Shown: positions 1 through 64,000 of the stretch, piece by piece | Layout of the letters: every line of letters starts with the position of its first letter | Numbering within the stretch: position 1 is the stretch's first letter | Source: Candidatus Woesebacteria bacterium | GTDB taxonomy: Bacteria; Patescibacteriota; Microgenomatia; UBA8517 | NCBI GenBank assembly: GCA_016432525.1 | Contig: CP066693.1 | Coordinates: 352,815 to 416,814, forward strand | Direction of reading: 5' to 3' | Length of the DNA stretch: 64,000 bases | Notes under the pieces: generated by a model | What the model was told of the DNA's origin: nothing | Seen by the model: the letters and a program-made list of their open reading frames with translations, nothing else | Databases searched by the model: none | Made by a program: the position numbers and the translations under genes

Positions 1-419
1 CTATCCAAAGACCGGTTAAAAAAAATGTTGCTTTTGTTTTTGTTTGATTCAAAATATCAACAATTCTTTTATCATAAGAAGCAGCTACTTTACCTGAAAC
101 CAAATCTGCCTTCATTCCATCAGTCATTTCAGCATCAAATGTTATGGCTATTTGTTTTTTATCGCGAGATCCATGGAAAATAACTTTTTCGCTTGGATTT
201 GTGCCTTCAACAGTTCTATTATCATAAGGGCTTCCACGCTCAACATACATCGCATTTTCTGTTTGAGGTAAAACTATAGTTGTAGTTTGTTTAGAGGGAA
301 TTTTAGAAACTGCAACTTGGATTTGTTTATAAAGTAGAGAATTAAGAAGAGTAAAAGTTATAAATGCAGAAACAGAAATTATAAAAATTGTATAAATAAA
401 ATGACGAGTTATATCTCAT
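1..419 (-). CDS. Polysaccharide deacetylase (NodB/CE4) family protein, 3'-partial at the window edge, with an apparent frameshift after codon 6
   Basis: Minus-strand frame is open from 415 to 1 and encodes ...HFIYTIFIISVSAFITFTLL (TM anchor)...FHGSRDKKQIAITFDAEMTDGM...KATFFLTGLWI, typical NodB motifs. The ATG at 419-417 is in the +1 frame (MRYNSS) and joins the body only if one T is removed from the T4 run at 398-401. The next in-frame ATG is at 250-248. Confidence 0.55.
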
Positions 420-427
420 AAAAAAGG

Positions 428-480
428 CCAGCCAATTTTCAATCTCTAATTTCGAGAATAAAAACTGCTGGCCAATGTGA
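428..480 (-). terminator. Rho-independent terminator downstream of the 794-aa gene
   Basis: On the minus strand GGCCAGC...GCTGGCC is an inverted repeat with an internally structured loop, followed by TTTTTTT. Confidence 0.5.
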
Positions 481-490
481 TACTTAGGGA

Positions 491-2875
491 CTACACCCAA
501 GGAAGTCCACGAACATACAACTGTTCGTAGTTGACCCTAGGCCGACGTCCAGTGCGGATAGCGTTAAGCATTTCCTCGCTGTCCCTTTTTGTTCCAATGT
601 AGAAACAAGGATCGATCTCCAACATCGGGGGTTTTCCTTGTCCCTGTTTCAGAAACTCTACAATTGCACGCCAAAAACCAATGAGCGGTGCTTGAAAACC
701 AGTTTGATAGAACTCAAACCGAACTGGTTTATTGAGACGATAGATGTCGCCAAGTTTCCGCCGAGTGATCTGATAACAAAGCTCGTCCACTTCAGCGCTT
801 GTCATTCCAGGCTGGGACACTTCAATGTTTCTGAACCAATACTGGTGAACCATTGAATCCATTTCTGGATGGCGCATCGAGATCATTCCCATCCGAATTG
901 GAGGTTGGCTTCTAAGCTGCTGCATATCAATGTCATTTCTTGGCTTCAGAACAAACAACTGAAATGGTCGTGCCTGTGATCCGTCTGTATAGACAATGTT
1001 TACTGCAATTTCGTGAGTTACATCCTTGGGTGGGCGTTCATAGACCATCTGACGAAGAGCCTTTGTGGCAATCATATGTGGAACCTCACTTAAGTTCACT
1101 CCATTAGCTTGTCCACGACGGCTTGAGCTTACTGCTCGCCAGAGATGCTTCACCACAATTTCATCGAAAGGCAAATTGCCATAATCGTTAATCCAGTCTG
1201 GAACAAACTGCCCAATAAAAGCTCTGGTGAGTTGTTCAACTGGAACCACTGTTTGTCCGACTGACTGAGTTTGTTGTGCATGTTTGTTTTGCACTGCAAT
1301 TACGACCTGGCCTTGTTGTTGCGCCTGTTCTAAAAACTGCAGTTTAAGCAGATTTTCGTGTTGAGGCATCCAAAACATTGGCAACAATCTCGTACTTCTT
1401 GCTTTCTCTGGAGATTGAATCCAAAGATTCGCAAGAACCGATAAAGTAAATTGGTCCAAAACAATACTTTCGTATTGTCCGGAGGCAAGTGCCTGATGTG
1501 CCAGAAATTGTATCCTGTCACAGACTAAATGGTAACGAGCGCGAACGTTGTGTTTGTTCACACCACGCCTAAGTTCGTATTCATCGTAGACTGCTTGTTC
1601 AGTTAGTTGAGATAACAGAAGTCGCCCAATCTGCAAGTTACGAGGAACAGCCACGAGCCTAATTTCGGTTGAATTGAAATCAAGCTTTGAAATAACTGCT
1701 TTGATCTGCTCACGTTCTTCGCCACTTCCTACATCATGTCGCATGGTTTCGCATTCGCGAAGCCGTCTCATTACTTCTGTATCCAACAAAGCAACGCTTT
1801 CAGGACAAATCATGAGTGTCACACCAATTTGTAAGAGTGCTTTTCGATAGCGCTCCAATTCTTGCTCTGATATTTCCAATACATTGCGTGGAACAAGCAA
1901 GAAAAAGTGTGTCGGCTTGTCAGCATAGGCTTGTTTAAGCGATTGCAGTGCATGTGCGTCAGTTTTGATGTAATACACAAAATCCGCCCAATCGCGCGCG
2001 CGAACCATAACTACTATCCGCTCTCCAGCTTGAACCACCAAATTACGATTTACGGTCCATGGAATGGGAGTTTCTTCCCTTGTTTCATAGATTTTTGCAA
2101 AATAGCGCGGGTCAAAGCCGATTGAGATATAACGTTCTGTTTCCTCAAGATCAGTGACCTTCCCGTCTTCTCCTATTATCTCTTTGAGTTTCAGAGTGCG
2201 GTCAAGTATTCCTCCCAAGACAATGTCTCGAGTACGCAAGACCACATCCTGATAAAGCAGATATTCTTCCGGCGTGATTTTGCCCAAAAGAATGTTCTCT
2301 GGAAATTCAGCCCCAAGCAAGAGAGATTCCATCTCCTCTTTTGTGTAGGTAAGATGATGAACCATATAGCAAACCCGCTCAGGAGAGACTTTGTCAGCCA
2401 AAGATAACTCCATTGCGCGCTGCGCTGCTTCAGGACTAAATTCCGTGAGTGCCAAGTATAGAAGCCTAGCTTCTTTTGGTGTAATGACGCCTAAGTCTAT
2501 ATGCTCCTGTTTCAGAAATACTCTGTATTCCTCTGCCATAAGAACAATGGCCGCAGGAACACTACCGCCCTCGACGTTTTTGGCAAACCTAAACCCCATC
2601 GAGGAACCACTTTTATAAGCTTGAGAAAGGATGTAAATAGTAGCAAATTTCGTTCCGCTCCAACCAGAAATAGCATCTGGATCGTAAGTCAGGAACACGT
2701 CTACTTCCATCACATTGTCTTTCTCCTGAAGCCTAGCAACTACCTTGAAAAGAATAACATCCCGAATTGCATGTCTAACAGGACGCCAATCCTTATCTCG
2801 AGGTGCTTTGCCAATGGAGCTAAACTGCTTGGTGAATCTCTCCAAATGCTGATCAAACAGTGCTAAAGCATCCAT
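491..2875 (-). CDS. Large hypothetical protein (794 aa), no recognisable catalytic or NTP-binding motif; G+C-rich island gene
   Basis: Long uninterrupted ORF with an AAGGAG Shine-Dalgarno before the ATG. No Walker A, HEPN or PD-(D/E)xK signature seen by eye. Internal repeat-like segments LVPRNVLEISEQELERY and AVPRNLQIGRLLLSQL. Much higher G+C than the flanks. Confidence 0.6.
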   Translation of the reverse strand: MDALALFDQHLERFTKQFSSIGKAPRDKDWRPVRHAIRDVILFKVVARLQEKDNVMEVDVFLTYDPDAISGWSGTKFATIYILSQAYKSGSSMGFRFAKNVEGGSVPAAIVLMAEEYRVFLKQEHIDLGVITPKEARLLYLALTEFSPEAAQRAMELSLADKVSPERVCYMVHHLTYTKEEMESLLLGAEFPENILLGKITPEEYLLYQDVVLRTRDIVLGGILDRTLKLKEIIGEDGKVTDLEETERYISIGFDPRYFAKIYETREETPIPWTVNRNLVVQAGERIVVMVRARDWADFVYYIKTDAHALQSLKQAYADKPTHFFLLVPRNVLEISEQELERYRKALLQIGVTLMICPESVALLDTEVMRRLRECETMRHDVGSGEEREQIKAVISKLDFNSTEIRLVAVPRNLQIGRLLLSQLTEQAVYDEYELRRGVNKHNVRARYHLVCDRIQFLAHQALASGQYESIVLDQFTLSVLANLWIQSPEKARSTRLLPMFWMPQHENLLKLQFLEQAQQQGQVVIAVQNKHAQQTQSVGQTVVPVEQLTRAFIGQFVPDWINDYGNLPFDEIVVKHLWRAVSSSRRGQANGVNLSEVPHMIATKALRQMVYERPPKDVTHEIAVNIVYTDGSQARPFQLFVLKPRNDIDMQQLRSQPPIRMGMISMRHPEMDSMVHQYWFRNIEVSQPGMTSAEVDELCYQITRRKLGDIYRLNKPVRFEFYQTGFQAPLIGFWRAIVEFLKQGQGKPPMLEIDPCFYIGTKRDSEEMLNAIRTGRRPRVNYEQLYVRGLPWV

Positions 2876-2981
2876 TTCGGATCTCCTTGTATCTAATTGT
2901 TAACGTACGAGAATGCTCTTTATGAGCTGAGGAATTATATCCTATATTTAATAAAATTGAAAACAGGTACGAAGGAACTAT

Positions 2982-4262
2982 TTACTTATCTAGGGATTCA
3001 CTCAGTACTTTTACTTGAGCAATTGTTTGGGACAAAGTGCTAAATGGGTGGAAAGTCATGTGTTTTTTTATTAAGTACGTATAATTTTTTGTCTGTTTAG
3101 CTATGGGAAAGAGATGATTAAAAGTTACGGCATAAAGTTTAGGTAAATCCTGATCTGGGTTTTCATAAGCTTCTATTAAAAAGGCGATATCAGCTATGTT
3201 ATTCAATACATCAGCCACTCTAGCTCGATAGACCTCGGGTGATAATTTTTTTAGTAGCTTGAATTCAATCCAGTATGGGTTAAACTCAATTGAGTCTATC
3301 CACTTTGAGTCTGAGTTCCAATTTGTTTCAAAGGATTTCAAGTCGCCAATAATATCACCTAATTCATGGATTAGTTCAACAATCTGTTGACGGCGATTAA
3401 CTTTCTTGTTAATGACTACATCAAAACTGTCTATTTCTTTGACATAATATGCTTGTGAGTTTCTATCTGCTAATTTAATTTTTATTCTATCCTTGAACTT
3501 ATCTAAAATAGGATATTCTCGAACCACAAAGTCTAAGACTCCATTAGGAAAAGTAAACTCAGGAAAATTTGGCAATAAACTAAGAAAGCCGTGCTTCCAC
3601 TGATTGTTAAACTGTGAATAAAACCAATTTGGAAGTTTAATTTCAGGGATTTGTTTTTGGCAGTAATTTATTACTTTTTCTCTATTGTCAAGAAAATATT
3701 GATAGTCTACTCTGTTTCCAGCCGACCTGTCAGTTTGATTTTTAAAACCTTTAGTTTTAGCCAGCTGATTACGAGACTTTACTAGATTGACATACCTTGG
3801 CTTTAATCCTTCAAATATTGGCAGGTAATCTTTAAGTATTTGAGCTTCGGCATCAGTTGCAACTCTTTTATCTAATTCATTCCAAATATCTACAATATTG
3901 AGGGTCTTCTCATTTAACCATTTGTCGTTTTCATTTGGCTCTGGCAAAACTTTCTCCATATATTCACTTTGAACCTTAATGTTTCTGTTCATTGCTTTTC
4001 TGTATTGTTCGTCTTTTTCCTCTAGTTCTCTTACAATTACTCCTATATTAGAGTTATATTCATTAAAAACAACGGCAGCATTAACCCAAAATGATACATA
4101 AGAAAATAGGCTTCGAGTCTTAGGACTTGGGAGCTTTTTAAAATTCTCTTCTGCATCATGAGCCGCTTTTTTAACAACTTCCATCAGAACATCAAGATCA
4201 ACCCGCTCATAATGTGCGGGTAACCCTTTACATATTATTTCTAACTGTGTTTTGCTAAACAT
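2982..4262 (-). CDS. Hypothetical protein (426 aa), low-G+C gene embedded in the high-G+C island
   Basis: Clean ATG-initiated ORF (MFSKTQLEIICKGLPAHYERVD...). K/N/E-rich composition like the host backbone. No known motif recognised. Confidence 0.55.
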   Translation of the reverse strand: MFSKTQLEIICKGLPAHYERVDLDVLMEVVKKAAHDAEENFKKLPSPKTRSLFSYVSFWVNAAVVFNEYNSNIGVIVRELEEKDEQYRKAMNRNIKVQSEYMEKVLPEPNENDKWLNEKTLNIVDIWNELDKRVATDAEAQILKDYLPIFEGLKPRYVNLVKSRNQLAKTKGFKNQTDRSAGNRVDYQYFLDNREKVINYCQKQIPEIKLPNWFYSQFNNQWKHGFLSLLPNFPEFTFPNGVLDFVVREYPILDKFKDRIKIKLADRNSQAYYVKEIDSFDVVINKKVNRRQQIVELIHELGDIIGDLKSFETNWNSDSKWIDSIEFNPYWIEFKLLKKLSPEVYRARVADVLNNIADIAFLIEAYENPDQDLPKLYAVTFNHLFPIAKQTKNYTYLIKKHMTFHPFSTLSQTIAQVKVLSESLDK

Positions 4263-4306
4263 ATTCGTATTTTACTTATTTTTTTACCTTTTCACAACAA
4301 AAGCCA

Positions 4307-4339
4307 GAGAAGGGGCAAAATGAACCAATACCCCTTCTC
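4307..4339 (-). terminator. Rho-independent terminator after the 182-aa gene
   Basis: GAGAAGGGG (4307-4315) pairs with CCCCTTCTC (4331-4339), a perfect 9-bp stem, followed on the minus strand by a T-rich tract (plus-strand aaaagcc). Confidence 0.5.
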
Positions 4340-4349
4340 CTTTGGGCGA

Positions 4350-4898
4350 TTACACCCTTGAACGGTCAATCTCAAAGTCAGGAGCAAACTTTGGATCCTG
4401 TGGACAGTTACCTCGCGTTATCGGATTTGAAACTTCTTCTCCTCTCTGATTCGCGATTATCACTTCCTCCACGCTTCTGTGCGGAATCCCCTCATTATCT
4501 ACAAACTGCAATTTGGTTCCAAAGATCATAGGCGTGAAATTGTGATTTGGCATTACAGGTACTACCTCACCATTAGGTCGACATTGGAAGGCCTTGACTG
4601 TATTGTCGTTATAAATCAACAGATTCACTCTGCCTTCAGGTATCATCCGAGTATCCGTACCTACGATGGTCTTCCCTGTATCAAGTTTGTCTTCCAGGGT
4701 CTGCATTGATTGCCAAAAATTGTCTCGATCAGCACTGAACTGTCTTGCAAGTTCGATCTCCGCTTTGTTCTGCGAAAGTTCGCCTTTAACACATGCCTCG
4801 ACAGTTTTATCTATTACTCCCCCTGCTTGTGCTTGGTATTCCCTCGCTGCTTCGTTGATTCCAGCGTTTTCTTTGACATTTCCGTCTTTGACACACAC
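4350..4898 (-). CDS. Hypothetical protein (182 aa), divergent from the helicase gene
   Basis: ORF with a GTG start (MCVKDGNVKENAGINEAAREYQAQAGG...). G+C-rich. Shares the 160-bp intergenic region with the helicase. No known motif. Confidence 0.5.
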   Translation of the reverse strand: MCVKDGNVKENAGINEAAREYQAQAGGVIDKTVEACVKGELSQNKAEIELARQFSADRDNFWQSMQTLEDKLDTGKTIVGTDTRMIPEGRVNLLIYNDNTVKAFQCRPNGEVVPVMPNHNFTPMIFGTKLQFVDNEGIPHRSVEEVIIANQRGEEVSNPITRGNCPQDPKFAPDFEIDRSRV

Positions 4899-5059
4899 AG
4901 ACCTTCTCCTTCTGACTCAATCTGACAAAGAACTTCCTTTCGGAATATTAAATTATACACTATGAGCTCATTTTGTGCTATCATACTGGCTATGCTTTTA
5001 CCGTGTAAACGGAAAAGCGCACATTAACAGTTGGGTTATTTAATACAAAGGAGTAAGAA

Positions 5060-8000
5060 ATGACTCGCGAATGGCAAGCGCCATGTAAGTGGCCAGGTTG
5101 TACGAATAAGATTGGCTACTCTGACTGTTCGTATCGCAATTCTCTTCAATATGGATTCTCAAGACCTGAATACTGTGAGAAACACCAAGAAGAAGAACAA
5201 AGGATGAGAAAGGGTGTAGCTACTCCGTATTTTCGTATACCTCGATTTATCGGTGAGATTCAACCTGGACCTCTGGGTCATATTAAACGCTCAGAAAAAA
5301 GGGTACACATCTCAACAGATAAAGCGAGCAAGTTTGATAAGTCTCGTTTTGGAGTAACTGAGGAAGATATCTACAGGATAGCTACTTGGTTTAAAGACCC
5401 TAATCATCGAGTACTTGTGGCTACAGGAGCAACAGGAGCAGGCAAAACAATTGCAGTACCCTATTGGTTCCTATATCCACCGCAGAAAATTGTGGATGAT
5501 TTCGGATCCGATTACTTCACACGGGATGGCCAAATTCTCCTAACGGAACCTCGAATTATCGCCTTAAAGAAAGCGATAACGTTCCTTGGGGAATTGATGG
5601 GTTCATCAATTGGAAGAGGTCAAGATCTTGGCTATTCATACAGTCAAGAGGACAAATCGGATTGGCGAAATGCAATCGATTTCACAACTGACGGAAAGTT
5701 GGTTAATTGGATCGTTGCAGGGAAAATCAGCCAATATGGATTTATCATCGTAGATGAGGCACATGAAGGTTCTGAGAACATCAAGATCATATTGCGACTA
5801 CTAAACGAGCGGATGAGTCTCTACCCTAACTTGAAAGTTGTAATCCTGAGTGCGACGATTGACACTGAAGAATTTCAGCGATATTTCGCAGGTCAAGGAG
5901 CCTCAATAATCGAGTTTGCAGGTAAGGCAAGGTACGACAGTAAAGGTAATGAAATATTACCCCCAGTTCGACACTTTACAACGCAAGACGAGAGCCTTCC
6001 TTATGAAGATCCCACAAAACTGGCTAAACCTCTAATGCAGAAAGCAAAAGAGAAAGCCCAGTGGCTGGTTGAAGAAATTGTGTCTGGAAGAAAAGAATGG
6101 GGAGATATTCTCATACTTCTTCACGGCAAAAATCCGATCAATCAGTTGGTCAAGGACCTTCAAGCGTGGGCTGGACAAGAAGAAAATCTGTCTCGCATTG
6201 TTGAGGTTTACCCTCTCTATCGTACAGAAAATGATGAGGAAGACCTCACTGCTGTGGCTGATGAAGATCCCTCCCCAGGGAAAATTCGCATAATTGTTTC
6301 GACAAATATCGCCGAGGCATCAGTAACAATTGATAGCCTTGTATATGAAATCGAAACAGGAGTTCAAATTCAGCCACAATTCAAAGCTGAAATAGGTGCC
6401 AACGAATATCCTGTGACTCTCATTAGCCGTGCTAACGCTACACAGCGTTTTGGCAGAGTGGGACGTACTAAAAACGGAGAGGTGTACACGCTCTATACAG
6501 AGCAACAGTTTAACGAGTTGTTTAGAGAGCAACCTCTCGATGTACTGGAGCGCTCAAACTTGGAAGATGTTCTTCTCAAAGTTAAAGCGGCAGGTATCTC
6601 AAATGTTCAAACGGGCTGGTTAGGTAACGCACCTAAGGAGGAAATTGATCGTTCAACTAAACAATTGGTCGACTCAAACATTCTCACTGCAGAAGGGTCA
6701 TTAACATCATATGGCGCACTAGTGCGAATATTTTCGTATCCACCAAGGCTCATTGATATGTTGATGGCTGCTGATGATTTAGGTTGCTCGGTGGAAATGG
6801 CTACGATTTTGCCGGTCATCAAGAATGACGGAACTCGTAGACTTTTGTCTTGGAGATTCAGTTGGGACGCTTATACAAAGCGAATTGCTTTCAAGCGTCA
6901 TAGCGCTCTTATGGCTGGATGCAAGGACGATATGGAGTTTATACTCAAGCTTTACAAAGCTTGGGGTGAGCTTCCTTGGCTAGACCAAAACCAGTTAAGA
7001 GAGCTTTCAAAGGAAGAACTTAACACTCTGAGGAAACAGTGGGCAGATATTCACTTTGTTAATCACAAAGTGTTGCTCGTTATCGCGAAAGACAGAGATG
7101 AAGCTCTCGAACGCCTAGGTGTTAGCACCAAAGAGGAAGGCTCGAGATCGATTAATCTGTCACAGATTAGCCGTGTACGAACTCTTTTGCGGTCAATGCT
7201 AACAGAAACAGAGGTTAGTGCAGCTTCAAATCCATATCGGTATGTTGCAGATATTGAACCACAGGCAGGAACACTTGCTACTTGCAGTCTGATTTCAGAC
7301 GAACAAAGAGCAGTAAAGTCTGATTCTTGGCTTGAAATTCCTGCTTTGGAAGAAGAGACCGATGGAACATTCTCACGTTTTTTCATCGATCAGGTATATC
7401 CAGTGGGCTATCGGTTTGCAGCTAAGTTGGAGCAGCAAGGAGATGGATTCGCGTGGATTAAAACCACAAGAAACCTTACCCGAGCTCAAGCTCTGGCTCA
7501 ACAAACTGTCACTCTCGCTGAAGAAGAACCGGAGGATTTACTTGAAGATGAGATCCTAGAGGTAGAAGAACCAGAAGAAGCTTCAGGCATATCACTGGCT
7601 GATATTCCGATTCAATACTGGAATGTTGATTGCAAACAAGCAGTTCGCACGGCAAGCTCACTCGTAGGAGAGGTCATTGTTGAAATAACAGATTTCTACT
7701 TCGAAGAAGGGCAAGTGCCAGTTGTGATAGCAGAAGTTGTTCCTCAACCGGAACCGTTTGATGTATTTGTCAAACGGCATCGTTATAGCGATGAAGTCAC
7801 AGTAGAAGTAAGAGAAATCTTGCAGTTTGAAGGAGACTACTCTGCGGCCTTAGTTGTGCGTGATATTGAAACCAATCTTGAGGTTCTTGTTGAACCACAA
7901 GATATGAGCTTTACTCGTCAAGCACAGGCTGTAACTCAGATACCAGTGGGCGCTCGCCTAATTCTTAATGTCGAAAATATCGACCTTGAGACACGTCGGG

Positions 8001-9286
8001 TTCGATTGACGAACTGGGAAAAAGTCGAAAATACAATCACCGACCGCTTTATCACTACTGAAGGGGATGATGAGACCACTATTGCGAAAGCTACAGTAGT
8101 CGATATTCACGATGACGGCAAAGTCATGTTTGCTCTTGACCTTGGTCAAGCAACACTTGATATCTGCATCATCATATCGGTATATGGGATTAAGCTTCCC
8201 AAAAACTCAAGCGAATTTAAAATTGGAGAGCAAGCAACACTGAAAGTGTACCGTCGATCAAAAGCAAGCTCGTATGCAGATCTCCCTTCTCTTCCTTCGA
8301 AAGCTGTTTCGAAAATCAGCTCTGAGGAAAGACCAAACGAACTTTCGTGGAAACGAGGAGTGCTACGGTTTACAGGAAGAATGACATACGACAGACTCTA
8401 TGAGTTTAGAACAATTGCAGACAGGGATCTTGACTTCCAAAGGGCTTTAGAGAAACTGTACTGGCATTCAAATTTTGTGTACGCTGCACAATTCGTTGAC
8501 AGTGAGTTGTTTACCCATTTGCAAACAACTCTTGCGGTCGGTACTACTATCAACAACGCTATAGTTGTTGAAATAAACAACGGCGGAGTTGTTGTCGAAT
8601 TGGGTCGAGGACTCAAAGGATTTGTGCCCAGAAGCAAAATTATGGAAGGTCGTGGAAACCTCATCGACTTTGTCACTGTCGGTTCCACTGTACAGGTAAG
8701 GGTGCTTGAACATCGCATCGAACGGGCTCAACCTTTACTTGAAATCATTGGTGGAATTGTAAATCCACTTGAACAGCTTGTTGTTGGACGTACATACAAA
8801 GGCATTGTCGAAGAAGTCAATCAAAACGGAGTCTTTGTTAACTTGTCGCCGACAATCACTGGTCGTGTGAAGCACAATGAAGTTTATCGTGGAGGTACTA
8901 AAACAGAGGATTTGTTCAAGGCTGGAGACAATGTAATCGTGAAGGTTCTTTCTGTTCATCCCAGCAGACATAGCGTTGAACTCAGCATGAAAATTCCTGA
9001 ATACGATCCATCGGCAAAACTCAAGCAAGGGGCCATCGTTGAAGGAATTGTAGCAAGCCAACAAAGCTATGGATACTTTATTACCATAGCCATGGGTATC
9101 GATGGACTATTGCGTCACGAAAACATTCCAGAAGTAAGCACTGGTTTTCTTGGATTAGGCGGAAAAGCTAAGCCCAACATTGCAGTTGGTATGAAACTAC
9201 AAGTCAAAATCATCGCGATCGGTCCAGACCGCAAAAATCCAGCCAAAACCGTCTATGGTTTGGAGTATGTTCGTCAATTGAAGTAA
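5060..9286 (+). CDS. DEAH/RHA-family (HrpA-like) RNA helicase with N-terminal zinc ribbon, acidic linker and tandem C-terminal S1 RNA-binding domains (1408 aa)
   Basis: Motifs in order: Walker A GATGAGKT, motif II IVDEAHE, motif III SAT, motif V TNIAEASVTI, motif VI QRFGRVGR. WH/HA2-like segment YGALVRIFSYPPRLIDMLMAADDLGCSVEMATILPVI. N-terminal CKWPGC...CSYRN...CEKH. Acidic stretch EEEPEDLLEDEILEVEEPEE. Two S1-like OB folds (GRTYKGIVEEVNQNGVFVNLSPTITGRVKHNEV and GAIVEGIVASQQSYGYFITIAMGIDGLLRHENI). Strong SD aaaggag before the ATG. Confidence 0.8.
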   Translation: MTREWQAPCKWPGCTNKIGYSDCSYRNSLQYGFSRPEYCEKHQEEEQRMRKGVATPYFRIPRFIGEIQPGPLGHIKRSEKRVHISTDKASKFDKSRFGVTEEDIYRIATWFKDPNHRVLVATGATGAGKTIAVPYWFLYPPQKIVDDFGSDYFTRDGQILLTEPRIIALKKAITFLGELMGSSIGRGQDLGYSYSQEDKSDWRNAIDFTTDGKLVNWIVAGKISQYGFIIVDEAHEGSENIKIILRLLNERMSLYPNLKVVILSATIDTEEFQRYFAGQGASIIEFAGKARYDSKGNEILPPVRHFTTQDESLPYEDPTKLAKPLMQKAKEKAQWLVEEIVSGRKEWGDILILLHGKNPINQLVKDLQAWAGQEENLSRIVEVYPLYRTENDEEDLTAVADEDPSPGKIRIIVSTNIAEASVTIDSLVYEIETGVQIQPQFKAEIGANEYPVTLISRANATQRFGRVGRTKNGEVYTLYTEQQFNELFREQPLDVLERSNLEDVLLKVKAAGISNVQTGWLGNAPKEEIDRSTKQLVDSNILTAEGSLTSYGALVRIFSYPPRLIDMLMAADDLGCSVEMATILPVIKNDGTRRLLSWRFSWDAYTKRIAFKRHSALMAGCKDDMEFILKLYKAWGELPWLDQNQLRELSKEELNTLRKQWADIHFVNHKVLLVIAKDRDEALERLGVSTKEEGSRSINLSQISRVRTLLRSMLTETEVSAASNPYRYVADIEPQAGTLATCSLISDEQRAVKSDSWLEIPALEEETDGTFSRFFIDQVYPVGYRFAAKLEQQGDGFAWIKTTRNLTRAQALAQQTVTLAEEEPEDLLEDEILEVEEPEEASGISLADIPIQYWNVDCKQAVRTASSLVGEVIVEITDFYFEEGQVPVVIAEVVPQPEPFDVFVKRHRYSDEVTVEVREILQFEGDYSAALVVRDIETNLEVLVEPQDMSFTRQAQAVTQIPVGARLILNVENIDLETRRVRLTNWEKVENTITDRFITTEGDDETTIAKATVVDIHDDGKVMFALDLGQATLDICIIISVYGIKLPKNSSEFKIGEQATLKVYRRSKASSYADLPSLPSKAVSKISSEERPNELSWKRGVLRFTGRMTYDRLYEFRTIADRDLDFQRALEKLYWHSNFVYAAQFVDSELFTHLQTTLAVGTTINNAIVVEINNGGVVVELGRGLKGFVPRSKIMEGRGNLIDFVTVGSTVQVRVLEHRIERAQPLLEIIGGIVNPLEQLVVGRTYKGIVEEVNQNGVFVNLSPTITGRVKHNEVYRGGTKTEDLFKAGDNVIVKVLSVHPSRHSVELSMKIPEYDPSAKLKQGAIVEGIVASQQSYGYFITIAMGIDGLLRHENIPEVSTGFLGLGGKAKPNIAVGMKLQVKIIAIGPDRKNPAKTVYGLEYVRQLK

Positions 9287-9299
9287 CCCAGCTAGTTTC

Positions 9300-9320
9300 A
9301 CAGGTAGGCCCTGTTTTTTT
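9300..9320 (+). terminator. Putative rho-independent terminator after the helicase gene
   Basis: ACAGG-TAGGC-CCTGT stem-loop followed by TTTTTTT. A longer alternative pairing AGGCCCTG...CAGGGCTT is also possible. Confidence 0.4.
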
Positions 9321-9520
9321 AGATCAATATGATTCTAAAGAGCAGGGCTTTTCTATTTCTAAAATGGTTGTTGTGCAACTCTTAGAGGAAGTTAATCTTA
9401 TTTTTTATCAATACCCTCCAAATAACTACATAGTTGCTTCAAGGTTCGAATCCAAACTTACGGGTTAACACGGGCTAGAACGGATTAGTGCCATTCCGTC
9501 AATGGCTATAGGATATTTAG

Positions 9521-9591
9521 CTGCGGGATAGGGATTCGAACCCCAATATGCAGATCCAGATTCTGCTGTCCTACCATTAGACGATCCCGCA
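9521..9591 (-). tRNA. tRNA-Gln (anticodon CUG)
   Basis: Minus-strand sequence TGCGGGATCGTCTAATGGTAGGACAGCAGAATCTGGATCTGCATATTGGGGTTCGAATCCCTATCCCGCA folds as a cloverleaf. U1:A72 and G73 discriminator are typical of bacterial tRNA-Gln. Anticodon loop AUCUGGA. T-loop TTCGAAT. CCA is not encoded. Confidence 0.8.
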
Positions 9592-9676
9592 ATATAGCCA
9601 TATTTTACTCTAAATAGGCTTAATATGCTAATATACTTATATCGATTTGCAGCTTAAAAACCTAAGGAAGAAATCA

Positions 9677-9931
9677 ATGGAAAAGCCAAAGATTAGAGAT
9701 CGAGTACTCTGGAAAATATGGGCAGTAGTTGCAATAGTTACCTTTGCTACACTTGCCGTGAATATGGCAAACTTTTTGATTCTTAAACCTGATAGTTTAA
9801 CAATAGTCGTACCTATCTTGTTTTTAATCATAGCTTTCCAAATTATTGGAACAGTTATAGCAACTATCTTGTCCATCAGGTATAAAAAAGGGATTGGAAT
9901 CCGTAAAAAGAAGAAGTTAATTCAAGAATGA
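9677..9931 (+). CDS. Small membrane protein (84 aa)
   Basis: aaggaag SD then ATG at 9677. Two hydrophobic helices, basic C-terminus. A hairpin (CCTGACAGA...TCTGTCAGG) follows. Confidence 0.45.
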   Translation: MEKPKIRDRVLWKIWAVVAIVTFATLAVNMANFLILKPDSLTIVVPILFLIIAFQIIGTVIATILSIRYKKGIGIRKKKKLIQE

Positions 9932-10021
9932 CCATAACCTGACAGAAAAGGTATCATAGATATCGGCTCTGTCAGGATAATATTTCTTTCCAACTCAATA
10001 ATCTGTACAATTATTGAACAG

Positions 10022-10678
10022 GTGCCAAAAAAGCAAAAAAATCTAAAAACCTTTGTTCTTGCCTTAAGCGCTATAAGCCTTTTTTTATTTTTAATTCTTT
10101 CTTATTTTGTAAGTATTGATAGTCTTGCCTTAAACAATTTTGATCTCTCCCTTACTGTCAATCTTCAAAAGCTAATTCCCAAATCCTTTGACACAACTCT
10201 TTCATTTTTAAGCATTATTGGCACATTTGAAATAATCACTATTTTTTTGATTATTGCCCTAACCAAAATCAAATCCACCAAAAACAAAATAATAATCCTT
10301 GTTCTTTATGTTGTTGGTTCAAGCATTGAGCTAATTCAAAAACTTGCAGTTTATCACCCAACTCCTCCAGCAAATTTCTTTCGCTATAACTTAAGATTTC
10401 TCTTTCCAAGTGGTTTTGTCCAAACAGGTGACTCTTTCCCCTCAGGCCATGCTTTTCGAACAGTTTTTTTGCTCACAATAATTGGCTTTATTCTTCTTAC
10501 TAAAAAATACAAATCAGAAAATAACAAATACTTTCATTTTTTTATTTTGCTATTATTTTTAGTTGCCATGCTTATCTCAAGAGTAAGCTTAGGCGAGCAC
10601 TGGGCCACAGATGTAATAGGAGGAGCGCTTCTAGCTTTTAGTTTTTCCCTTATATCAGTATATAAATGTCTTATCTAA
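10022..10678 (+). CDS. PAP2-family membrane phosphatase (phosphatidic-acid / undecaprenyl-diphosphate phosphatase-like)
   Basis: Multi-TM protein with PAP2 signature residues GDSFPSGHA and HWATDVIGG. Confidence 0.65.
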   Translation: MPKKQKNLKTFVLALSAISLFLFLILSYFVSIDSLALNNFDLSLTVNLQKLIPKSFDTTLSFLSIIGTFEIITIFLIIALTKIKSTKNKIIILVLYVVGSSIELIQKLAVYHPTPPANFFRYNLRFLFPSGFVQTGDSFPSGHAFRTVFLLTIIGFILLTKKYKSENNKYFHFFILLLFLVAMLISRVSLGEHWATDVIGGALLAFSFSLISVYKCLI

Positions 10679-11310
10679 GCTTATTTTTTTTAGAATTTTT
10701 AATAATTTTCAAACTCTCACGCGTCCTACTTCAAAAACTTTTTAGTTTTTTCTTTAAAATAACCAAAAACGAAAAACTATCAATTTATATCATTGCAATT
10801 ATTTTCCTTCCAGGAACTTTTATTCACGAAATGTCTCATTTCTTGTTCGCTCTATTTCTTTTAGTAAAAACAGGCAGACTTAGAATCTTGCCTCAAATCG
10901 AAGGAAAAGAAATTCGCCTAGGGAGTTTAGAAATAGGGAAAACCGATATTTTAAGGCGAAACCTTATAGGAATTGCCCCAATGGTTATAGGAATTGCAAT
11001 TATAGTTACGCTTTTATATTTAATAACTCAAAATCACTCAAATCCTTTTTATGTTTTTTTAACTGCCTTTTCAGTTTTTGAAATCTCAAATACTATGTAT
11101 TCAAGCAAAAAAGATTTAGAGTTAGCACTACCTCTGATTATTCTTTTTATAATGCTTTCAGTTGTTTTATATATCTTAAAAGTCAAAATCTCAATCAACC
11201 TTTTTCAGATACTTTCAAACGAAAAGTTGACATACTTGCTAAAATTAGCAGATATATATTTAGGCTTGCCGATATTTATTAACTCTGCCCTCGCAATAAT
11301 TTTAAGATGA
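10666..11310 (+). CDS. Integral membrane protein with HExxH motif (putative membrane metalloprotease-like)
   Basis: FIHEMSHFLFALF, an HExxH embedded in a TM segment, in a polytopic membrane protein. Confidence 0.4.
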   Translation: MSYLSLFFLEFLIIFKLSRVLLQKLFSFFFKITKNEKLSIYIIAIIFLPGTFIHEMSHFLFALFLLVKTGRLRILPQIEGKEIRLGSLEIGKTDILRRNLIGIAPMVIGIAIIVTLLYLITQNHSNPFYVFLTAFSVFEISNTMYSSKKDLELALPLIILFIMLSVVLYILKVKISINLFQILSNEKLTYLLKLADIYLGLPIFINSALAIILR

Positions 11311-12413
11311 AAAACTTTGTAGATTTTATCCAATTTTCTTATAAAAATTTTGTAAGAAAAATCTTTTTTGCTTTCGATTCAGAAGCCATTCACGAATTCA
11401 TGCTCGATAATGGCGAATTTGTAGGGAAAGTGACACCATTAAAATTTATATTTAATTACAAAGATAAATCCCTAAATCAAGAAATTGCTGGAATAAAATT
11501 CGCCTCTCCAATAGGTTTGTCAGCAGGTTTTGACTACAAGGCAAAGCTTCCAAATGCCTTGCCCTTACTAGGTTTTGGTTTTGGCAGCCTGGGAACAATT
11601 ACAAATAAAGCCTATGAAGGAAATCCATTGCCGCGCTTGGGTCGCTTAGTTAAAACAAAATCTTTAATGGTAAACAAAGGTTTCAAAAACGAAGGAATAG
11701 ATAAAATTCTTAAAAAAGTTAAAAACCAAAAATTCAGCATTCCAATTGGGCTAAGTATCGGAAAAACAAACGAATCAAAAATGAATCAGAAAGAGGGGAT
11801 GGTAGATATCGTATCAGCTTTTAAAAAAGCAGAAAAATCAAAAACCAACTTTAGCTATTACGAACTAAACATAAGCTGCCCCAATCTTCTAGGGGGAGTT
11901 GAATTCTACTCACCCAAAAAACTAAATGATCTTCTAAAAGCAGTAATCGCGCTTAAACTCAAAAAACCTCTTTTTGTCAAAATGCCGATCTCAAAAACAA
12001 ATAAAGAAATTGATGAAATGCTAAAAGTGATCACAAAATTCAAAGTGGGAGCCGTAATTTTTGGAAATTTACAAAAAGACAGATCTGATAAAAGTTTTGT
12101 CAAAAGCGAGCTTGCAAAGTTTCCAATTGGCAATTTTAGTGGAATTCCAACCCAAAAAAGATCAAACGAATTAATTCATTTTGCTTATAAAAAATACGGC
12201 AAAAAAATTAAAATAATCGGCTGCGGGGGAGTATTTAACGCTAATGATGCCTATAAAAAAATAAAACTCGGGGCATCTTTGATTCAACTAATAACAGGCC
12301 TCGTTTTTGAAGGTCCATTTTTGCCAGCAAAAATCAATTTTGATCTTAAAAATTTACTTGAAAAAGATGGCTACAAATCCCTTCAAGATGCAGTCGGAAG
12401 TTTTAATAAATAG
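11307..12413 (+). CDS. pyrD: Dihydroorotate dehydrogenase family protein
   Basis: Active-site motif NISCPN. C-terminal GCGGVFNANDAYKKIKLGASLIQ, a TIM-barrel FMN-binding tail typical of DHODH/DHPD. Confidence 0.6.
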   Translation: MKNFVDFIQFSYKNFVRKIFFAFDSEAIHEFMLDNGEFVGKVTPLKFIFNYKDKSLNQEIAGIKFASPIGLSAGFDYKAKLPNALPLLGFGFGSLGTITNKAYEGNPLPRLGRLVKTKSLMVNKGFKNEGIDKILKKVKNQKFSIPIGLSIGKTNESKMNQKEGMVDIVSAFKKAEKSKTNFSYYELNISCPNLLGGVEFYSPKKLNDLLKAVIALKLKKPLFVKMPISKTNKEIDEMLKVITKFKVGAVIFGNLQKDRSDKSFVKSELAKFPIGNFSGIPTQKRSNELIHFAYKKYGKKIKIIGCGGVFNANDAYKKIKLGASLIQLITGLVFEGPFLPAKINFDLKNLLEKDGYKSLQDAVGSFNK

Positions 12414-13188
12414 GTGAAGCCGAGGATGAAACAGTTTTATTTATTTGTCTAAATCCTATTAAGATCACTCTAATTTTTTGAATATCAAACCTCACATTAT
12501 TCAAATCCAACAATGCATTTTTTAGCATGCTTCTTGCAGATTGCAAGGCTTGAGTATTGGCACTCATTTTAGAAGCATCTCCACCATCTGGGGTAAGATT
12601 AGAAACTGTATCTATCGCATTTTGTGCTTGAGTTTTAGCGTCAATAAGTTTTGTTTGAATCTCAGATATGATTGAATTAGTAGAAGATATATCTTTTCCG
12701 TTTTTTTGTTTTGCACTATCAATTAATTTTTGAATTTTTGTCACAAGTGCTGATAAATCATCTGAAATCTCCAAAATTCTATCAGCTGAAGCTACAATTC
12801 TAAATTTTGGAATAAAAAGCCAATAAACTCTATATTCTGTCAAAATTGATTTTTTGTCAGTAAGCAAAATTTCCGGGTCAGTATCAGCATCTATTTTAGC
12901 TTTCAAATTAGTCAAAGAAGTAATTTCAGATTGTATTTGGGATAAGAAAGCACTTTTTTGTGAATCAGATATTTTTTTCATAGCTTGTATTCTTGTTATT
13001 AGATTATTTAATGAAGTTATTCTTCTTTCTATTTCTTGATCAGCACGATCTGTTAAAAGTTCTTGTCTTTTTTGACCAGACCTATCTTTCAAATTAGAAG
13101 CAGGAGAACCTGTTTGCGCAAAAGCATTAGAAGCAATAACAAAACTACTCAAAATAAAAAATCCTGATACTATTATTTTTTTATTCAT
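12403..13188 (-). CDS. Secreted coiled-coil protein (hypothetical)
   Basis: Signal peptide MNKKIIVSGFFILSSFVIASNAFA followed by heptad-like Q/K/L/I-rich sequence. Confidence 0.5.
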   Translation of the reverse strand: MNKKIIVSGFFILSSFVIASNAFAQTGSPASNLKDRSGQKRQELLTDRADQEIERRITSLNNLITRIQAMKKISDSQKSAFLSQIQSEITSLTNLKAKIDADTDPEILLTDKKSILTEYRVYWLFIPKFRIVASADRILEISDDLSALVTKIQKLIDSAKQKNGKDISSTNSIISEIQTKLIDAKTQAQNAIDTVSNLTPDGGDASKMSANTQALQSARSMLKNALLDLNNVRFDIQKIRVILIGFRQINKTVSSSASPIY

Positions 13189-13189
13189 A

Positions 13190-13498
13190 TTACTGTACAG
13201 TAATTGCCTTATCGTTTAATCCTGCATCTACATTATTCAAATCAGTATTCAAATCATTCATTTTTTGATCAATCTTTTGCGAATCGCTATCTAGTCCATC
13301 TCCAAGCGGGGAAGAGGTGGCAACAGGTTGGTTTGGAGTGGTTTGCGAATTTTCTCCTGAATTTACTTGTTGGCTAACTTGATTGTTAGATTGATTTGTA
13401 TTCATGCTATATTTCAATACAAAAAAAGTAACCAAAGCAAAAAGAGCAAGCCCAACAACTAAAATTACAGCACCAAATCCACCAAACTTATCACGCAT
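13190..13498 (-). CDS. Small membrane-anchored protein (hypothetical)
   Basis: N-terminal TM (GAVILVVGLALFALVTFFVL) then a low-complexity N/Q/S-rich tail. Confidence 0.4.
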   Translation of the reverse strand: MRDKFGGFGAVILVVGLALFALVTFFVLKYSMNTNQSNNQVSQQVNSGENSQTTPNQPVATSSPLGDGLDSDSQKIDQKMNDLNTDLNNVDAGLNDKAITVQ

Positions 13499-13570
13499 AA
13501 ATGTATTTAAACATACAGATCAAGATAGTGTCAACTTTCAAATCTCTCTCTTTTATCTTAAAATATGTGA

Positions 13571-14458
13571 ATGAAAAATAATTCGTATCAGAAAATTCTA
13601 AATTTTTCCAAAAGCTCGGGAGTGTCAGTAAAACAAATTCTTGATTTCCTTTTTTCAAAAAATGATAAAAGTTTAGCTAAAAGTATTGTTGATGACATCA
13701 AAAAAGAAAAATTTGAAAACAGCAATCTAACATTTAAAAATTTCAAATTCCAAGATTATTTCTTTGAATTTCTAAAAGACGAAAATTTTAAAAATTCGTA
13801 TCTAGTTCTCCAAAAATATCAAAAATACTTTCCCAAACCCAATAGAAAACTAGATCAGTTTTTAGCTAAACCTCAAACTGTTGCAAAAAGAGCCTCCCTT
13901 TTGAATTTTCTAAATGATTTAGAAAGCAAAAAAATTTTATTTTTGGGAGATGACGATTTTGGATCAGTTGCATCATCAAAGATAAATAATGCGGAGCAGG
14001 TTACAGTTTTAGATATAGATAACAGAATTCTTCATTCGATTAAAAATATTTCAAATTTAGAAAAATTAAACATAGAGACCTTCAAATATGATGTAAAATT
14101 TCCTCTTCCCGATAAATTCACTAAAAAATATGATGTAGTTTTTGCTGATCCTCCATACACTCCAAAAGGTTTTAATTTGTTTTTATCAAGGGCAATCGAC
14201 GCCTTGGATTTGAGAAATAATTCAGCCCGAATTTATATTTGTTTTGGAAATTCTGATCGAGCCCGAGAAAGATTCTTGCCTATTTATGATATTTTACAAA
14301 AATCAGGACTTATGATTAGATTTATTTTTGACAAATTTAATGTTTATCAAGGAGCAGACTCTATTGGAAATGCAAGTAGTCTTTTTATTTGTGACGTGAC
14401 TCCTAAAACCAAAAGCTTACTGAAAGGAAAAATTAACGATGACATTTATACAGGATAA
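13571..14458 (+). CDS. DUF43/BpsA-like aminopropyltransferase (putative polyamine synthase)
   Basis: LFLGDDDFGS (the GDDD motif of the DUF43 family) and FADPPYTP (DPPY motif). Overlaps the downstream AdoMetDC gene by 20 nt. Confidence 0.55.
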   Translation: MKNNSYQKILNFSKSSGVSVKQILDFLFSKNDKSLAKSIVDDIKKEKFENSNLTFKNFKFQDYFFEFLKDENFKNSYLVLQKYQKYFPKPNRKLDQFLAKPQTVAKRASLLNFLNDLESKKILFLGDDDFGSVASSKINNAEQVTVLDIDNRILHSIKNISNLEKLNIETFKYDVKFPLPDKFTKKYDVVFADPPYTPKGFNLFLSRAIDALDLRNNSARIYICFGNSDRARERFLPIYDILQKSGLMIRFIFDKFNVYQGADSIGNASSLFICDVTPKTKSLLKGKINDDIYTG

Positions 14459-14780
14459 TTTACCACTCATATATCATTTTATCGTCAAAGTTAAATTTGA
14501 AGAAGGTTTTCAAGATTCTGAAAAATTCATCGAAGAGGTTGGAACTTCTATATCCAAAATTTTAGATATCACTATTGTTAAAAAAGACTTTCATAAATTT
14601 GAGCCCCATGGAATTACTTACATTTTTATTCTTTCTCAATCTCATTTGGTGATTCACACATATCCAGAATATAATCTAATTCATATAGATCTTTTAAGTT
14701 GCAAAAAACTAACAAAGGATTTGTTTGAAGATGCACTTAAAGCAGTATTCCGAAATCAAAAATTTATGTTATACTACTGA
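14439..14780 (+). CDS. speH: S-adenosylmethionine decarboxylase proenzyme (small SpeH-type, pyruvoyl-dependent)
   Basis: ILSQSHLVIHTYPE matches the AdoMetDC self-processing/active-site block (ESHxSIHTWPE). About 113 aa as expected. The residue before the Ser is Q rather than the usual E. Confidence 0.6.
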   Translation: MTFIQDNLPLIYHFIVKVKFEEGFQDSEKFIEEVGTSISKILDITIVKKDFHKFEPHGITYIFILSQSHLVIHTYPEYNLIHIDLLSCKKLTKDLFEDALKAVFRNQKFMLYY

Positions 14781-14784
14781 CATC

Positions 14785-15471
14785 ATGGCTTCCAAAAGAA
14801 AAACAACTAAAACCAAAACACCTCAAAAAGTAAAACTACCAAAAGTCAATTTCAATTTTAAAAACTTAAAAGAAAAATTCCCAAAAATAAAAATCAATAA
14901 AAAATATATAGGCGGTGCTCTTTTAGCAATAATCCTAGGAATAACTTTTTTCCGTTTCAAAAATTTGGTAGTTGCAGCCATGGTAAATGGTGAGCCTATT
15001 TCTAGATTCAAAATAATTTCAGAATTAGAAAAACGCTCAGGAAGCCAGGCTCTTGATTCAATCATAACTCAAACATTAATTTCTCAAGAAGCAAAAAAAC
15101 AAAATATTAATGTAACTCAAACGGAAATTGACAACCAGATAAACTCTTTAGAGAACAGCTTAAAATCCCAAGGTCAAGACTTAAATAGCGCTCTAGCAAC
15201 GCAAGGTATGACAAAGGAGGACCTAATAACCCAGATTTCTCTACAAAAAATGGTCGAAAAATTAGTCGGAAAAGATATAGAAATCAAAGATCAGCAAATT
15301 GATGATTACATAAAGGCAAATAAAGACACTTTTCCAAAAGACGAAAAACCCGAAGATATTAGATCAAAAGTCAAAAATCAGCTTTTTCAACAAGCTCTTT
15401 CTCAAAAATTCCAAACTTGGATAACAGATCTTAAATCAAAGGCCCACATCACGTATTTCATCAAATACTAA
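14785..15471 (+). CDS. SurA-N/PrsA-like periplasmic chaperone domain protein
   Basis: Basic N-terminus, one TM, then MVNGEPISRFKIISELEKRSGSQALDSIITQTLISQEAKK, resembling the SurA N-terminal chaperone domain. Confidence 0.45.
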   Translation: MASKRKTTKTKTPQKVKLPKVNFNFKNLKEKFPKIKINKKYIGGALLAIILGITFFRFKNLVVAAMVNGEPISRFKIISELEKRSGSQALDSIITQTLISQEAKKQNINVTQTEIDNQINSLENSLKSQGQDLNSALATQGMTKEDLITQISLQKMVEKLVGKDIEIKDQQIDDYIKANKDTFPKDEKPEDIRSKVKNQLFQQALSQKFQTWITDLKSKAHITYFIKY

Positions 15472-15484
15472 AAACTCTCTCATT

Positions 15485-15712
15485 TTGAAGAAAAAGCAAA
15501 AATTTTACGAGCATAAAGGTCGATCCGTTATTAAAGCGTTAACTTTTCGCTTCTTAATTTTATGCTCAGACAGTATTATAATTTTCGCTATAACTAAAAG
15601 GTTAGATTTAACCATAGGTGTGATCACACTTTCAAATGTTGCAAGTACACTAATTTATTTTTTGCACGAAAGGTTATGGAACCACATTCATTGGGGAAAG
15701 GTTTTACAATAA
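15485..15712 (+). CDS. Small membrane protein (DUF2061-like)
   Basis: Two hydrophobic helices (FRFLILCSDSIIIFAI, IGVITLSNVASTLIYFL). Confidence 0.35.
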   Translation: MKKKQKFYEHKGRSVIKALTFRFLILCSDSIIIFAITKRLDLTIGVITLSNVASTLIYFLHERLWNHIHWGKVLQ

Positions 15713-15715
15713 AAC

Positions 15716-16468
15716 ATGAATATTTTTCAATCAATAATTCTCTCAATCGTTGAAGGAATAACAGAATTTTTACCGATCTCATCAACCGGCCACTTGATTC
15801 TCACAAGTCAAATTCTAAAAATCGCTCAAACTGATTTTGTAAAAACTTTTGAAATTGCTATTCAACTTGGCGCAATTATGTCAGTAGTTTTTCTTTATTG
15901 GCAAAAAATTATTAAAAGTAAAACCCTCTGGAAAGAAATTCTTGCAAGTTTTATTCCAACTGCAGTAATTGGCTTTATTTTTTTTAAATTAATCAAAAAT
16001 TATTTACTTGGAAATTCGCATGTGGTAGTTATCTCTCTAATAATAGGTGGTATAGCCCTCATTATTTTTGAAAAATATATAAAACTCAAAAAGAAAAAAC
16101 CAACTCTCAAGGATTATTTTTTAATTGGAATCTTCCAGGCAATTGCTGTAATTCCTGGAGTCTCAAGAGCTGCTGCTACTATAATTGGAGGAGAACTGGT
16201 AGGTCTTGATAAAAAAGAAGCTGTCGAATTTTCGTTTTTGCTTGCAGCTCCAACCATGTTTGCGGCTACAGCCCTCGATCTGGTCAAAAGTGGTTTCAGC
16301 TTTACAGGAAACGAAATTTTAATCATGGCAGTTGGTTTTATTGGAGCATTTGTTACAGCCACTCTAACTATTAAAGCATTCATAAAATTTATTCAGAAAA
16401 ATAATTTTGTAGGTTTTGGAATCTACAGAATTATCGTCGGCCTCATTTTCCTGCTATACTTGGGCTGA
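15716..16468 (+). CDS. uppP: Undecaprenyl-diphosphatase
   Basis: N-terminal VEGITEFLPISSTGHL and multi-TM BacA/UppP architecture. Confidence 0.8.
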   Translation: MNIFQSIILSIVEGITEFLPISSTGHLILTSQILKIAQTDFVKTFEIAIQLGAIMSVVFLYWQKIIKSKTLWKEILASFIPTAVIGFIFFKLIKNYLLGNSHVVVISLIIGGIALIIFEKYIKLKKKKPTLKDYFLIGIFQAIAVIPGVSRAAATIIGGELVGLDKKEAVEFSFLLAAPTMFAATALDLVKSGFSFTGNEILIMAVGFIGAFVTATLTIKAFIKFIQKNNFVGFGIYRIIVGLIFLLYLG

Positions 16469-16471
16469 TTT

Positions 16472-17722
16472 ATGAACCCAAATCATTTTGGTCCAGAGAC
16501 CAGAAAGTCTCTTACAAACTTTCCCTTCCCAAATCATAAGGTATATTTGGAACTTGTCTACGAAATTGTAAAGATCAAAAAAGCAGCTGCTCTTTCAAAC
16601 GCTAAAGTTGGACTCTTGGAAAAAGAAAAGGGCAAATCAATTGTTAAAGCCTGTAATGTCATATTAGATGGAAAATACGATCACGAGTTTATAACCAGTG
16701 CAATTCAAGGAGGAGCAGGCACATCCCTTAATATGAATGTTAACGAAGTAATAGCAAATCTTTCTCATACAAAAGCCTTAAAAGACGTAAATAAATGCCA
16801 ATCCACAAACGATGTAAATCCGTCAGCTCTTAGATTGGTTTGTTTAAATCTTTCAGATCTTTTAATCAAAAACTTAGATAAGCTGATTATAGAATTTGAA
16901 AAAAAGGCAAGAACTTATAAAAATTTCCAAAAACTTGCACGAACTCACATGCAAGATGCTATCTCTATAAATTTCGGTGATGAATTCAAATCCTATTCAT
17001 ACACTCTCAAAAAAGATAAAGAAAGGATAGCTAAATCAAGATCAAACCTTTTTGAACTCAACTTGGGAGGTACTGCAGTAGGAAATAGTATTAATGCTCC
17101 CCAAAAATACATTGAAAATATTTACAAAATTCTTAAAAAAATAACCAATTTAGAAATTTACAAATCCCAAAATTTCATGTCACTTACATCAAGTAGCTCC
17201 GATTTTTGTGAGCTTTCTTCATCCCTTAATATTCTTTTTACAGATTTATCAAAAATTGCAACGGACCTTCGATTCTTATCAAGTGGCCCAAAAGGAGGAA
17301 TTGGAGAAATCACTCTAAAAGAGCTCCAAAATGGGTCATCAATTATGCCGGGGAAAGTAAATCCTGTGATTCCTGAAAGCATTAATCAAGTAGCATATAT
17401 AATCTCGGCTAACAATGAAACAATTCATCAAGCAGCAAGGGATTCAAGTCTTGAACTCTCAATTATGTTCCCAATTATCGCAGATTCTTTAATCACCTCG
17501 CTCAAATTTTCAATTACAGCTGTTGAAATTTTCTCCAAAAAATGCATTAAAACTCTAAAAGTCAATAAAAACAAAACAACTAAAAACTTAAACGAATCTT
17601 TTGCAAGTGCAATATATCTAACAAATGAATTAGGCTACGCCAAAGTTTCAAAAATTGTTAAAAAAGCTCTAAAGCAAGATAAACCTCTTAAAAATTTTAT
17701 TCATACCTCAAGGATTGTATAG
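16472..17722 (+). CDS. Aspartate ammonia-lyase / class II fumarase family protein
   Basis: GGAGTSLNMNVNEV plus lyase signature GSSIMPGKVNP and NKCQSTND. Confidence 0.7.
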   Translation: MNPNHFGPETRKSLTNFPFPNHKVYLELVYEIVKIKKAAALSNAKVGLLEKEKGKSIVKACNVILDGKYDHEFITSAIQGGAGTSLNMNVNEVIANLSHTKALKDVNKCQSTNDVNPSALRLVCLNLSDLLIKNLDKLIIEFEKKARTYKNFQKLARTHMQDAISINFGDEFKSYSYTLKKDKERIAKSRSNLFELNLGGTAVGNSINAPQKYIENIYKILKKITNLEIYKSQNFMSLTSSSSDFCELSSSLNILFTDLSKIATDLRFLSSGPKGGIGEITLKELQNGSSIMPGKVNPVIPESINQVAYIISANNETIHQAARDSSLELSIMFPIIADSLITSLKFSITAVEIFSKKCIKTLKVNKNKTTKNLNESFASAIYLTNELGYAKVSKIVKKALKQDKPLKNFIHTSRIV

Positions 17723-18887
17723 GATCTAGTTTTGAAGCGCTAATCGCCGGCGCAACACCAAATATCACACCTACAATCATTGAAAATCCAAAAGAAAGTC
17801 CAATGGACCAAATTGGAACATATGTCGTTATAAAGTGATTAATTATTGTCGAGAAAAATATTCCAAGTATAATTCCTACAATCCCACCAATTGAAGAAAG
17901 CGCCACCGCTTCAACCAAGAATTGATTGCGAATATCATTAGGTTTAGCCCCCAGTGCCTTTCTAAGTCCAATCTCTCGCGTACGCTCAGTTACAGAGACA
18001 AGCATGATATTCATAACACCAATCCCCCCAACCAAAAGTGAAATTGCAGCAATTCCTCCAAGAGCTATAGTCAAAACTCCTGTAATCTGAGCAACAGTTG
18101 ATAAAGTCTGCTCTTGAGTCATAATACTAAAATCATCCTCAGAAAGTCTCTTTCCAAGTATTTGAACTGCCCTGACTTCGACTAATTTAACTTGTTCAGG
18201 ATTGTTAGCCGCTATATAAATCGTATTAGGATTAGTAATTCCAAATTGTCGCTGTGCGGAAGATAAAGGAATATAAACTACATTATCTTCATCTATTCCA
18301 AAAGTTGAGCCACGAGGAGCTATAACTCCAACAACTTGGTACTTAATTCCAGAAACATCAATGTTTTTTCCAATAGGGTCAGAATTAAAAAGTTTAGTTA
18401 CTACTGTTTTGCCAATAACTGCAACATGCCTTCCTCCATCGGCTTGTGATTGACTAAAAAATTGACCTTGATCAAATTTAATCGCTGTAATAAGCCTTGT
18501 ATAATTTGACTCAACTCCAGCAATTGTCACATTACGATCATTTTTGTTTCCATTTTTAACTGTTCCAACTTTTTGAATAATGGCAGAGACCTCTGCTTGT
18601 CCAAGTAGTTTAGTCTTCAAATTTGTCGAATCTGCCAAAAGTAACTTATTTGCTTGTATACCTCCAGGTCCTCTCCCACCGCCGATTTTTCCAGGTATTA
18701 CAAACATCAAGTTTGATCCCAATCCTTGAATTTGCTCTGTTATATAAATCTGAAGTCCCGAAACAACAGAAACCAAAAGAATTACAGACATAACTCCAAT
18801 TACAATTCCCAAAATTGTTAAAAAAGATCTCAAACGATTCGCAAGTATTGCAGTAAATGAAGATCTAATTGTCTCATTTATATCCAT
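17697..18887 (-). CDS. ABC transporter permease, MacB/FtsX-like
   Basis: N-terminal TM, large periplasmic domain, C-terminal FtsX-type four-helix permease. Confidence 0.7.
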   Translation of the reverse strand: MDINETIRSSFTAILANRLRSFLTILGIVIGVMSVILLVSVVSGLQIYITEQIQGLGSNLMFVIPGKIGGGRGPGGIQANKLLLADSTNLKTKLLGQAEVSAIIQKVGTVKNGNKNDRNVTIAGVESNYTRLITAIKFDQGQFFSQSQADGGRHVAVIGKTVVTKLFNSDPIGKNIDVSGIKYQVVGVIAPRGSTFGIDEDNVVYIPLSSAQRQFGITNPNTIYIAANNPEQVKLVEVRAVQILGKRLSEDDFSIMTQEQTLSTVAQITGVLTIALGGIAAISLLVGGIGVMNIMLVSVTERTREIGLRKALGAKPNDIRNQFLVEAVALSSIGGIVGIILGIFFSTIINHFITTYVPIWSIGLSFGFSMIVGVIFGVAPAISASKLDPIQSLRYE

Positions 18888-19557
18888 TTAAGGTCCTCCC
18901 ATCTTTAATCTCAACGATTTTATTTGCCTCACGGGCAATATCAGGCGAATGAGTAATTAATATTATAGTGCGCCCCCCTTTATTTAATTTTTTAAAAATT
19001 TTTATTACTTCCTCTCCTGTTTTACTATCCAAATTTCCTGTAGGCTCATCAGCCAAAATTATTTCGGGATTAGTTACCAATGCTCTTGCAATAGCCACTC
19101 TCTGTTGTTGGCCTCCGGAAAGTTGATTTGGTTTTGAATTTAACTTTTCTAAAAGACCAACTGACTCAAGTGCGCCAGTTGCCAATTCAACTCTCTTTTT
19201 GGCTTTTATTCCACTATAAATTAAAGGCAATATCGTGTTATCTAAAGCACTTGTTCTTCTAAGCAAATTAAAGCTTTGGAACACAAAGCCAATTTTTTGA
19301 TTTCGAATTTGAGCCCTCTTTTCTTCTTTGAGTCTTGAAACATCCAAGCCATCCAAAAAATATTTACCCGTTGTTGGATGATCTAAAAGCCCCAAAATAT
19401 TCATGAGAGTTGATTTTCCTGATCCTGAAGGTCCAACGATTGCCAAAAACTCACCTTTTTTGATATTCAAATTAATATCGTAAAGAGCCTGAAACGGTAC
19501 ACCATCGTCAGATTCAAAAATTTTACTAACCTTTACAAGTTCAACTGAATATTTCAT
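18874..19557 (-). CDS. ABC transporter ATP-binding protein (MacB/LolD type)
   Basis: Walker [10 protein letters not shown], signature [15 protein letters not shown], Walker [12 protein letters not shown]. Confidence 0.85.
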
Positions 19558-20600
19558 TTGCTAATAGCTTGAGGATTTATGATAACCTGCTCACCTTCGG
19601 AAAGTCCTGAAATAACCTCGACATCAGTATCAGATTTTATTCCAATTTTAATCTCTCTTTTTTCTGTTATTCCAGTGCCTTTATTTACATAAACGTGGCT
19701 ATCATCAATTAAAGCATCTTGTGGAATTATCAAAACATCCTTTTTGGAAGATGTAATAATATCAGCGTTCCCATTCAAACCATATATTTTTGCGATTCGA
19801 CTGTCGCCAACTTCTATTTTTACTATAACAGCAATTGCGCCAGTTGAGCTAGTTTGTGTTTGGGGGTCGATTTCAACAACTTTTCCTGAAAATACTGTAT
19901 CTCCGTAAGCGTTTAATGTAACGTTTGCGCTCTGTCCGATTTGAACTTGTCCGATATCACTTTCGTCAACTGTAGCATCAAAATCCTTTTGACTAAAATC
20001 CACCATCTGTGCAATTAAGTCAGTTGTTGTAATGTTTTGCCCAGGATTTAAACTTGCTTGATTTACAACTACTCCAGAAAATGGGGAATAAATCACTGCA
20101 TTCTGCATATCTCTCTCTGCAGCCAATAAACTCGCCCAGGCGTTGTCGTTTGCCACCTCAGATGCCGTTCTTGTAGCTTTTTGTGAAAATGTTTCATCAC
20201 TGCTATGATCTTTAACCTGATCATGGATATTCTCAACTGCAGCCTGAGTATTTCTTCTGTTGTTTATTGCCGTTTGAAGTGCAGAATTAAGATCAGTGTT
20301 ATCAAGTGCTGCAATTGTCTGTCCCTTTGAAACGTTATCACCTATAGACACTCCTAAATAGTTTAGTTTTCCAGCTATGGCAAAATGAAGCGAAACAGAT
20401 TTTTTTCCATTTAATATTCCAGAAGCACTAACACGAGATTCGATGTTGTTTTTAGAAACAGTAGCATATTGTAAAGGCACTTTTTTAGCCCGTCCTCTTA
20501 GAACAAAAAATAGGGCAATAAGAATAACAATTATTACAATAATTTTATTTCGTCTCCTCGTCCCCTTTAGTCTTTTAAGAAAATTTATTATTATTTCCAT
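19554..20600 (-). CDS. Efflux periplasmic adaptor (HlyD/MacA-like membrane fusion protein)
   Basis: N-terminal TM, coiled-coil region and beta-barrel/lipoyl-like segments. Overlapping-stop operon with the ABC ATPase and permease. Confidence 0.65.
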   Translation of the reverse strand: MEIIINFLKRLKGTRRRNKIIVIIVILIALFFVLRGRAKKVPLQYATVSKNNIESRVSASGILNGKKSVSLHFAIAGKLNYLGVSIGDNVSKGQTIAALDNTDLNSALQTAINNRRNTQAAVENIHDQVKDHSSDETFSQKATRTASEVANDNAWASLLAAERDMQNAVIYSPFSGVVVNQASLNPGQNITTTDLIAQMVDFSQKDFDATVDESDIGQVQIGQSANVTLNAYGDTVFSGKVVEIDPQTQTSSTGAIAVIVKIEVGDSRIAKIYGLNGNADIITSSKKDVLIIPQDALIDDSHVYVNKGTGITEKREIKIGIKSDTDVEVISGLSEGEQVIINPQAISK

Positions 20601-20637
20601 AATTGCAAATCTAGATTTTACTACTTAAAATGCTTTT

Positions 20638-21240
20638 ATGCACGTATTGCCCAATCTTCCTTACGATTATGGCGCTCTAGAGCCTTATATTGATACCCAA
20701 ACCATGGAACTTCATCATAATAAACATCATCAGGCCTATATTGATAATTTAAATAAAGCACTCGAAAAATATCCAGACCTTGCATCTAAAAAAATCGAAA
20801 ATTTACTTCTTTCAGATTTGCCCGAAGATATCAAACAAGCCGTTGTTAATAACGGAGGAGGACACTTTAATCACTCATTTTTTTGGGAGATTATGTCACC
20901 CAAACCTGAAAATCCCAAAGGTCCATTTCTTGAAGCTTTAAATTCAACCTTTGGAAGTTTAGAAAAATTTAAAGACGCATTTACTCAAAAAGCCATGAGT
21001 ATCTTCGGAAGCGGTTGGGCCTGGCTTCTAGTAACTCCCAAAAAAAAGCTAATTCTCAAAAGACACTCGTTTCAAAATCCTCCAATAGTGAATGGCAATA
21101 AACCGATTCTAGGTCTAGATGTTTGGGAACACGCTTATTACTTAAAATATCAAAACAAGCGTGCTGATTATATAAAGGCATGGTGGAATGTAGTCAACTG
21201 GCCCAAGGTCCAAAAAAACTTCAACCTAGCCTCAAAATGA
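20638..21240 (+). CDS. sodA: Fe/Mn superoxide dismutase
   Basis: HHNKHHQAYIDNLN and DVWEHAYY metal-ligand motifs. Confidence 0.9.
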   Translation: MHVLPNLPYDYGALEPYIDTQTMELHHNKHHQAYIDNLNKALEKYPDLASKKIENLLLSDLPEDIKQAVVNNGGGHFNHSFFWEIMSPKPENPKGPFLEALNSTFGSLEKFKDAFTQKAMSIFGSGWAWLLVTPKKKLILKRHSFQNPPIVNGNKPILGLDVWEHAYYLKYQNKRADYIKAWWNVVNWPKVQKNFNLASK

Positions 21241-21926
21241 TTCTTCTTGTTGATAAATCCAAAGGCATGACTTCCCACGATGTAGTAAATCAAATTCGAA
21301 AAATAACAGGTGAGCGTCGCGTTGGTCATGCAGGAACTCTTGATCCCAATGCAACTGGACTATTAATTGTTGCAGTAGGCCGAGTTGATACCAAAAAATT
21401 GGGAGAAATAACAAAATTTACTCAGAAAGAATACCTCGCGGAAATATTTTTAGGCGAAGAAAGAGATACCGACGACATCGAAGGAAAAATAACATTCAAA
21501 AATGATCAAATTATTCCAGCAATAAATAAAATTAACAAAGTAATTAAGAAATTTTCAGGTGAAATTGAACAAATTCCTCCATCATATTCTGCCATTAAAC
21601 TAAAAGGATCAAAATCATATGAACTGGCGCGAGCAGGCAAAAAATCAGAACTAACTCCTAGAAAAGTAACTATCTTTAAATCTGAATTAATAGAATATGA
21701 ATATCCTATTTTAAAAATAAAATTTACAGTTTCTTCAGGAACTTATATTCGCGCTCTGGCCCGCGATATGGGTCGCGCTCTTGGCTGTGGAGCTTATCTT
21801 AAAAATTTAAGAAGAACTAAAATAGGTGATTACGATATTAAAAAATCTTTGGCAATAGAACAGCTATTCCAATTGCAATCGCAAAAATTGCAGAAATTAA
21901 AACAGCAGCAGCAGAAACATCCTTAG
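21237..21926 (+). CDS. truB: tRNA pseudouridine(55) synthase
   Basis: MTSHDVVNQIRKI...GHAGTLDPNATGLLIV catalytic Asp motif. ATG overlaps the sodA stop (ATGA). The Q-rich C-terminal tail overlaps dgkA. Confidence 0.8.
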   Translation: MILLVDKSKGMTSHDVVNQIRKITGERRVGHAGTLDPNATGLLIVAVGRVDTKKLGEITKFTQKEYLAEIFLGEERDTDDIEGKITFKNDQIIPAINKINKVIKKFSGEIEQIPPSYSAIKLKGSKSYELARAGKKSELTPRKVTIFKSELIEYEYPILKIKFTVSSGTYIRALARDMGRALGCGAYLKNLRRTKIGDYDIKKSLAIEQLFQLQSQKLQKLKQQQQKHP

Positions 21927-22194
21927 CAATTTTTGCTTTCTCATGAAATTCAGGTGAAACTATATCGACAATCGCCTCAATTGCTGTATTAAAAAGCTCC
22001 ATTGTAAGAACAAAAGCCCCAGTTATAAGAAGAGAAAACCATTCAAAACTGGTAAGGTTTAAAAAAAGACTAATAAACAAAACTGAAAGTAGGATAGACA
22101 AATGAATTCTAAAATTTGGTTCTTTCTTTATAGCAATTTTAACTCCTTCAATTGCGAATCTAAAACTGCCTGTTAAATTTACATTTCTGCTCAT
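21838..22194 (-). CDS. dgkA: Diacylglycerol kinase (prokaryotic DgkA family)
   Basis: Three-TM 118-aa protein with ELFNTAIEAIVD motif. Confidence 0.7.
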   Translation of the reverse strand: MSRNVNLTGSFRFAIEGVKIAIKKEPNFRIHLSILLSVLFISLFLNLTSFEWFSLLITGAFVLTMELFNTAIEAIVDIVSPEFHEKAKIAKDVSAAAVLISAIFAIAIGIAVLLPKIF

Positions 22195-22249
22195 AAGTAT
22201 AGTTTACTACAGATTTCTTACTATAAATCAATATGCTAAAGTAAGGAAA

Positions 22250-22924
22250 ATGACAAAATTTGCTGCCTTTTCAGTTAGTTTGTTTGCTTTTCTGCTTGTG
22301 ACGGTTGCTCTCTTACAAAAAACCAAAGTAAATAATCTCCATACAGCCTGCATGCCACAAAATTTTGCAGGTAATTATGATTCATCTAAAAACTTAGCTT
22401 TATATCAAGGCTATAACATCAAAATTCCAAAACTTTCAGATTTTGCCCAAAACAAAGAAGACACTCAAGTATTGGCAGATGTATCACCTTCAGAAAAATG
22501 GATAGAAATTTCCCTTTCAGATCAAAAATTAAGAGCCTGGAATGGTCAAAATCTCTATCTCGAAGAAAAAATCTCAACAGGGGGCGCAAACTCTCCAACT
22601 CCAAAAGGTGAATTCCATATCTGGTCTAAACTTGCCTATTCTGAAATTAAAGGCGGAATTGGATCAGGTTCATATGATCTTCCCAATGTACCATTTGCAA
22701 TGTTTTTTGAAGGAGGCGGAATTCCTTCTTGGAAAGGATATGCCATAAACGGATCTTACTGGCTAAAGGAATTTGGGCTTGCGCAGGGAAATGGCTGCGT
22801 AAATATTCCAGTTTCTGTCGCACAAAAACTTTTTTATTGGGCAAACCCAAGTCTTTCACAAGGCCAAACATTTGTTAGAGCATCGGTTGATAACCCCGGA
22901 ACTCGAGTAATAATCCGCGATTAA
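22250..22924 (+). CDS. L,D-transpeptidase (YkuD domain) lipoprotein/secreted
   Basis: Signal peptide. Catalytic block GNGCVNIP (Cys of the YkuD motif). Confidence 0.65.
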   Translation: MTKFAAFSVSLFAFLLVTVALLQKTKVNNLHTACMPQNFAGNYDSSKNLALYQGYNIKIPKLSDFAQNKEDTQVLADVSPSEKWIEISLSDQKLRAWNGQNLYLEEKISTGGANSPTPKGEFHIWSKLAYSEIKGGIGSGSYDLPNVPFAMFFEGGGIPSWKGYAINGSYWLKEFGLAQGNGCVNIPVSVAQKLFYWANPSLSQGQTFVRASVDNPGTRVIIRD

Positions 22925-22973
22925 TTCTTGACATTATAGCACTCATTTTGATAGACTGCTAAATATTAGCGAT

Positions 22974-25385
22974 ATGTCAAACGAAACAGAAATAACAAGA
23001 ACAGTTCCTATCATTGCAGTTCGAGGTTCCGTTATTTTTCCTCATTCTGATTCTATTTTGAGCTTTGGTAGACAGAAATCAGTCGCGGCAGTAAACGCTG
23101 CTTTCCAAGAAGATCGAGTTGTTGCAATTTTTGCTCAAAGAGATTCAAACAAATCCGAGCCCACTCTCGACGATCTTTATCCAATTGGAACAATTGCAAC
23201 AATTACTCAAATGATGGCAACAGAAGGCGAAGTCCATGCAATGGTAAGAGGCCAAAAAAGAATAGTTCTAATAGAACACTTAAGAGAAGAGCCATATCTA
23301 ATAGGAAAAGTCAAAGAAATTGAAGAAGTTGATTCAGAAGATGAAGAAGTTAAAGCTTTATCAAACAAATTAACAGAACTTTTCAAAAAAGCAATAAATT
23401 TAGGAAAATCAGCTGAAATTACAACTGTCATGAAGATAGTTTCAGGTGAAGCAAACACTTTGGAGCTCGTCGACTCAATTGCTTCAACATTAAACATAAA
23501 AACAGAAGAAAAACAAGCTCTTTTGTCAACCACTTCAGTAAAAGAAAGGCTAGATAAAGTAATAGACCATCTAAATCGAGAAGTAAATCTTTTAGATCTC
23601 GAACGTATGATCTCAGTCAAAACTCAAAAAAGATTTGAAGAACAAATGAAAAAAGCAATGCTTCGTGAGAAAAAACGAACAATCGAAGCAGAGCTTGGTG
23701 AAAATGAAGATAGCTCTCTTTCAGATGATGAAATATCAGAATATAAGAAAAAAATTAAAGCTGCCTTAATGCCAAAAAGTGTCAAAGATAAAGCAAAAAA
23801 AGAATTGAAACGTTTAAGCCAAATGTCTCCCCATAATCCAGAAGGTGGATATATCAGAAACTATCTTGATTGGTTAGTCGATATGCCATGGAGCAAAGTT
23901 AGCCCTAATAATGTTTCCATCAAAAACGCAGAAAAAGTATTAGAACATGACCATTACGGTATAGAAAAAGCAAAAGAAAGAATTCTAGAATTTTTAGCAG
24001 TAATGAAACTAAAAAAGAAAGGAAATAGCGAGTCTCAGCCAACAATTCTATGTTTTATTGGCCCTCCAGGGGTTGGTAAAACTTCAATTGGAAAATCAAT
24101 TGCAAGATCATTGGGTCGTAAATTTGTAAGAGTCTCCTTAGGTGGAATTCGTGATGAGGCAGAAATTCGAGGACATAGAAGAACTTATGTTGGAGCTCTT
24201 CCTGGTCGGATTATCCAAGGAATTAAAAATGCTGGCACTAAAAATCCTGTCTTTATGCTTGACGAAATCGACAAACTTGGGTCAGACTTTAGAGGAGATC
24301 CATCATCAGCCCTTTTAGAAGCCCTAGATCCAGAACAAAACAAAGAATTTTCAGATCATTATCTCGAAGTACCGTTTGATTTATCTGAAGTTATGTTTAT
24401 CGCAACAGGAAACGTTTTGGAAGATATTCCTCATGCCTTAAGAGATAGAATGGAAGTTATAAAGTTTGCAGGCTACACTCAAGATGAAAAATTCCATATA
24501 GGACGCGAATTTCTTTGGAAAAAACAGCTTAAACTTCACGGAATTGAAAATAAAAAAATAAAATTAACAGATAAATCAACAAAAGAAATTATAGATAAAT
24601 ACACTCGTGAAGCTGGAGTAAGAAACCTGGAAAGAGCTTTTGCAAGTATAAATAGAAAAATAGCTCGCTTAATTGCAGAAAATAAAAAATTCCCTAAAGA
24701 AATTAAAGTTAGTGACGTTCGAAAATTCTTAGGACCAAGAAAATTCAGTTCTTTAATTGCAGAGAAAAAAGATGAAGTTGGAATGGTTACAGGCCTTTCC
24801 GTAACTGGAGCTGGAGGAGAAATTCTTTTTATAGAAGTTGCTCTCATGCCAGGAAAAGGAAAGCTTACTTTAACAGGCCAGCTAGGTGATGTTATGAAAG
24901 AGTCCGCAAAAGCTGCCTTCACTTGGGCAAAGTCTCATTGGCAAGAGCTCGGCATAGATAAAGATTTTGCCTATAAAACTGATGTCCATATCCATGTTCC
25001 AGAAGGAGCAGTTCCAAAAGACGGCCCTTCAGCTGGAGTTGCCATGACTGTTGCCTTAGTTTCAGCCATAACCGGAATTCCTGTTAAAAAAGATGTAGGA
25101 ATGACAGGCGAGGTAACTCTAAGAGGAAAAGTTTGGGAAATAGGGGGAGTTAAAGAAAAAGTAATAGCTGGAGCTCTAGCCGGATTAAAAACAATAATTT
25201 TGCCAAAAGATAACAAAAAAGATTTAGAAGAAGTGCCAAATGAAGTTAAAAAACAAGTTAAATTTGTATTCGCAACAAAAGTTACCGATGCTCTTTCAGA
25301 AGCATTGACTGTCTGGCCTCCTAAAATTAAGCTTCAAGAGCGAAAACGCAAAATTGAAAACCCCGAATATTTAGCCGCAAATTAA
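22974..25385 (+). CDS. lon: ATP-dependent Lon protease
   Basis: LON N-domain, AAA+ Walker A GPPGVGKTS, Walker B VFMLDEID, protease Ser motif KDGPSAG. Confidence 0.95.
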   Translation: MSNETEITRTVPIIAVRGSVIFPHSDSILSFGRQKSVAAVNAAFQEDRVVAIFAQRDSNKSEPTLDDLYPIGTIATITQMMATEGEVHAMVRGQKRIVLIEHLREEPYLIGKVKEIEEVDSEDEEVKALSNKLTELFKKAINLGKSAEITTVMKIVSGEANTLELVDSIASTLNIKTEEKQALLSTTSVKERLDKVIDHLNREVNLLDLERMISVKTQKRFEEQMKKAMLREKKRTIEAELGENEDSSLSDDEISEYKKKIKAALMPKSVKDKAKKELKRLSQMSPHNPEGGYIRNYLDWLVDMPWSKVSPNNVSIKNAEKVLEHDHYGIEKAKERILEFLAVMKLKKKGNSESQPTILCFIGPPGVGKTSIGKSIARSLGRKFVRVSLGGIRDEAEIRGHRRTYVGALPGRIIQGIKNAGTKNPVFMLDEIDKLGSDFRGDPSSALLEALDPEQNKEFSDHYLEVPFDLSEVMFIATGNVLEDIPHALRDRMEVIKFAGYTQDEKFHIGREFLWKKQLKLHGIENKKIKLTDKSTKEIIDKYTREAGVRNLERAFASINRKIARLIAENKKFPKEIKVSDVRKFLGPRKFSSLIAEKKDEVGMVTGLSVTGAGGEILFIEVALMPGKGKLTLTGQLGDVMKESAKAAFTWAKSHWQELGIDKDFAYKTDVHIHVPEGAVPKDGPSAGVAMTVALVSAITGIPVKKDVGMTGEVTLRGKVWEIGGVKEKVIAGALAGLKTIILPKDNKKDLEEVPNEVKKQVKFVFATKVTDALSEALTVWPPKIKLQERKRKIENPEYLAAN

Positions 25386-25388
25386 TCT

Positions 25389-25436
25389 TCTCGGGCAAAA
25401 TCGCAGCTTTTTTCAAAACTTTGATCTCACCCGAGA
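25389..25436. terminator. Possible bidirectional terminator between convergent lon and the nucleosidase-BMP gene
   Basis: TCTCGGG...CCCGAGA is a 7-bp inverted repeat with internal T-run. Confidence 0.3.
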
Positions 25437-25445
25437 CTAACTAAC

Positions 25446-27506
25446 CTATTTACTTGCTTCAGAAGCGCCGATCATGCCCTGCAAAAGTTCAGGCATGTAC
25501 CAGATCTGCTGATCGGTCGCAACCTCGCCATTCGTGAGAAAAACTTTGCCGCTCTGATAGTTCAGAGGACCAGTGAACAGGTTGACCTTACCATTACCCA
25601 TATCATTAACAAAACCTACCAAAGTGACCTTCTGGTCAGCCGTCAGGGCCGGACCGTAGGCAAAACCCACATTGGACTCATCGGGATCATTGATATTCGA
25701 CCATTTAGGTCCGTTCCAATCCCAGTTAGAGTGCCAAACGCCAGCTCTAAACTCCGCAATAGCCTTAACATAGGCAGGTCCCCAGTTAAAGTACGGTACT
25801 CCCAGGCACGCACCAGCTCCTAGATCACAGGCTCCTTGATAGTCATACGGCACAGCGAAAATTTTCTCGCCCCTGTCGACACGCTGCTTGGTGACAACTA
25901 TCGCTTCAGGTGTGTCGATACCTGACATGACTACATCAGTGCCATTGTCAAAAAAGCCGTTAGCAACTTCAGTCGGGTTCAAGGTGACTCCTGGAATGTT
26001 GAACCAGAAGCCAATCCATTTTACTTCGAACCGAAGAGAGTTGGGATCACCCCCTCTGTACTTTTGAAAACAGTAGCGTACGCCAAGGTAAGCAGCTGAA
26101 GCCAACCGTCGTGTTTCATCGTTGACGAGAGGTCCAAGATAGCCAATTTTATTGGTCTTGGTTGCCAATGCGGCAGCGCATCCACCAACCATCTTCATAT
26201 ATTCCATGCGGCCCATGAAATTCCCGAGATTCTTAGGCACATCGCCTTTCAGGACAGCATCACCAGAAACGTTGATGAACGTGATATCTGGATATTTTTT
26301 TGCAACGACCGTTGTATCAGCCTGGAAAGCATCAGAGGTGGTGATGATCAGTTTAGCTCCTTCTGTCACCATGTCTTGGACCACCTGATCTAGGGTAGTA
26401 TTAGGTCGGTCTGCCGAATTGAGTTTATCCAAGGTGACATTCTTCACGCCAGGAATCTTGCTTTCAGCATAGAGAACTGCACGAAAATGTGCTTCGCTCC
26501 ACCCTTTGTCTTCCTGTGGCCCAACCAAAATAATCCCAACTGTGGTTGTCTTTGAGCTGTCTGAGTATTCCACCCAACGTTTCAAAGTCGCAAGAAAGAC
26601 CTTGGCTGCATTATCAGCGGCAAGTTGGAAAAACGTCCCTATCTCATTTGCTCCTGGCCCTCCGCCTGCTAGATCCGAAAGAGACCTGAAGATGAGAAAT
26701 GGAACCTGGTTAACATAGGCAACATGCGCAACAGCACTGGATTCCATATCCAAGCTATCAGCTTGCCATGTTTTCCATGCCCACTCTCTAAAAGCTGCGT
26801 TGTCAACGAATGTCTGTCCCGCAACTCCATTTCCGCCGACTTTTACAATAGGCTTACTTTGAAGGCACGTTTTCTTCTGTCCACGTTCAACACAATCAGC
26901 CAGTGTAACATCAGCAGTAGCTGCCTTTGCAACAGCAAGCATCTGTGGATCAGTCTGGAACCAGTAAATGCTCTCACTTGTATCTACAGGAACGCGACTG
27001 CTCGTTACTGAAATAGGTTGTGGAAACATGAAATTGAAATTTGGAAGAGTTGCGTCTACGCCCGAGTAATTTCCAGGCGTGTCCTCGCGGGCAAAATGCA
27101 TCTCCTGATACTGCGCCCATTGCGATGGTATAACAACATCACCGATGTTTAAATTCGGATTCACACCTCCTGCGATTCCTGAAAAGAAAATCCGTTCGAT
27201 GTTGAAAAGATCCAGAGCAACTTGCGTTGTCATCGCGGCATTCACCATAGATACACCTGAAAGGTAAGCCACAACAGGCTTCCCATACAGCGTACCTTTA
27301 GTAAACGTTCTACCGTTAACAACAACTGCACATTCTACTCGAACCTCCTTCAACCAGAGAGTAAGCTCCGATCCAAAGGCCGACTCCAGTGCAATGCGTT
27401 GCACTTTGTCGGGTTGGCAAGCTGTTTGGCCTGCTGCCTGTGACGTGGTCACAAGTCCCAACATTACTACAACAACCACAAAAAGTGAAAACCATCTACG
27501 AGCCAT
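25446..27506 (-). CDS. Secreted fusion protein: MTA/SAH-nucleosidase-like (PNP_UDP_1) domain + BMP/PnrA-family nucleoside-binding domain
   Basis: Likely start at ATG 27506 (GGAGG SD; MARRWFSLF signal peptide); the track ORF begins 12 nt upstream. N-terminal domain: FSGIAGG, GDVVIPSQ, LDMESSAVAHVAYVNQVPFLIFRSLSDLAGG (compare MtnN VEMEATAIAHV...RAISD). C-terminal domain: KKYPDITFINVSGD, KIGYLGP, GTDVVMSGIDTP, typical of BMP family ABC substrate-binding lipoproteins. About 50% G+C by eye. Confidence 0.7.
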   Translation of the reverse strand: MARRWFSLFVVVVVMLGLVTTSQAAGQTACQPDKVQRIALESAFGSELTLWLKEVRVECAVVVNGRTFTKGTLYGKPVVAYLSGVSMVNAAMTTQVALDLFNIERIFFSGIAGGVNPNLNIGDVVIPSQWAQYQEMHFAREDTPGNYSGVDATLPNFNFMFPQPISVTSSRVPVDTSESIYWFQTDPQMLAVAKAATADVTLADCVERGQKKTCLQSKPIVKVGGNGVAGQTFVDNAAFREWAWKTWQADSLDMESSAVAHVAYVNQVPFLIFRSLSDLAGGGPGANEIGTFFQLAADNAAKVFLATLKRWVEYSDSSKTTTVGIILVGPQEDKGWSEAHFRAVLYAESKIPGVKNVTLDKLNSADRPNTTLDQVVQDMVTEGAKLIITTSDAFQADTTVVAKKYPDITFINVSGDAVLKGDVPKNLGNFMGRMEYMKMVGGCAAALATKTNKIGYLGPLVNDETRRLASAAYLGVRYCFQKYRGGDPNSLRFEVKWIGFWFNIPGVTLNPTEVANGFFDNGTDVVMSGIDTPEAIVVTKQRVDRGEKIFAVPYDYQGACDLGAGACLGVPYFNWGPAYVKAIAEFRAGVWHSNWDWNGPKWSNINDPDESNVGFAYGPALTADQKVTLVGFVNDMGNGKVNLFTGPLNYQSGKVFLTNGEVATDQQIWYMPELLQGMIGASEASK

Positions 27507-27631
27507 ACAAACCTCCATACTGCCGTTTATCCAACCATTGGATATTTGCTAGACAGCAGTATTTTGGGTATAAAACCTTACGCCCAAAAGACTGCTGTCT
27601 AAAGGTACTTTATTTGTTAAAGAGCACAAAA

Positions 27632-27654
27632 AAACTCGCAGATAATGCGAGTTA
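27632..27654 (-). terminator. Rho-independent terminator after the phosphoribosyltransferase gene
   Basis: AACTCGCA-GATAA-TGCGAGTT hairpin followed by TTTTTTT on the minus strand. Confidence 0.55.
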
Positions 27655-27762
27655 AATAAATCCAATTATTTGGCAATTGATCTTTAAATTCATATATTTT
27701 TCTCTAAGATCTAAAAGAGATTATAGATGTTACCTACAGGATAAAAACTAAAAACAATTATG

Positions 27763-28311
27763 TCAACTCCTAAAAATAGGAAGCTCACCTAAATACGTCA
27801 AATTTTTGATTTCATCAAACTGTTCTCCTTGCTTTAAAGCAGCAAAATAGGTAATAACTTTTGCATCAAGTTTTTTCATCAAATACGCAATCATGCGCAT
27901 TGTAACTCCGGTCGAGATTACATCATCAATTACAACTATTTTTTTATTTTTAAGAAGCTTTGAGTCAGACCCATTAAGTACAAGTGGTTTGATATGTTTT
28001 GGAAAATGAGAAAGAGGCTCAAGTTTAACTGGCGAAATCATATAAGGTTTAATACTTTTGCGGCATATAACAAATCTTTTATGACCCAATCTTTTAGCAA
28101 CTCCATGTATTAGTGGTAACACTTTTACTTCAGGGCCAACCAGATAATCAAACTTAATTTTCTTAAGTCTTTTTGCAATTTCATCTGCAAGGCAATCGGT
28201 GAGTTCTACGTCTCCCAAAATTGAGAAACTAGCAATTCTAGTATTCTTCCCAACACGAATAAGAGGAAGCTTTCTACTTAAACCACATATTTTTAGATCA
28301 AAATATTCCAC
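27763..28311 (-). CDS. Phosphoribosyltransferase (PRTase type I) family protein
   Basis: PRPP-binding motif KKIVVIDDVISTGVTM. Probable GTG start at 28311 (KVEYFDLKI...). The track ORF's extension to 28374 runs through the tRNA-Glu gene and is not credible. Confidence 0.65.
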   Translation of the reverse strand: MEYFDLKICGLSRKLPLIRVGKNTRIASFSILGDVELTDCLADEIAKRLKKIKFDYLVGPEVKVLPLIHGVAKRLGHKRFVICRKSIKPYMISPVKLEPLSHFPKHIKPLVLNGSDSKLLKNKKIVVIDDVISTGVTMRMIAYLMKKLDAKVITYFAALKQGEQFDEIKNLTYLGELPIFRS

Positions 28312-28335
28312 TTTTTGATATAATATAAAAAATTT

Positions 28336-28411
28336 GGCCCCATCGTCTAGTGGTCTAGGACGCCAGGTTCTCATCCTGGTAACCTGGGTTCGACTCCCAG
28401 TGGGGTCACCA
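28336..28411 (+). tRNA. tRNA-Glu (anticodon CUC), CCA encoded
   Basis: GGCCCCATCGTCTAGTGGTCTAGGACGCCAGGTTCTCATCCTGGTAACCTGGGTTCGACTCCCAGTGGGGTCACCA. 7-bp acceptor, D-loop AGTGGTCTA, anticodon loop UUCUCAU, T-loop TTCGACT. Confidence 0.8.
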
Positions 28412-30062
28412 ATCGTTCCTTTGAATTTTCAGCTTCACTGTTTAAGTCGAATATAGGTGTTAATTTGGGTGTTCCACTAACTAGTTCGGCATAAGTCGGC
28501 GTTCTCTCAAAAGTTAACTCAAAAAGTTGTTGCTGTCGAAACATGTCAGGCTCGTTTATTAGCAATTCCGAAGGGTGTTCCACTAAATGCCTTGCATATT
28601 TAAGCTTAGTTTTTATATCTTGTTCGCTTTCTTCCTTTTTATCCCTAATTGACCTGGACTCTTGAATCTTATGCTCTAGTTCCTCAATTTTTTCTTCGAC
28701 TTTCGAAATAGCTATTTTATTACTTAAAAACCTCAAGCTGTCAGCAAGTTCGCTTTGTTGAGCTAAAAGTTTAGCCACAGTCTCGCTTGCAACCTCACTT
28801 TCCTTTATAGACCCCGTTCGTTTTTCTTTCCACTTTTCGATAAATACATATTCAAACAACCTTAAAAATGAATCATCCAGTTTAAGATTTATGATGAAGT
28901 CCTCCATCACCTTGTGAACTTCGGACCTCTTTACTCTCCAACTTTCATGACCTCTATCGCAATGATATGCAGGCCGAGGAATTCCGTTCTTTCCAGTCGA
29001 TGCACTTGCCTTAGGAGTCTTATAACACATGGGGCATAAAATCATCTTTTTGTATGGGTAATAAGGGTTATCTTTCAATCTGATCTGTTTCTTTCGATTG
29101 TATTCGATTGAAGCTTCACTGTTTTTAATCTCAAGGTAGACTTTCCCTCTATTTGCCTTATTAAAAGTCTCGATTGAAACCAATCCCTTAAATTTAGCTA
29201 AGACAGGTATATGTTTAGTCCACTTTTCACAGATAACACCTGCATATATTGGTCGAGAAATGTAACTTTGAAACTGTTTTACAGTTAAAGGGACTCCTCC
29301 TATTTTACCTATCGGCTTTTTGGTCTTTGGATCTCGACGGATTCTCATACGAGAAATAAAACCTAGCTGATTTATTCGCTTAACAATTTGTTTGTCATCA
29401 AAAACTCCTTTTTCTCTCAGTTCAAACATTTTAATAATAAAGAAACCTTCTTTGTTATGTTCTTCGAGTACATTTCTTTTGCCATCAGTTTCTGTCTCGA
29501 TTTTTATATTTTGAAAACCATAGGGTGCACTGCGATTCCAGTATCCTCTTCTTGTATATGAGATTTCTTTGCTGATCATTCGGGTCAAAATCGTTCGTAC
29601 TTCCTCTTTTGAGGATTCAGCCTTCCTAAGTTCTTCAGCTTCTGATGGTGAATAAACGCTCCATGAGTACTCCATGCCCAAGTCTTCTAGTGTGTTCCTT
29701 TCTTTTTTGACAGTTTCTTCAATATCTTGAATTTCGATATTGTTTTCTTTTAGTAAATCCTTTAAGCGAGCATAATCTTTCGCCCCTCCACGAGTAAAAC
29801 GAGATATATCCTTAAAAAGCAAAACATCTATGTTGTTCTGGGGGTTGATACAGTAATCTAAAACCTCTTCGAAAAATACTCTTTCTTTTATTCGACCACT
29901 TTCGACTAATGGGAACACTTTTACTCTTTCCCATCCGTTCTTCTCTATGACACGACTACAGTCATCAACCTGACCGTCGACAGAATCTCCATATGTAACT
30001 TGCTTTGTTCCTGAAGCTCTCGCTAAGACTACAGCTCTTTTATGCTCTCTGGGTATGTTCAT
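28371..30062 (-). CDS. Large serine recombinase (serine integrase)
   Basis: N-terminal resolvase fold (AVVLARASGTKQ with catalytic Ser; RFTRGGAKDYARL). Recombinase domain. Zinc-ribbon cysteines CPMCYK...YHCDRGH. C-terminal coiled-coil region. The last 41 nt overlap the tRNA-Glu gene on the opposite strand. Confidence 0.8.
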   Translation of the reverse strand: MNIPREHKRAVVLARASGTKQVTYGDSVDGQVDDCSRVIEKNGWERVKVFPLVESGRIKERVFFEEVLDYCINPQNNIDVLLFKDISRFTRGGAKDYARLKDLLKENNIEIQDIEETVKKERNTLEDLGMEYSWSVYSPSEAEELRKAESSKEEVRTILTRMISKEISYTRRGYWNRSAPYGFQNIKIETETDGKRNVLEEHNKEGFFIIKMFELREKGVFDDKQIVKRINQLGFISRMRIRRDPKTKKPIGKIGGVPLTVKQFQSYISRPIYAGVICEKWTKHIPVLAKFKGLVSIETFNKANRGKVYLEIKNSEASIEYNRKKQIRLKDNPYYPYKKMILCPMCYKTPKASASTGKNGIPRPAYHCDRGHESWRVKRSEVHKVMEDFIINLKLDDSFLRLFEYVFIEKWKEKRTGSIKESEVASETVAKLLAQQSELADSLRFLSNKIAISKVEEKIEELEHKIQESRSIRDKKEESEQDIKTKLKYARHLVEHPSELLINEPDMFRQQQLFELTFERTPTYAELVSGTPKLTPIFDLNSEAENSKERLVTPLGVEPRLPG

Positions 30063-30219
30063 TTTGCTCTTTCATTTTACTCAAAATCTGGGAGTCTTCA
30101 ACTTTTTCGAGCACAAAATCAGCTAGAAAGGATATTTTCTGAATTACTTGTTCGACTTCGGAGTCAGTTAATCCCTTCGATACCTTTCCTAATAATTTTC
30201 TTGCCTGTTTGATTGTCAT
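30040..30219 (-). CDS. Small ORF (59 aa) overlapping the recombinase start, possible accessory/directionality factor (speculative)
   Basis: ATG at 30219; MTIKQARKLLGKVSKGLTDSEVEQVIQKISFLADFVLEKVEDSQILSKMKEQNEHTQRA. Not in the supplied track (under 60 aa). Overlaps the recombinase ATG by 23 nt in another frame. Confidence 0.25.
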   Translation of the reverse strand: MTIKQARKLLGKVSKGLTDSEVEQVIQKISFLADFVLEKVEDSQILSKMKEQNEHTQRA

Positions 30220-30328
30220 GGTGACTCTGTTTTTAGGGCATAAAAAAAGCCCTCAGCCCATTCACATGGACTTAAGGACTACATATGAGTCACCACAAAC
30301 TTTCAGGTTTTACGACGGAAAGTATCGT

Positions 30329-30652
30329 CTATTTAACTGTCCATTCGATCATATCATCTTTTGTGTAAGGTAGCCAGTAATCTCGAGGTGTTTTGTTTAA
30401 CAAGTATTTAGTAAGAAGTTTTAATTTGTTGCCTACAAAAACGAACCTACTTACATGTTCGCATTGTCTGTGTCCACATTTTGCAGATATGAAAATCCCA
30501 TGTTCGCAAGTAATCTGGTCTTTGGAAAATACAAATCCACATTTGGCACAATGAAGATTTTCTGACTGCAAAAACTTGTCTAGCCTAACTTCAATATCTG
30601 AAGTTTCTTCAAATCCATTTATAATGGTAACCATGCTCAAATTATAACTCAA
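30329..30652 (-). CDS. Cys/His-rich zinc-ribbon protein (107 aa), hypothetical
   Basis: HCAKCG...CEHG...KCGHRQCEH arrangement of Cys/His pairs. Confidence 0.45.
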   Translation of the reverse strand: MSYNLSMVTIINGFEETSDIEVRLDKFLQSENLHCAKCGFVFSKDQITCEHGIFISAKCGHRQCEHVSRFVFVGNKLKLLTKYLLNKTPRDYWLPYTKDDMIEWTVK

Positions 30653-30663
30653 GAAGATCTTCC

Positions 30664-31554
30664 TTAAGGCAAGCTTTCACAGGCAATCCCATTTCCGACA
30701 CCTTTTGCGCTGTCAAGCCGCATGGGATCATTTGTTGCGCTGAATCCACAACATTGAAAGAAGCTTTGTGCTTCTGCATGAGTTGAGAAGTCGGAGCAAT
30801 CTTTGTCGGGACCTGAACAAGAGTATTTACAGCTTCTGCCACCGTTTGTCGGAGCTGTCGGAGTCGATTGAGTAGTTTGCGATCGACATGCACTCCAAAG
30901 ACCTTTATTGGCGCTTCTAGCAGCGTTTTGGGCCTCGAGAAATTGATTTTGATACTTCACATCGGGAGGGTAAGTATAAGAATTGGCGTAGCCTTCACGA
31001 ACTAAAGAATCATTTACGAAAGTGTCTCCGACATATACATAGCGGGGCAATCGACCATACCGATCTGTCTCCGACACATCTTTTTCGAATCTTACCCCTT
31101 TGCCTTCGACCAATTGCCGATTTCGAGCTGTAGCCTCGCTTGCAAAGCATTCATTTTGAGTGAGCTCGGGAGTATCAATTCCGATATACCGCACACGCCT
31201 TCCATCGGAAAGCTCAATTGTGTCTCCGTCTATTACTCTTGAAACAGTAAAGACTTCCTGTTTGTCGGAACCTCCGACGCCGATGTTTTCTCCGACAGTT
31301 GTTGTCGGAGTTTGTGTCGGCAAAATCTCCGACTTAATGTCGGAAGTCGGAGGAGTATTATTGTCGGCAACTTTTGTCGGGAGGGTTGCTCCAAATCCAA
31401 AAAAAGATAAAACAAGCAAACCAATAAATCCAATTGTTAATTGTTTTCGGCTCAGATGTCTCTTCAATAGCCTTGAAAACAAACTTGGTTTAGCAATTCC
31501 CATAAGCAAGCCAATTGGAGAAAGCAAAAAAAGTGTTAGAAATAGGCCGTTCAT
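30664..31554 (-). CDS. Membrane-anchored thermonuclease (SNase-like) with C-terminal Excalibur Ca-binding domain
   Basis: SNase motifs VIDGDTIEL, RYIGIDTPE, RYGRLPRYVYV. C-terminal DPMRLDSAKGVGNGIACE (Excalibur DxDxDGxxCE-like). N-terminal TM helices. Start uncertain: ATG 31554 (MNGLF...), 31503, or track start 31623. Confidence 0.7.
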   Translation of the reverse strand: MNGLFLTLFLLSPIGLLMGIAKPSLFSRLLKRHLSRKQLTIGFIGLLVLSFFGFGATLPTKVADNNTPPTSDIKSEILPTQTPTTTVGENIGVGGSDKQEVFTVSRVIDGDTIELSDGRRVRYIGIDTPELTQNECFASEATARNRQLVEGKGVRFEKDVSETDRYGRLPRYVYVGDTFVNDSLVREGYANSYTYPPDVKYQNQFLEAQNAARSANKGLWSACRSQTTQSTPTAPTNGGRSCKYSCSGPDKDCSDFSTHAEAQSFFQCCGFSATNDPMRLDSAKGVGNGIACESLP

Positions 31555-31631
31555 ACTAGGCTGAATTATACCAGAAATGATGACAAGGAGTCGGAGGTAA
31601 AAGAGACAGGGAGTCACTACCATAAAAAGTA

Positions 31632-31859
31632 ATGGGAAAACCTATTACTCATAAACATATATTAGAAAAATTTGGCCGAAAGGTCCAACAAACTCGCAAG
31701 AGCAAAGGAGTTACCCAAGACGCATTGGCAGCTAGTATTTCTATGGACCGAACATATATTGGATTGATAGAACGAGGAGAAAGGAATCCGACAATAAGGA
31801 CACTTTATAAGATCTCTAAATCATTAAAGGTAGAGGCGAAGGAGTTACTTCCCTTTTAA
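31632..31859 (+). CDS. XRE-family helix-turn-helix transcriptional regulator (Cro/CI-like)
   Basis: KGVTQDALAASISMDRTYIGLIERGERNPTIRTLYKISKSL is a classic HTH_3. Confidence 0.75.
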   Translation: MGKPITHKHILEKFGRKVQQTRKSKGVTQDALAASISMDRTYIGLIERGERNPTIRTLYKISKSLKVEAKELLPF

Positions 31860-32302
31860 GCTTCGTTTGGAACTATATAATTTATCTGCGGAACTTCATT
31901 GATTCCCCCAAAATCTTTATGTTTTGTTTGTGCAACTTCGGTTCGAGTTACAAAGAACGGCTGAGAGGAACGATGCTTTGTTGCTACCAGTGTGATTATT
32001 CTTACCTCTTCCTTTGAGAGAACATAGTTTGGATTTTGAATCAATTTTGCGTGAGTATTGGCTATCACTTTATATGCAATATTATTAGCAAGCTCTCCTA
32101 CAAGTCCTTGAAAGTAGTCTATTTTGTCCGAAAACCAATCTTTTTGAGCATACTTTTCGTACATAGATGTTCGATGTCCATTTAACCCTGCCCTCTCTAT
32201 CGCACTATTTAAGCTATAACCCTGCATTAAAAAAGGCCTCATCTCATCAAGCCACCTTTGGTATTCTTCATCTGTAACTTTAGGGCGGCCCATATAAGAC
32301 AT
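31856..32302 (-). CDS. Phage-like HTH protein (terminase small-subunit-like N-terminus), hypothetical
   Basis: MSYMGRPKVTDEEYQRWLDEMRPFLMQGYSLNSAIERAGL resembles the MGRPxK...HTH N-termini of phage small terminase/DNA-binding proteins. Only 14 nt separate its ATG from the divergent downstream gene. Confidence 0.35.
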   Translation of the reverse strand: MSYMGRPKVTDEEYQRWLDEMRPFLMQGYSLNSAIERAGLNGHRTSMYEKYAQKDWFSDKIDYFQGLVGELANNIAYKVIANTHAKLIQNPNYVLSKEEVRIITLVATKHRSSQPFFVTRTEVAQTKHKDFGGINEVPQINYIVPNEA

Positions 32303-32316
32303 ATCGTAAGTTTACG

Positions 32317-33381
32317 ATGTGGTATCATCTAGCGGAAATGGCAAACTTGCAAGATTATCAACTATTTTATGCTCTCGCCAACGGAAGGGCTATAGATACC
32401 GCTACTTTAATTGAAGAGTATGAACAAATTAAGCCACTTGAAGGGGATGCCTTCTTTGAAAAATATGGTTTAGGAAACATTAACGGTATAACTCTTTATC
32501 CTTATGAAAGGTTAAAAGGATACGAGATAGTTTTAGATGTTCTGGAAAGCCATAATCCTACTCATTTTAGAGAAATACATAAAGGTACACCATATTACTT
32601 CATGGCTTGGCTGTCGATTCAAATGGAAGATTATGAGAAGGGAGTCTTTTACATTGATACTTCAATAAGCGAAGATTTGAGATTGCTTGGTTCTGCCTGG
32701 GACATTAACGCTTCTGAGCCTACGCCAGGAATTAAATTTACTTTGCTTATTGATGCAAACATTCAAGTGGCTTCAGACGCCGCAATTAAACTTGAGACAT
32801 TGGTTAGCCAAGAGTTAATGGCTTTTAGTAGTGCTGCACAGGTGAGTTTAAGCAAGGATCTCTTTATCCAAAAATTTATTAAAGATTCTGGGCTCTTTAG
32901 AAATGGTACTTTCAGGACGATCGTCACAAGCTTGTATAGTTATATTTTGGAGTTTCAGTCAAGACGAACACAGTTAAAAATAAGAAGCTCAGAAGAAGGC
33001 TCTATCGAACCATTTTTGACTCATTTATTCAAAGGATGTGTCATCCTTGAGTCCTTGCTCAAGCTAAAAGCTCCTGGAGATACTGCTCAAACATTGGATC
33101 CTGCTATCAGAGCTCATAACGCCACTTTAGGAATTGACTTAGACACTTTTCCGAGAAAAACATCTTTTGAACAAGTAATAAACAATATGGTCAACTTGAA
33201 GGCACAAAACGCTGATTATAAGAATGTTTGTTTTGCCACAGCTTATGGGATGAGAAACACAACTGGGCATCAGCTTGCTTGGCCAGATGTATTTAGAACA
33301 GCACCTGAAACATATGAACAAGCATACGAATCAATACTCGGGGCAATTTTTTGGTCAATTTACAAACTTTGGGTAGAGTAA
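32317..33381 (+). CDS. HEPN-like (Rx4H motif) Abi-type protein, hypothetical (354 aa)
   Basis: C-terminal YGMRNTTGHQLAW carries an R-x4-H HEPN signature. No other motif recognised. Confidence 0.45.
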   Translation: MWYHLAEMANLQDYQLFYALANGRAIDTATLIEEYEQIKPLEGDAFFEKYGLGNINGITLYPYERLKGYEIVLDVLESHNPTHFREIHKGTPYYFMAWLSIQMEDYEKGVFYIDTSISEDLRLLGSAWDINASEPTPGIKFTLLIDANIQVASDAAIKLETLVSQELMAFSSAAQVSLSKDLFIQKFIKDSGLFRNGTFRTIVTSLYSYILEFQSRRTQLKIRSSEEGSIEPFLTHLFKGCVILESLLKLKAPGDTAQTLDPAIRAHNATLGIDLDTFPRKTSFEQVINNMVNLKAQNADYKNVCFATAYGMRNTTGHQLAWPDVFRTAPETYEQAYESILGAIFWSIYKLWVE

Positions 33382-33471
33382 AATTTTACATATGTTCAAG
33401 AACATTTTTCCTTCAATCGAAACAGCCTTAGAGATGGAACCAGAAGAACTTGCCCCTTTTGTACTGCGACA

Positions 33472-34092
33472 TTGCAAAAGTTAGAACGCATAAATAGGTA
33501 CAACTACACTTTAAGTTCAGGTTCGGACATTAGAGATTATGCAGGAGATCATTTAAGTGAATTTCAAAAGAGATTAACGGAAGCATTTATTTGGCTTGAA
33601 AGAGAAATGTTTATTGCTCCTAAGCCAGATGAGACAGGAGAATGGCGATATATCACGAGAAGAGGAGAGAGAGTATTACAAAGTGAAGACTTTGCCTCAT
33701 ATGCGAAGGAGTCTCTCTTGCAATCTGACCAATTACATCCTGTTTTAGTTAGAAAAGTAAAACAGCTCTTTTTGCGAGGTGATTACGATACTGCAATTTT
33801 TCAGGCCTTTAAGGCAGTCGAAGTAGCAGTTAGGAAGGCGGGAAAATACGAGAAAAGTGATATTGGAGTTCCTCTGATGAGAAAGGCTTTTAACCCCAAT
33901 ACAGGTACTCTTACAAATAGCCACTCTGAGTCTTCGGAGAAAGAAGCAATGAGTAATCTATTCGCAGGGGCAATAGGATTATTCAAAAACCCTGCGAGCC
34001 ATAGAGATATTGAAGGGATAACTCCCGAAGAAGCGAGTGATTATATCAGGGTTGCTAACTGTTTAATAAAAATGGTCGATTCTGAGAAGTAA
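33472..34092 (+). CDS. TIGR02391/Abi_C-like (HEPN-related) protein
   Basis: NLFAGAIGLFKNPASHRD corresponds to the conserved F.G....RNP.AH block of the TIGR02391/Abi_C family, here with K in place of R. TTG start. Confidence 0.5.
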   Translation: MQKLERINRYNYTLSSGSDIRDYAGDHLSEFQKRLTEAFIWLEREMFIAPKPDETGEWRYITRRGERVLQSEDFASYAKESLLQSDQLHPVLVRKVKQLFLRGDYDTAIFQAFKAVEVAVRKAGKYEKSDIGVPLMRKAFNPNTGTLTNSHSESSEKEAMSNLFAGAIGLFKNPASHRDIEGITPEEASDYIRVANCLIKMVDSEK

Positions 34093-34207
34093 CAATTGAG
34101 CGCTTTTAACAGTCACAGGATTAAAATCGCGTGCAATTTCTTCTAAAATGTCTGAGCCAGTGTTATAATTCGCACTACTATCTCGTTATTACGAAAAGGA
34201 GGTTGAA

Positions 34208-34583
34208 AATGTCTCTATTTGTATGTCCTGTTTGTCCATGGAGAGGCAGAGATCATAAGTACCGTCATGCTAAAGCTGGCGAGACAACTATCAGATTCGA
34301 CGATGGCCATATTTGGACTTTTCCGAATTTGATCTTACATTACATTCATGACCATAAATGGCTACCGCCAGAAAATTTTGTGAAAGATGTAATGGAAGGA
34401 CACCTCTCTTTCTCGCCTTTTGGCAATCAAGAGGTGGTTCCTCAGAGAGTTGGATACCTAGCTGAAAGTGACTTTGTACAAGGAGAGATACCAAAGGGTC
34501 TTGTCGACAGACTTCAGAATCTGATTGAACAAGTAAGCCAACACGACGATGATCTCAGGTATTACGGTCCAGGCGAAAAATAA
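34208..34583 (+). CDS. Zinc-ribbon protein (hypothetical)
   Basis: Strong SD AAAGGAGG then ATG. MSLFVCPVCPWRGRDHKYRH...HYIHDHKW Cys/His cluster. Confidence 0.5.
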
Positions 34584-34590
34584 TTCATAT

Positions 34591-34628
34591 AAACCCGATG
34601 CAATTTCTCGTTCATCGGGTTTTTCTTT
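34591..34628 (+). terminator. Rho-independent terminator
   Basis: AAACCCGATG...CATCGGGTTT is a 9-10-bp stem followed by TTTTCTTT. Confidence 0.6.
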
Positions 34629-34653
34629 AAGAAATGCTAAAATATACTCTGTT

Positions 34654-35622
34654 ATGAAAGTATATTTCTCACCAAAATATTACAAAGGTGTCACTCATTT
34701 GGATAGCACAGGCAAGAAAGAATACATGATAGATTCTATTGCCAAGCCATTGTGGGTTTCGGAAAAGGCACAAGAAATTGAAGGAATCGATCTTGTTGAA
34801 CCCAGTCAGATTTCGCGCGAAGATATACTCTCCGTTCATACAGAAGATTATGTAAAATCGATAGAAACCTCAGTACCCATCGATCTAGCTTCCTCATCGG
34901 GACTTAGGTGGGTACCTTCCTTATATGAAGCGACTCTCTATTCAGTAAGTGGCTTGTATAGAGCTATTCAGACGGCCCGAAAAGAATATGTTTCAGGCAC
35001 TTTGTCCACAAATTTTCATCATGCAAAAAAGGGAAAGGGATCTGGTTTCTGCGTCTTCAATGGAGTGGCGATTTCAGTTCTCAAGGCATTAAGAGAATTA
35101 GATTTTGAGAGAATTTTGATAGTAGATTGCGATTTCCATTACGGGGATGGGAGCGCTGAAACACTGAAACAAACGATTGGCGCTTATATATATGACATTT
35201 ATGGAGGGTTTCATCAGGCAAATAACGAAGTCACAGAAGCGAAAAATATTACTAATGAGAAAGTATCTTCAGTCGAAGAATATGATTTAGCGCTTGAGAG
35301 AATGTTTACCTTCTCAAATAATTACAAGCCAGATTTAGTTATTTATGATGCGGGAATGGATTTTTATGAAGGCGATCGAATTGGTGGGATTAGAGGTATA
35401 GATAAAGATTTCTTATATAGAAGGGATTCGTTGATATTTAACTTCTTTCTAAAAAATAATATCCCAGTCGCTTTTATGTTAGGCGGAGGCTATGTGCCTT
35501 ATAAAGATGAAGATGGAAATATGCTATCTGAAGAAGAAATTAACAAAAAAAGAGAAGAATTAACAGAATTGTACTTAAATACCCTAAAAATTGCTTCTCA
35601 GACCGTAGATTTAACAGTGTAG
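34654..35622 (+). CDS. Histone-deacetylase/AcuC/acetylpolyamine-amidohydrolase family protein
   Basis: HDAC signatures HHAKKGKGSGFCVFNGVAI and IVDCDFHYGDG, and a C-terminal GGGY motif. ATG at 34654 (MKVYFSPKYY). Confidence 0.7.
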   Translation: MKVYFSPKYYKGVTHLDSTGKKEYMIDSIAKPLWVSEKAQEIEGIDLVEPSQISREDILSVHTEDYVKSIETSVPIDLASSSGLRWVPSLYEATLYSVSGLYRAIQTARKEYVSGTLSTNFHHAKKGKGSGFCVFNGVAISVLKALRELDFERILIVDCDFHYGDGSAETLKQTIGAYIYDIYGGFHQANNEVTEAKNITNEKVSSVEEYDLALERMFTFSNNYKPDLVIYDAGMDFYEGDRIGGIRGIDKDFLYRRDSLIFNFFLKNNIPVAFMLGGGYVPYKDEDGNMLSEEEINKKREELTELYLNTLKIASQTVDLTV

Positions 35623-35648
35623 TGCCCACGGTCTGAGAAAGTTATATT

Positions 35649-36902
35649 CTAGCTTGCTTTTACAAGCATTGCTTTGCGCAAGATCGTATTGGCCAGATAG
35701 AAACGATGTTCAATTCTCGGCGCATTACGCTTCAATAGCCTTTTCCTTACAACAAGTGCTTCATCAACCATGCTTAGATTCATTAACCCAGACATCTTGA
35801 GCTCAGTTGAGAGCATTTGACTAGGTGTTAAGGAATCTACCTTTATAGAGGCTATCAAGGCTTCTATTGCAGTGTCGACATCATACACAAGCACTTCTTC
35901 GGTTGTTATCTCTCCTGTTTCGGATACATTGTGCTTATTTCGGCAAGGAATTGCTAAGCATACGATGTTAGAGTAGCCTGCAAAAATCGAAATTGCGGTT
36001 GCATCAGATGTTCCTGAACTTACAGTATATTGAAACTTTCGTTCAGTTGCGTTTAATGCGTTCAGCATGATAGCTTCTGCCCGATTGATTTCAGATCCAG
36101 ATAACTGCCCAAACACAACACTTGTGTCATTAACTTTGAGTAGGACTCCGTCCGTATAAGTCGGGTCAACCAAGTTAAGTTGACTAAAAGTGAGATTTGG
36201 CATCATCTCCATTGCTTCAAGTACCACAAAGATAGTTTGATTATCAAAATCAAGATCAATCTCGGGGATACCTTTTTGAGCCATCTGCCTCATCATAGAA
36301 AGCTGATAGACTTCTTCAACAGAATTTAGGATCAAAGTCACATCGATTTCAGCTTGATTAGCTACAAGTCGTTCTAAAGCTTGTAGAGCAACAATTGTCG
36401 GAATGTGGTTATCCGCACTTCGCATTGATATTGCTTCTTGCGTAATTCTCGTTTCAATATCCCATATACCGACACTTTCGCTTGGCAAAGAATCAAAGTT
36501 TACCAACTGCAAATTTGATCCTTTAACCTCGCAACTAGATGCTTGGATCAATTCTCCTACGGGAGAATAGACTTGAACAGGATGTTGACCTTGTTTAATG
36601 TGGCTAATTCCTCGTACGCCGACTCCTCCTAGACTGCCGACGGGGTGTCCTTGTCCATTTTTGTCAAAGACTATTGCAGGGTGATCTAGATGGCTTACCC
36701 ATACAAATTTTGTATCCGCCTTTGAATGTCTAACTCGCAGGTATACCCCATAGGGATCCGAATGGATTTTGACTAAGTAGCTTTTTCCGATACTTAACCC
36801 AAGCTGTCTTAGCAGATTCAATACGGCACTTTCAATGCTGATTGTATGGAAAGGCGAGTTTGGAATTGCATCGAGCAATTGAACTAGTTCTGTAATGTGC
36901 AT
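35649..36902 (-). CDS. Zn-dependent peptidase/deacylase-like protein (M20/M28/M42-like), tentative
   Basis: VWVSHLDHPAIVFDK (HxD metal motif) and later acidic/His residues. Fold assignment uncertain. Confidence 0.3.
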   Translation of the reverse strand: MHITELVQLLDAIPNSPFHTISIESAVLNLLRQLGLSIGKSYLVKIHSDPYGVYLRVRHSKADTKFVWVSHLDHPAIVFDKNGQGHPVGSLGGVGVRGISHIKQGQHPVQVYSPVGELIQASSCEVKGSNLQLVNFDSLPSESVGIWDIETRITQEAISMRSADNHIPTIVALQALERLVANQAEIDVTLILNSVEEVYQLSMMRQMAQKGIPEIDLDFDNQTIFVVLEAMEMMPNLTFSQLNLVDPTYTDGVLLKVNDTSVVFGQLSGSEINRAEAIMLNALNATERKFQYTVSSGTSDATAISIFAGYSNIVCLAIPCRNKHNVSETGEITTEEVLVYDVDTAIEALIASIKVDSLTPSQMLSTELKMSGLMNLSMVDEALVVRKRLLKRNAPRIEHRFYLANTILRKAMLVKAS

Positions 36903-36976
36903 GCTCTTGCCCTTTCTTTGACTTCCGTCTATAAAATGGTAGAATTCAAAAGCCTATAATTTTAGCACATTGGAGG

Positions 36977-37746
36977 TTGAAAATGAATCTCGGTCTTGTT
37001 TCGACCCGCTGGGACGACGAGGTGATGCAAATCTTAAGAGCTGAATTCTACGGAAAATACACAGAAGAAGAGTTTCTTGAAATGATGAGGAAAGATATGG
37101 AAAACGACTCGCAGTCGTTGATCAACTCCTCTGAAATTCAAAGAGCTACCGATGTATTTTTCGTTCGGGAAGAAGAAATTGTGGTTGCCATCCTGATGCT
37201 CAAGTATTACAAATGGGCATTACTAGGTCCGCAACTCTTCTTTGAGGTGCTGTCCGACAGTCAAATAACAACGGCAATTGCATTAAAGCCGTTCAATCAG
37301 CTTGTGGTTTCTGATGGGCTACATGCTGGCGAACTGGCATATTTTTGGGTAAATCCAACAAGAGAGGTGAGGGTATAGGTAGAAATCTGTTTGAATATAC
37401 AGCAGATGAGTTTAGGCGTTTGCTCCAAGCAAATGATCTAGCTTTTACTCTATCTCTCGGCAACAAATCTCATTTGCACGCAGGACGAGATCTCAAAACC
37501 CTCCTACTTGGCCACGAAAGGCAAGTAAACGGCGTCGACGAGCAAACGGGTAAAATACGAGTCATGAGTACTCCGCTAGCGTTATCTATTGTGGAGAACC
37601 AACTTGGTTTTCCTACAAGCGAGATTTCGTCTAGTCAAGGGTCTATCGCAACTGAAGTGTTAGCTAAGAAATTTGGCATGACCTTTCGAGGATATTCTCG
37701 TAATCTTAGCTTATTGTTTGCAACGACCATCGGTAATCTTTCGTAG
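36977..37746 (+). pseudogene. GNAT-family N-acetyltransferase interrupted by a frameshift
   Basis: Frame 1 ends ...ELAYFWVNPTREVRV* at 37378. Frame 3 continues from 37345 with KRGEGIGRNLFEY. Together these rebuild the GNAT motif A (V.P..RG.GIG), so the shift lies near 37357-37360. Confidence 0.55.
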
Positions 37747-37752
37747 ACGAAA

Positions 37753-37805
37753 GGCAGTAAAGATCATCTGGTTTTTACTGCCAATTTTATTTTTGCTACC
37801 GTTTT
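37753..37805 (+). terminator. Rho-independent terminator after the GNAT gene
   Basis: GGCAGTA...TACTGCC stem followed by AATTTTATTTTTG. Confidence 0.5.
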
Positions 37806-37957
37806 TATTTACCATGTTCTAGTACTTATGTGGTATATCTACTATGCGTAAATAGGCTCAAGATCAGGTTGAATATTGAAGTTCTCAAAAACTTCAAAAA
37901 CTCGATTGAGATAGTTATCAAAGGTGTTCCATTCCTGGTATAATAGGTTCACTACTA

Positions 37958-38001
37958 TCAATAAATAAACCCACTTATTTTTTTTGGACTGAATAAGTGG
38001 G
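37958..38001 (-). terminator. Rho-independent terminator after the 38012-38359 gene
   Basis: CCCACTTATT...AATAAGTGGG is a 10-bp stem. T-rich on the minus strand after the stem. Confidence 0.5.
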
Positions 38002-38011
38002 TATAGTTTAG

Positions 38012-38359
38012 CTAAAATTCATATCTTACGTTTACGCCGATTTGTGCTTCGAGCCAAATACCGTAACCCCTCGCCTTCTTCTCTACCTCTTCCCGAGAAT
38101 CAAAAAGCCTGCTTTTAGTTTTTACATCGTTAATATCAAAAAGGAAGAAAGCGGCTACCTTTGTGGCTATGTTCGGTGTGACTTTAAAATACCATTTTTG
38201 TCCTTCTCTATAAACCTTAATATCAACGCTTACCATTGATTTTCTCTCCTTCTTTGAATCTTCAAACGTAAAGTGCAACTGAATTGTAAGCCTAAAAATA
38301 TATAGAGTCAAAGCAAACTCACTTTTTTCATACCAATTTGATATAATATCTTCTGTCAA
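38012..38359 (-). CDS. Hypothetical protein (115 aa)
   Basis: ORF with low-G+C composition; no motif recognised. Confidence 0.4.
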   Translation of the reverse strand: MTEDIISNWYEKSEFALTLYIFRLTIQLHFTFEDSKKERKSMVSVDIKVYREGQKWYFKVTPNIATKVAAFFLFDINDVKTKSRLFDSREEVEKKARGYGIWLEAQIGVNVRYEF

Positions 38360-38994
38360 TGAATATTGAATCCATAATTCAAACAGTAGGACTGCTCGGA
38401 ATTTTCATCATAATTTTTGCTGAATCAGGACTTTTTGTAGGTTTTTTCCTTCCTGGCGATAGTGTTTTGTTTACCGCAGGCTTTCTGGCCTCGCAAGGAA
38501 TTCTTTCTCTTCCCGCATTAATCATAATTTGCTTTATTGCAGCAGTTGCAGGAGATTCAACTGGCTATACATTTGGTCGAAAGGTTGGTAAAAAAATATT
38601 TAACAAAGAAGATTCAATACTTTTCCACAAGGATCATATAAGAAAAGCTCAAGAGTTTTATAAAAAAAATGGACCCAAAGCCATAGTTATCGCTCGTTTT
38701 ATTCCCGTAGTTAGAACATTTGCTCCAATTGTTGCAGGAGTAGGTGAAATGGAGTATAGAACTTTTATAACTTACAATATTTTAGGCGGACTTCTATGGG
38801 CAACAGGCCTTAATCTCGCGGGTTTTTTCCTTGGCAAAACCATTCCAAATGTAGATAAATATCTTTTCCCGATTATAATTTTAATAATTATTATTTCAAT
38901 TGCTCCAAACGTAATTCATGTAGCAAAGGATGAAGAAATGAAAAAATCAATTGCAAGAGAAATTAAAAAATTCACCTCAAAAATTAATAAATAA
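38359..38994 (+). CDS. DedA/SNARE-associated family membrane protein
   Basis: VGFFLPGDSVLFTAGFLASQG and ARFIPVVRTFAPIVAGVGEM, typical of DedA. Confidence 0.75.
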   Translation: MNIESIIQTVGLLGIFIIIFAESGLFVGFFLPGDSVLFTAGFLASQGILSLPALIIICFIAAVAGDSTGYTFGRKVGKKIFNKEDSILFHKDHIRKAQEFYKKNGPKAIVIARFIPVVRTFAPIVAGVGEMEYRTFITYNILGGLLWATGLNLAGFFLGKTIPNVDKYLFPIIILIIIISIAPNVIHVAKDEEMKKSIAREIKKFTSKINK

Positions 38995-39407
38995 TGAGTC
39001 TAGCTGAAGCTAAAGCGTTAAACTTAGAAACCCTTACTCTTAGCCTTGAAACCTCTTCTTTACTAAACGCCTCAATTGACAAATTAAAGAATATTCCCGA
39101 TCTAAGAAATGCGATAGTAGATGGATTTTTTGGTGGCGATCTCAGAACCATTAGATTTGAAATAAGGGGAGAAGTATATGAAGTTAATTATAAAAGAGTC
39201 CAAGAAAGTCAATTTCTATCAATTGCAAGAATTGCCAAACCCACTAAACCCACAGAAGAAAGAATATCAATGTTAATTTTACCCAACGTCTCTGGATTTC
39301 TTCATATCGAAGAAACAAGCGAGTCAGGTCAAGTAAAAGTAGTACAAAACTCTTCAAATTCTGCTACTGCTAAAGAGAGAATATTAGAATTTCTAGATAA
39401 AATTTAG
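38994..39407 (+). CDS. Hypothetical protein (137 aa)
   Basis: ORF immediately following dedA (start overlaps its stop). Confidence 0.4.
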   Translation: MSLAEAKALNLETLTLSLETSSLLNASIDKLKNIPDLRNAIVDGFFGGDLRTIRFEIRGEVYEVNYKRVQESQFLSIARIAKPTKPTEERISMLILPNVSGFLHIEETSESGQVKVVQNSSNSATAKERILEFLDKI

Positions 39408-39412
39408 ATTAG

Positions 39413-40306
39413 TTATAGAAGTACTGGTCCACAAAATATCTGCGGAAGCCTAAGCCTAAAGAATCCAAAGTCAAAAGTTACAAAAGTTGTTTTGCATTGG
39501 AATGTAAATCTCGGGAAAGGTGGAAAGCTTGGAAATGGAAATCCAGATGGCTTTGGTGTCTGTGTAGGGGTGGCTGTTGGGCTAGCAGAAGGTGTCGCAG
39601 TGGGAGTCGCTGTAGGCGTTGAGGTAGGAGTAGCTGTTGGTGTTGCAGTAGGAGAAGCAGAAGCTGTTGGACTAGCAGAAGGTGAAGGTGTCGAAACAAT
39701 AATTGATGAATTTCTTGGAGTAGATGTAGTCAATAATTCAAAATCTGTTGAATTATCCTCTGTATCTTGTCCATGCCCGCCTGTATCATCAATTTTTCTC
39801 TGAATACTACCACCAGCAATTGGAGAAGGAGCATCACTTGCTTCTTTATCAGTTGCTGTGCCCATCCCAACTTTATCTATCAGTGTTGTGCCTGCGTCAC
39901 TATACAAAAGTACCGAATTGTTATCGGCAATAGTTCCACTGTTGGTTGATGAATAAACTTCATCTGTTATCACAGAGCCTGTATATCCAGTTGGGTGTGT
40001 CACCAAAAAATATCCATGGGAAGCAATAGTCCCACTCATACTCGCAACTAAATTTGAAGAACTAGAAGCACTTTCGCTTTCTCTTTTAAGTCTCCACCCC
40101 GACAAATCAACAGCACTATTAGTAGGATTATAAAGCTCTACAAATTCATCGTTTGCAGTGACTCCAGCAACTTGCACTTGTGATATAACAACATGACTAG
40201 CAGCAGCGCGAACAGAAGATTCAGCCTTAAAAATGAGTGCACCAAACACAAATAATCCTAAAAGCCAGGGCAAGTTAGCTTTCTTAAACATATAGCTATA
40301 ATTCAT
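39413..40306 (-). CDS. Lamin-tail-domain (LTD) secreted protein with Pro/Thr/Ala tandem-repeat tail
   Basis: Signal peptide. LTD core DEFVELYNPTNSAVDLSGWRL. C-terminal (A/S)PT(A)TPT repeats. Confidence 0.65.
   Translation of the reverse strand: MNYSYMFKKANLPWLLGLFVFGALIFKAESSVRAAASHVVISQVQVAGVTANDEFVELYNPTNSAVDLSGWRLKRESESASSSSNLVASMSGTIASHGYFLVTHPTGYTGSVITDEVYSSTNSGTIADNNSVLLYSDAGTTLIDKVGMGTATDKEASDAPSPIAGGSIQRKIDDTGGHGQDTEDNSTDFELLTTSTPRNSSIIVSTPSPSASPTASASPTATPTATPTSTPTATPTATPSASPTATPTQTPKPSGFPFPSFPPFPRFTFQCKTTFVTFDFGFFRLRLPQIFCGPVLL
39555..39675. repeat. Short tandem repeat (6/12-nt periodicity) encoding the PT-rich linker
   Basis: Repeated ggtgtcgcagtgggagtcgctgtaggcgttgaggtaggagtagctgttggtgttgcagtagga-type units, inside the LTD gene. 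Confidence 0.55.
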
Positions 40307-40359
40307 ACTAATAGGATAAAATATTCTAGGTCAATACCCAATTTTTGGAGGCTTATTAC

Positions 40360-40388
40360 TTGACAATAAGCTGATCAAGGTATATACT
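40360..40388 (+). promoter_or_regulatory. Sigma70-like promoter (TTGACA-17-TATACT) upstream of greA
   Basis: Consensus -35 TTGACA at 40360-40365, 17-nt spacer, -10 TATACT at 40383-40388. Confidence 0.4.
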
Positions 40389-40538
40389 TCTTTCTGTTAT
40401 TGAAATAAATAACTTCCCATGAAATCTGTCTCCTTCCAAAATTTCCCAATCAAAAAAGGCATTTTTGCCTCTTGATTCGGAGGAGAAATAAGTTAATATT
40501 TCTCTCATTAAGAAGGGGAATTTTTTTTGAATAATAAT

Positions 40539-41003
40539 ATGAATAACAAACAAGTAGAACTAACTAAAGAAGGATTTGAAGCGCTTGAAAAAGAGCTTAG
40601 AGAACTCGTGGACATAAAAAGACCAAAGCTTGTTGATAGGCTTTCTTTTGCAAGTTCTCAAGGCGATCTTTCTGAAAATAGCGATTACACAAACGCCAAA
40701 GAAGAACTTGAGTTTCTTGATGGCAGAATTTCAGAAATTGAAGATGTCATTAAAAATGCTGTTATTGTTAAATCAAACGGCCACAAAAATAAAGTAGACG
40801 TTGGGACAAAAGTAACAGTAAAAGTTAATGGCTCTAAGTTTGCTTACAATATAGTAGGTGAATGGGAAGCCGATCCTATGGAAAAAAAGATTTCTCACAC
40901 ATCTCCATTAGGGCAATCCTTAGTTGGAAAAACAATTGGTGACAAAGTAGAAGTTGAAGCTCCAGCTGGCAAAATTCAGTATGAAATTCTAGCAATAGAA
41001 TAA
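40539..41003 (+). CDS. greA: Transcription elongation factor GreA
   Basis: N-terminal coiled-coil with SENSDYTNAKEE. C-terminal FKBP-like domain ending in the YEILAIE-type tail. Confidence 0.85.
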   Translation: MNNKQVELTKEGFEALEKELRELVDIKRPKLVDRLSFASSQGDLSENSDYTNAKEELEFLDGRISEIEDVIKNAVIVKSNGHKNKVDVGTKVTVKVNGSKFAYNIVGEWEADPMEKKISHTSPLGQSLVGKTIGDKVEVEAPAGKIQYEILAIE

Positions 41004-41193
41004 AGCAAATTAGCCTCAAAAATATCCCATAACTTGACAACAATCAAATTCTGTGATATATTTACTTATTCTGTAGTGTACAGAAAGGCCTCTTCTTAAT
41101 AGATCCAATTTTGTCCTAACTTTAGAAGATGGATTGATCGTTATGACATGACCTAAATCCATGTTAGGGCTTTTTTTATGATATACTCGAGGC

Positions 41194-42741
41194 ATGTCAA
41201 CTCTAAGAAATCTTCGTCAGATTCGTTTAGAAAAACTTTCAAAACTTAAAAATTTGGGGATTAACCCTTACCCTTCTGAGTCAAAAAAAGAATTTCCTAA
41301 TTCAGAAATTGTTAATAATTTTGAAAAATACGAAAGCAAAAATGTGAGCCTAACAGGCCGCATAATGTCTTGGCGTGAACATGGTAACGTGATTTTTGGC
41401 AAACTTGTGGATGAGTCCGGCAATATTCAGATCTTTATCCAAAAGAATGAGCTTAATTTAGAAACTAATTCAAAGGATCAATCAATTGGTTTTAGAGATT
41501 TGAAATTGCTAGATATTGGAGACTTTATAGAAGTTGAAGGAAAAGTCTCCAAAACTACTCGTGGTGAAATATCAATTATTCCCCTAAAAGTGAGGCTTTT
41601 AACAAAATCGTTGCGTCCTCTTCCAGAAAAATGGGAAGGAATTAAAGATCCTGAAATTATTTTTAGAAAAAGATATCTTGACCTGACCATGAATGAAGAA
41701 AGACGCAAAATTTTCAAACGAAAGTCTCACTTTTGGGAAATAAGCCGCGAATTTATGGCAAAATTTGGCTTTTTAGAAATTGAAACTCCAGTTTTAGAAC
41801 ACGTTACAGGTGGAGCTGATGCAAAACCGTTTGTAACCTACCATAATGCCTTAGATGAGAATTTTTATCTTCGTATTTCTACAGAGCTTTACCAAAAAAG
41901 GTTAATAGGCGGTGGTTTTGAAAAAATTTATACCTTGGGACCTAATTTCAGGAATGAAGGGATAGATGATGAACATCTTCAGGAATATTACCAGCTTGAA
42001 TGGTATTGGGCTTATGCCGATTATCGCGATAATATGAAGTTGGTCCATGATTTATTTTTAGAAATCGCCCAAAAAGTATATGGAAAAACTAAATTTGAAT
42101 CTCACTCTCACAAGTTCGATCTTGAAGATAAATGGGAGGAAATAGATTACTCAAATATTATAAAAGATAAGCTAAATATTGATATATTCACATCGACTGA
42201 CGAAGAAATTTACTCAGTATTAGAAAAACATGGAATTGTGATTGAAAAAGGTGCTCATAAATCTCGATTAGTCGATAATCTCTGGAAAATCATTAGAAAA
42301 GATATCGCAGGACCCACGTTTCTAGTTAATGTTCCAAAGTTTATATCTCCATTAGCAAAACCAAAAAGCGATAACGAATTATTAACTGAAAGATTTCAAG
42401 TAATTATTGCAGGAACTGAGCTAGGAAATGGATATTCTGAGCTGAATGATCCGCAAGATCAATATCAAAGATTTATGGATCAACAAAGATCCCGAGAGCA
42501 AGGAGACGAGGAAGCTCAAATGATGGATATAGATTATGTTGAGATGCTTGAATATGGCATGCCTCCAGTTTCAGGCTACGGCCAAAGCGAAAGAGTTTTT
42601 TGGATTCTTGAAGGAGTTGGTGCCCGTGAAGCCACATTCTTCCCTCAAATGAAGAAAAAATACGATTTAACCTTAAAAGAAATCTATCCAGATTTCAAAA
42701 CTTCTGAAGAAACAAAAAAGCCTCTCAAGAAAAAGAAATAA
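41194..42741 (+). CDS. lysS: Lysine--tRNA ligase (class II)
   Basis: OB anticodon-binding domain. Class II motifs FLEIETPVL, FRNEGID, GTELGNGYSELNDP. Confidence 0.9.
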   Translation: MSTLRNLRQIRLEKLSKLKNLGINPYPSESKKEFPNSEIVNNFEKYESKNVSLTGRIMSWREHGNVIFGKLVDESGNIQIFIQKNELNLETNSKDQSIGFRDLKLLDIGDFIEVEGKVSKTTRGEISIIPLKVRLLTKSLRPLPEKWEGIKDPEIIFRKRYLDLTMNEERRKIFKRKSHFWEISREFMAKFGFLEIETPVLEHVTGGADAKPFVTYHNALDENFYLRISTELYQKRLIGGGFEKIYTLGPNFRNEGIDDEHLQEYYQLEWYWAYADYRDNMKLVHDLFLEIAQKVYGKTKFESHSHKFDLEDKWEEIDYSNIIKDKLNIDIFTSTDEEIYSVLEKHGIVIEKGAHKSRLVDNLWKIIRKDIAGPTFLVNVPKFISPLAKPKSDNELLTERFQVIIAGTELGNGYSELNDPQDQYQRFMDQQRSREQGDEEAQMMDIDYVEMLEYGMPPVSGYGQSERVFWILEGVGAREATFFPQMKKKYDLTLKEIYPDFKTSEETKKPLKKKK

Positions 42742-42779
42742 ATTCATTTTCTCAAGAGGCATAATCCTCAACTATTAAT

Positions 42780-43925
42780 TCAATTCGGAGACCAAGAAAC
42801 TCTTGTTAACAACGCATCCCCTTTATCAACTTCTATGGGAATAGTGGTGGTGTCATCGTTTAAGACATCAATTAGTGTTATTCCAGAAGCATGTAAACAC
42901 GCCACTGCAACCTCCTGGGAATTTGGTAGCCAACTAATAGACGTTATCAGGTTACAATTATTTGTATAATTCCTGACTTTCAGATCAGACATATCCAAAA
43001 CAGACAAAGAGTCCTCGCTCGGATTGTAAACTAACTTTACCCCTCCTGGCGAGAGCCGGAAACCTTGTTCGAAAATGTTCAATACACCTTTGGTTAATTG
43101 TTTTGGCTCAATAACACCATCAGTGTCAAAAAGATAAATTCCTTCCTTGGTGTTATCTTTATTCGAAATATAAACCAATAGTTGTTTAGAATCAGGAGTC
43201 CATACAATATCCCAATCTGCATCAGTAAAAGGCGATACATTAGTTAAAAACAACAATCTGGAGTTGTTTATACCAACATTTCGGTTATCGCCTTGTAGGG
43301 GTTCGGTTCCTTTTTTCGTCAAATCAAATACGGTTATGAACAAATTATGTTCAAACTCATAATGAAGAATTGCTAGTTTTTTTCCGTCAGGCGAAATTAT
43401 AGGACTCATATCAGCAACATTTCCTGACGAAGAAAGTATTTTTAAGGTTTTATCAGAAACGATGTCGTATTCATATACTCCAACATATCTCTGACCATAT
43501 ACCAACTTATCATCAGGAGACCAGCTCGGCTGAGTATAATTCTGAAAAGGATCATTAGATTCACTAATACCCTTTATCAAGTTCCCTTCTCTACTAAAAA
43601 TCAAATATGTGTATGTTTTAGCAATTGGAATATAAACAAAAAACATATCTCCTTTATTTGACCATCCAATTCTCCAAAATTGAGTTCCTAGATTATACTC
43701 GAATATCTCACTATATATCGTCTTCAAGTCTGTTCCGTCTTCATTCATTAACCAAATTTTAGCCGGAATAGTTGCTTCATCATTAACCCACGGTTGAGTC
43801 ACGAACACTACTTTACTTTTGTTCACCTGCGAATTGATTTTGATATTCGGAACACCAAAAGTCGTAATTACAAGAACAACCACTATAAATAGGAAATAGA
43901 CTCTTTTCAACACCTCATCCTCCAA
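42780..43925 (-). CDS. TolB-like beta-propeller (PD40 repeat) secreted protein
   Basis: Signal anchor. Repeated SWSPDDK/ISPDGKK/WTPDSK PD40-type motifs. Confidence 0.55.
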   Translation of the reverse strand: MEDEVLKRVYFLFIVVVLVITTFGVPNIKINSQVNKSKVVFVTQPWVNDEATIPAKIWLMNEDGTDLKTIYSEIFEYNLGTQFWRIGWSNKGDMFFVYIPIAKTYTYLIFSREGNLIKGISESNDPFQNYTQPSWSPDDKLVYGQRYVGVYEYDIVSDKTLKILSSSGNVADMSPIISPDGKKLAILHYEFEHNLFITVFDLTKKGTEPLQGDNRNVGINNSRLLFLTNVSPFTDADWDIVWTPDSKQLLVYISNKDNTKEGIYLFDTDGVIEPKQLTKGVLNIFEQGFRLSPGGVKLVYNPSEDSLSVLDMSDLKVRNYTNNCNLITSISWLPNSQEVAVACLHASGITLIDVLNDDTTTIPIEVDKGDALLTRVSWSPN

Positions 43926-44034
43926 ACTGTTAACGTTCTAGCTTCCGATAACCTATATTTTACTCTTTCAAATCAAATTTCCCAAAAAAAGCCTGTCAAA
44001 GCTAAAAAATAGCCCCAACAGGCAAAAAATACTC

Positions 44035-44421
44035 TCAAGAATCCACCAATCTCACTGACTGCTCGATGGTTTGTGTAACTAGATTTCGAATCAAACTTGG
44101 ATACGCCTCTTTACTTGAAAATTCAACACAAAGATGTTGAATTTCATGACCTGAATAAAAACTCTCATAGTTAACAATCGCTCCATCGAATCTCTCAGTA
44201 AAAATTCTCTGAGCATTCCTTTTAAGAGCATCAATATCAAATTGACCTTTTAATTGTGGAGATAGAAAAATATCACATCTTATAATACCCACTCTAGATC
44301 CCTCAAACACTTCTCCTGATACCATCGTATGTACTACTCTTCCATTTTCAAAAGTTTTTTCAACTCCAGCAATTATAGTATCCCCCAAACTCATTACCAC
44401 AAGAGGACTATTATTAGGCAT
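44035..44421 (-). CDS. Hypothetical protein (128 aa)
   Basis: ORF; no motif recognised. Confidence 0.35.
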   Translation of the reverse strand: MPNNSPLVVMSLGDTIIAGVEKTFENGRVVHTMVSGEVFEGSRVGIIRCDIFLSPQLKGQFDIDALKRNAQRIFTERFDGAIVNYESFYSGHEIQHLCVEFSSKEAYPSLIRNLVTQTIEQSVRLVDS

Positions 44422-44485
44422 TTTGCCTCCTCAAAAGTGCCAATCTTGATTGATTTCAAAAATTATATCATAATGTATCAATTAC

Positions 44486-45052
44486 ATGATTACGCGAGAA
44501 CAAGCCTTAAAAATTTTGCACGACAACATGCTTAGTCAAAATCTTCGTCGTCATTGCTATGCAGTTGAAGCAGTTATGCGCTCTCTTGCCAGAAGATTTA
44601 AGAAAAACGAAGACGTCTGGGGGCTCGCTGGCCTTATCCATGATGCGGATTACGAGCTTACTAAAGATGATACTCAAAATCACACAAAATTAGTCATAAA
44701 CTGGCTTAGGGAAATTGAAAGTCATGCAGAAATTGAAGATGCAATTTTAGCTCATGCTTGGGGTTATGTTGATGGTAATCCAGAACCAAAAAATCAAATG
44801 CAATGGTCATTGTATTGCTGTGATGAGCTAACAGGCCTGATTGTCGCAGTAGCTCTTGTTAAACCCGACCACAAGCTTTCATCAGTAACAGTAGAATCAG
44901 TTCTCAGAAAATGGAATGAAAAATCATTCGCAAAAGGAGTGGATCGTGCTCAAATTAAAAAATGCGAAGATATGCTAGATATCCCACTTCCAGAATTTAT
45001 TCAAATCGCACTAACTTCAATGCAATCAATAGCCCCAGATTTAGGATTATAA
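44486..45052 (+). CDS. HD-domain phosphohydrolase
   Basis: HCYAVEAVMRSLA...GLIHDADYE, with the H...HD metal-binding pattern. Confidence 0.6.
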   Translation: MITREQALKILHDNMLSQNLRRHCYAVEAVMRSLARRFKKNEDVWGLAGLIHDADYELTKDDTQNHTKLVINWLREIESHAEIEDAILAHAWGYVDGNPEPKNQMQWSLYCCDELTGLIVAVALVKPDHKLSSVTVESVLRKWNEKSFAKGVDRAQIKKCEDMLDIPLPEFIQIALTSMQSIAPDLGL

Positions 45053-45097
45053 AAAGACTCAAGATTCTAAATATTAGTCACTTGAGTCTTTGTTTTC

Positions 45098-45328
45098 TTA
45101 AACAGTAACTGAACTTGCCCATCTGGAAAAAACTAGCTGTTTGTCATGATCATAATACAATCGTTCTTGATCTCCTAAACTATCAATCTCACCTATCACA
45201 ATAAATCCTCCCTGATTTTTCCAAAGTTCATCGATTTTTGACCAATTCACCTCATTGAGATTATTTTTATCACTTTGATAAAGTACTTTACAAGGATGGT
45301 CCTTAATCCTAAATTTCACGGTAGACAT
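45098..45328 (-). CDS. Hypothetical small protein (76 aa)
   Basis: ORF only. Confidence 0.3.
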   Translation of the reverse strand: MSTVKFRIKDHPCKVLYQSDKNNLNEVNWSKIDELWKNQGGFIVIGEIDSLGDQERLYYDHDKQLVFSRWASSVTV

Positions 45329-45431
45329 TTTGCCTCCTTGCTTAAGTTTAGAAACTTACAAAATTTTACAACAAAATACAAATAGAGCAAGCTGTTGGCT
45401 ATTTTAACAATTTGAAGTAAAATAAGCATAA

Positions 45432-46667
45432 ATGTTAGATATTCAATTTATTCGCGAAAACCCCGATGAGGTCAAAAAAGGCATTTCCTCAAAAAATATT
45501 AACCCCAATTTGGTTGATAAACTTCTAAAACTAGATGAAACACGCAAGAGTTTAATTTTGGAAATTGAAAACTTAAGAAGCCAAAGAAACAAGATTGCAA
45601 AAGAAGGAAAAGCCTCAATTGAGGGCAAGAAAATAAAAGATGAGCTTAAAACCAAAGAACCGGAATTGGAAAAAATTGAAAAAGAGTACAAAAAAACTCT
45701 GTTTGAGATACCCAATCTTCCAAAAGATGATGTAAAAATCGGCAAAAATGACACAGAAAACGAGATCTTACGAAAATGGGGAGAACCAAAAAAATTTGAT
45801 TTTCCTATTAAAGACCATCTGGTACTTGGTGAAAAATTAGGCATAATCGACACAGAAAGAGCTTCAAAAGTATCAGGTGCCCGATTTGCTTATCTAAAAG
45901 CAGATGCGGCTTTGCTAGAATTCGCTCTCCTAAGCTTTGCAATGGAAACTCTCGTTAAGGTTGGTTTTATTCCAGTAATTCCACCAGTTCTAATTAAAAA
46001 AGAGATGATGTCAGGGATGGGTTATTTAGAGCACGGCGGAGAAGAGGACATGTATATTTTGGATAAAGATAATATGATCTTGATTGGCACTTCTGAACAA
46101 TCAATTGGTCCAATGCATGCGAATGAAGTCTTGGATGTCAAAAAACCAATAAGATATGCTGGTTTTTCTAGCTGTTTCAGAAGAGAAGCAGGCTCCTATG
46201 GGAAGGATACGAAAGGAATAATTAGAGTTCATCAATTTGATAAGGTTGAAATGTTTAGCTTTATCCACCCTGATAAATCAGAAGAAGAACATGAATTTTT
46301 ACTCAATTTAGAAGAAAAACTCCTTCAATCTCTTGAAATCCCTTATCAAGTAGTAAAAATGTGTTCAGGTGATTTAGGTACGACAGCAGCCAGAAAATAC
46401 GATCTAGAAGGGTGGATTCCAAGTCAAAATAAATATAGAGAACTAACTTCAACCTCAACAGTTACAGATTTCCAAGCCCGTCGTCTAAATATTAAATTCA
46501 GAGAAAAAGGACAAATCAAATTTGTCCACATGCTTAACGGAACTGCATTTGCCATGGGTCGCACAATAGTAGCCATAATAGAAAATAACCAACAGAAAGA
46601 TGGAAGTATTGTTGTTCCCGAAGTCCTAAGAAAATGGTTTGGTAAAGATAAAATCGCTCATTCATAA
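45432..46667 (+). CDS. serS: Serine--tRNA ligase
   Basis: N-terminal coiled-coil arm. Class II motifs FSSCFRREAGSYGKDTKGIIRVHQFDKVE and GDLG..AARKYDLEGW. Confidence 0.9.
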   Translation: MLDIQFIRENPDEVKKGISSKNINPNLVDKLLKLDETRKSLILEIENLRSQRNKIAKEGKASIEGKKIKDELKTKEPELEKIEKEYKKTLFEIPNLPKDDVKIGKNDTENEILRKWGEPKKFDFPIKDHLVLGEKLGIIDTERASKVSGARFAYLKADAALLEFALLSFAMETLVKVGFIPVIPPVLIKKEMMSGMGYLEHGGEEDMYILDKDNMILIGTSEQSIGPMHANEVLDVKKPIRYAGFSSCFRREAGSYGKDTKGIIRVHQFDKVEMFSFIHPDKSEEEHEFLLNLEEKLLQSLEIPYQVVKMCSGDLGTTAARKYDLEGWIPSQNKYRELTSTSTVTDFQARRLNIKFREKGQIKFVHMLNGTAFAMGRTIVAIIENNQQKDGSIVVPEVLRKWFGKDKIAHS

Positions 46668-46685
46668 ATTCTCAAGGAGGCTAAA

Positions 46686-46931
46686 GTGTTCAATGCTACC
46701 TTAACTAAAATGGTCAAACCCATCACTGCCATTTATAAAGGATTTACTTTTGAGCTCGAGAGGAGCGAAGAAAGTATCCCAGAAGGCACTCGAATCTATT
46801 TAGGTGAGCAAAGAGAGCAGTTCTTTGAAGACAAATTCCAACTACTCATGAACTTTTTTTGGATAGACAGCCAAGATCATTATCATATAGGGTTTGCTAT
46901 TCCAGAAGAGCTCAAATATATAAACATATAA
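46686..46931 (+). CDS. Hypothetical small protein (81 aa)
   Basis: ORF with GTG start; no motif. Confidence 0.3.
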   Translation: MFNATLTKMVKPITAIYKGFTFELERSEESIPEGTRIYLGEQREQFFEDKFQLLMNFFWIDSQDHYHIGFAIPEELKYINI

Positions 46932-46980
46932 CCTTACAAAGCCACTCGCGTTATTCAACAACACGCTCTATGAGTGGCTT

Positions 46981-47184
46981 TTAAATTTCAAGCTCATAAC
47001 CACTTTTTTTAACAATCTCTTTTATCTTCTCTTCATTTAATTTTTTTTCATCAAACTCAATTTCCAAGCTTTGGTTTGGATAACTACATTTTGCTTTAAC
47101 TCCAACATCTTCCAAATCAAGTTCAATCATTGAAGCGCAAGATTCACAGTGCATATTTTTAACTTTGTAAATTTTCTTCTTCAT
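46981..47184 (-). CDS. copZ: Copper chaperone CopZ (heavy-metal-associated domain)
   Basis: MHCESCA metal-binding motif in a 67-aa ferredoxin-like fold. Confidence 0.8.
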   Translation of the reverse strand: MKKKIYKVKNMHCESCASMIELDLEDVGVKAKCSYPNQSLEIEFDEKKLNEEKIKEIVKKSGYELEI

Positions 47185-48188
47185 ATAACATTAAAAGCTC
47201 CTGTATACATTCCCATACTACATGTATAAGTCAAAAGCCCCGTCTTTGTTGGAGTAAACTCAACTGACTCGGTTCCTGTTAAAGGCAAAAGTTTTGAAAT
47301 ATTCATAGAGGGTATATTAAAAGCTCTGCTACAACCCTGAGTATTATTGGTAACTAAAGTTAGCTTAACTGGCACTCCTGCTTTAATCACCTTCGAGTCA
47401 GCTTTATATCCATAAGAAGTGACAGCGATTGTTACATTTTGTTTTCCATCAGAATCAAGTTTAGTTGTTCCTTTGACCTCCTCTTTTGCACTCGCAGAAT
47501 TATTAAGTCCTAAAACCTTTACATAATTTTGAAAAGTGTGTGCAGATCCCCTTAAAGCTTGTCCCGTATTAATTGATAAAATTCCTAAAAATAATATCAC
47601 GCCCGATGCAATATACAAAAATGCTTTTTTCTCCATAAGCTTTGCAGATGCAATTCCTAAAACCAAAAAAACAGGAGAAGTCCCAAGAGTAAATCCAAAC
47701 ATTATCCCCGCAGCTGTTATTGGATTAGCAGTTGAAACTGCTAAAACCATCATTCCTTGTGTTATTCCGCAAGGGATCAAAACTGTCAAAAAACCCAAAA
47801 ATGCTGGAGCAAAAAATGAGTTCGCCTTGCTTTGGTTTCTCAATACTTTAAAAGCAAATTTTGGTGGCTGTATTACAAATCTTCTAAATATTGGGTGGAC
47901 ATCCAAAAGTCTCAAAGCCGTGATAATCATAAAAACTCCAGCAAATATCTGTAGCCAACCCTGCGCCTGGGCAGTTATCTTCAAACTCGATCCAATTGCT
48001 CCAAGCCCAAATCCTAAAAGTGTATAAGCAAATATTTTAAAAACCAAAAACATGGAAACATAAGGTAAATCACTTTGTTCCTTACTTTTTTGAGATAAAG
48101 CAGATGTAAGAAGTCCTCCTTGTACAGCAAGGCACGATATTCCGCCTGTTGTAAGCCCGGTTACAAATGCAAGTAAAATAGAATTCAT
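47181..48188 (-). CDS. Polytopic membrane permease (TauE/SafE- or DsbD_2-like) fused to a C-terminal cupredoxin-like domain
   Basis: N-terminal GLTTGGISCLAVQGG transmembrane block and multiple TM helices. C-terminal soluble domain VKLTLVTNNTQGCSRAFN...LTYTCSMGMYTGAFNVI resembles Cupredoxin_1. Start overlaps the copZ stop. Confidence 0.5.
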   Translation of the reverse strand: MNSILLAFVTGLTTGGISCLAVQGGLLTSALSQKSKEQSDLPYVSMFLVFKIFAYTLLGFGLGAIGSSLKITAQAQGWLQIFAGVFMIITALRLLDVHPIFRRFVIQPPKFAFKVLRNQSKANSFFAPAFLGFLTVLIPCGITQGMMVLAVSTANPITAAGIMFGFTLGTSPVFLVLGIASAKLMEKKAFLYIASGVILFLGILSINTGQALRGSAHTFQNYVKVLGLNNSASAKEEVKGTTKLDSDGKQNVTIAVTSYGYKADSKVIKAGVPVKLTLVTNNTQGCSRAFNIPSMNISKLLPLTGTESVEFTPTKTGLLTYTCSMGMYTGAFNVI

Positions 48189-48281
48189 AATATAAATTAT
48201 AGATTATTGTTATTCTTTGCAACAGTCAACTATCTTCTTAACTTCATAAAATCTTAATATTTGTCGTTGTAACATCATCTT

Positions 48282-48779
48282 ATGTCAGGTAAGACAATCC
48301 TAATTAGTTCGGGAATTCTTCTTCTAATTCTCATAGGTCTCGCTTTTCTTTTTACATCCGCCTCAAAGTCAAATGCTAAAGTAGTATCTTATGATGCAAA
48401 CAGCGCAGAAAAGCCCAAAGCAGAAGTTGCCCAAAGCTTTGCAGATTTGGGTGAAATAAAAGTTTCAGATGTCAAGAAAACTGATTTTACAATTAAAAAC
48501 TCAGGAACAAAACCTTTACAAATAATTGGATTAACCACAAGCTGTCACTGCACTTTTGGCCAGATTATTTATAAAGATCTAACTACACAAGAATATGGTA
48601 TGTCGGTTCCTGCTGGATATATTACAGATGTTGCTCCAGGGGAAACTGCGATAGTTCGAGTTATATACAAGCCTTACATAATGCCTGTATTTGGATTTGT
48701 CGAGCGGGAAGTCTATATCACGACCAATGACCCATTAAACCAAAAGCTAATTTTTAGCATAAAGATGAACGTTCGCTAA
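48282..48779 (+). CDS. DUF1573-domain membrane-anchored protein
   Basis: TM anchor then NSGTKPLQIIGLTTSCHCT, the DUF1573 N.G..PL.I....SC.C signature. Confidence 0.6.
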   Translation: MSGKTILISSGILLLILIGLAFLFTSASKSNAKVVSYDANSAEKPKAEVAQSFADLGEIKVSDVKKTDFTIKNSGTKPLQIIGLTTSCHCTFGQIIYKDLTTQEYGMSVPAGYITDVAPGETAIVRVIYKPYIMPVFGFVEREVYITTNDPLNQKLIFSIKMNVR

Positions 48780-48781
48780 TT

Positions 48782-49606
48782 ATGAATACAAATTTCTTGT
48801 TCGGAATATCACTAACAGCATCATTTTTGGCTGGTGTACTTGCTCTTTTTGCACCATGCTGCATTACATTTCTTTTTCCTTCTTACCTTGGAACAATTTT
48901 TAAAGAAAATAAAAAAGTTATGCTTTACACTCTTATTTTTGCATTAGGGCTTGGTTCTGTACTGGTGCCGATTGCTCTTGGAGTACGCTTTGCCATATTT
49001 TTCTTAGATTCTTATCACACTCAAGTTTACTATCTCGGGGCAATAGTAATGATTTTAATGGGAGTAATGACACTAAAGCCAATTTTTCATCTCCCTCAAA
49101 TTTTTCATATGTCGCATACTCCGAATAAAAAGGTTGATGCAGCAAGCGTTTTTGGATTAGGACTCATGTCTGGTCTAACTTCTGCTTGCTGCGCCCCCGT
49201 ACTCTTTGCCGCTGTTACTTTGACCTCTCTTTCGCCAACCTTGTTTCAGGCAATAATTGTATCTTTTGCATATGTCATGGGGATAGTTATGCCACTTTTT
49301 GTCATTTCAATGTTTTACGAAAAAGCGACATCTAAAATTGGAGGAGTAAATAGGCAGAAAATTTACAAAGTTTTGAAGTTTGTAGGGGCAGGGATTTTCT
49401 TTCTGACAGGGTTTTTAATTGCAGTATTTAATTATCAAGGCAAATTAAAAATGGGTCAGATGGAAGGATACAGCACAAAAATTCGTCTTATTGTTTTTGA
49501 AATTGCAAAGTATTTCAAAAATCCAATATTAGATTTATTAGTTTTTGGAATTATTGTTTTTATTTTTTATAAATTACTACATTATAAAGGCCATGAAAAA
49601 AAGTAA
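48782..49606 (+). CDS. CcdA/DsbD_2-like thiol-disulfide transmembrane protein
   Basis: LAGVLALFAPCCITFLFP (Cys pair in TM1) and SACCAPVLFAAV (Cys pair in TM4). Confidence 0.6.
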   Translation: MNTNFLFGISLTASFLAGVLALFAPCCITFLFPSYLGTIFKENKKVMLYTLIFALGLGSVLVPIALGVRFAIFFLDSYHTQVYYLGAIVMILMGVMTLKPIFHLPQIFHMSHTPNKKVDAASVFGLGLMSGLTSACCAPVLFAAVTLTSLSPTLFQAIIVSFAYVMGIVMPLFVISMFYEKATSKIGGVNRQKIYKVLKFVGAGIFFLTGFLIAVFNYQGKLKMGQMEGYSTKIRLIVFEIAKYFKNPILDLLVFGIIVFIFYKLLHYKGHEKK

Positions 49607-50516
49607 ATTATTCCCAATTTTAATCCTGAGTATGATTACAAATATACTCTTTGCCGCCGTAGTTTTGGCATCAGGAACAATTAAATTAAATTTAAACGCA
49701 TTACGAACACAATCTACACCTACGACTATATCTAAAGATAATTTATTTGATGAAACAAATCCTGTTGAAGGATTTGAAATTAATGCTAAGTATGGCGATT
49801 TAGGGCCAAAGATGACAGCTCTTGGAGTAATTGACTCAATTAAGTTCAAAGAAGTTTTTGAAAAATCAAATCAACCTCTAACTCCAGATGAAGAAAACAT
49901 TCTTACTAAAGGATCTGATCAAAAAATAAAGATAACTAGAGATAACTCTTATTTTCTTCTTAATTTCTTCTGGGCAGTAGGGCTAACTAACAAATCAAAA
50001 ATTTTAGATGAAGGAGATATGGTCAAATATGGAGGAGCAAAGGCAGCTGGAAATTTTGCATCGACTGGCGGATGGACTTTGGCAAAAACTGATGCTATGA
50101 ACTATTATTCAAAATCTCCAATAGTTAAACTTACACAAGATCAAGAGGATCTAGTGAATAAAGTTGCATCAAATATTTATAGACCATGTTGCAACAACTC
50201 TACTGCTTTTCCTGACTGTAATCACGGTATGGCACTTTTAGGAGTGCTTGAGGTTATGGCAGCAAACGGAGAAACTGAGGATCAAATGTATGAAGCTGCA
50301 AAATATTTCAACGCTTTCTGGTTTCCCGGAAACTACTACGATCTAGCTGAGTATTTCAAAGCTAAAGAAGGAAAATCGTTTAAAGATATTAATGCAAGGA
50401 CACTTCTGGGAAAAGACTATTCCTCGTCAACTGGCTACCAAACCATAAAACAGTGGTTAACAACTAACAATATAGGCGATGTTCCTCCAAAACAAGGCGG
50501 CGGGTGCGGTGTTTGA
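49593..50516 (+). CDS. Secreted hypothetical protein with Cys/His cluster (putative metal-binding)
   Basis: Signal peptide MKKSKLFPILILSMITNILFAAVVLASG. RPCCNNSTAFPDCNHGMALLG motif. Ends GGGCGV. Confidence 0.45.
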   Translation: MKKSKLFPILILSMITNILFAAVVLASGTIKLNLNALRTQSTPTTISKDNLFDETNPVEGFEINAKYGDLGPKMTALGVIDSIKFKEVFEKSNQPLTPDEENILTKGSDQKIKITRDNSYFLLNFFWAVGLTNKSKILDEGDMVKYGGAKAAGNFASTGGWTLAKTDAMNYYSKSPIVKLTQDQEDLVNKVASNIYRPCCNNSTAFPDCNHGMALLGVLEVMAANGETEDQMYEAAKYFNAFWFPGNYYDLAEYFKAKEGKSFKDINARTLLGKDYSSSTGYQTIKQWLTTNNIGDVPPKQGGGCGV

Positions 50517-50529
50517 GATATAATATGGC

Positions 50530-51192
50530 ATGCGTATCTTGATTGTTGAAGACGAGAAACGGCTTTCTAATATTATTAAAAAAGGGTTAGTAGAAGACAA
50601 CTTTGCTGTTGACCAAGCTTTTGATGGTGAAGATGGCGGTTACCTTGCAGAAAGCGAAGAGTATGATCTTATTATCCTTGATTTGATGCTCCCTAAAGTT
50701 AACGGTTTAACTATTTGCCAAGAGCTTCGTAAAAAAAATATCAAGACTCCCATTCTCATGCTTACTGCAAAATCTACAACAGAAGACAAAGTGGCTGGTC
50801 TTGATAGTGGGGCTGATGATTATATTACAAAACCATTCTCTTTTGTTGAGCTTCGCTCACGAATAAACGCTTTAATCAGAAGAAGTCGTCAAGAAGCATC
50901 ACCGATCTTGGTAAAAAAAGATTTAGAAGTTGATCCTCTTAAACACATCGTTAAACGAAGTGGAAAATTAATAGAACTAACACCCAAAGAATTTGCAATT
51001 TTAGAGTTTTTGCTTGGATATAAAGACGAAATTGTTACTAGAACCATGATTATTGAACACGTTTGGGACTACAATTTTGATGGTATGAGTAATATTGTTG
51101 ATGTTTTTGTGGCATCTTTGCGAAAAAAAATTAATGCAGATTCCAAAATCAAATTAATAGAAACAATTCATGGTGTGGGATTTAAAATATGA
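50530..51192 (+). CDS. OmpR-family response regulator
   Basis: Receiver domain with D...DLMLP.VNG and winged-helix output domain. Confidence 0.85.
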   Translation: MRILIVEDEKRLSNIIKKGLVEDNFAVDQAFDGEDGGYLAESEEYDLIILDLMLPKVNGLTICQELRKKNIKTPILMLTAKSTTEDKVAGLDSGADDYITKPFSFVELRSRINALIRRSRQEASPILVKKDLEVDPLKHIVKRSGKLIELTPKEFAILEFLLGYKDEIVTRTMIIEHVWDYNFDGMSNIVDVFVASLRKKINADSKIKLIETIHGVGFKI

Positions 51193-52574
51193 ATACTAAA
51201 AGTATACGTTTTCGAATATTATTCTGGTGTAGTTTGTCTTTATTTTTGGCAACAGCCCTCATATTTTCAAGTTTTTACCTAGTAACAAACAAAATTCTTT
51301 TTCAGCAAGTTGATAAAGAGTTAATTACTCATGCTAATAATATTACCCAAATTGTTATGAATGGGGGAAATGACATGCGCGGTTTAGTTAGTCAACGACT
51401 CACTAGTGAATCTAGGGATATTCCAGGAATGGTAGTAACTATTCTTGATCAGAATGAAAGTATTGTAGCAAGTTCTCTAAGCATTGATACTCCGTTTGTT
51501 TCCTATAGATACTTATTTAAAGAGTCTCAAAACAACTCAAGTCCAATTTATATAAACCAGAATATTAATAATTTTCCAATGAGATTTGTTGCAAAAGCCA
51601 TTAGAAGTAAGGGAATCTTTTTGGGAGTTGTGCTTGTTGCCCATCCCATTGATGCTATTCAAAAATCTCTTAATATACTTCTTGTTACTTTAGGCACTGT
51701 TTTCGTATTACTTATTATTCCAACCATATTAGCGGTTCACATATTGGCTACAAAAATATTGCAGCCTATTTTGAAAATAAGTGACAAGATGGAGGAAATT
51801 AGTTCCGAACATTTGGATAAAAAAATTATAAATCCAAACTCTGGTGATGAAATAGAAAAGTTGGTTGTTAGCTTTAATAAACTCCTTGATCGTTTACAAG
51901 AAGCGTTTGTTCGTGAACGCCAATTTATTGGCGATGTTGCACATGAACTTAAAACTCCTGTAGCAACACTAAGAAGCGGAGTTGAACTTACCCTTTCAAA
52001 AGAAAGAACAAAAGAAGAATATAAAAAGGCACTCTCTGAAACAATATTTGATGTGAATAGATTATCAGGAAGTTTAAAAAATATTCTTGATCTGGCTTGG
52101 GTGGGAACAGAAAATGTGGGTTTTTTAAAAAACAAGTTTAATTTATCTGAAACGATGAATGAATTGAAGGAAATTGCAATAAAATTAGCTACCCAAAAGC
52201 ATATTACGATTCGAGGAAAAGTTGATACCAATATTTCGGTAAAGGGTAGCAAAGATAAAATAACAAGAGCAATTCTTAATGTAATTGATAATGCAATTAA
52301 ATATACTCCTGAGGGAGGGCTGGTATTCATATCTCTTCATAAAAAATCCAAAAATGCTATTGTTGAAATTAGGGATAATGGTGCAGGTATACCAAAAAAA
52401 GAACTTCCACATATTTTTGAACGTTTTTACAGAGGATCTGGTGTTTCTAAAACCTTAGGGTCTGGATTGGGATTGGCAATTGCTCAAAACATAATAAAGG
52501 CTCACCAAGGAGATATCAAAATATCAAGTATTATTGGTAAAGGTACTTCTGTAAAAATATTCATAAAATCTTAA
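51189..52574 (+). CDS. Sensor histidine kinase (HAMP-HisKA-HATPase)
   Basis: Two TM segments, H-box VAHELKTPVATL, N/G boxes IRDNGAGIP...GSGLGLAI. Confidence 0.85.
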   Translation: MNTKSIRFRILFWCSLSLFLATALIFSSFYLVTNKILFQQVDKELITHANNITQIVMNGGNDMRGLVSQRLTSESRDIPGMVVTILDQNESIVASSLSIDTPFVSYRYLFKESQNNSSPIYINQNINNFPMRFVAKAIRSKGIFLGVVLVAHPIDAIQKSLNILLVTLGTVFVLLIIPTILAVHILATKILQPILKISDKMEEISSEHLDKKIINPNSGDEIEKLVVSFNKLLDRLQEAFVRERQFIGDVAHELKTPVATLRSGVELTLSKERTKEEYKKALSETIFDVNRLSGSLKNILDLAWVGTENVGFLKNKFNLSETMNELKEIAIKLATQKHITIRGKVDTNISVKGSKDKITRAILNVIDNAIKYTPEGGLVFISLHKKSKNAIVEIRDNGAGIPKKELPHIFERFYRGSGVSKTLGSGLGLAIAQNIIKAHQGDIKISSIIGKGTSVKIFIKS

Positions 52575-52618
52575 TAGTTATTTCTGTAATCTTAGTCTAA
52601 ACTGAAAGTGGATCGAAG

Positions 52619-52888
52619 GTGAGAAAGATGAAAAAATTAAATGAAATGGCTCTTGCAAATGCGTTTGCTGCTTTAGGGTTTATATTTTATGCCGCTTGTT
52701 TTGTTATAATAACAACGGCTCCTGACCTCTATAAATCTATTGCTCAAAGCTGGTTCCATGGTGTTGATTTAAGCCAAATCTGGAAAGGAAATCAAGACAA
52801 TTTTTTATTAGGTCTTATTACCTTTACTGGAAGCTCTTGGATCTCAGGTTGGTTACTCGCATGGTTTTATAATAGATTTAGTAAATAA
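52619..52888 (+). CDS. Small membrane protein
   Basis: Two TM helices. GTG or internal ATG start. Confidence 0.35.
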   Translation: MRKMKKLNEMALANAFAALGFIFYAACFVIITTAPDLYKSIAQSWFHGVDLSQIWKGNQDNFLLGLITFTGSSWISGWLLAWFYNRFSK

Positions 52889-53244
52889 TGGAAAAACTAG
52901 TAATAACATCATTAGGTTTAGTTATGGTAGGTTTTATTTATTGGTTTTTCTTTGGAAAACGCGAGGAGGTGGTGGGTACGGAAAATGGAAAAATTCATAT
53001 ATTAGTTGATGGAGGCTACAAGCCAGGAAATATCAAAGTTAAAAAAAACATTGAAACAGAGCTAGTTTTTAAAAGAACTGACCAAAATTCTTGCTTAGAG
53101 GAAGTTGTGATTCCCGATTTTAAAATTAGTCAGTATTTGCCAATGAACGAGCCAGTATCAATTAAAATTACACCTAAAAATAAAGGAGAATACGATATTC
53201 ATTGTGGAATGAACATGTTCCACGGAAAAATAATTGTAGAATGA
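52888..53244 (+). CDS. Cupredoxin-like domain protein, membrane-anchored
   Basis: TM anchor. [18 protein letters not shown] resembles the Cupredoxin_1 C-terminal copper-site block. Stop overlaps the copA start. Confidence 0.55.
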
Positions 53245-55466
53245 TGGCAACACCTACTGAAAAAAAATCATTTCCCATAATTGGAATGCATTGCGCTTCC
53301 TGTGCTAAGTTAATTGAAAGAAATCTTAGAAAAGCTAAAGGAGTTATAGATTGCTCAGTTAATTACGCATCTGAAGAAGCCTCTGTTGAATATGATCCAA
53401 TTGAGGCTAGCGATAAAAATTTAATAGATGCTGTTACCTCAGCTGGATATAAAGCCGTTCTTGGTGAAAATTTAGAAAAAGATAAACAAGCTTCAGATGT
53501 TAAACAAGAAGCAAAGAAAAAAGAACTGGAATCTCTCAAAAAAAAGGTAATTATATCGGCAATTTTTAGTACAATCGTATTTTTAGGAAGCTTTCCAGAG
53601 TGGTTTAGCTTTGTTCCAGAAATTATAAAAGACCCCCTTCACTTAATGATACTTTCAGGAATTGTTCAGTTTTGGGCAGGCTGGAGCTTTTATCAAGCAA
53701 CTCTCTCTGGTCTTAAAAATAGAACAGCCAGTATGGATACTCTTATTGCAATTGGAACTTCAGCTGCATGGGGTTTTTCAGCAATAGTAACACTTTTAAA
53801 TCTCAAATTCGCGATGTATTTTGATACTGGAGCTGTTGTTATTACGTTAATTCTTCTGGGAAGATATTTGGAAAGCAAAGCCAAAGAACACACGTCGGAT
53901 GCAATTAAAAAACTTCTCGGACTTCAAGCAAAAACCGCACGAGTAATTAGAAACGGCAAAGAAATGGATATTCCGATAGAAGAAGTTAAGATTGGGGATG
54001 AAATTCGTGTTCGCCCAGGTGAAAAAGTCCCAGTTGATGGGATTATTGAAGAAGGAACCAGTAGTATTGATGAATCAATGGTAACAGGAGAGTCAATTCC
54101 TGTTGAAAAAATTAAAGGCGATACAGTAATAGGGTCCACTTTAAACAAATCTGGAAGTTTTATTTTTAAAGCAACAAAAGTGGGATCAGATACTATGCTA
54201 TCCCAAATTGTAAAGATGGTAAGTACTGCTCAAAGCTCAAGAGCTCCAATTCAGCGCTTAGCCGATGTTATCTCCTCTTATTTCGTACCAATCGTTTTAA
54301 TGTTAGCAGTTCTAACTTTTGTTGTTTGGTTTGACACAGGCTCTTTTGCAAGTGCTCTGACTAATATGATTGCAGTATTGGTCATCGCTTGCCCTTGTGC
54401 TCTTGGCCTTGCAACCCCAACTGCAATAATGGTTGGTGTGGGCATTGGTGCTGAAAAAGGAATACTCATAAAAGATGCCGAATCTCTTGAAATTGCGCAT
54501 AAAGTGCAAGTTGTAGTCTTTGATAAAACAGGGACCCTCACAGAAGGAAAACCAAAAGTAACAGATATTATAAAATCCTCAACTTCAGATTTAACTCAAA
54601 TGGGGATATTGGGACTCGCTGCTTCTCTTGAAAAAGGTTCAGAGCACCCTCTTGCAGAAGCAATCATAGCTCGTGCCCAAGAAGAAAAAGTAGAGTTAAC
54701 CAAAGTTGAAGGGTTCAAGGCAATTGCAGGTCATGGTATAGAAGGGAATTTAATAGGTAATAAATTTTATTTTGGTAATCGCCGCTTAATGGATAAAAAT
54801 GATATTTCATACAAAGACTTGGATAATGAAGTTGTTGCGTTAGAGAAAGAAGGCAAAACTGTAATGCTTGTTGGATCAAATAAATTAGAAGGAATAATAG
54901 CTGTTGCAGATACCCTCAAAGAAGATGCTAAAGATATGGTCAATAGCCTTGAAAAGAAAAAAATAGAAGTATGGATGGTTACAGGTGATAATGAAGTTAC
55001 AGCACAAGGTATAGCCCAAAAGGCAGGGATTAAAAATGTGTTAGCCGGAGTTCTTCCAGAGCAAAAAGCAGAAAAAATTGGACAGTTAAAATCTATTAAC
55101 AAAAAAGTTGTTGCCTTTGTTGGAGATGGAGTAAACGATGCACCAGCTTTAGCCGCAGCAGATGTGGGTATTGCGATGGGAACAGGTACAGATGTCGCGA
55201 TAGAGTCAGCTGCAGTTACACTTCTAAATAAAGACCTTATAAATGTAGTATCAGCTCTTGATCTATCAAAGAGTACTATGAATACGATTCGTCAAAATCT
55301 TTTTTGGGCTTTTGGCTATAACGTAATTTTAATTCCTGTGGCAATGGGAGCTCTTTATCCTTTCTTTCATCTTCTTTTAAATCCAGCACTAGCCGCTTTT
55401 GCAATGGCTGCTTCGTCAATTTCAGTTGTAGGAAATTCTTTAAGACTCAAGAAAATCAGGTTATAA
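53241..55466 (+). CDS. copA: Copper-translocating P1B-type ATPase
   Basis: N-terminal [16 protein letters not shown] motif. DKTGTLT phosphorylation site. [10 protein letters not shown] hinge. Confidence 0.9.
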
Positions 55467-55498
55467 TATCTTCCTACTTATTCTATAATTAAAATACG

Positions 55499-56380
55499 AT
55501 GAAAAAGAATGGCCTTATTATTTTTATTCTTCTCATTTTTACTTCTCTTTTTTTAGTTTTTCTCACCCAAAAAAATGCCATTGAAAACACTCAAAAAATA
55601 AAAGTTACAGCGTCATTTTATCCACTATATGATTTCGCAAAAAATGTAGGCGGCGACAAAACAGAAGTTATAAATATTACCCCAGCAGGATCCGAACCTC
55701 ATGATTTTGATCCAACACCCCAAGATATTGTAAATATTCAAAAATCCAAACTTTTTATCTATAACGATATAAATCTGGAAAGATGGACAGATAAACTTTT
55801 ACCAGATCTAGGAAGCCATATTATAAAAGCTTCTAATGGAATTAATATAACCTCTTCAGATCCTCATGTTTGGCTTGATCCTGTTTTAGCACAAATTGAA
55901 GTTAAAAATATCACCCAAGCGCTAAAGGCAGCAGATCATCAAAATCAATCAATTTATGATGCTAATTCTCAAAACTACATTAATAAATTAAAAACCTTAG
56001 ATACTGAATTTAAAGTAGGTCTTTCATCGTGTACTAGTCGAGATTTTATAACTTCCCATCAAGCTTTTGGCTATCTCGCAAGTCGTTATAATTTAAATAT
56101 GATATCAATTGCTGGTTTTAGTCCAGATGCAGAGCCTTCTCCTCAAACTCTTGCTAACTTAGCAAATTTTGGCAAAAATCATAATGTAAAATACATTTTC
56201 TTTGAATCTTTAGTTTCCCCTAAACTATCCCAAACGTTAGCCCAAGAACTAGGTGCAAAAACTCTTGTTTTAGACCCAATAGAAGGATTAACTGCCGATA
56301 GAATTAAAAGTGGTGAAAATTACATCTCACTCCAAAGGCAAAATCTTGCTAATCTTAGGTTAGCCCTTAACTGCAAATGA
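55499..56380 (+). CDS. Metal (Zn/Mn) ABC transporter substrate-binding protein, ZnuA/TroA family
   Basis: Signal anchor. Cluster-9 SBP fold with conserved His/Asp positions (EPHDFDP, HVWLDP). Confidence 0.7.
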   Translation: MKKNGLIIFILLIFTSLFLVFLTQKNAIENTQKIKVTASFYPLYDFAKNVGGDKTEVINITPAGSEPHDFDPTPQDIVNIQKSKLFIYNDINLERWTDKLLPDLGSHIIKASNGINITSSDPHVWLDPVLAQIEVKNITQALKAADHQNQSIYDANSQNYINKLKTLDTEFKVGLSSCTSRDFITSHQAFGYLASRYNLNMISIAGFSPDAEPSPQTLANLANFGKNHNVKYIFFESLVSPKLSQTLAQELGAKTLVLDPIEGLTADRIKSGENYISLQRQNLANLRLALNCK

Positions 56381-57099
56381 ATGACTTAATAATACAGCTT
56401 AAAAAAGTAAATTATAGATACAATGATTTACGAGTTTTAGAGGACATAGATCTTGAAGTGGAAAAAAAAGAATTTCTAGGAATCATTGGCCCAAATGGTT
56501 CGGGAAAAACAACTCTTTTAAAAATTATTCTTGGATTGATTCCACCCGAGAATGGAGAAGTTTTCCTGTTCCAAAAACCAATTTCTAAATTTAAGGATTG
56601 GCAAAAAATTGGTTACGTTCCCCAAAAAGCAACTCAATTTGATAAAAATTTCCCCATTACAGTTGAAGAAGTCGTTTCTCTTGGGTGTCTTCACACAGTT
56701 GATCATAAAAAAATAGAAAATGCTCTTAGTATTGTTGAAATGGGAAAGTTTAGAAAAAGAAGAATTTCAGATCTTTCAGGAGGCCAGCAGCAGAGAGTTT
56801 TTATAGCAAAAGCTCTCTGTAGTAGTCCCGAACTTCTGGTTTTAGACGAGCCAACGGTAGGGATAGATAGTAATTCCCAAGAAAAATTTTATGATATTTT
56901 ATCGCACTTAAATAAAGACCACTCAATCACAATTCTCTTAGTTTCCCACGATATTGACGTTGTAGTAAATGAAGTGGGAAAACTTGTTTGTATCAATAAA
57001 AAACTTGTTTATGAGGGTCAACCAAAAGAATTCATAAAAAAAGATTATCTGGAAAAACTTTATGGAAAGGGACGAAAATTCATAATTCATGGGCACTAA
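56377..57099 (+). CDS. Metal ABC transporter ATP-binding protein (ZnuC-like)
   Basis: Walker A GPNGSGKTT, signature [15 protein letters not shown], Walker B LVLDEPT. Confidence 0.85.
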   Translation: MNDLIIQLKKVNYRYNDLRVLEDIDLEVEKKEFLGIIGPNGSGKTTLLKIILGLIPPENGEVFLFQKPISKFKDWQKIGYVPQKATQFDKNFPITVEEVVSLGCLHTVDHKKIENALSIVEMGKFRKRRISDLSGGQQQRVFIAKALCSSPELLVLDEPTVGIDSNSQEKFYDILSHLNKDHSITILLVSHDIDVVVNEVGKLVCINKKLVYEGQPKEFIKKDYLEKLYGKGRKFIIHGH

Positions 57100-57895
57100 C
57101 ATTTTAGAAATTTTTAAGTATAGTTTTATGCTTCGAGCTCTAGAGGCAGGGATAATCATCTCAATTTTGGCGCCCATCATAGGCATTTTTCTGGTATCGC
57201 GAAGATTGAGCCTTATTTCAGATACTCTTTCCCATGTCTCTCTTGCAGGTGTTGCCATCGGCCTTCTTTTAGGAATATATCCTGTTGCAACGGCAATTGT
57301 TGTCTCAATTTTGGCAGGCATTTTAATTGAAAAATTAAGAGGAGATAAAAATATTTCTTCAGAATCAACTCTCGCAATGTTTCTTTCAGGCGGTTTGGCA
57401 ATAGCAGTTGTATTAATAAGTCTAGCCAAAGGCTTTAATACAGATCTTTTTTCATATCTTTTTGGAAGTATCACAACAGTCACAGTTTCAGATCTTTGGA
57501 CGATTTTAATTTTGGGAGTAATAATCCTTGTTACAATTTCTCTTTTTTATAAAGATTTTTTGTATATTGCATTCGATGAAGATGGCGCACGTGTTGCAGG
57601 TCTCCCTGTTAAATTTTTAAATATTTTATATATAGTTCTTACTGCAACAACCGTAAGTCTTTCAATGAGAATAGTAGGAGTCCTGCTAATTGGAGCCTTA
57701 ATGGTAATTCCAGTAGTATCTGCAATTCAACTCAAATTAAGTTTTAAAAACACTCTCTTCGTGTCAATTCTAATAAGTTTTGTATCTGTAATTATAGGCC
57801 TTTTTGCTTCATATTTCTTAAATTTGGCCGCTGGAGGAACTATAGTTGTAGTTTCCCTTATAATTTTTGGTATAATTACCCTGTTAAAAAAATAA
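57089..57895 (+). CDS. Metal ABC transporter permease (ZnuB-like)
   Basis: ABC-3 family, 8-TM permease. Confidence 0.75.
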   Translation: MGTNILEIFKYSFMLRALEAGIIISILAPIIGIFLVSRRLSLISDTLSHVSLAGVAIGLLLGIYPVATAIVVSILAGILIEKLRGDKNISSESTLAMFLSGGLAIAVVLISLAKGFNTDLFSYLFGSITTVTVSDLWTILILGVIILVTISLFYKDFLYIAFDEDGARVAGLPVKFLNILYIVLTATTVSLSMRIVGVLLIGALMVIPVVSAIQLKLSFKNTLFVSILISFVSVIIGLFASYFLNLAAGGTIVVVSLIIFGIITLLKK

Positions 57896-57917
57896 CCTAT
57901 TTTAAATAGGAGAAAAA

Positions 57918-58016
57918 ATGAGCCTTTCGGATATAATAGTTGCTATCGGTTTAGGAATCGCAGCAGTCATAATAGTAAACGCGATCATCATAGGAATAAA
58001 AAGTAGAAAAGATTAA
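57918..58016 (+). CDS. Small membrane ORF (32 aa)
   Basis: AGGAG SD and ATG at 57918. MSLSDIIVAIGLGIAAVIIVNAIIIGIKSRKD. Terminator immediately downstream. Not in the track (under 60 aa). Confidence 0.35.
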   Translation: MSLSDIIVAIGLGIAAVIIVNAIIIGIKSRKD

Positions 58017-58026
58017 AAAAGTGAAG

Positions 58027-58068
58027 GGACCTGAATAACCACACAAGGCTTTCAGGTCCATTTTTTTT
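58027..58068 (+). terminator. Rho-independent terminator
   Basis: GGACCTGAA...TTCAGGTCC is a 9-bp stem followed by TTTTTTTT. Confidence 0.7.
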
Positions 58069-58174
58069 ATCTTCTTTTATCAGTCCACGTTATTATAGGC
58101 TAAATATGTTATAATTCTACAATTTGGCAAAATTGTCAAAGGTTCCTTAATAACTCAAAGAAAGAGGCTATAAA

Positions 58175-60940
58175 ATGTCAACTCTTAAACGTTTGTTGCC
58201 TTTTGTAACTCTGTCGGTGTTACTTCTAATTCAGATGAAAATTCAAGCTCAAGGGGGAACACCTCATCCACCCAATCTTTTAAGTCCTGCCGATGGGACA
58301 ACTCTTAATTCTGGATCAGTCCAGATATGTGCTACAGCTTCTGATAATATTACAACTGAAATCCAATTCGAACTTTATCCAAGCTCGGAAAATGATTTTC
58401 AAACTGGATATCAGAAGGCAAATCCACAAGGTAGTCCTACATGCACAACCATTAATGTTCCCAATGGAACGTATGGCTGGCACGCAAGAGGAAAGAATGG
58501 CGCTGGAGAAGGAGGTGCTTCACCTGAGTGGAAATTCATAGTTCAAGTTGGAAATGCACCACCTCCCACTCGTGTTCCAGGTCCACAACAGCCAACAGCT
58601 GTTCCTGATGTTGGGCCGGATTTTAGCTATAGCTTTAGTCCAGCCAATGGAACAAATGTTGGACAGACTGTGACAATCCACATTACCGTGAATTGTAGTC
58701 CAAATTGTGGTGAGGTTGATACTACACCAAGTTGCGGTGGTGGCGATCAGCCAGTTAATACATCTGGAGATTTTGATTATCATTGGAATACAAATGGTTG
58801 TAATGCTGGTGGGCAATCAATTTCGACTTGTTCAAAGGCAATCTCTGATCCACAAGGCACAAGAAGAAAATGCAAGAATCCCGGCTACGAGCTGATTGGT
58901 TCTGCACCTTCTGGAAGTCCTGTCATCAATAGCTTTACAACAGACAATACTACGACGACAGGAGAATGCACCACGCTTCGTTGGTCAACAAGCAATGCGA
59001 CATCCGTTGTCATTAATGGTCAAAGCGTTGCTGGAAGTGGCTCTATGCAAGTCTGTCCAAAGACAAGCCAACAATTTGGACTGCGGGCGAGTAACGGTAA
59101 TGGAAATGATGCAACAGCTAACGTTGTCATTCAAGTGAATAATTCTTCAATTCCACCCGTAAGCTCTAGTTCAAGCGGCGGGGGACCACAAGTTGGACCT
59201 GCTCAAGATAGTCAAGTTCCACAAAACGCAAAGCAAAACAACACTCCAGGCGGTGTTGATCTAATTGTTTATTGCTATGCAAAAGGGTTTACCAATGCAG
59301 GTAATGACAACAACAGTCGTGATGGTTGGTACTGTAATGGTCCAACTTTTTGGAGAGTGGATTGGGGACAAGCCTGTTTCGACGTCTATGGTCCTGATTA
59401 TATCGCTGTCAATAGCGATAACAGCAGGAATGGCTGGAGATGTATGCCAAAGGGCAACAGTGGAGAACAAATAAATCCACCTCCTCAACAGCAAAATTCA
59501 AGTTGCGGGCCTTCAGTAAGTAGACTGCATCCTGGAGATATTGCATTGGTCTCAGATTTCGATCCGGATCCACTACATGTTTACAATACTTCGAATTTAA
59601 ACTCTGGCGAAATTTTCAGTGTTTCCATTCGAGAAAAAGTAAGCATCGTCTCAGGTCCAAAATGTGCAGACAATCGCACTTGGGTTGAAATTGGCTACAA
59701 TGGTAAAGATGGTTGGGCAATTGAGGTAAACCGAAATGGTACTTACAATCTAATTCCAAACGGAATGCCTCTTCCAGGCTCATCTCAGCCCAACAATCAA
59801 TCCAACAACCAACAAGAATCCTCAAATAATTGTGGTGGTTTATCATCACAGTTATCGATAGGACTATCTGTTGTTGTCACATCTGTAGGTGATGATCTGG
59901 TTTTACACACAAACCCAGGTGTATCGCAACCCCAGATGGACATCATATCTACCGGTACACAAGGATCAGTAGTTGGAGGTCCAACTTGCGCTGACGGATA
60001 TCGTTGGTGGCAACTGAATATCAAAGGAAAGACTGGATGGACGGCAGAAGGAGATAGTAAGTCATACTGGTTAGAAGCAAGCCAATCCGCTCAAGTTCCT
60101 CAACCCACAGCGGTTCCATCAGTCAGACCAACGGTAACAACAAAATCACAACAGAATCAAAATACAAAACAAACAACAATAAATTGTCTTGAAATTGGAT
60201 ACTCTCCCGGAATCGTACCTCAGGCATACGCAGCAGAACTGTGGTGTACTCAATATGTCGAAAAAATCTATCCAGATTTAGTCGATAGCTGTTGGGGCGG
60301 TGCCTATCCTGATGCATATCTCTGGGCACAAAAAGCAAGAGATACTGCACAGAAATGCAATTTAGAAGTATCCGATTCAAGTGATATTCGAAATGGTGAC
60401 ATCGTAGTCTGGGGACCGAACTGCGGATTTACAAGTGAAAAAGCTGGACCAATAGGCCACGTTGCGGTTGTCAAATCTCATGAAAATGGAACAATTACCG
60501 TCGATGAAGCTAAATGGGAAGTTTCCCAACCCACAAGACGCGTAGATCCAAGTTGTATGACTTTTATCCATATTCTCAAAAAACAAAACGGAAGTAATCA
60601 GCAATCGGAAAATCAACAAAAAAATACTTCCGAAAATGGTATTGCCAGTGGAAACACAAAGGCAACAAATATCAGATGGAGTTTTTGTATATGGTGTACG
60701 TCAAACGCCTGGATCGAATTCCAATTACCAGCCGGTCACTATGACAAGACAAATTTTAGACTAAGATTCACAGGAAAAGACATTATCGTGGACGATTTCT
60801 CTATCATCTCTGGTGATTCTGTAGATAAAATTTCTCTACATGTCAATGCAGAAGTGATCCAACAACAAATTGATGCTGGCCTAGGTGACAAACTTAATAA
60901 TCCGGACAATTGGATTCTGTACTATGTAATCACAAAGTAA
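58175..60940 (+). CDS. Large secreted multidomain protein with C-terminal CHAP amidase/peptidase domain and two SH3-like domains
   Basis: Signal peptide. Ig/FN3-like Thr/Gly-rich repeats. Two SH3_3-like segments (GDIALVSDF...GKDGWAIE; GDDLVLHTNPG...GKTGWTAE). CHAP catalytic Cys (WCTQYVEKIYPD) and His (GDIVVWGP...GPIGHVAVV). G+C visibly above the flanks. Confidence 0.7.
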   Translation: MSTLKRLLPFVTLSVLLLIQMKIQAQGGTPHPPNLLSPADGTTLNSGSVQICATASDNITTEIQFELYPSSENDFQTGYQKANPQGSPTCTTINVPNGTYGWHARGKNGAGEGGASPEWKFIVQVGNAPPPTRVPGPQQPTAVPDVGPDFSYSFSPANGTNVGQTVTIHITVNCSPNCGEVDTTPSCGGGDQPVNTSGDFDYHWNTNGCNAGGQSISTCSKAISDPQGTRRKCKNPGYELIGSAPSGSPVINSFTTDNTTTTGECTTLRWSTSNATSVVINGQSVAGSGSMQVCPKTSQQFGLRASNGNGNDATANVVIQVNNSSIPPVSSSSSGGGPQVGPAQDSQVPQNAKQNNTPGGVDLIVYCYAKGFTNAGNDNNSRDGWYCNGPTFWRVDWGQACFDVYGPDYIAVNSDNSRNGWRCMPKGNSGEQINPPPQQQNSSCGPSVSRLHPGDIALVSDFDPDPLHVYNTSNLNSGEIFSVSIREKVSIVSGPKCADNRTWVEIGYNGKDGWAIEVNRNGTYNLIPNGMPLPGSSQPNNQSNNQQESSNNCGGLSSQLSIGLSVVVTSVGDDLVLHTNPGVSQPQMDIISTGTQGSVVGGPTCADGYRWWQLNIKGKTGWTAEGDSKSYWLEASQSAQVPQPTAVPSVRPTVTTKSQQNQNTKQTTINCLEIGYSPGIVPQAYAAELWCTQYVEKIYPDLVDSCWGGAYPDAYLWAQKARDTAQKCNLEVSDSSDIRNGDIVVWGPNCGFTSEKAGPIGHVAVVKSHENGTITVDEAKWEVSQPTRRVDPSCMTFIHILKKQNGSNQQSENQQKNTSENGIASGNTKATNIRWSFCIWCTSNAWIEFQLPAGHYDKTNFRLRFTGKDIIVDDFSIISGDSVDKISLHVNAEVIQQQIDAGLGDKLNNPDNWILYYVITK

Positions 60941-61006
60941 CGCTAGTGTGAAGACTAAGCAGTAGATTCATATTTATTATTCCAAATTTGGAGTAATTAA
61001 TTCTAT

Positions 61007-61501
61007 CTACTGCTTGCTATTTAATTGAAATGTTGAAAAGATCTTACTCAGGAGATCTGGTTCTATGTCTTCAGCCCAGAAAGCAATTACAGTATTATTT
61101 GATAAATTTCTAGGTAAATTTAAAACTCCCATTTTCCAGATTCCATTTATCTTTCCATAGCATGCTTCTCCAATCTGATTTCCAACATTGAATGTTTTTC
61201 TGTACTGCGTATCGCAAATATCTCCACCCACTCCTTGTGTGGTGCAGCTTATGGTAAACGTCATATTGTTTTTTGTGAGATCGTAATATACAGAATTCTT
61301 GGTCAAAAGTTCTGATCCTAAATCTCTTTTTTTTGTATTCCACTGTCCAGGTAATTCGATAGAGTATTGATAATCCGATAAATTTGGTCCACACCCTTGA
61401 AAAGAATATTTTTTCCAATAGTAATCTTTAAAATAAATACCACCAGCGATAGATATAATCACTAAGGCTGTAGTCAAAATAAAAAGTCTTTTCATACCCA
61501 A
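61007..61501 (-). CDS. Secreted hypothetical protein (164 aa)
   Basis: TM/signal anchor ILTTALVIISIAGGIYF. Cys-containing. Confidence 0.4.
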   Translation of the reverse strand: MGMKRLFILTTALVIISIAGGIYFKDYYWKKYSFQGCGPNLSDYQYSIELPGQWNTKKRDLGSELLTKNSVYYDLTKNNMTFTISCTTQGVGGDICDTQYRKTFNVGNQIGEACYGKINGIWKMGVLNLPRNLSNNTVIAFWAEDIEPDLLSKIFSTFQLNSKQ

Positions 61502-61518
61502 TTATACCAGAATTAAGC

Positions 61519-62682
61519 TTATTTTTCTCTTTTATAATACCTTTTACCTCTTATTTTTTCAGGTAACAAACTTTCTTTTGAATACATCTCATATCCTTTT
61601 CCATAATTAAGTTCTTTCATTAACTTTGTTGGTGCATTTCGAATATTTAGTGGAACTGGCAAGTTTCCATATTTTTTAACATCACCTAGAGCTGCCATAT
61701 AAGCATCGTATGCAGATCTATCTTTTTTTGCCAATGCTAAATATACAACTCCATGTGCTAAATTTTCCTGACATTCTGGGTATCCTATTGTCTCACAAGC
61801 TCGAAACACTTCATTTGCAACAACTAGAGCTGTTGGCTGAGCCATTCCAATATCTTCAGATGCAAAAACAACCATTCGTCTTGCAATATACAAAGGATCT
61901 TGCCCAGCCTCAATCATCCTTGCCAAATAATACAAAGCTGCATCCACGTTAGATGCTCTCATACTCTTTATAAATGCTGAAATCACGTTATAAAATTCCT
62001 CTCCTTGCTTGTCAAAATTAAGTTGTCGCCTTTGTAGAGCCTCCTCGATATCTGAAACTTTTAAATTTTTATTTCTAGTTAAATTTCCTGCAATCTCCAA
62101 AACATTTAGTAAAACTCTTGCATCTCCATTTGATGCTTCAATTAAAAATTCTTTTGCTTTTACATCAATCTTTATTTTTAATTTTTTCTCACCTTTGGTT
62201 AATATTTTTGAAAGATCTTCCTTACTGTGCTCTTTCAAAACCAATACTCTTGACCTTGATAAAAGTGGAGCAATCACCTCAAATGAAGGATTTTCAGTTG
62301 TCGCCCCAATTAGTATTATTTCTCCTTTTTCAACAAAAGGTAAAAGTTTATCCTGTTGTGCTTTGTTAAATCTGTGAATTTCATCAATGAAGACAACCGG
62401 AGCAGTTTCTTTTTTATCTTTAATAGCTTTTTGAATTTCTTTTATAGAAGCAGATACAGCCGAAAACTCATAAAATTCGCGAGAAAGCTCATTTGCAATA
62501 ATCCGAGCAAGGGTCGTTTTTCCAGATCCAGGAGGTCCCCAAAAAATTATTGAAGGAAAAAAATGAGTTTTTTTGGCGCCTTCCAAAAGCTTGTTAATAA
62601 TTTTGTCTTTGCCAACAATTTGCGTTTGACCAATATACTCAGATATCCTTTTAGGTCTTAAAAGCTCGGGTAATGGAGTCAT
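61519..62682 (-). CDS. rarA: Replication-associated recombination protein A (AAA+ ATPase)
   Basis: Walker A FWGPPGSGKTTLARIIA, Walker B VVFIDEIHRFNKAQQD, sensor LIGATTENPSFEV, MgsA C-terminal helical domain. Confidence 0.85.
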   Translation of the reverse strand: MTPLPELLRPKRISEYIGQTQIVGKDKIINKLLEGAKKTHFFPSIIFWGPPGSGKTTLARIIANELSREFYEFSAVSASIKEIQKAIKDKKETAPVVFIDEIHRFNKAQQDKLLPFVEKGEIILIGATTENPSFEVIAPLLSRSRVLVLKEHSKEDLSKILTKGEKKLKIKIDVKAKEFLIEASNGDARVLLNVLEIAGNLTRNKNLKVSDIEEALQRRQLNFDKQGEEFYNVISAFIKSMRASNVDAALYYLARMIEAGQDPLYIARRMVVFASEDIGMAQPTALVVANEVFRACETIGYPECQENLAHGVVYLALAKKDRSAYDAYMAALGDVKKYGNLPVPLNIRNAPTKLMKELNYGKGYEMYSKESLLPEKIRGKRYYKREK

Positions 62683-62727
62683 ATTTTTGGTATAATTAGT
62701 ATAATCCTAAGAAAAGGCGAAGAAAAG

Positions 62728-64000
62728 ATGAAAAAACCAAAAATAACTTTTAGCCATTTCGGACAATTATGGTTTACTCTAAAAGAGGTAGTAAAGCTTG
62801 CAGCCAGAACCAACCCCAAACTTCTTGTTGTCATTTTAATTCTTAATGCAGCCTGGGGTTTTTCATCAGTTCCCGGATTTTATTTAGAAAAATTAGTAAT
62901 TGATCGTTTAGTCCAATCTGTTGGCAATCACAATGCCCGTCCTATTATTATTGGAATCGCGGTTCTTGTTGCTTTAAGGCTAATTCTCGAATTTGTCCGA
63001 AATGTTTTAAGTAGCATCAATAATTTTCTTGATCGATTTTTATCTCGAAGATTCAGTGCTGAACTAGATATTTTAATGGCAGAAAAATTCTCGGAGCTTG
63101 ATCTTGCATCAATTGAAGATCCAGATTTTAGAGATAAATTCGATAAGATCGAAAGAGAGTCAGGTCGGCGCGCATGGGGTCTTATGTCACCAATATCAGA
63201 TATTCCAAATTATTTAGTTGGATTCATATCCGCGCTAGGAGTCGTTTTTTTCTTAAGCCCTCTGGTTACAGTAGGGATCATTCTAGTATCTATCCCTCAA
63301 TTTTTCTTTAACTCCAAATTTATAAAATCTGAATATGATCTTAACTCAAAACTTTCACCTCAATATCGTTTATGGGGGTGGTTAAGCTATTTCTTGGTAA
63401 GAAATCACAACTTCATGGAGCTTAAAATCCTAAATCTTTCTCCTTATCTTTCAGAAAAGCTAGAAAAATTGATTAATGAGATAATAAAAGAAGAAGAACA
63501 TCTTCAAATAAAAAGACAATCATCTCGTTTATTGGGTTTTATACCTCTTTCTATGTATGAATTACTTTTTGCTGTATGGTTGGCAACTCTGGTGATTGCC
63601 AAAAAAATAACTGTCGGTTCTTTTGATCTTTATTTAAGGTCAATTCGATCTGCTCAGTCAAACTTAACTGGCCTTGTCTCGTCATTTATTGATATATATG
63701 AAAATTATATCTACGTAAATGATCTTATCTGGTTTCTCAATCTAAAGCCTCAAATGCAATTCACTGGAAAAGAAATTGTCAAAGAAGGGCCTGTCGAAAT
63801 TGCGTTTAAAAATGTGTGGTTTAGATACAGAGAAGATAAACCTTGGATTCTTAAAGAGTTAAATTTTCTAATCCGTCCAGGTGAAAAAATAGCAATCGTT
63901 GGAAAAAATGGAGCAGGCAAGTCTACCCTCATAAAACTACTTGCTCGCTTTTATGATCCCGCAAAAGGGGAAGTAATCATAAACGGTAACGATCTAAAAG
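62728..64000 (+). CDS. ABC exporter, fused permease/ATP-binding protein (MsbA-like), 3'-partial at the window edge
   Basis: 6-TM ABC_membrane domain then the start of the NBD with Walker A GKNGAGKST. ORF runs off the window. Confidence 0.75.
   Translation, partial: MKKPKITFSHFGQLWFTLKEVVKLAARTNPKLLVVILILNAAWGFSSVPGFYLEKLVIDRLVQSVGNHNARPIIIGIAVLVALRLILEFVRNVLSSINNFLDRFLSRRFSAELDILMAEKFSELDLASIEDPDFRDKFDKIERESGRRAWGLMSPISDIPNYLVGFISALGVVFFLSPLVTVGIILVSIPQFFFNSKFIKSEYDLNSKLSPQYRLWGWLSYFLVRNHNFMELKILNLSPYLSEKLEKLINEIIKEEEHLQIKRQSSRLLGFIPLSMYELLFAVWLATLVIAKKITVGSFDLYLRSIRSAQSNLTGLVSSFIDIYENYIYVNDLIWFLNLKPQMQFTGKEIVKEGPVEIAFKNVWFRYREDKPWILKELNFLIRPGEKIAIVGKNGAGKSTLIKLLARFYDPAKGEVIINGNDLK

Follow-up and report, generated by a model that had tools for sequence, protein, structure and literature searches.

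Gene content and composition of the block

The block described here belongs to a Candidatus Woesebacteria MAG and lies in a 64,000-nucleotide stretch of DNA that was analysed as a whole (the window). It comprises four ORFs, encoding proteins of 794, 426, 182 and 1408 amino acids, a tRNA-Gln(CTG) gene and three terminator-like hairpins (Table 1), all of which had been listed in an initial annotation and proved real when recomputed. In the window the 794-aa protein unites two modules, termed here the N-module and the C-module, and the 1408-aa protein is a helicase whose gene is divergently transcribed.

Table 1. Features of the block, in window coordinates
Feature	Position	Strand	Basis
Terminator-like hairpin, 3′ of 794-aa gene	426-473	-	RNA fold, then U6
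794-aa ORF	491-2875	-	ORF call
C-module, residues 399-794 (helical hairpin and SAVED-like alpha/beta domain)	494-1681	-	
Middle of N-module, residues 101-382 (helical and alpha/beta domains)	1730-2575	-	
Restriction-endonuclease-like domain, N-terminal ~100 residues of 794-aa protein	2576-2875	-	Structure model
426-aa ORF	2982-4262	-	ORF call
Terminator-like hairpin, 3′ of 182-aa gene	4307-4339	-	RNA fold
182-aa ORF, GTG start	4350-4898	-	ORF call
Divergent intergenic region, 182-aa gene/helicase	4899-5059	.	Sequence
1408-aa helicase ORF	5060-9286	+	ORF call
Weak terminator-like hairpin, 3′ of helicase	9300-9320	+	RNA fold, then U7
tRNA-Gln(CTG)	9520-9591	-	ARAGORN and Rfam

RNA folding gave stable structures for the hairpins that follow the 794-aa gene (dG -26.1 kcal/mol, z -4.57) and the 182-aa gene (dG -24 kcal/mol, z -3.67), with none of 200 shuffles equally stable in either case, and a weaker one beyond the helicase gene, where a 5-bp stem at 9300-9314(+) precedes the U7 run (dG -7 kcal/mol, z -1.4). 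Within the divergent intergenic region, both sides have hexamers resembling promoters as well as Shine-Dalgarno sequences, and one promoter-like site, at 5009-4980(-), fits at 10 of 12 positions; all of these are consensus matches only.

The G+C content of the block, reported at first as high throughout, is raised overall but is not uniform: it is 39-46% at positions 501-3000 and 4001-9500, 33% at 3001-4000 and 27-36% in the flanks, and the 426-aa gene (GC 33.5%) is at backbone level. GC3 is 40.8 in the 794-aa gene, 42.1 in the 182-aa gene and 37.0 in the helicase gene, against 28.6 in the 426-aa gene and a mean of 26.7 +/- 5.5 for the window's remaining 44 ORFs; elsewhere the window holds genes as G+C-rich or richer (e.g. 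25446-27518, 47.8%). In the window and at the related CPR loci L083 and L085, GC3 of the helicase, 794-aa and 182-family genes exceeds that of the backbone by about 10-15 points. Because the same three genes are G+C-raised in at least three CPR hosts, this property is not by itself a sign of recent arrival.

The helicase and its partner proteins

The 1408-aa protein has a DEAH/RHA (SF2) core of two RecA-like domains with Walker A, DEAH, SAT and QRxGRxGR motifs. Its NTPase motifs are intact (GATGAGKT, 123-130; DEAH, 232-235; SAT, 264-266; TNIAEAS, 415-421; QRFGRVGR, 462-469), and those at 123-130, 232-235, 264-266 and 462-469 were found to be invariant across 24 homologues. Much of the domain order proposed initially stands, namely a Cys-rich N-terminus with a zinc-ribbon-like Cys/His cluster (C9, C14, C23, C39, H42), a DEAH core that with its putative winged-helix and ratchet domains spans about residues 100-670, and an acidic run (820-842) inside a middle region with no assigned domain. 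The number of S1 domains is three, not two, at about residues 1151-1395 (Pfam, NCBIfam); Pfam matches are DEAD, Helicase_C and the three S1, and the rpsA model covers residues 1153-1392. The sole trace of the proposed HA2 domain is the reach of HrpA and HrpB model alignments, which extend over residues 115-670 (model positions up to ~590); neither Pfam HA2 (PF04408/PF21010) nor OB_NTP_bind (PF07717), both of which true HrpA matches possess, was detected in the helicase. A PDB profile search returned DHX8/Prp22, Prp16, Prp43, HrpA and bS1, with E values of 1e-78 to 1e-96 for DHX8, Prp16, Prp43 and HrpA.

The possibility that the helicase is itself an HrpA orthologue, which the initial annotation had named as the counter-case, was rejected, since it falls far under the HrpA cut-offs (171.3 bits versus 722.75 for TIGR01967; a second score of 157 versus 1400 in the TIGR01967/NF008348 comparison). 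Its HrpB model score is likewise low (152 versus 546 bits).

The 794-aa protein, at first regarded as a featureless unknown, joins in one chain two proteins that have separate genes elsewhere. A search with its profile recovered 906 clusters, defined at 50% identity, that have N-module (profile positions 1-386) and C-module (407-795) as separate proteins. The fused form amounts to no more than 37 clusters among 5.8 billion sequences. Both modules recur widely, and their predicted folds are nuclease-like and SAVED-like. The statement that no nuclease motif is present holds at the level of sequence, but the structure model places at the N-terminus a restriction-endonuclease-like domain with the alpha-beta-beta-beta-alpha-beta arrangement of the PD-(D/E)xK core fold. 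Conserved in this domain are D39, which precedes strand 2, E57-x-D59, which as E57-V-D59 lies within strand 3, and K88; each aspartate is conserved to 90% or more. Strand 3 has no lysine, K88 being in the next helix, so the canonical (D/E)xK is absent. In two distant relatives the middle of the N-module alone is fused to NB-ARC NTPases. The C-module, whose likeness to SAVED is moderate, has the invariant residues Y629, D631, G632, R668-H669, N683, S687, D697, G726 and R736, together with a near-invariant S633.

The 182-aa protein belongs to a family (family A) with a conserved N-terminus, MCVKDG..., whose members W_182, L085_184, L085_264, L087_263, L084_215 and L083_178 were linked by blastp and iterated HMM searches. 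Each of the five CPR loci that were read has a member of family A; two of the five have the 426-aa protein. The latter gave no match in the family searches (PADLOC models, Pfam, NCBIfam), and its sole homologue, in L085 (49% identity), confines it to one sublineage. At L083, L084 and L087 its position is held by a family of 316-324 aa, for which a relationship to the 426-aa protein was rejected (hhalign probability 0.3%). Of the four-gene unit first envisaged, the 794-aa protein and the 182-aa family thus remain as conserved partners of the helicase, and the 426-aa gene, replaced by unrelated genes elsewhere, does not.

Distribution and neighbours of the module

With the exception of L108, every related CPR contig able to hold both genes has the helicase adjacent to a homologue of the 794-aa gene. 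This is the case at L083, L084, L085 and L087, where the flanks differ each time, and in ten pairs of helicase and 794-aa clusters the longest contigs are of equal size within each pair. At L108 a truncated helicase of 184 aa is adjoined by a family A copy, and the nuclease-like protein is retained. The tight linkage of the helicase to uncharacterised partner proteins, as originally suggested, was found in many genomes; in every locus read, within CPR or outside, the helicase neighbours the N- and C-modules, L108 being the one exception. The helicase is a mosaic: its C-terminal half is 76% identical to that of L083 and 42% to that of L085, and the 794-aa protein shows the opposite trend (74% and 81%, respectively). 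The sparseness of the fused form, the decay at L108, the raised GC3 and the mosaic helicase constitute accessory behaviour.

Outside CPR, the order N-module, C-module, DEAH-S1/KH helicase is that of an operon, found in Chloroflexota, Proteobacteria, Zixibacteria and on Actinomycetota plasmids, with the C-module as a gene of its own (~390-415 aa). The trio forms an operon in every non-CPR locus for which DNA was read, with tblastn confirmation in L003, L088 and L089/L090; in L091-L095 the genes after that of the N-module protein agree in order, size and domains, and the P0047 locus, known from gene sizes rather than DNA, has genes of fitting size. Among 60 representatives, the N-module bears N-terminal extensions of SUKH (42), TsiV (3; annotated as 'Type VI immunity for VRR-NUC') or NB-ARC (2).

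The mobile and defence setting anticipated for such a gene set is borne out in these other phyla, where the module travels on mobile elements and is once found beside the TerY-P defence system. At L092 it adjoins a Tn7-like core and a TerY-P triad, and at L003 a recombinase and an IS element are nearby. Conjugative elements carry it in three cases: at L093 it comes after a relaxase, two SSB genes and DUF2958; on the conjugative plasmid pB (L094) after MobC, a relaxase, a hypothetical gene of 408 aa and a small reverse-strand gene; and at the P0047 locus between a TrwC-primase and a T4SS coupling protein. Versions of the module from cultivable hosts lie on Paenarthrobacter ureafaciens pB (NZ_CP094491, 10984-19528) and in Streptomyces sp. 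NBC_00637 (NZ_CP109047, 127117-134464). A giant DUF6094 methylase-like protein lies upstream at L088, and the remaining neighbours have weak kinase-domain matches only. The position next to a relaxase in the three conjugative elements fits a role in transfer or establishment equally well, and is to be set against a conflict function.

Interpretation and relation to known systems

The block is best explained as the CPR form, a fused and compact Woesebacteria/Blackburnbacteria version, of a widespread and undescribed three-part module with the behaviour of an accessory conflict or immune system that is passed on horizontally, a reading to which we give about an even chance. The parts of the module are predicted to be a restriction-endonuclease-like N-module, a SAVED-like C-module and a large DEAH/RHA helicase. 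The initial proposal of a candidate defence or RNA-surveillance system holds insofar as the helicase-centred gene set is undescribed; a defence function is suggested by genomic context, and we prefer a conflict system to a housekeeping RNA helicase. Against this preference stand the want of a match to any known defence family, the lack of a canonical (D/E)xK in the nuclease-like domain, the moderate likeness to SAVED with no cyclase nearby, the ordinary housekeeping genes that flank the block, the single examined locus at which a recognised defence system adjoins the module, the lack of the nuclease-like first 100 residues in both NB-ARC fusions, and the 60-81% identity of the 794-aa protein among CPR homologues, which is unusually high for an immune gene.

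We propose that the S1 domains of the helicase would bind single-stranded RNA of an invader, or incoming single-stranded DNA, and that the helicase would translocate on this strand and thereby control or feed its nuclease-like partner, with the SAVED-like domain perhaps serving as a switch, either by ligand or by oligomerisation. The small neighbours, which change fast (the 182-aa family and the 426-aa protein), may be regulators or inhibitors, a role that outside CPR could be taken by the fused 'nuclease-immunity' domains (SUKH or TsiV) that precede the nuclease-like domain.

Alternatively, though we think it unlikely, the module may serve the mobile elements themselves by handling or protecting transferred single-stranded DNA, or by aiding plasmid establishment or countering host defences, in which case the copies in CPR would be what such elements have left behind in the chromosome. 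The transfer genes around it in L093, L094 and the P0047 locus and the methylase-like giant protein of L088 favour this possibility, as does the fact that S1 and KH domains bind single-stranded DNA too. However, no transfer genes occur near the module in any of six CPR loci or in L091, it is also Tn7-like cargo beside TerY-P, a nuclease-like fold with immunity-type domains attached is the usual mark of a toxic effector under restraint, and defence systems too are common as plasmid cargo.

Recent integration of the block as a genomic island, with tRNA-Gln as its target, is quite unlikely. In its favour, GC3 is raised, the tRNA gene has its 3′ end towards the block at a distance of 234 nt from the stop codon of the helicase gene, and 3 of 12 loci have a tRNA immediately downstream of the helicase. 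The four block proteins have no integrase or transposase domain, as first reported, and no recombinase domain was found in positions 1-9600 or in the 5 kb upstream (L001); the 3′ 23-mer of tRNA-Gln has no second copy with up to three mismatches allowed, no repeat family touches the tRNA gene, no att repeat was seen, and a search for an empty site recovered none. The block thus shows neither the integrase nor the direct repeat of the tRNA 3′ end expected of a tRNA-targeted island, and the tRNA-adjacent island of the initial annotation is left with no mechanical support. The backbone composition of the 426-aa gene within the block and the equal composition contrast at other sites in other CPR hosts also argue against recent insertion.

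A lineage-specific housekeeping machine for RNA remodelling or decay in some Microgenomates, with helicase and partner acting in a degradosome-like manner and strong purifying selection accounting for the higher G+C, is improbable. Such a machine would suit a helicase of the DEAH/RHA RNA type with bS1-like S1 repeats, the conservation of the 794-aa protein, the housekeeping flanks and the high G+C of the same genes in several CPR hosts, but not the great sparseness of the fused protein, a genomic position that differs from genome to genome, the decayed helicase of L108, the elevation of GC3 in addition to GC1 and GC2, the trio on plasmids and transposons of unrelated phyla, or the incongruent identities of the helicase halves and the 794-aa protein. 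Least probable is a selfish addiction cassette, in which a nuclease toxin would be restrained by cis or trans immunity domains, with the helicase as regulator, and which would be maintained by the death of cells that lose it rather than through host defence. Such a cassette would suit the SUKH and TsiV domains, which confer immunity to nuclease toxins and here stand immediately ahead of the nuclease-like fold in one protein, the carriage of the module on mobile elements and the small variable genes that adjoin it in CPR. However, a helicase of 1400-2150 aa whose motifs are intact, together with a separate, well-conserved SAVED-like protein, goes far beyond the equipment of known addiction modules, and L108 has lost most of its helicase yet keeps the nuclease-like protein.

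For the gene set of the preferred conflict system, no match came from PADLOC, Pfam, PHROGs or the literature. PADLOC-DB 2.0 matched none of the 794-, 426- and 182-aa proteins, the helicase matched only Cas3, and weakly (E 4e-5, 21 bits), and the non-CPR N-module, C-module and helicase likewise matched no PADLOC system; the original observation that Hachiman, Druantia, DISARM and Mokosh are not matched agrees with the PADLOC models, which match no component. In layout, the module resembles Hachiman HamAB, Hna, Druantia DruE, DISARM and Mokosh, which combine a large SF2 helicase with a PD-(D/E)xK-like nuclease, as neighbouring genes or as a fusion, and, like the module, frequently reside on mobile elements. 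The fold matches of the modelled N-terminal domain of the 794-aa protein include Hna, Shedu and Upx. The module helicase differs in being of the DEAH/RHA type with S1/KH domains, rather than Ski2-like, DUF1998/YprA or Upf1-like.

The CBASS effector Cap4 is a restriction-endonuclease-fold nuclease fused to a SAVED sensor, but the 794-aa protein has ~280 extra residues between the two domains, the module loci have no CD-NTase or other cyclase, and the partner is a helicase. The domains with which the non-CPR N-module proteins begin, absent from the 794-aa protein of the window, are those of the SUKH (SMI1/KNR4) and TsiV immunity proteins known from polymorphic toxin and type VI secretion systems; in the module they are fused to a nuclease-like protein in a helicase operon, rather than standing beside the gene for a secreted toxin. 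The helicase itself shares with HrpA/HrpB and with Prp22/DHX8, Prp16 and Prp43/DHX15 the RecA1/RecA2 core with motifs I, II, III and VI, and with Prp22/DHX8 the combination of this core with S1. It differs from these helicases in having no detected OB-fold, DUF3418 or APHB, in its N-terminal Cys/His cluster, in ~480 residues with no assigned domain followed by three C-terminal S1 domains, and in its constant linkage to the N- and C-modules.

A conserved helicase unit in CPR genomes

The window belongs to a Candidatus Woesebacteria (Patescibacteria/CPR) metagenome-assembled genome (MAG), and its helicase and 794-aa protein match NCBI MAG proteins from a 916-kb contig with 100% identity. The four open reading frames of the block, which lies beside tRNA-Gln(CTG), are exactly where the initial annotation placed them (see table), the three terminator-like hairpins fold as described, two of them strongly, and an Rfam search over positions 1-10100 recovered the tRNA as the sole RNA. 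With all its NTPase motifs intact, the 1408-aa protein is a bona fide DEAH/RHA helicase, whose nearest solved structures in a PDB profile search were DHX8/Prp22, Prp16, Prp43/DHX15 and HrpA. Because the HrpA and HrpB models scored far below their cut-offs and aligned only with residues 115-670, the protein is an orthologue of neither, which rules out the HrpA orthologue that had been raised as an ordinary explanation of this gene. Its N-terminal Cys/His cluster (C9, C14, C23, C39, H42) is partially conserved in the family; the middle comprises about 480 residues without a domain assignment, with an acidic run at 820-842, and the S1 domains recognized at the outset are indeed present, but number three (about 1151-1395) rather than two.

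Positions of features in the window and in related loci (L084 and L085, related CPR loci; L108, a Blackburnbacteria MAG locus; L092, a non-CPR locus)
Sequence	Feature	Positions	Strand	Detail
Window	794-aa protein	491-2875	-	GC3 40.8
Window	426-aa protein	2982-4262	-	GC3 28.6
Window	182-aa protein	4350-4898	-	GC3 42.1
Window	DEAH helicase	5060-9286	+	GC3 37.0
Window	GGTTCGAATCC, T-arm-like, 11 nt	9443-9453	+	
Window	tRNA-Gln(CTG)	9520-9591	-	
Window	PNP_UDP_1-Bmp fusion	25446-27518		47.8% GC; GC3 45
Window	tRNA-Glu	28336-28411		
Window	Large serine recombinase	28371-30062	-	563 aa; Resolvase N-terminal domain
Window	Staphylococcal-nuclease homologue	30664-31623		44.6% GC
L084	tRNA-Gly	711-785		794-aa homologue side
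L084	tRNA-Thr	10230-10305		just past helicase
L085	DUF7822 gene	8406-8969	+	
L108	Helicase N-terminal ORF	7706-8257		184 aa; 83% identical to window helicase
L108	794-aa homologue, intact	10001-12382		78% identity
L092	Tn7-like core	324-5600		
L092	TerY-P defence triad	18385-21662		

In a collection of 5.8 billion proteins, the helicase has about 40 full-length relatives (31-69% identity) and the 794-aa protein has 37; nearly all are metagenomic, the named ones belonging to Woesebacteria, Blackburnbacteria or the 'Patescibacteria group', and 10 helicase/794-aa cluster pairs have longest contigs of equal size. All four related CPR contigs that were read (L083, L084, L085 and L087) carry the helicase divergent from a minus-strand run that ends with a 773-799-aa homologue of the 794-aa protein (60-81% identity), and their flanks are never alike (MetRS; a nucleotidyl-transferase with tRNAs; DnaE, L19 and RuvC; a glycosyltransferase). 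The interval between the two large genes contains two to four small ones. The family of the 182-aa protein, family A, is present in five of five CPR loci, and the 426-aa protein recurs solely in L085, so that, of the block proposed to co-occur elsewhere, three gene families are conserved partners and the 426-aa gene is not. The position of the latter is taken in the other three loci by a 316-324-aa family, and a family of about 215 aa is likewise found there; the idea that the 426-aa protein belongs, in diverged form, to the 316-324-aa family was rejected (hhalign probability 0.3%).

Family A proteins begin with a strictly conserved M-C-V-K-D-G-N, with Cys as the second residue; they lack a signal peptide, and the C-terminal half differs between homologues or has been exchanged. 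Inside the L085 module, a DUF7822 gene in opposite orientation lies between two paralogous family A genes; at the corresponding position L108 (GCA_016198465.1) has a 198-aa gene matching family A. L108 retains an intact 794-aa homologue, and its helicase is reduced to a short N-terminal ORF with a family A gene divergent from it, which points either to decay of this copy of the module or to an assembly fault.

Comparison of the helicases of the window, L083, L084, L085 and L087 shows that they are mosaic. Residues 1-680 are 57-71% identical in all pairs, and the C-terminal half is bimodal, with 57-76% identity among the window, L083 and L084 and 39-44% in pairs with L085 or L087. This pattern is incongruent with that of the 794-aa protein, which is 81% identical between the window and L085, where the helicase C-terminal halves share 42%, and 74% identical between the window and L083, where they share 76%; the incongruence therefore supports recombination within the module. 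A search for shared housekeeping genes with which to calibrate divergence between the window and its CPR relatives found none.

The 794-aa protein as a fusion and its separate counterparts

In agreement with the claim that the block matches no known defence system by motif, PADLOC yielded no match for the 794-, 426- and 182-aa proteins, and Pfam, NCBIfam and PHROGs returned nothing meaningful for them. At E <= 1e-3, a profile of the 794-aa protein recovered 906 clusters (50% identity) from 1.84 billion representatives, in most of which its nuclease-like half (N-module, profile positions 1-386) and SAVED-like half (C-module, 407-795) exist as individual proteins, of about 390-670 and 390-415 aa, respectively. 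The 794-aa protein is thus a fusion of two widespread proteins. Neither module matches a sequence family in Pfam, NCBIfam, PHROGs or PADLOC; the 794-aa family gave zero matches in a PDB profile search even at E = 1, and no significant Foldseek match against the PDB. Searches of viral contigs (IMG/VR) and GenBank phages found no relative of either module, and the named relatives come from Anaerolineae, Proteobacteria and Zixibacteria.

In every non-CPR locus read as DNA, the genes form a same-strand operon running from N-module to C-module to a helicase of 1478-1962 aa with S1 and/or KH domains: a Chloroflexota MAG (L003), L088, L089/L090, L091, L092, L093, the conjugative plasmid pB of Paenarthrobacter ureafaciens (L094) and a linear plasmid of a Streptomyces strain (L095). 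The upstream genes of a 2157-aa helicase, P0047, were compared by size and match. An alignment scan of genome contigs for related helicases returned L003 as the only true relative amid ordinary HrpA/HrpB proteins, and the small upstream proteins of the non-CPR operons showed no relation to family A except for one weak local match. The conserved unit is helicase, N-module and C-module; in CPR genomes the modules are fused and family A accompanies them.

A SUKH (SMI1/KNR4) domain begins 42 of 60 N-module representatives and TsiV, described in Pfam as a T6SS immunity protein against VRR-NUC nucleases, begins 3; apart from these and NB-ARC, lenient Pfam searches of 60 N-module and 31 C-module proteins found no recurrent weak family. 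Work on polymorphic toxins has established SUKH and TsiV as domains that confer immunity to nuclease toxins. Because they are fused directly ahead of a nuclease-like fold, this arrangement suggests a toxic nuclease held under restraint. In two further, distant representatives (P0279 and P0284), fused behind NB-ARC (STAND) NTPases, the N-module is limited to its helical and alpha/beta part (profile about 104-386) and the initial 100 nuclease-like residues are missing; the retained part may serve as an adaptor and not as an effector.

The non-CPR contexts are rich in mobile elements. In L092 (GCA_048499255.1) the trio lies between a Tn7-like TnsA/B-TniB-TniQ core (a TnsA/rve fusion, a TniB-like ATPase and TniQ) and a TerY-P triad (TerY, E 3.9e-45, PP2C and a Ser-Thr kinase). 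Relaxase, coupling protein and SSB genes accompany L093, L094 and the P0047 locus, L003 has recombinase fragments and an IS element nearby, and L091 appears chromosomal; PADLOC found only weak kinase-domain matches among the remaining neighbours. That the module serves conjugation, establishment or anti-defence on behalf of such elements is a doubtful alternative.

Composition and the tRNA-Gln neighbour

Windowed G+C is 39-46% at 501-3000 and 4001-9500 against 27-36% in the flanks, and only 33% at 3001-4000, so the raised G+C attributed to the whole block excludes the 426-aa gene. GC3 of the 44 other window ORFs is 26.7 +/- 5.5, and several further window genes match the block genes in G+C richness. 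A recent island targeted to tRNA-Gln, a structural reading compatible with any of the functional ones, fits the geometry, in that the tRNA 3′ end faces the block, and in 3 of 12 loci the helicase is closely followed by a tRNA. However, a recombinase domain is absent from the block, as initially noted, and from the 5 kb upstream, and a search for a second copy of the tRNA end found none, so that the tRNA-adjacent island of the initial annotation is unlikely to be a recently targeted one. An empty-site search with the flanking DHODH gene against metagenome contigs found nearest relatives of at most 63% identity, with no synteny.

The composition contrast of the helicase, 794-aa and 182-aa families recurs in L083 and L085; in L084 and L087, where the backbone itself has more G+C, it is weak. 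The contrast therefore travels with the genes and, because insertion points also differ in each genome, repeated exchange among CPR lineages fits better than a single recent event here; selection on these genes may be an alternative source of the contrast. The two features that flagged the locus, its G+C and its tRNA neighbour, are thus no evidence for a classical integrative island.

Several observations concern tRNAs near the module. The L084 module is bracketed by tRNA-Gly and tRNA-Thr, and L091 has a tRNA-Glu about 900 bp beyond the helicase. The 234-nt spacer between the window helicase and tRNA-Gln contains GGTTCGAATCC, inverted relative to the T-arm of tRNA-Gln itself; neither ARAGORN nor Rfam makes a call at this sequence, which could be left over from a tRNA or have arisen by chance. 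Elsewhere in the window, a large serine recombinase gene abuts or overlaps tRNA-Glu and has G+C-rich genes on both flanks, and the region 25446-31623, about 19 kb from the block, may be a true integrated element.

A possible conflict system

The module is sparse, mobile, sometimes decayed and often carried on plasmids and transposons, and its non-helicase parts show predicted folds and fusions of the kind that characterizes immune effectors and sensors. For these reasons we favour, at about an even chance, a so far undescribed helicase-nuclease system, of conflict or immunity, that would act on single-stranded RNA or DNA; our confidence in the individual mechanistic steps is lower than in the class. 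More tentatively, we propose a previously undescribed, phylogenetically wide innate immune trio of bacteria in which a spliceosome-type RNA helicase would sense invader RNA or single-stranded nucleic acid and, by way of a SAVED-like switch, license a restriction-fold nuclease that is otherwise auto-inhibited, without a cyclic-nucleotide synthase. In CPR bacteria the trio would take a compact, fused form and count among the few dedicated defence systems of these minimal-genome symbionts. A lineage-specific housekeeping RNA machine is distinctly unlikely, and an addiction cassette less probable still.

CPR genomes are about 1 Mb in size with few recognized defence systems, which makes a 9-kb investment in this module notable. 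To our knowledge, little is understood about DEAH/RHA helicases in bacteria, and knowing a defined set of partners offers a handle on their targets; the presence of the trio on plasmids of cultivable Paenarthrobacter and Streptomyces permits direct tests, the operon occupying 10984-19528 of P. ureafaciens pB (NZ_CP094491) and 127117-134464 of NZ_CP109047 from Streptomyces sp. NBC_00637. We found the trio described nowhere in the libraries and literature searched, the latter covering SUKH/DEAH/S1/SAVED combinations and CPR defence, where absence is not proof. If it is an immune or conflict system, its architecture would be new, joining a DEAH/RHA helicase with S1/KH domains to an immunity-guarded nuclease-like protein and a SAVED-like protein with no cyclase. 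Its logic resembles that of the known helicase-plus-nuclease systems, from which the trio differs in every component.

Follow-up and report, generated by a model that had tools for sequence, protein, structure and literature searches.

The window, a stretch of 64,000 nucleotides from a Candidatus Woesebacteria genome, contains a cluster of minus-strand genes next to the gene of a giant helicase (Table 1). The 794-aa open reading frame reported by the first-pass annotation proved to be real and runs from ATG to stop without interruption on the minus strand, while plus-strand translation of the same interval is riddled with stops. The product is 100% identical to 'hypothetical protein HY044_01995' of a Candidatus Woesebacteria MAG and has approximately 33 homologs at 47-81% identity, which is an unusually strong conservation. 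The gene had been described as sharing the orientation of the helicase, but the two are divergent (minus and plus strand, respectively) and separated by two further minus-strand genes. One of these encodes a 426-aa protein whose only homolog is found in the locus of the closest relative (L003, 49% identity); it matches no family in Pfam, NCBIfam, PADLOC or PHROGs and is probably a lineage-specific insertion. The other encodes a 182-aa protein of a family (f3) found in CPR loci. This copy retains the conserved N-terminus and the coiled region of the family but lacks its PD-(D/E)xK-like core (G[FIL]D...(V/L)E[AS]K), and neither a family match in the same four databases nor a recognizable toxic domain was detected. 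The divergent intergenic region contains a promoter-like sequence on the minus strand (5009-4980), a match to the consensus only. The tRNA-Gln(CTG) gene is a possible island boundary, and a search for flanking direct repeats around the cluster found none. GC3 values of the fused gene (0.41), the f3 gene (0.42) and the helicase gene (0.37) exceed those of host genes (about 0.25; neighboring host genes about 0.21-0.29). The system in the window looks partly remodeled, with the N- and C-modules fused, the helicase divergent, the Cys-motif gene devoid of its nuclease core and the 426-aa gene inserted.

Table 1. Genes and features of the locus (positions within the window)
Feature	Position	Strand	Remarks
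Fused N+C gene, 794-aa ORF	491..2875 (stop codon 491-493)	minus	natural fusion of N-module and C-module
C-module, aa 401-794	494..1675	minus	elsewhere a stand-alone 340-430-aa protein
Linker, aa 381-400	1676..1735	minus	poorly conserved; corresponds to the stop/start junction of split genes
N-module, aa 1-380	1736..2875	minus	elsewhere a stand-alone ~385-aa protein, or behind a SUKH/TsiV-like domain
426-aa gene	2982..4262	minus	between Cys-motif gene and fused gene; GC3 0.29, host-like
182-aa Cys-motif gene, CPR f3 family	4350..4898	minus	GTG start, M-C-V-K-D-G-N...; GC3 0.42
Divergent intergenic region	4899..5059		between minus-strand cluster and helicase
Helicase, 1408 aa	5060..9286	plus	invariant third component; Zn-ribbon, DEAH core, S1 domains
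tRNA-Gln(CTG)	9520..9591	minus	234 nt past the helicase stop

No family of Pfam, NCBIfam, PADLOC or PHROGs matched the 794-aa protein, and a PDB sequence search with the single sequence and two profiles detected no relative. The earlier statement that the protein has no recognizable enzymatic motif is borne out by these results. HEPN, SIR2, TIR, Walker-type NTPase and methyltransferase models of Pfam, NCBIfam and PADLOC gave no match, and the C-terminal part does not fit the HEPN Rx4-6H motif because its conserved R668 and H669 are adjacent. None of the searches linked the protein to a characterized housekeeping family, which had been named as the finding that would speak against its proposed role.

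Sequence comparison shows that two unrelated modules, encoded by separate genes in most lineages, are joined in this protein. A profile of the N-module matches aa 2-380 (E 4e-137) and a profile of the C-module matches aa 400-764 (E 5e-125). SUKH domains (PF09346, PF14567, PF14568) are absent from the window protein and are carried by relatives only: aa 3-380 align at 34-38% identity with the C-terminal portion of SUKH-domain proteins, whose sequences stop at the end of this alignment, and the SUKH region of three such relatives (P0035-P0037) aligns N-terminal to residue 1. The N-module begins with an N-terminal helix. Three strands, a helix and one more strand follow as a unit of GNAT-like pattern (aa ~30-125); next come a helical region (aa ~108-229) and finally an alpha/beta domain (aa ~230-380), in which W273, R292, D295/D306 and R379 are conserved. 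The conserved core of the C-module spans aa ~590-794 (nt 494-1108) and contains the motifs Y-x-D-G-S (629-633), S-x-R-H (666-669), W-F-R-N (680-683), Y-Q-T-G (723-726) and G-F-x-R-A (733-737), together with D697 and the near-C-terminal W793; its D, S, R-H, N and D residues are invariant. A Q-[ND]-K motif at aa 529-531 is conserved only within the fused subfamily. Model confidence is low in the linker (pLDDT <50 at aa 383-385; block means 54-71). The full-length model reached a pTM of 0.80 versus 0.57 for the C-half alone, values that are consistent with the two modules packing together.

An internal domain duplication had been suggested from two apparently related segments. The quoted peptides LLVPRNVLEISEQELERYRKAL (aa 326) and LVAVPRNLQIGRLLLSQLTEQAV (aa 407) do occur in the protein, but they share only a short strand-end motif, VPRN with the hydrophobic residues before it (local score 23, 5 aligned residues). 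Self-alignment, which had been proposed as a check, did not uncover a duplication. The Smith-Waterman score of the N-half against the C-half was 40, compared with 36.6 +/- 5.8 for shuffled sequences, 49 of 200 of which reached 40. Profile-profile comparison of the halves with hhalign (trimmed alignments) gave a probability of 0.2% (E 0.28), and comparison of each half with itself produced no second alignment and hence no repeat inside either module.

Structural comparison had also been recommended and was performed with Foldseek. It yielded weak GNAT-, nuclease- and CARF/SAVED-like hints and no confident fold, as no match to the models of the 794-aa protein in PDB or BFVD was obtained at E <= 1e-3. 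GCN5/PCAF structures matched the full model with E values of 0.29-0.9, probabilities of 0.35-0.66 and a TM score of ~0.33 on the target, and a few GNAT entries appeared in the BFVD search of the full model; GNAT entries were missing from the C-half search. The Pfam GNAT model had no match in the 794-aa protein or in 42 N-module relatives. Mus81-Eme1 and Nt.BspD6I matched the N-module only and weakly (E 0.2-0.65, probability up to 0.66), and its invariant residues include no conserved lysine at the position appropriate for a PD-(D/E)xK/ERCC4 nuclease. A Cap4 match to the whole model reached E 0.0027, with no CARF/SAVED match attaining E 1e-3. With the C-half, Cap5, Cap4, Cam1, Sso2081 and Csm6 recurred (E 0.037-0.5, TM 0.26-0.40 on the target), the lowest E value being that of Cap5 (0.037) and the highest TM scores those of Cam1 and Sso2081 (0.38-0.40). 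Generic Rossmann-like proteins scored equal to the CARF proteins in this search, and the CARF/SAVED likeness of the modeled C-module may reflect a generic Rossmann-like resemblance.

A full-library profile search with the N/C family retrieved 907 representative clusters (50% identity). Among the best 150 clusters, 108 contained the N-module only, 29 the C-module only and 13 were N+C fusions, some of which arose independently. Many stand-alone N-modules begin with a SUKH or TsiV-like immunity-type domain and one begins with NB-ARC. Two loci (L031 and L040) have related N-terminal extensions and different effectors. The similarity of these extensions partly tracks overall phylogeny and not effector type, so that toxin-immunity co-variation was not taken as proof.

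The helicase had been put forward as the partner of the 794-aa protein, and gene linkage strongly supports this proposal. The helicase has a zinc-ribbon (CxxC...CxxC(R/K)xxH) at its N-terminus, followed by a DEAH/RHA (HrpA-like) core in which the GATGAGKT and DEAH motifs are intact, and carries three S1 domains at its C-terminus. Helicase homologs of N/C loci share the family-specific Zn-ribbon and further regions outside the generic core. Co-occurrence analysis, another of the suggested checks, was carried out by applying one search pattern to 185,579 species genomes, which identified 31 loci in a sparse and patchy distribution. A helicase homolog directly follows the C-module in all 31, and the same arrangement is found in a metagenome locus (L007). 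The N-module is also present in 29 of the 31 and in the metagenome locus (30/32 loci in all). In 27 loci the gene order is N, C, helicase, and the stop of one gene often overlaps the start of the next; two scan loci are N+C fusions (L012, where the contig ends after the gene, and L041). The loci represent about eight phyla and belong to Patescibacteria, Chloroflexota, Bacteroidota, Planctomycetota, Actinomycetota, Alphaproteobacteria, Gemmatimonadota and MAGs labeled Pseudomonadales. Cassettes of N, C and helicase were also detected on a conjugative Paenarthrobacter plasmid, beside MobC and a relaxase, and on a linear Streptomyces plasmid. A search from the helicase side, for which a narrower alignment was used and most matches were stand-alone Zn-ribbon proteins, recovered only four true helicases, and each of them (4/4 loci) has the C-module directly upstream. 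The Woesebacteria-type lineage, characterized by an N+C fusion gene and a divergently oriented helicase, retains helicase, cluster and fused gene in five of six distinct contexts (the window and five public ones) with differing outer flanks. In L001, the fused gene is intact and the helicase is reduced to a 184-aa remnant. In the window, both modules are full length and a helicase with Zn-ribbon, DEAH core and S1 domains lies in the same cluster.

Upstream of N/C there is usually a polymorphic effector-like gene whose product has a Cys motif (M[AG]C, MSQCCGK or MC) conserved at its N-terminus. An M[AG]C-start ORF lies directly upstream in 13 of 18 non-CPR loci, compared with a background of 0.7%, and every CPR f3 member has a Cys within residues 2-5. 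Residue 2 of the effectors is always A, G, S, T or C, the class of residues for which the initiator Met is removed. One effector type is Endonuclea_NS_2 (E 1.4e-9), others show a PD-(D/E)xK-like pattern, as in f3 members other than the window copy, and some have a C-terminal membrane helix. A universal upstream effector family was considered and rejected, as the f3 profile finds CPR loci only; the upstream genes of non-CPR phyla are mutually unrelated apart from the N-terminal motif. Loci from Streptomyces, Nocardia and Dehalococcoidia and the Paenarthrobacter plasmid have SUKH-type N-modules and no upstream Cys-motif gene. The effector is thus not obligatory in these cassettes or is encoded elsewhere.

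Three features suggest a widespread mobile conflict system that annotation has missed: the swappable nuclease or membrane effectors, the immunity-type domains and the presence on plasmids. We consider it probable (roughly 0.6) that the 794-aa protein represents the fused non-helicase subunits of an undescribed, horizontally mobile conflict system of three to four genes. Its parts would be N and C, the giant Zn-ribbon/DEAH/S1 helicase as third invariant subunit and a swappable, toxin-like Cys-motif effector as a frequent fourth. PADLOC-DB 2.0 contained no system-specific match for the 794-, 426- and 182-aa proteins and only weak Cas3 matches for the helicase (E 4e-5). The four-gene cassettes of L038 and L013 gave the same result, no PADLOC model matched proteobacterial or Chloroflexota versions of the components, and full-text literature searches yielded no description of an N/C/helicase system. 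The best reading of the data is that N/C forms the effector-docking and regulatory core of a mobile conflict or defense system; the docking of the effector, the trigger and the role in defense or addiction are inferred. The natural N+C fusions, the window gene among them, predict a physical complex. Such a complex of N and C could dock the effector via its Cys-containing N-terminal peptide and keep it harmless, with the SUKH/TsiV-type domain of the N-module, where present, offering a further docking site. As an RNA-type translocase equipped with RNA-binding S1 domains, the helicase would act as sensor or motor, and its engagement with foreign or aberrant nucleic acid would release or activate the effector in the manner of abortive-infection and addiction systems. 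A bolder version of this model, which we regard as speculative, holds that a short N-terminal tag (Met removed, small residue, Cys) marks interchangeable toxins, that a dedicated two-protein unit of novel fold, consisting of a GNAT-like N-module and a CARF/SAVED-like C-module and fused in the window, captures or covalently modifies them and that the S1 RNA helicase reads foreign RNA and licenses their release. If true, this would be tag-based effector loading, a principle undescribed for any defense or toxin system. The Cys motif on otherwise unrelated effectors offers a concrete, testable handle on effector recognition, and the N+C fusions provide a single-chain target for structure determination. 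The N/C family with its 907 clusters is absent from Pfam, NCBIfam, PADLOC and PDB, yet shows one of the tightest gene linkages in this analysis, with the helicase present at every locus whose contig extends far enough, and even Patescibacteria genomes of only ~0.9 Mb carry such cassettes.

Several alternative explanations were weighed against this reading. N and C could be enzymes or a ligand sensor, with a GNAT-like N-module acylating the processed N-terminus of the effector and C serving as a CARF/SAVED-like nucleotide-binding switch. This idea is compatible with the conflict-system reading and would account for the recurrence of GNAT entries with the full model in both PDB and BFVD and their absence for the C-half, the GNAT-like strand-loop(G)-helix-strand-helix succession at aa 55-120, the Met-removal class of effector residue 2 throughout, the recurring Cap and CARF-type matches of the C-half and the invariant residues of the C-module core. 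Nevertheless, it appears unlikely in view of the weak E values and poor rmsd of the structural matches, the lack of GNAT or CARF Pfam matches among 42 + 31 diverse members and the finding that the scores of CARF proteins are equaled by generic Rossmann-like proteins. In addition, the cassette has no evident cyclase or other enzyme that would produce a signal, and inspection of 40+ loci revealed no cyclase-like gene. Less likely still is a polymorphic-toxin system that serves in competition between bacteria. The Cys peptide would then be a trafficking, lipidation or processing signal, SUKH/TsiV would confer immunity, and maturation or export of the toxin would be the task of N/C and the helicase. 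A conserved N-terminus joined to a variable C-terminal toxin domain, with an immunity-type domain immediately downstream, fits this arrangement, and the M-G-C and C-C-G-K effector N-termini presumably resemble acylation motifs. However, signal peptides, membrane segments and secretion components are absent from N, C and the helicase, the effectors are short and carry no known trafficking domain, export is not a known function of a 3'-5' RNA-type helicase with S1 domains, and actinobacterial cassettes lack a toxin gene. We assign very little probability to the view that the protein is a lineage-specific housekeeping cofactor in Patescibacteria that assists an HrpA-like RNA helicase, for instance in the quality control of ribosomes or RNA. 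The DEAH/RHA-like helicase with its RNA-binding domains, the high identity among homologs and the small genome (916-kb contig) would suit such a role, but the rarity of the loci, their occurrence on plasmids, the GC3 atypical for the host, the differing flanks of close relatives with a helicase remnant next to an intact fused gene and the linkage to nuclease-type effectors and immunity-type domains all argue against it. Internal duplication of one domain can practically be dismissed, as the three strand-end motifs in its favor (three to four hydrophobic residues followed by P-R-N at aa 325-330, 407-412 and 641-646) include only one, the first PR[ND], that is conserved across the family, the two halves align no better than shuffled sequences and they are independent genes in most lineages.

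Comparison with known systems places the cassette beside several of them. At the family level, the helicase core matches HrpA and HrpB best (TIGR01967 and TIGR01970; E 2e-50 and 2e-44), but its scores stay well under the curated cut-offs (171 bits as against 723), and the Zn-ribbon at the N-terminus, the three S1 domains at the C-terminus and the obligatory neighbors N and C are particular to the family described here. CARF/SAVED proteins of CBASS and type III CRISPR systems (Cap4, Cap5, Cam1, Can2, ring nucleases) are the most recurrent named matches of the C-module model, all of them with E >= 0.0027, TM <= 0.40 and an rmsd of 8-20 A and none supported by a sequence-profile match; the N/C cassette encodes no cyclic-nucleotide synthase. 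The weak recurrent GNAT (GCN5/PCAF) matches fall on the N-module, where two helices and the first strand of the canonical fold are missing from the strand-Gly-loop-helix-strand-helix unit and catalytic residues cannot be assigned. SUKH (SMI1/KNR4; PF09346, PF14567, PF14568) and TsiV (PF11876) immunity domains form the start of many N-module proteins, which are encoded directly after a variable nuclease- or membrane-type gene as such immunity genes are; the window protein lacks the domain and its sequence starts where the SUKH extension ends. Described toxin-immunity pairs have no counterpart of the ~380-aa module behind SUKH, of the C-module or of the helicase, and they differ from those N/C cassettes that possess a SUKH domain and no toxin gene. 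Hachiman, one of the helicase-plus-effector anti-phage systems, consists of the nuclease HamA and the helicase HamB. The N/C cassette differs from it in its DEAH/RHA-like helicase with S1 domains and Zn-ribbon, in effectors with an N-terminal Cys motif and in two additional, obligatory conserved proteins for which fold searches gave no confident match. The two systems may nevertheless follow a similar logic, in which a mobile cassette of patchy distribution holds a large superfamily-2 helicase in tight linkage with a nuclease-type effector.

The ORF encoding the 794-aa window protein is present on the minus strand with an ATG start (coordinates of all features are collected in the table), and it is identical to 'hypothetical protein HY044_01995' of a Candidatus Woesebacteria MAG (916,571-bp contig). 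About 33 full-length homologues with 47-81% identity mark it as a real, constrained gene. The first-pass annotation had reported no recognisable motif, which is confirmed: Pfam, NCBIfam, PADLOC and PHROGs returned no family, and no sequence relative among solved structures was obtained with single-sequence or profile queries. The internal repeat that it also suggested did not survive. The two quoted peptides, located at aa 326 and aa 407 of the minus-strand translation, have in common only VPRN behind a hydrophobic strand. Local alignment of the N-half with the C-half scored 40 (shuffles 36.6 +/- 5.8, with 49 of 200 reaching 40), profile-profile comparison of the halves gave a probability of 0.2% (E 0.28), and no second self-alignment was detected within either half.

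In the window protein, two proteins, termed N-module (aa 1-380) and C-module (aa ~401-794), are joined as a Rosetta-stone fusion. Searched by profile without a word index, 1.84 billion representatives yielded 907 relatives at E <= 1e-3, of which 312 reached E <= 1e-30. Among the best 150 of the 907, 108 contained the N-module only (profile positions ~5-387), 29 the C-module only (~408-796) and 13 were N+C fusions, some in a different context, such as protein P0152 with a SUKH domain. Window residues 3-380 are 34-38% identical to the C-terminal two-thirds of proteins of ~530-555 aa that start with a SUKH domain and whose end aligns exactly at window residue 380. Repeated fusion of two genes that otherwise stand apart, yet always side by side, counts as classical evidence that the products act as one complex. 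The AF2 model of the window protein was confident (pLDDT 83.5, pTM 0.80), with pLDDT below 50 at the junction between the modules (aa 383-385). The C-half modelled alone reached a pTM of 0.57, which fits with packing of one module against the other.

A specific Zn-ribbon/DEAH/S1 helicase invariably accompanies the N- and C-proteins. The helicase had been proposed as a partner sharing the orientation of the window gene; the partnership was borne out, as a helicase homologue adjoins C-module or fused genes across public loci, and the orientation was found to be divergent, with two minus-strand genes (426 and 182 aa) in between. Five of six contexts (the window plus five distinct public ones with close homologues) have a common layout, in which the gene for a helicase homologue of 1320-1408 aa (DEAD, Helicase_C, S1) diverges from a cluster of two to four unannotated genes, the last being the ~800-aa one. 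The outer flanks differ per context (RuvC and DnaE/L19, glycosyltransferase, LysM, or YchF/S6/SSB). One genome for each of 185,579 species was then scanned with a C-module pattern, and the loci obtained were scanned with our own N-module, C-module and helicase profiles. The 31 loci were found in CPR bacteria (Shapirobacteria, Collierbacteria, Parcubacteria), Chloroflexota (Anaerolineae, Ardenticatenia, Ktedonobacterales, Dehalococcoidia), Bacteroidota (Cyclobacteriaceae and others), Planctomycetaceae, Actinomycetota (Streptomyces, Nocardia, Solirubrobacterales), Alphaproteobacteria (Roseovarius and one more), Gemmatimonadales and MAGs with a Pseudomonadales label. In 27 of these loci and in the metagenome locus L007, N-module, C-module and helicase follow one another in this order on a single strand, and their stop and start codons frequently overlap. 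Two loci carry the fusion, followed directly by the helicase in L041 and by the contig end in L012. The remaining two are degenerate Ktedonobacterales cassettes with a truncated C-module, no detected N-module and a helicase match only from ~residue 560 of the window helicase.

The cassette helicases are specifically related in their N-terminal CxxC...CxxC(R/K)xxH zinc-ribbon, DEAH core and downstream regions to ~residue 740, with weaker similarity in the S1-bearing C-terminus. A metagenome search with the zinc-ribbon provided a thin reverse test, in which all four true helicase loci had a C-module directly upstream and the other 76 matches were stand-alone small Zn-ribbon proteins. These 90-175-aa proteins, abundant in gut metagenomes (W-x-V-x-CK-x-C...SRPERC-x-x-CRK-x-H; loci L049-L124, mostly human-gut metagenome contigs), have no helicase, N- or C-module nearby. 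In one Blackburnbacteria locus (L001) the helicase is reduced to a 184-aa remnant matching window helicase residues 1-184 (E 3e-108) and the fused gene is intact (78% identity), so the fused protein can persist without its helicase.

A Cys-tagged polymorphic effector and domains of immunity type are also frequently linked to the N/C proteins. What is encoded immediately upstream of the N-module varies between loci: in CPR loci the gene belongs to family f3, whose core is PD-(D/E)xK-like (G[FIL]D...(V/L)E[AS]K), one Solirubrobacterales gene matches Endonuclea_NS_2 (E 1.4e-9), in L007 and L029 it shows a D...E-x-K pattern, and in L016 and L022 it encodes a small protein with a C-terminal hydrophobic helix (L022) or a stretch similar by eye (L016). 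Common to these otherwise unrelated proteins is an N-terminal Cys motif, either M[AG]C (MACSNHP, MGCNNHP, MACGKPP, MGCGKPT, MACFLIM and others) or another form (MSQCCGK[IV]P, MGQACAEY, MACVDF, M-C-VKDGN). Of 18 non-CPR loci, 13 have an M[AG]C-start ORF of at least 90 aa directly upstream, whereas such starts make up 0.7% of 1,530 ORFs from these loci. The f3 alignment has three invariant positions: M1, the Cys and one Gly. Position 2 is always occupied by A, G, S, T or C, the class of small residues permitting initiator Met removal; the mature N-terminus would therefore be a small residue with the Cys shortly behind it, a candidate tag, acylation site, or metal or redox site. An upstream Cys-motif gene is absent from the Streptomyces, Nocardia and Dehalococcoidia loci and from a Paenarthrobacter plasmid.

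Pfam searches of 42 sampled N-module members identified SUKH in seven, NB-ARC in one and TsiV-like domains, which confer immunity to VRR-NUC toxins, in three. Among 83 complete N-only representatives, the N-terminal extension measured < 40 aa in 32, 40-110 aa in 13, 110-200 aa in 31 and >= 200 aa in seven; its similarity partly tracks overall phylogeny rather than effector type. Collierbacteria-type cassettes encode a DUF6630 (PF20335) protein, transcribed divergently from a gene right beside that of the f3 PD-(D/E)xK-like effector, which could be a separate immunity protein for the f3 nuclease where the N-module is without a SUKH extension. Effectors and immunity-type domains could alternatively denote a secreted polymorphic-toxin system. 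Signal peptides and convincing membrane segments are absent from the N- and C-modules, and hydrophobic stretches in the helicases are isolated and just over the hydropathy threshold, so the machinery looks cytoplasmic.

The cassette is mobile and patchily distributed. It is sparse across phyla and plasmid-borne in two cases: a conjugative Paenarthrobacter ureafaciens plasmid, where it adjoins mobC and a relaxase, and a 560-kb linear Streptomyces plasmid. There, NCBI names read 'hypothetical protein' twice, then 'helicase-related protein' or 'S1 RNA-binding domain-containing protein'. The cassette was found in no phage record. In L007 a 1222-aa DUF6094 methyltransferase + helicase-C protein is encoded ~1.3 kb upstream of the split cassette; proteins of this type are usually found on conjugative elements, which fits carriage on mobile DNA. 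Three loci labelled 'uncultured Pseudomonadales' (L014, L018, L021) share flanking families f14, f19 and f20 and a near-identical layout with Collierbacteria loci L015 and L023; these MAG labels may be wrong.

In the window, the fused gene, the f3 gene and the helicase have GC3 values of 0.41, 0.42 and 0.37, versus ~0.21-0.29 for neighbouring host genes; neither flanking direct repeats nor an integrase was found at the cassette. On the margin of this GC3-rich block, 234 nt past the stop codon of the helicase, lies a tRNA-Gln(CTG). The fused gene and the GATGAGKT and DEAH motifs of the helicase are intact. The f3 gene (GTG start) keeps the N-terminal Cys and a coiled region and is without the nuclease-like core; the L001 copy and the second copy in L003 are in the same state. 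The 426-aa gene has host-like GC3 (0.29), no family match and a single homologue among the loci compared (L003, 49% identity), and is probably a lineage-specific insertion; in its stead, other Woesebacteria-type loci have two further families without annotation (f11, f12). The 426-aa protein has an H-E-L-G-D stretch, whose final D takes the place of the second His of an HExxH metalloprotease motif. A second patch of atypical composition possibly represents another integrated element.

Features of the window and of related loci
Feature	Locus	Position (strand)	Remark
Fused N/C gene	window	491..2875 (-)	794 aa
426-aa gene	window	2982..4262 (-)	
f3 Cys-motif gene	window	4350..4898 (-)	182 aa
Helicase	window	5060..9286 (+)	1408 aa
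tRNA-Gln(CTG)	window	9520-9591 (-)	
Second atypical patch	window	25446-31623	
PNP_UDP_1 + Bmp fusion protein	window	in 25446-31623	690 aa; GC3 0.45
Large serine recombinase	window	28371..30062	Resolvase domain; 5' end overlaps tRNA-Glu (28336-28411)
Staphylococcal-nuclease homologue	window	30664..31623	319 aa; GC3 0.37
Helicase remnant	L001	7703-8257 (-)	
DUF6094 methyltransferase + helicase-C	L007	3469-7137 (+)	
Degenerate cassette	L027	9980-13882	C-module cut to 209 aa; helicase without N-terminal half
Degenerate cassette	L028	3418-7404	C-module cut to 209 aa; helicase without N-terminal half
Stand-alone zinc-ribbon (example)	L070	5932-6279	
DUF6630 gene	L014	7695-8288 (-)	
DUF6630 gene	L015	7667-8260 (-)	
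DUF6630 gene	L017	1299-1685 (-)	
DUF6630 gene	L018	140-730 (-)	
DUF6630 gene	L020	7892-8275 (-)	
DUF6630 gene	L023	7638-8228 (-)	
Cys-motif gene	L007	8437-9096	
Cys-motif gene	L013	7261-7848	
Cys-motif gene	L016	7853-8194	
Cys-motif gene	L019	3365-4009	
Cys-motif gene	L022	7833-8237	
Cys-motif gene	L025	7872-8198	
Cys-motif gene	L029	6934-7602	
Cys-motif gene	L030	7320-7916	
Cys-motif gene	L031	7262-7921	
Cys-motif gene	L038	6933-8051	
Cys-motif gene	L039	7189-7854	
Cys-motif gene	L040	6871-7968	
Cys-motif gene	L042	6840-7940	
Cys-motif genes	L001-L023 and L041		CPR f3

Fold comparison gave weak hits to GCN5/PCAF-type GNAT domains (probability up to 0.66) and to Mus81-Eme1 or Nt.BspD6I-type nuclease folds for the N-module; the hits map to this module because they vanish in a C-half-only search. 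Residues 55-120 (strand, Gly-containing loop with invariant G74, helix, strand, helix) read like the acyl-CoA-binding half of GNAT; no GNAT profile matched the 42 N-module members. For the C-module, the CARF/SAVED proteins Cap5, Cap4, Cam1, Sso2081 and Csm6 recur (E 0.0027-0.5, TM up to 0.40 on target) among generic Rossmann-like matches. Its core (aa ~590-794) contains (near-)invariant Y629, D631, G632, S633, S666, R668, H669, D673, W680, N683, S687, D697, Y701, Y723, T725, G726, G733, F734, R736, P756 and W793, a residue pattern that looks like a putative binding or catalytic site. A further rival reading gives this machine an enzymatic or second-messenger mode of action.

We favour a reading in which N/C would form an effector-docking and regulatory core, the helicase would act as a sensor or motor for nucleic acid, probably RNA, and the outcome would be controlled toxin deployment, as abortive-infection defence or plasmid addiction. 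A housekeeping RNA-helicase cofactor is unlikely given the evidence on linkage, effectors and mobility. No database searched names the cassette: PGAP annotates its proteins as hypothetical and PADLOC-DB 2.0 has no model for any part. Full-text literature searches, and a search for terms in the 2012 polymorphic-toxin survey, turned up no description of it. There is a substantial chance that the tag-based handling of effectors is categorically new; the cassette itself would belong with conflict systems that combine a helicase with swappable effectors.

Follow-up and report, generated by a model that had tools for sequence, protein, structure and literature searches.

Among characterised helicases, one of the closest systems for comparison with the gene described here is E. 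coli HrpA, a DEAH/RHA enzyme (PDB 6ZWW, 9GFT) that engages mRNA and in this way rescues ribosomes that have collided; a large C-terminal region specific to its lineage determines what it does (PMC11419001). The best matches are found among the eukaryotic DEAH helicases of the spliceosome and of ribosome biogenesis, Prp43/DHX15, Prp22/DHX8, Prp2 and Prp16; in Prp22/DHX8 one S1 domain is joined to the DEAH core at the N-terminus. A tandem S1 array, with degenerate first repeats and canonical later ones, occurs in bS1 (rpsA), and CPR genomes keep their own bS1 of 3-4 domains (PMC9297842). In addition, actinobacteria encode proteins annotated as 'S1 RNA-binding domain-containing', 'helicase-related' or 'KH domain-containing', such as WP_243543038.1 on Paenarthrobacter ureafaciens plasmid pB and WP_331752837.1 on a Streptomyces plasmid, and these are uncharacterised.

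The window analysed here, a 64,000-nucleotide stretch of a Candidatus Woesebacteria genome, contains a helicase gene that shares features with each of these systems (Table 1). The open reading frame had been predicted at 5060-9286 on the plus strand, and this proved exact (1408 aa plus stop); the gene is real and intact. Its long start, an ATG at 5060, is supported by a Shine-Dalgarno sequence, AAGGAG, whereas the NCBI start lies 48 codons downstream and yields a protein of 1360 aa (P0001, 100% identity), thus truncating an N-terminal zinc-knuckle domain. The 48 residues that are cut off are conserved throughout the family in alignments.

Table 1. Features of the helicase gene and its neighbourhood (positions in the window)
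Feature	Position	Strand	Basis or remark
Partner protein A, 794 aa	491..2875	-	Fusion of N-half (about aa 1-390) and C-half (about aa 400-794), encoded in other bacteria by two separate genes side by side
Accessory protein E, 426 aa	2982..4262	-	49% identical counterpart, in locus L002 only
Accessory protein, 182 aa	4350..4898	-	Has N-terminal domain of accessory family B
Divergent intergenic region	4899..5059		161 nt, between accessory operon (-) and helicase (+)
Shine-Dalgarno AAGGAG	5048..5053	+	Sequence; 6 nt ahead of the ATG
Helicase gene	5060..9286	+	ORF; Pfam DEAD, Helicase_C, S1 x3; AlphaFold models; fold matches
N-terminal zinc-knuckle domain, aa 1-52	5060..5215	+	Conservation; predicted fold; candidate ligands C9, C14, C39, H42
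RecA1 (about aa 84-300) and RecA2 (about aa 301-492)	5309..6535	+	Motif coordinates; invariant columns; phmmer; Foldseek
Winged helix (about aa 493-560) and helical-bundle/ratchet-like region (about aa 561-714)	6536..7201	+	TIGR01967 alignment to aa 666; AlphaFold; hhalign to canonical HrpA-like proteins
Region at the DEAH OB-fold position, aa 715-808, identity uncertain	7202..7483	+	Low-confidence hhalign only; pLDDT 50-84
Acidic, predicted-disordered linker, aa 809-858	7484..7633	+	15 D/E, 0 K/R; low pLDDT
Family-specific middle region: beta unit 859-904, degenerate S1-like barrels 905-998 and 1000-1082, alpha/beta domain 1085-1152	7634..8515	+	AlphaFold; hhalign; S1 HMM; Foldseek
Three canonical S1 domains, aa 1153-1233, 1236-1316, 1318-1408	8516..9283	+	Pfam S1, S1_RRP5; rpsA-model alignment 1153-1392; hhalign; own S1 HMM
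Terminator-like hairpin, then T run	9300..9321	+	14 nt past the helicase stop codon

Every motif quoted in the original prediction was located: CKWPGC (aa 9-14), CEKH (39-42), GATGAGKT (123-130), DEAHE (232-236), SAT (264-266), TNIAEASVTI (415-424) and QRFGRVGR (462-469). The two RecA domains carry motifs I, Ia, Ib, II (DEAH), III (SAT), IV, V and VI as well as the RecA2 beta-hairpin, and all SF2/DEAH motifs are intact and, in the alignment, invariant across the family. At a few positions conserved at 90% or more the window helicase departs from consensus (DEAHEG vs DEAHER, QRFGR vs QRWGR). Its closest relatives in sequence and fold are Prp43, DHX8, Prp22, Prp2 and HrpA: phmmer against the PDB returned Prp43 at E 4e-51, and the motor model matched Prp43, Prp22, DHX8 and Prp2 best in Foldseek (TM 0.6-0.77, about 620-650 aligned columns), although identity to the spliceosomal enzymes is only about 25% and no G-patch cofactor is involved in the present case. 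The fold evidence comes from two AlphaFold models (pLDDT 83.4 and 78.6), each predicted separately and thus not covering interdomain geometry.

The protein and HrpA have in common the bacterial DEAH core (RecA1 and RecA2 followed by a winged helix and a helical bundle) and can be aligned over aa 115-666; a large C-terminal region is a further point of likeness. HA2 had been listed among the conserved motifs; Pfam does not detect it, but a winged-helix/helical-bundle region is supported by the model (helices 502-713, pLDDT 80-93) and by alignments to HrpA and Prp43. No OB fold of the kind that usually closes the RNA tunnel could be assigned with confidence, as OB_NTP_bind (PF07717) has no Pfam match and hhalign aligned a canonical OB fold at low confidence only; it is doubtful whether the region at this position is an OB remnant. 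Pfam likewise found neither DUF3418 nor HrpB_C. HrpA differs from the window helicase, which lacks the DUF3418, alpha+beta or Hook region and a confident OB fold, and has instead a C-terminal S1 array, dedicated operon partners and a zinc knuckle in place of the N-terminal 3-helix bundle. The protein scored below the cut-offs of the HrpA, HrpB and rpsA models alike: 171 vs 722.75 bits for TIGR01967 (HrpA), 152 vs 546 for TIGR01970 (HrpB) and 101 vs 577 for rpsA. The claim that the architecture is unlike that of HrpA/HrpB was thus borne out.

The N-terminal cysteine cluster had been read as a possible nucleic-acid-binding zinc ribbon. The cluster itself is conserved family-wide, with C9, K10, C14, Y20, G32, S34 and C39 invariant in alignments of Microgenomates, actinobacterial-plasmid and other homologues and with C or H at position 42, but a ribbon fold is not what is predicted: AlphaFold (pLDDT about 80-85) places a beta-hairpin (2-8/17-21) before two helices (22-30, 40-52), and the topology is predicted to be a treble-clef-like combination of hairpin knuckle and helix N-terminus rather than a two-hairpin ribbon. 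A role of this putative zinc domain in protein interaction is as plausible as one in nucleic-acid binding. On the alignments, the CCC(C/H) knuckle appears to mark a distinct, uncharacterised clade of helicases.

Behind the motor, the predicted acidic run EEEPEDLLEDEILEVEEPEE was found at aa 821-840 (nt 7520-7579), within a linker whose aa 809-848 have pLDDT below 50. Of the family members that the alignment shows, most have an acid-rich stretch of varying length here; in P0036 it is basic. The sequence between the core and the canonical S1 domains, described as about 250 aa of low similarity, is instead about 435 aa long (715-1150) and structured, with two degenerate S1-like barrels and a small alpha/beta domain. 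The family-specific middle region (859-1152) has pLDDT 73-94, its barrels show beta1-3/alpha/beta4-5 topology and match canonical S1 repeats in hhalign at 77% (E 2e-5) and 70% (E 4e-5), and the S1 HMM gives a weak match at aa 937-985. The prediction of two S1/OB folds in the last 250 aa was right as to identity but not number, there being three canonical domains in the last ~255 aa. Pfam PF00575 matched three stretches (E 1.2e-20), S1_RRP5 matched too, our own S1 HMM gave i-E values of 7e-23, 5e-30 and 6.5e-20, and the domains aligned with each other in hhalign at probabilities of 98.5-99.4%; structure prediction agrees, the top fold match of the C-terminal-half model being full-length E. coli bS1 (9gut_B; Foldseek E 7e-23, 677 columns). 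The tail thus resembles bS1: of its five S1-type folds, the first two are degenerate and the other three canonical. It differs from bS1 in being fused to a helicase. The noted resemblance to Prp22/DHX8 is only convergence in domain content, as S1 is single and N-terminal there and the five folds here are C-terminal.

The architecture is not exclusive to the window. Among 5.8 billion proteins, about 40 Microgenomates clusters (90% identity) share it, and at least 394 clusters match a plasmid homologue, mostly from Actinomycetota where named. The window helicase is a member of a populous, automatically annotated and uncharacterised family. The actinobacterial homologues share the zinc knuckle, DEAH core, family-specific middle, RNA-binding tail and upstream partner genes, but are larger (1560-2160 aa) and often plasmid- or ICE-borne, with Jag_N or KH among their tails. 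In most of the plasmid-homologue matches listed the tail is S1, KH or Jag_N. The proposal of an RNA-targeting enzyme gains from this: homologues exchange the tail among these classical single-stranded RNA binders, replacing S1 by KH or adding Jag_N, and an RNA-directed role is the best reading. The original observation was thus confirmed in part, and its interpretation in part supported.

The helicase belongs to a conserved module of several genes, in which its partners are 'dark' proteins. Protein A has no match in Pfam, NCBIfam, PADLOC, PHROG or PDB. In each of the six loci of the Microgenomates type whose flanks are long enough, a copy of A with 45-81% identity adjoins a helicase homologue. 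Profile searches recovered its halves as separate proteins, and in actinobacteria A is split into two genes co-directional with the helicase. The split genes lie immediately upstream of the helicase in L007, L022, L023, L025 and L026; loci so arranged include one on plasmid pB, one on a plasmid of Streptomyces, and L023/24. On both plasmids, as in L022 and L023/24, there are reading frames that abut or overlap. When A was used to seed an independent scan of metagenomes, 19 of 43 loci showed the helicase, the contig being short on the expected side in the remaining 24; seven of these were inspected ORF by ORF, and their contigs end within the accessory operon or a little upstream of it. The A and helicase families have many contigs in common. 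The 182-aa accessory protein is 39% identical to L002_184 and 41% identical to L002_264 at the N-terminus of the latter, and family B also occurs upstream of the split A genes in L007. Accessory E is lower in GC (0.33-0.36) than the rest of the module and has no family match except one weak PHROG of unknown function. No effector domain (nuclease, protease, toxin) was recognised in any module component, and PADLOC gave no match.

Relatives of the N-half of A are fused to SUKH (SMI1/KNR4), a domain of immunity/adaptor proteins in polymorphic-toxin systems, in 38 of 93 representatives, with SUKH at the N-terminus, and fusions to NB-ARC and TsiV-like domains were also found. The window protein A lacks SUKH, and the paper that defines the superfamily does not mention a helicase (PMC3113570). 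The linkage of helicase and module, the most informative fact about the locus, had escaped the original prediction.

It is proposed, with a probability of roughly 60%, that the helicase is an RNA-capturing 3'-5' DEAH/RHA translocase that drives a module of several proteins, and this module may be a conflict system tied to mobile elements. Such an enzyme, of the Prp43/Prp22/HrpA kind, would move 3' to 5' along single-stranded RNA at the expense of ATP. The five-domain S1 tail on its flexible acidic linker would capture single-stranded RNA with high avidity and hand it to the motor, which would unwind RNA or strip RNA-protein complexes. To this motor subunit the module would add the divergent protein A, which where it is two genes often has a SUKH sensor/adaptor domain on the first, and the small accessory proteins. 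The most likely role of these partners is to recruit the helicase, to gate it or to complement it, possibly docking on the zinc domain. Their domain fusions, and the fact that the module is often found on conjugative plasmids or in ICE-like regions, point to a function in genetic conflict or mobile elements rather than core RNA housekeeping. Weighing against the proposal are the failure to recognise an effector domain in any component, the lack of a confident OB fold and the departures of the window helicase from consensus.

A housekeeping role is nevertheless the chief competitor, if a rather unlikely one: the protein might serve ribosome biogenesis, rescue or mRNA decay in the Microgenomates lineage, like HrpA or degradosome helicases, its S1 tail targeting mRNA or ribosomes and its neighbours being mere cofactors or unrelated. 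Enzymes that work on ribosomes and RNPs, Prp43 and HrpA, are indeed the nearest to the core (PMC11419001), the tail is bS1-like, and the gene is chromosomal with ordinary genes around it. Host-like GC, which the module shows in Microgenomates, and the lack of visible mobile-element genes near it in most loci would fit a resident cellular function equally well. Such a role accords poorly, however, with a distribution as patchy as some 40 clusters, with strict linkage to dark partners whose relatives bear SUKH, NB-ARC or TsiV-like domains, with the presence of the module on conjugative plasmids and ICE-like regions in other phyla, and with the retention of a separate bS1 in CPR bacteria.

Less probable still is a DNA-directed function in a conjugative element, in which motor and OB folds would work on transferred single-stranded DNA (establishment, anti-restriction, T-strand processing), with the copies in Microgenomates as domesticated remnants. 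S1/OB folds and some DEAH/RHA motors accept DNA, including single strands, which counts against an exclusively RNA-directed reading. The neighbourhoods fit as well: on the conjugative plasmid pB, mobC and the relaxase gene stand a short way upstream of the module; on pB, the P0047 contig, L023/24 and L020 it is flanked by genes for a relaxase, a T4SS coupling protein, VirB3/TrbC or an integrase (as TrwC with TraG/TrwB, VirB3/TrbC with integrase, or relaxase with coupling protein, depending on the locus); and a DUF6094 methyltransferase-helicase adjoins it in L022. Yet the interchangeable tails are typical RNA binders, transfer genes are not seen in most Microgenomates loci, and only 2 of 72,556 PLSDB plasmids carry the module, which is therefore not a standard conjugation function. 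That the protein is instead a stand-alone, domain-shuffled helicase, its adjacency to the 794-aa gene coincidental and its zinc cluster and acidic run without specific function, is highly improbable, as the linkage persists in rearranged contexts, in different phyla and whether A is fused or split, the zinc ligands are invariant throughout the extended family, and A is better conserved than the helicase (81% vs 55% in the same genome pair). The one point in its favour is that helicase and 794-aa gene are divergently transcribed in the window and thus do not form one transcript. A promoter-like site, recognised by its match to consensus only, lies on the minus strand (5009 to 4980) of the intergenic region between helicase and accessory operon.

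The helicase is encoded by an uninterrupted open reading frame of 1408 codons plus a stop. NCBI lists the identical protein under the name ‘S1 RNA-binding domain-containing protein [Candidatus Woesebacteria bacterium]’ with a length of 1360 aa; that model starts at Met49, 48 codons late, and leaves out window positions 5060-5203, including the family-invariant zinc-knuckle region. Because the residues left out are conserved family-wide, the long start is right, and the practical outcome is that the NCBI gene model should be lengthened by 48 codons.

Features of the helicase gene, its product and its neighbours (positions in the window, or in aa of the helicase)
Feature	Position	Strand	Remarks
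Protein A, 794 aa	491-2875	-	diverges from helicase; fusion of two modules
Accessory protein E, 426 aa	2982-4262	-	diverges from helicase
Accessory protein, 182 aa	4350-4898	-	diverges from helicase; in common with family B: N-terminal domain only
Shine-Dalgarno AAGGAG	6 nt 5' of ATG at 5060	+	strong match, from sequence
Helicase	5060-9286	+	1408 aa
Hairpin, then T run	14 nt past helicase stop	+	from sequence
tRNA-Gln(CTG)	9520-9591	-	234 nt downstream of helicase stop; 3' end towards module
CKWPGC	aa 9-14		helicase, from sequence
CEKH	aa 39-42		helicase, from sequence
GATGAGKT	aa 123-130		helicase, from sequence
DEAHE	aa 232-236		helicase, from sequence
SAT	aa 264-266		helicase, from sequence
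TNIAEASVTI	aa 415-424		helicase, from sequence
QRFGRVGR	aa 462-469		helicase, from sequence

All motifs quoted in the original prediction are found where expected, and motifs I, Ia, Ib, II (DEAH), III (SAT), IV, V and VI of the DEAH/RHA (SF2) helicases are present, TEPRI, TDGKL and LILLHG among them; across the 24 family members aligned these motifs are invariant or nearly so. The Pfam matches are DEAD, Helicase_C and three S1 stretches (E 1.2e-20), with no Pfam match to HA2, OB_NTP_bind (PF07717), DUF3418 (PF11898) or HrpB_C (PF08482). The structure was modelled with AlphaFold from family alignments in two overlapping parts, aa 1-800 and aa 701-1408, that were predicted separately. In the first of these (pLDDT 83.4), a small N-terminal domain is followed by a disordered spacer, RecA1, RecA2, a winged helix and, up to about aa 713, a helical bundle; the two RecA-like domains have the predicted Prp43/HrpA fold, including the RecA2 beta-hairpin between motifs V and VI. 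Foldseek comparison of this model with the PDB returned Prp43, Prp16, Prp2, DHX8, Prp22 and DHX15 (E ~1e-36 to 5e-40), with alignments of ~620-650 columns and TM up to 0.77 on the target, and sequence searches with the helicase agree (Prp43 4e-51, HrpA 2e-34). A winged helix and helical bundle are predicted from helices at 493-713 (pLDDT 80-93) in the absence of a Pfam HA2 match, and this region aligns to HrpA up to aa 666 as well as to canonical HrpA-like profiles. The canonical OB fold would be expected at aa 715-808, which have no Pfam match, a low-confidence profile alignment (715-805) and a pLDDT of 50-84. The window protein differs from its own family consensus (>=90% positions) in reading GATGAGKT for GPTGSGKS (window 5426-5449), DEAHEG for DEAHER (5753-5770) and QRFGR for QRWGR (6443-6466).

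The N-terminal cysteine cluster had been suggested as a possible nucleic-acid-binding zinc ribbon. The cluster itself stands, and the helicase N-terminus carries the C-x(2-4)-C ... C-x2-(C/H) pattern that marks the clade; AlphaFold, though, predicts a treble-clef-like knuckle plus helix instead of the two hairpins of a ribbon. In that model a beta-hairpin (2-8/17-21) is followed by helices 22-30 and 40-52, with C9 and C14 in and beside the hairpin loop and C39 and H42 at the start of a helix.

At the other end of the protein, the acidic run that had been noted earlier lies at aa 821-840, within a segment (809-858) that holds 15 acidic and 0 basic residues; an acid-rich linker of variable length is present in most aligned family members. 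The tail had been described as two S1 domains preceded by about 250 aa of low similarity, a count that proves too low, for five S1-type folds can be distinguished. In the C-terminal model (pLDDT 78.6) the linker is predicted to be disordered (809-848) and is followed by a beta-rich region (859-996), a barrel (1004-1074), an alpha/beta unit (1095-1146) and S1 barrels at 1163-1231, 1245-1309 and 1326-1406. Profile-profile comparison relates 905-998 and 1000-1082 to canonical S1 repeats with probabilities of 77% (E 2e-5) and 70% (E 4e-5), respectively, and the top PDB match of the whole C-terminal model is full-length E. coli bS1 (E 7e-23, 677 columns). Taken together, the predicted barrels, the profile links and the fold match to bS1 make the tail a bS1-like array in which two S1 folds are degenerate and three canonical.

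With regard to its placement, the helicase is a member of the DEAH/RHA superfamily, and it is neither an HrpA, HrpB or Prp22 orthologue nor a bS1. It stays below the cut-offs of both HrpA models (TIGR01967, 171.3 bits against 722.75; NF008348, 157 against 1400), and the HrpA-type C-terminal region (DUF3418, alpha+beta domains and Hook) is absent, the C-terminal half being occupied by the S1 array. The HrpB model (TIGR01970) gives 152.2 bits against 546.15, and the HrpB_C domain is also absent. The bS1 model (TIGR00717) is matched with 101.1 bits against a cut-off of 577; moreover, bS1 is a free-standing S1-repeat protein, whereas the array in the window is fused to a helicase. The likeness to Prp22/DHX8 pointed out in the original prediction does not amount to membership, as the single S1 domain of these spliceosomal enzymes precedes the DEAH core, while the S1 domains in the window (aa 1153-1408) follow it and the host is a bacterium. 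The idea that the protein replaces bS1 in CPR bacteria was dropped, as CPR genomes retain their own bS1 with three to four domains (PMC9297842); no further S1 proteins were found within the window. About 40 clusters (90% identity) share the full architecture at 31-79% identity, beyond which scores fall steeply, and the named members come from Woesebacteria, Collierbacteria and the ‘Microgenomates group’. The family alignment shows little or no variation at the zinc-ligand positions, in any of the helicase motifs and at many sites of the middle region. A literature search on this architecture or module found nothing relevant, and databases give automatic names only. The helicase family is thus a variant within DEAH/RHA, and the module, that is, the helicase with protein A and small accessory proteins, is the newer part of the two.

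The three minus-strand partners have no matches in Pfam, NCBIfam or PADLOC, and a search of PHROGs with all three gave a single weak match of unknown function, to the 426-aa protein. Profiles of the A family, its N-half and its C-half found nothing below E 0.06 among PDB sequences. Every related locus with sufficient flanking sequence, namely the window, L001, L002, L004, L005 and L021, has a homologue of A (45-81% identity) upstream of the helicase and divergent from it, and within one and the same genome pair A is better conserved than the helicase (e.g. 81% versus 55%); relatives of A are also named from Blackburnbacteria. Between A and the helicase are placed accessory families B, C, D and E, in combinations that vary by locus, and the genes outside the module are different in each genome compared. 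Judging by its invariant residues (YxDGS, RH, N, S, D, QTG), the C-half of A may be an enzyme. The gene of the 426-aa protein has a GC of 0.33-0.36 against 0.43-0.45 in the rest of the module and a counterpart in L002 only; it may be a later insertion.

Beyond the Microgenomates, the A profile retrieved 907 representatives (50% identity) among 1.84 billion proteins. The N-half (positions ~5-387) is found within proteins of ~390-550 aa and the C-half (~408-796) as separate proteins of ~330-420 aa, and since the two halves are separate elsewhere, the A protein of the window, which contains both of these otherwise adjacent modules, is therefore a gene fusion. Split A genes lie directly 5' of a helicase homologue in L007 (gene order B, A_N, A_C, helicase), L022, L023, L024, a linear Streptomyces plasmid and pB, a conjugative plasmid of Paenarthrobacter ureafaciens whose 1962-aa helicase is likewise labelled ‘S1 RNA-binding domain-containing protein’. 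These helicases keep the N-terminal Cys cluster, and their tails vary between S1, KH and Jag_N. With the pB helicase as query at least 394 clusters were matched at E <= 1e-40; among the matches listed, those whose source names an organism are mostly from Actinomycetota, and most have S1/KH/Jag_N-type architectures. A separate metagenome scan seeded on A yielded 43 loci, of which 19 have a visible helicase, codirectional with A in 14 cases, mostly ~30-170 nt past the end of the A match (~600 nt in L075, where the A match is partial), and divergent in five. In the other 24 the contig is short on the expected helicase side, and in the seven of these that were checked ORF by ORF it ends within the accessory operon or a short way upstream of it. 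None of the 43 loci provided a counter-example, ‘enough flank’ being judged post hoc. In the non-CPR metagenome contig L022, a gene for a 1222-aa DUF6094 methyltransferase-plus-helicase protein (2364-6032) lies just upstream of the split-A/helicase operon.

Among 93 representatives containing the A N-half, 38 have an N-terminal SUKH (SMI1/KNR4) domain, two an NB-ARC and two a TsiV-like region, all of them domains that commonly serve bacterial conflict systems as sensors or in immunity. On pB the module lies between the mobC and relaxase genes and that of a coupling protein; it is flanked by TrwC and TraG/TrwB on the P0047 contig, by VirB3/TrbC and an integrase in L023/24, and by a relaxase and a coupling protein in L020. 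On the other hand, in PLSDB the module occurs on two plasmids only. About 6 kb upstream of it, pB (L025, NZ_CP094491.1) also has genes for an RHS-repeat toxin and a site-specific integrase (1259-5758).

What may be inferred about function draws throughout on sequence, predicted structure and gene context. The outcome of the module may be defence, counter-defence, plasmid establishment or a cellular RNA-quality function, and a role in conflict or mobile elements is preferred with moderate confidence. An already known anti-phage system was rejected, PADLOC being negative for all components and the helicase giving only weak Cas3 helicase-core matches in PADLOC-DB v2 (E 4e-5). An origin from phages was likewise set aside, for the helicase did match viral proteins, though only the generic DEAH cores of giant viruses, A has no relative in IMG/VR, and PHROG yielded nothing meaningful. 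A genomic island acquired by recent transfer might be read from the module GC of 0.43-0.45 against 0.30-0.33 in the immediate flanks and from the tRNA-Gln nearby; this is unsupported, because no att-like direct repeats were found within the window, where this tRNA stands beside the module, because the Lon protease gene in the window has a GC of ~0.40, and because module GC tracks the host in other genomes, lying 0 to 9 points above it in the Microgenomates. A bolder reading is that the helicase, the A halves and the accessory proteins may constitute an unrecognised RNA-targeting conflict system, for immunity or counter-immunity, common to actinobacterial conjugative elements and ultra-small CPR bacteria. 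In it a giant DEAH motor would grip RNA with its bS1-like tail under the control of a SUKH-type sensor and a ‘dark’ enzyme and, for example, strip or stall invader or host transcripts or ribosomes. This proposal is tentative, and we would give it roughly three chances in ten.

The mechanism that can be envisaged draws its analogies from DEAH/RHA enzymes of known structure and from HrpA, in which a lineage-specific C-terminal region brings the conserved motor to its target (PMC11419001). The S1 array, on its flexible acidic linker, would catch single-stranded RNA and feed its 3' end to the RecA1/RecA2 cleft, and ATP-driven 3'->5' translocation would then unwind the RNA or pull RNA-protein complexes apart. 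A further possibility is that the acidic linker imitates a nucleic acid within the molecule and so keeps the tail or the motor closed until activation. An invariant putative zinc domain together with obligatory partners points to a regulated complex, in which A, as a sensor or an enzyme, and B might gate or complement the motor.

Accessory domains and partners give DEAH/RHA helicases their biological roles, and to our knowledge HrpA, which acts in ribosome rescue, is the only bacterial DEAH/RHA enzyme with a defined mechanism. The clade represents a third, well-populated bacterial branch, with a predicted zinc domain, swappable S1/KH/Jag_N tails and obligatory partners outside all known families. 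Should the module indeed be a conflict or mobile-element system, its RNA-directed mechanism would be new, and the 68-kb conjugative plasmid of Paenarthrobacter, which can be cultured, together with the Streptomyces plasmid would make it accessible to experiment; the module would also be among the few multi-gene accessory systems common to CPR bacteria and free-living Actinomycetota.

Elsewhere in the window, a 563-aa serine recombinase with a resolvase N-terminal domain is encoded on the minus strand (28336-30062) where a tRNA-Glu(CTC) gene lies on the plus strand; the overlap may mark an integrated element. A 690-aa protein (25446-27518, minus strand) joins a PNP_UDP_1 nucleoside phosphorylase to a PnrA/Bmp-like substrate-binding domain, an unusual fusion, and a 921-aa ORF at 58175-60940 (plus strand), with no Pfam match at E <= 1e-5, is relatively GC-rich (0.43).
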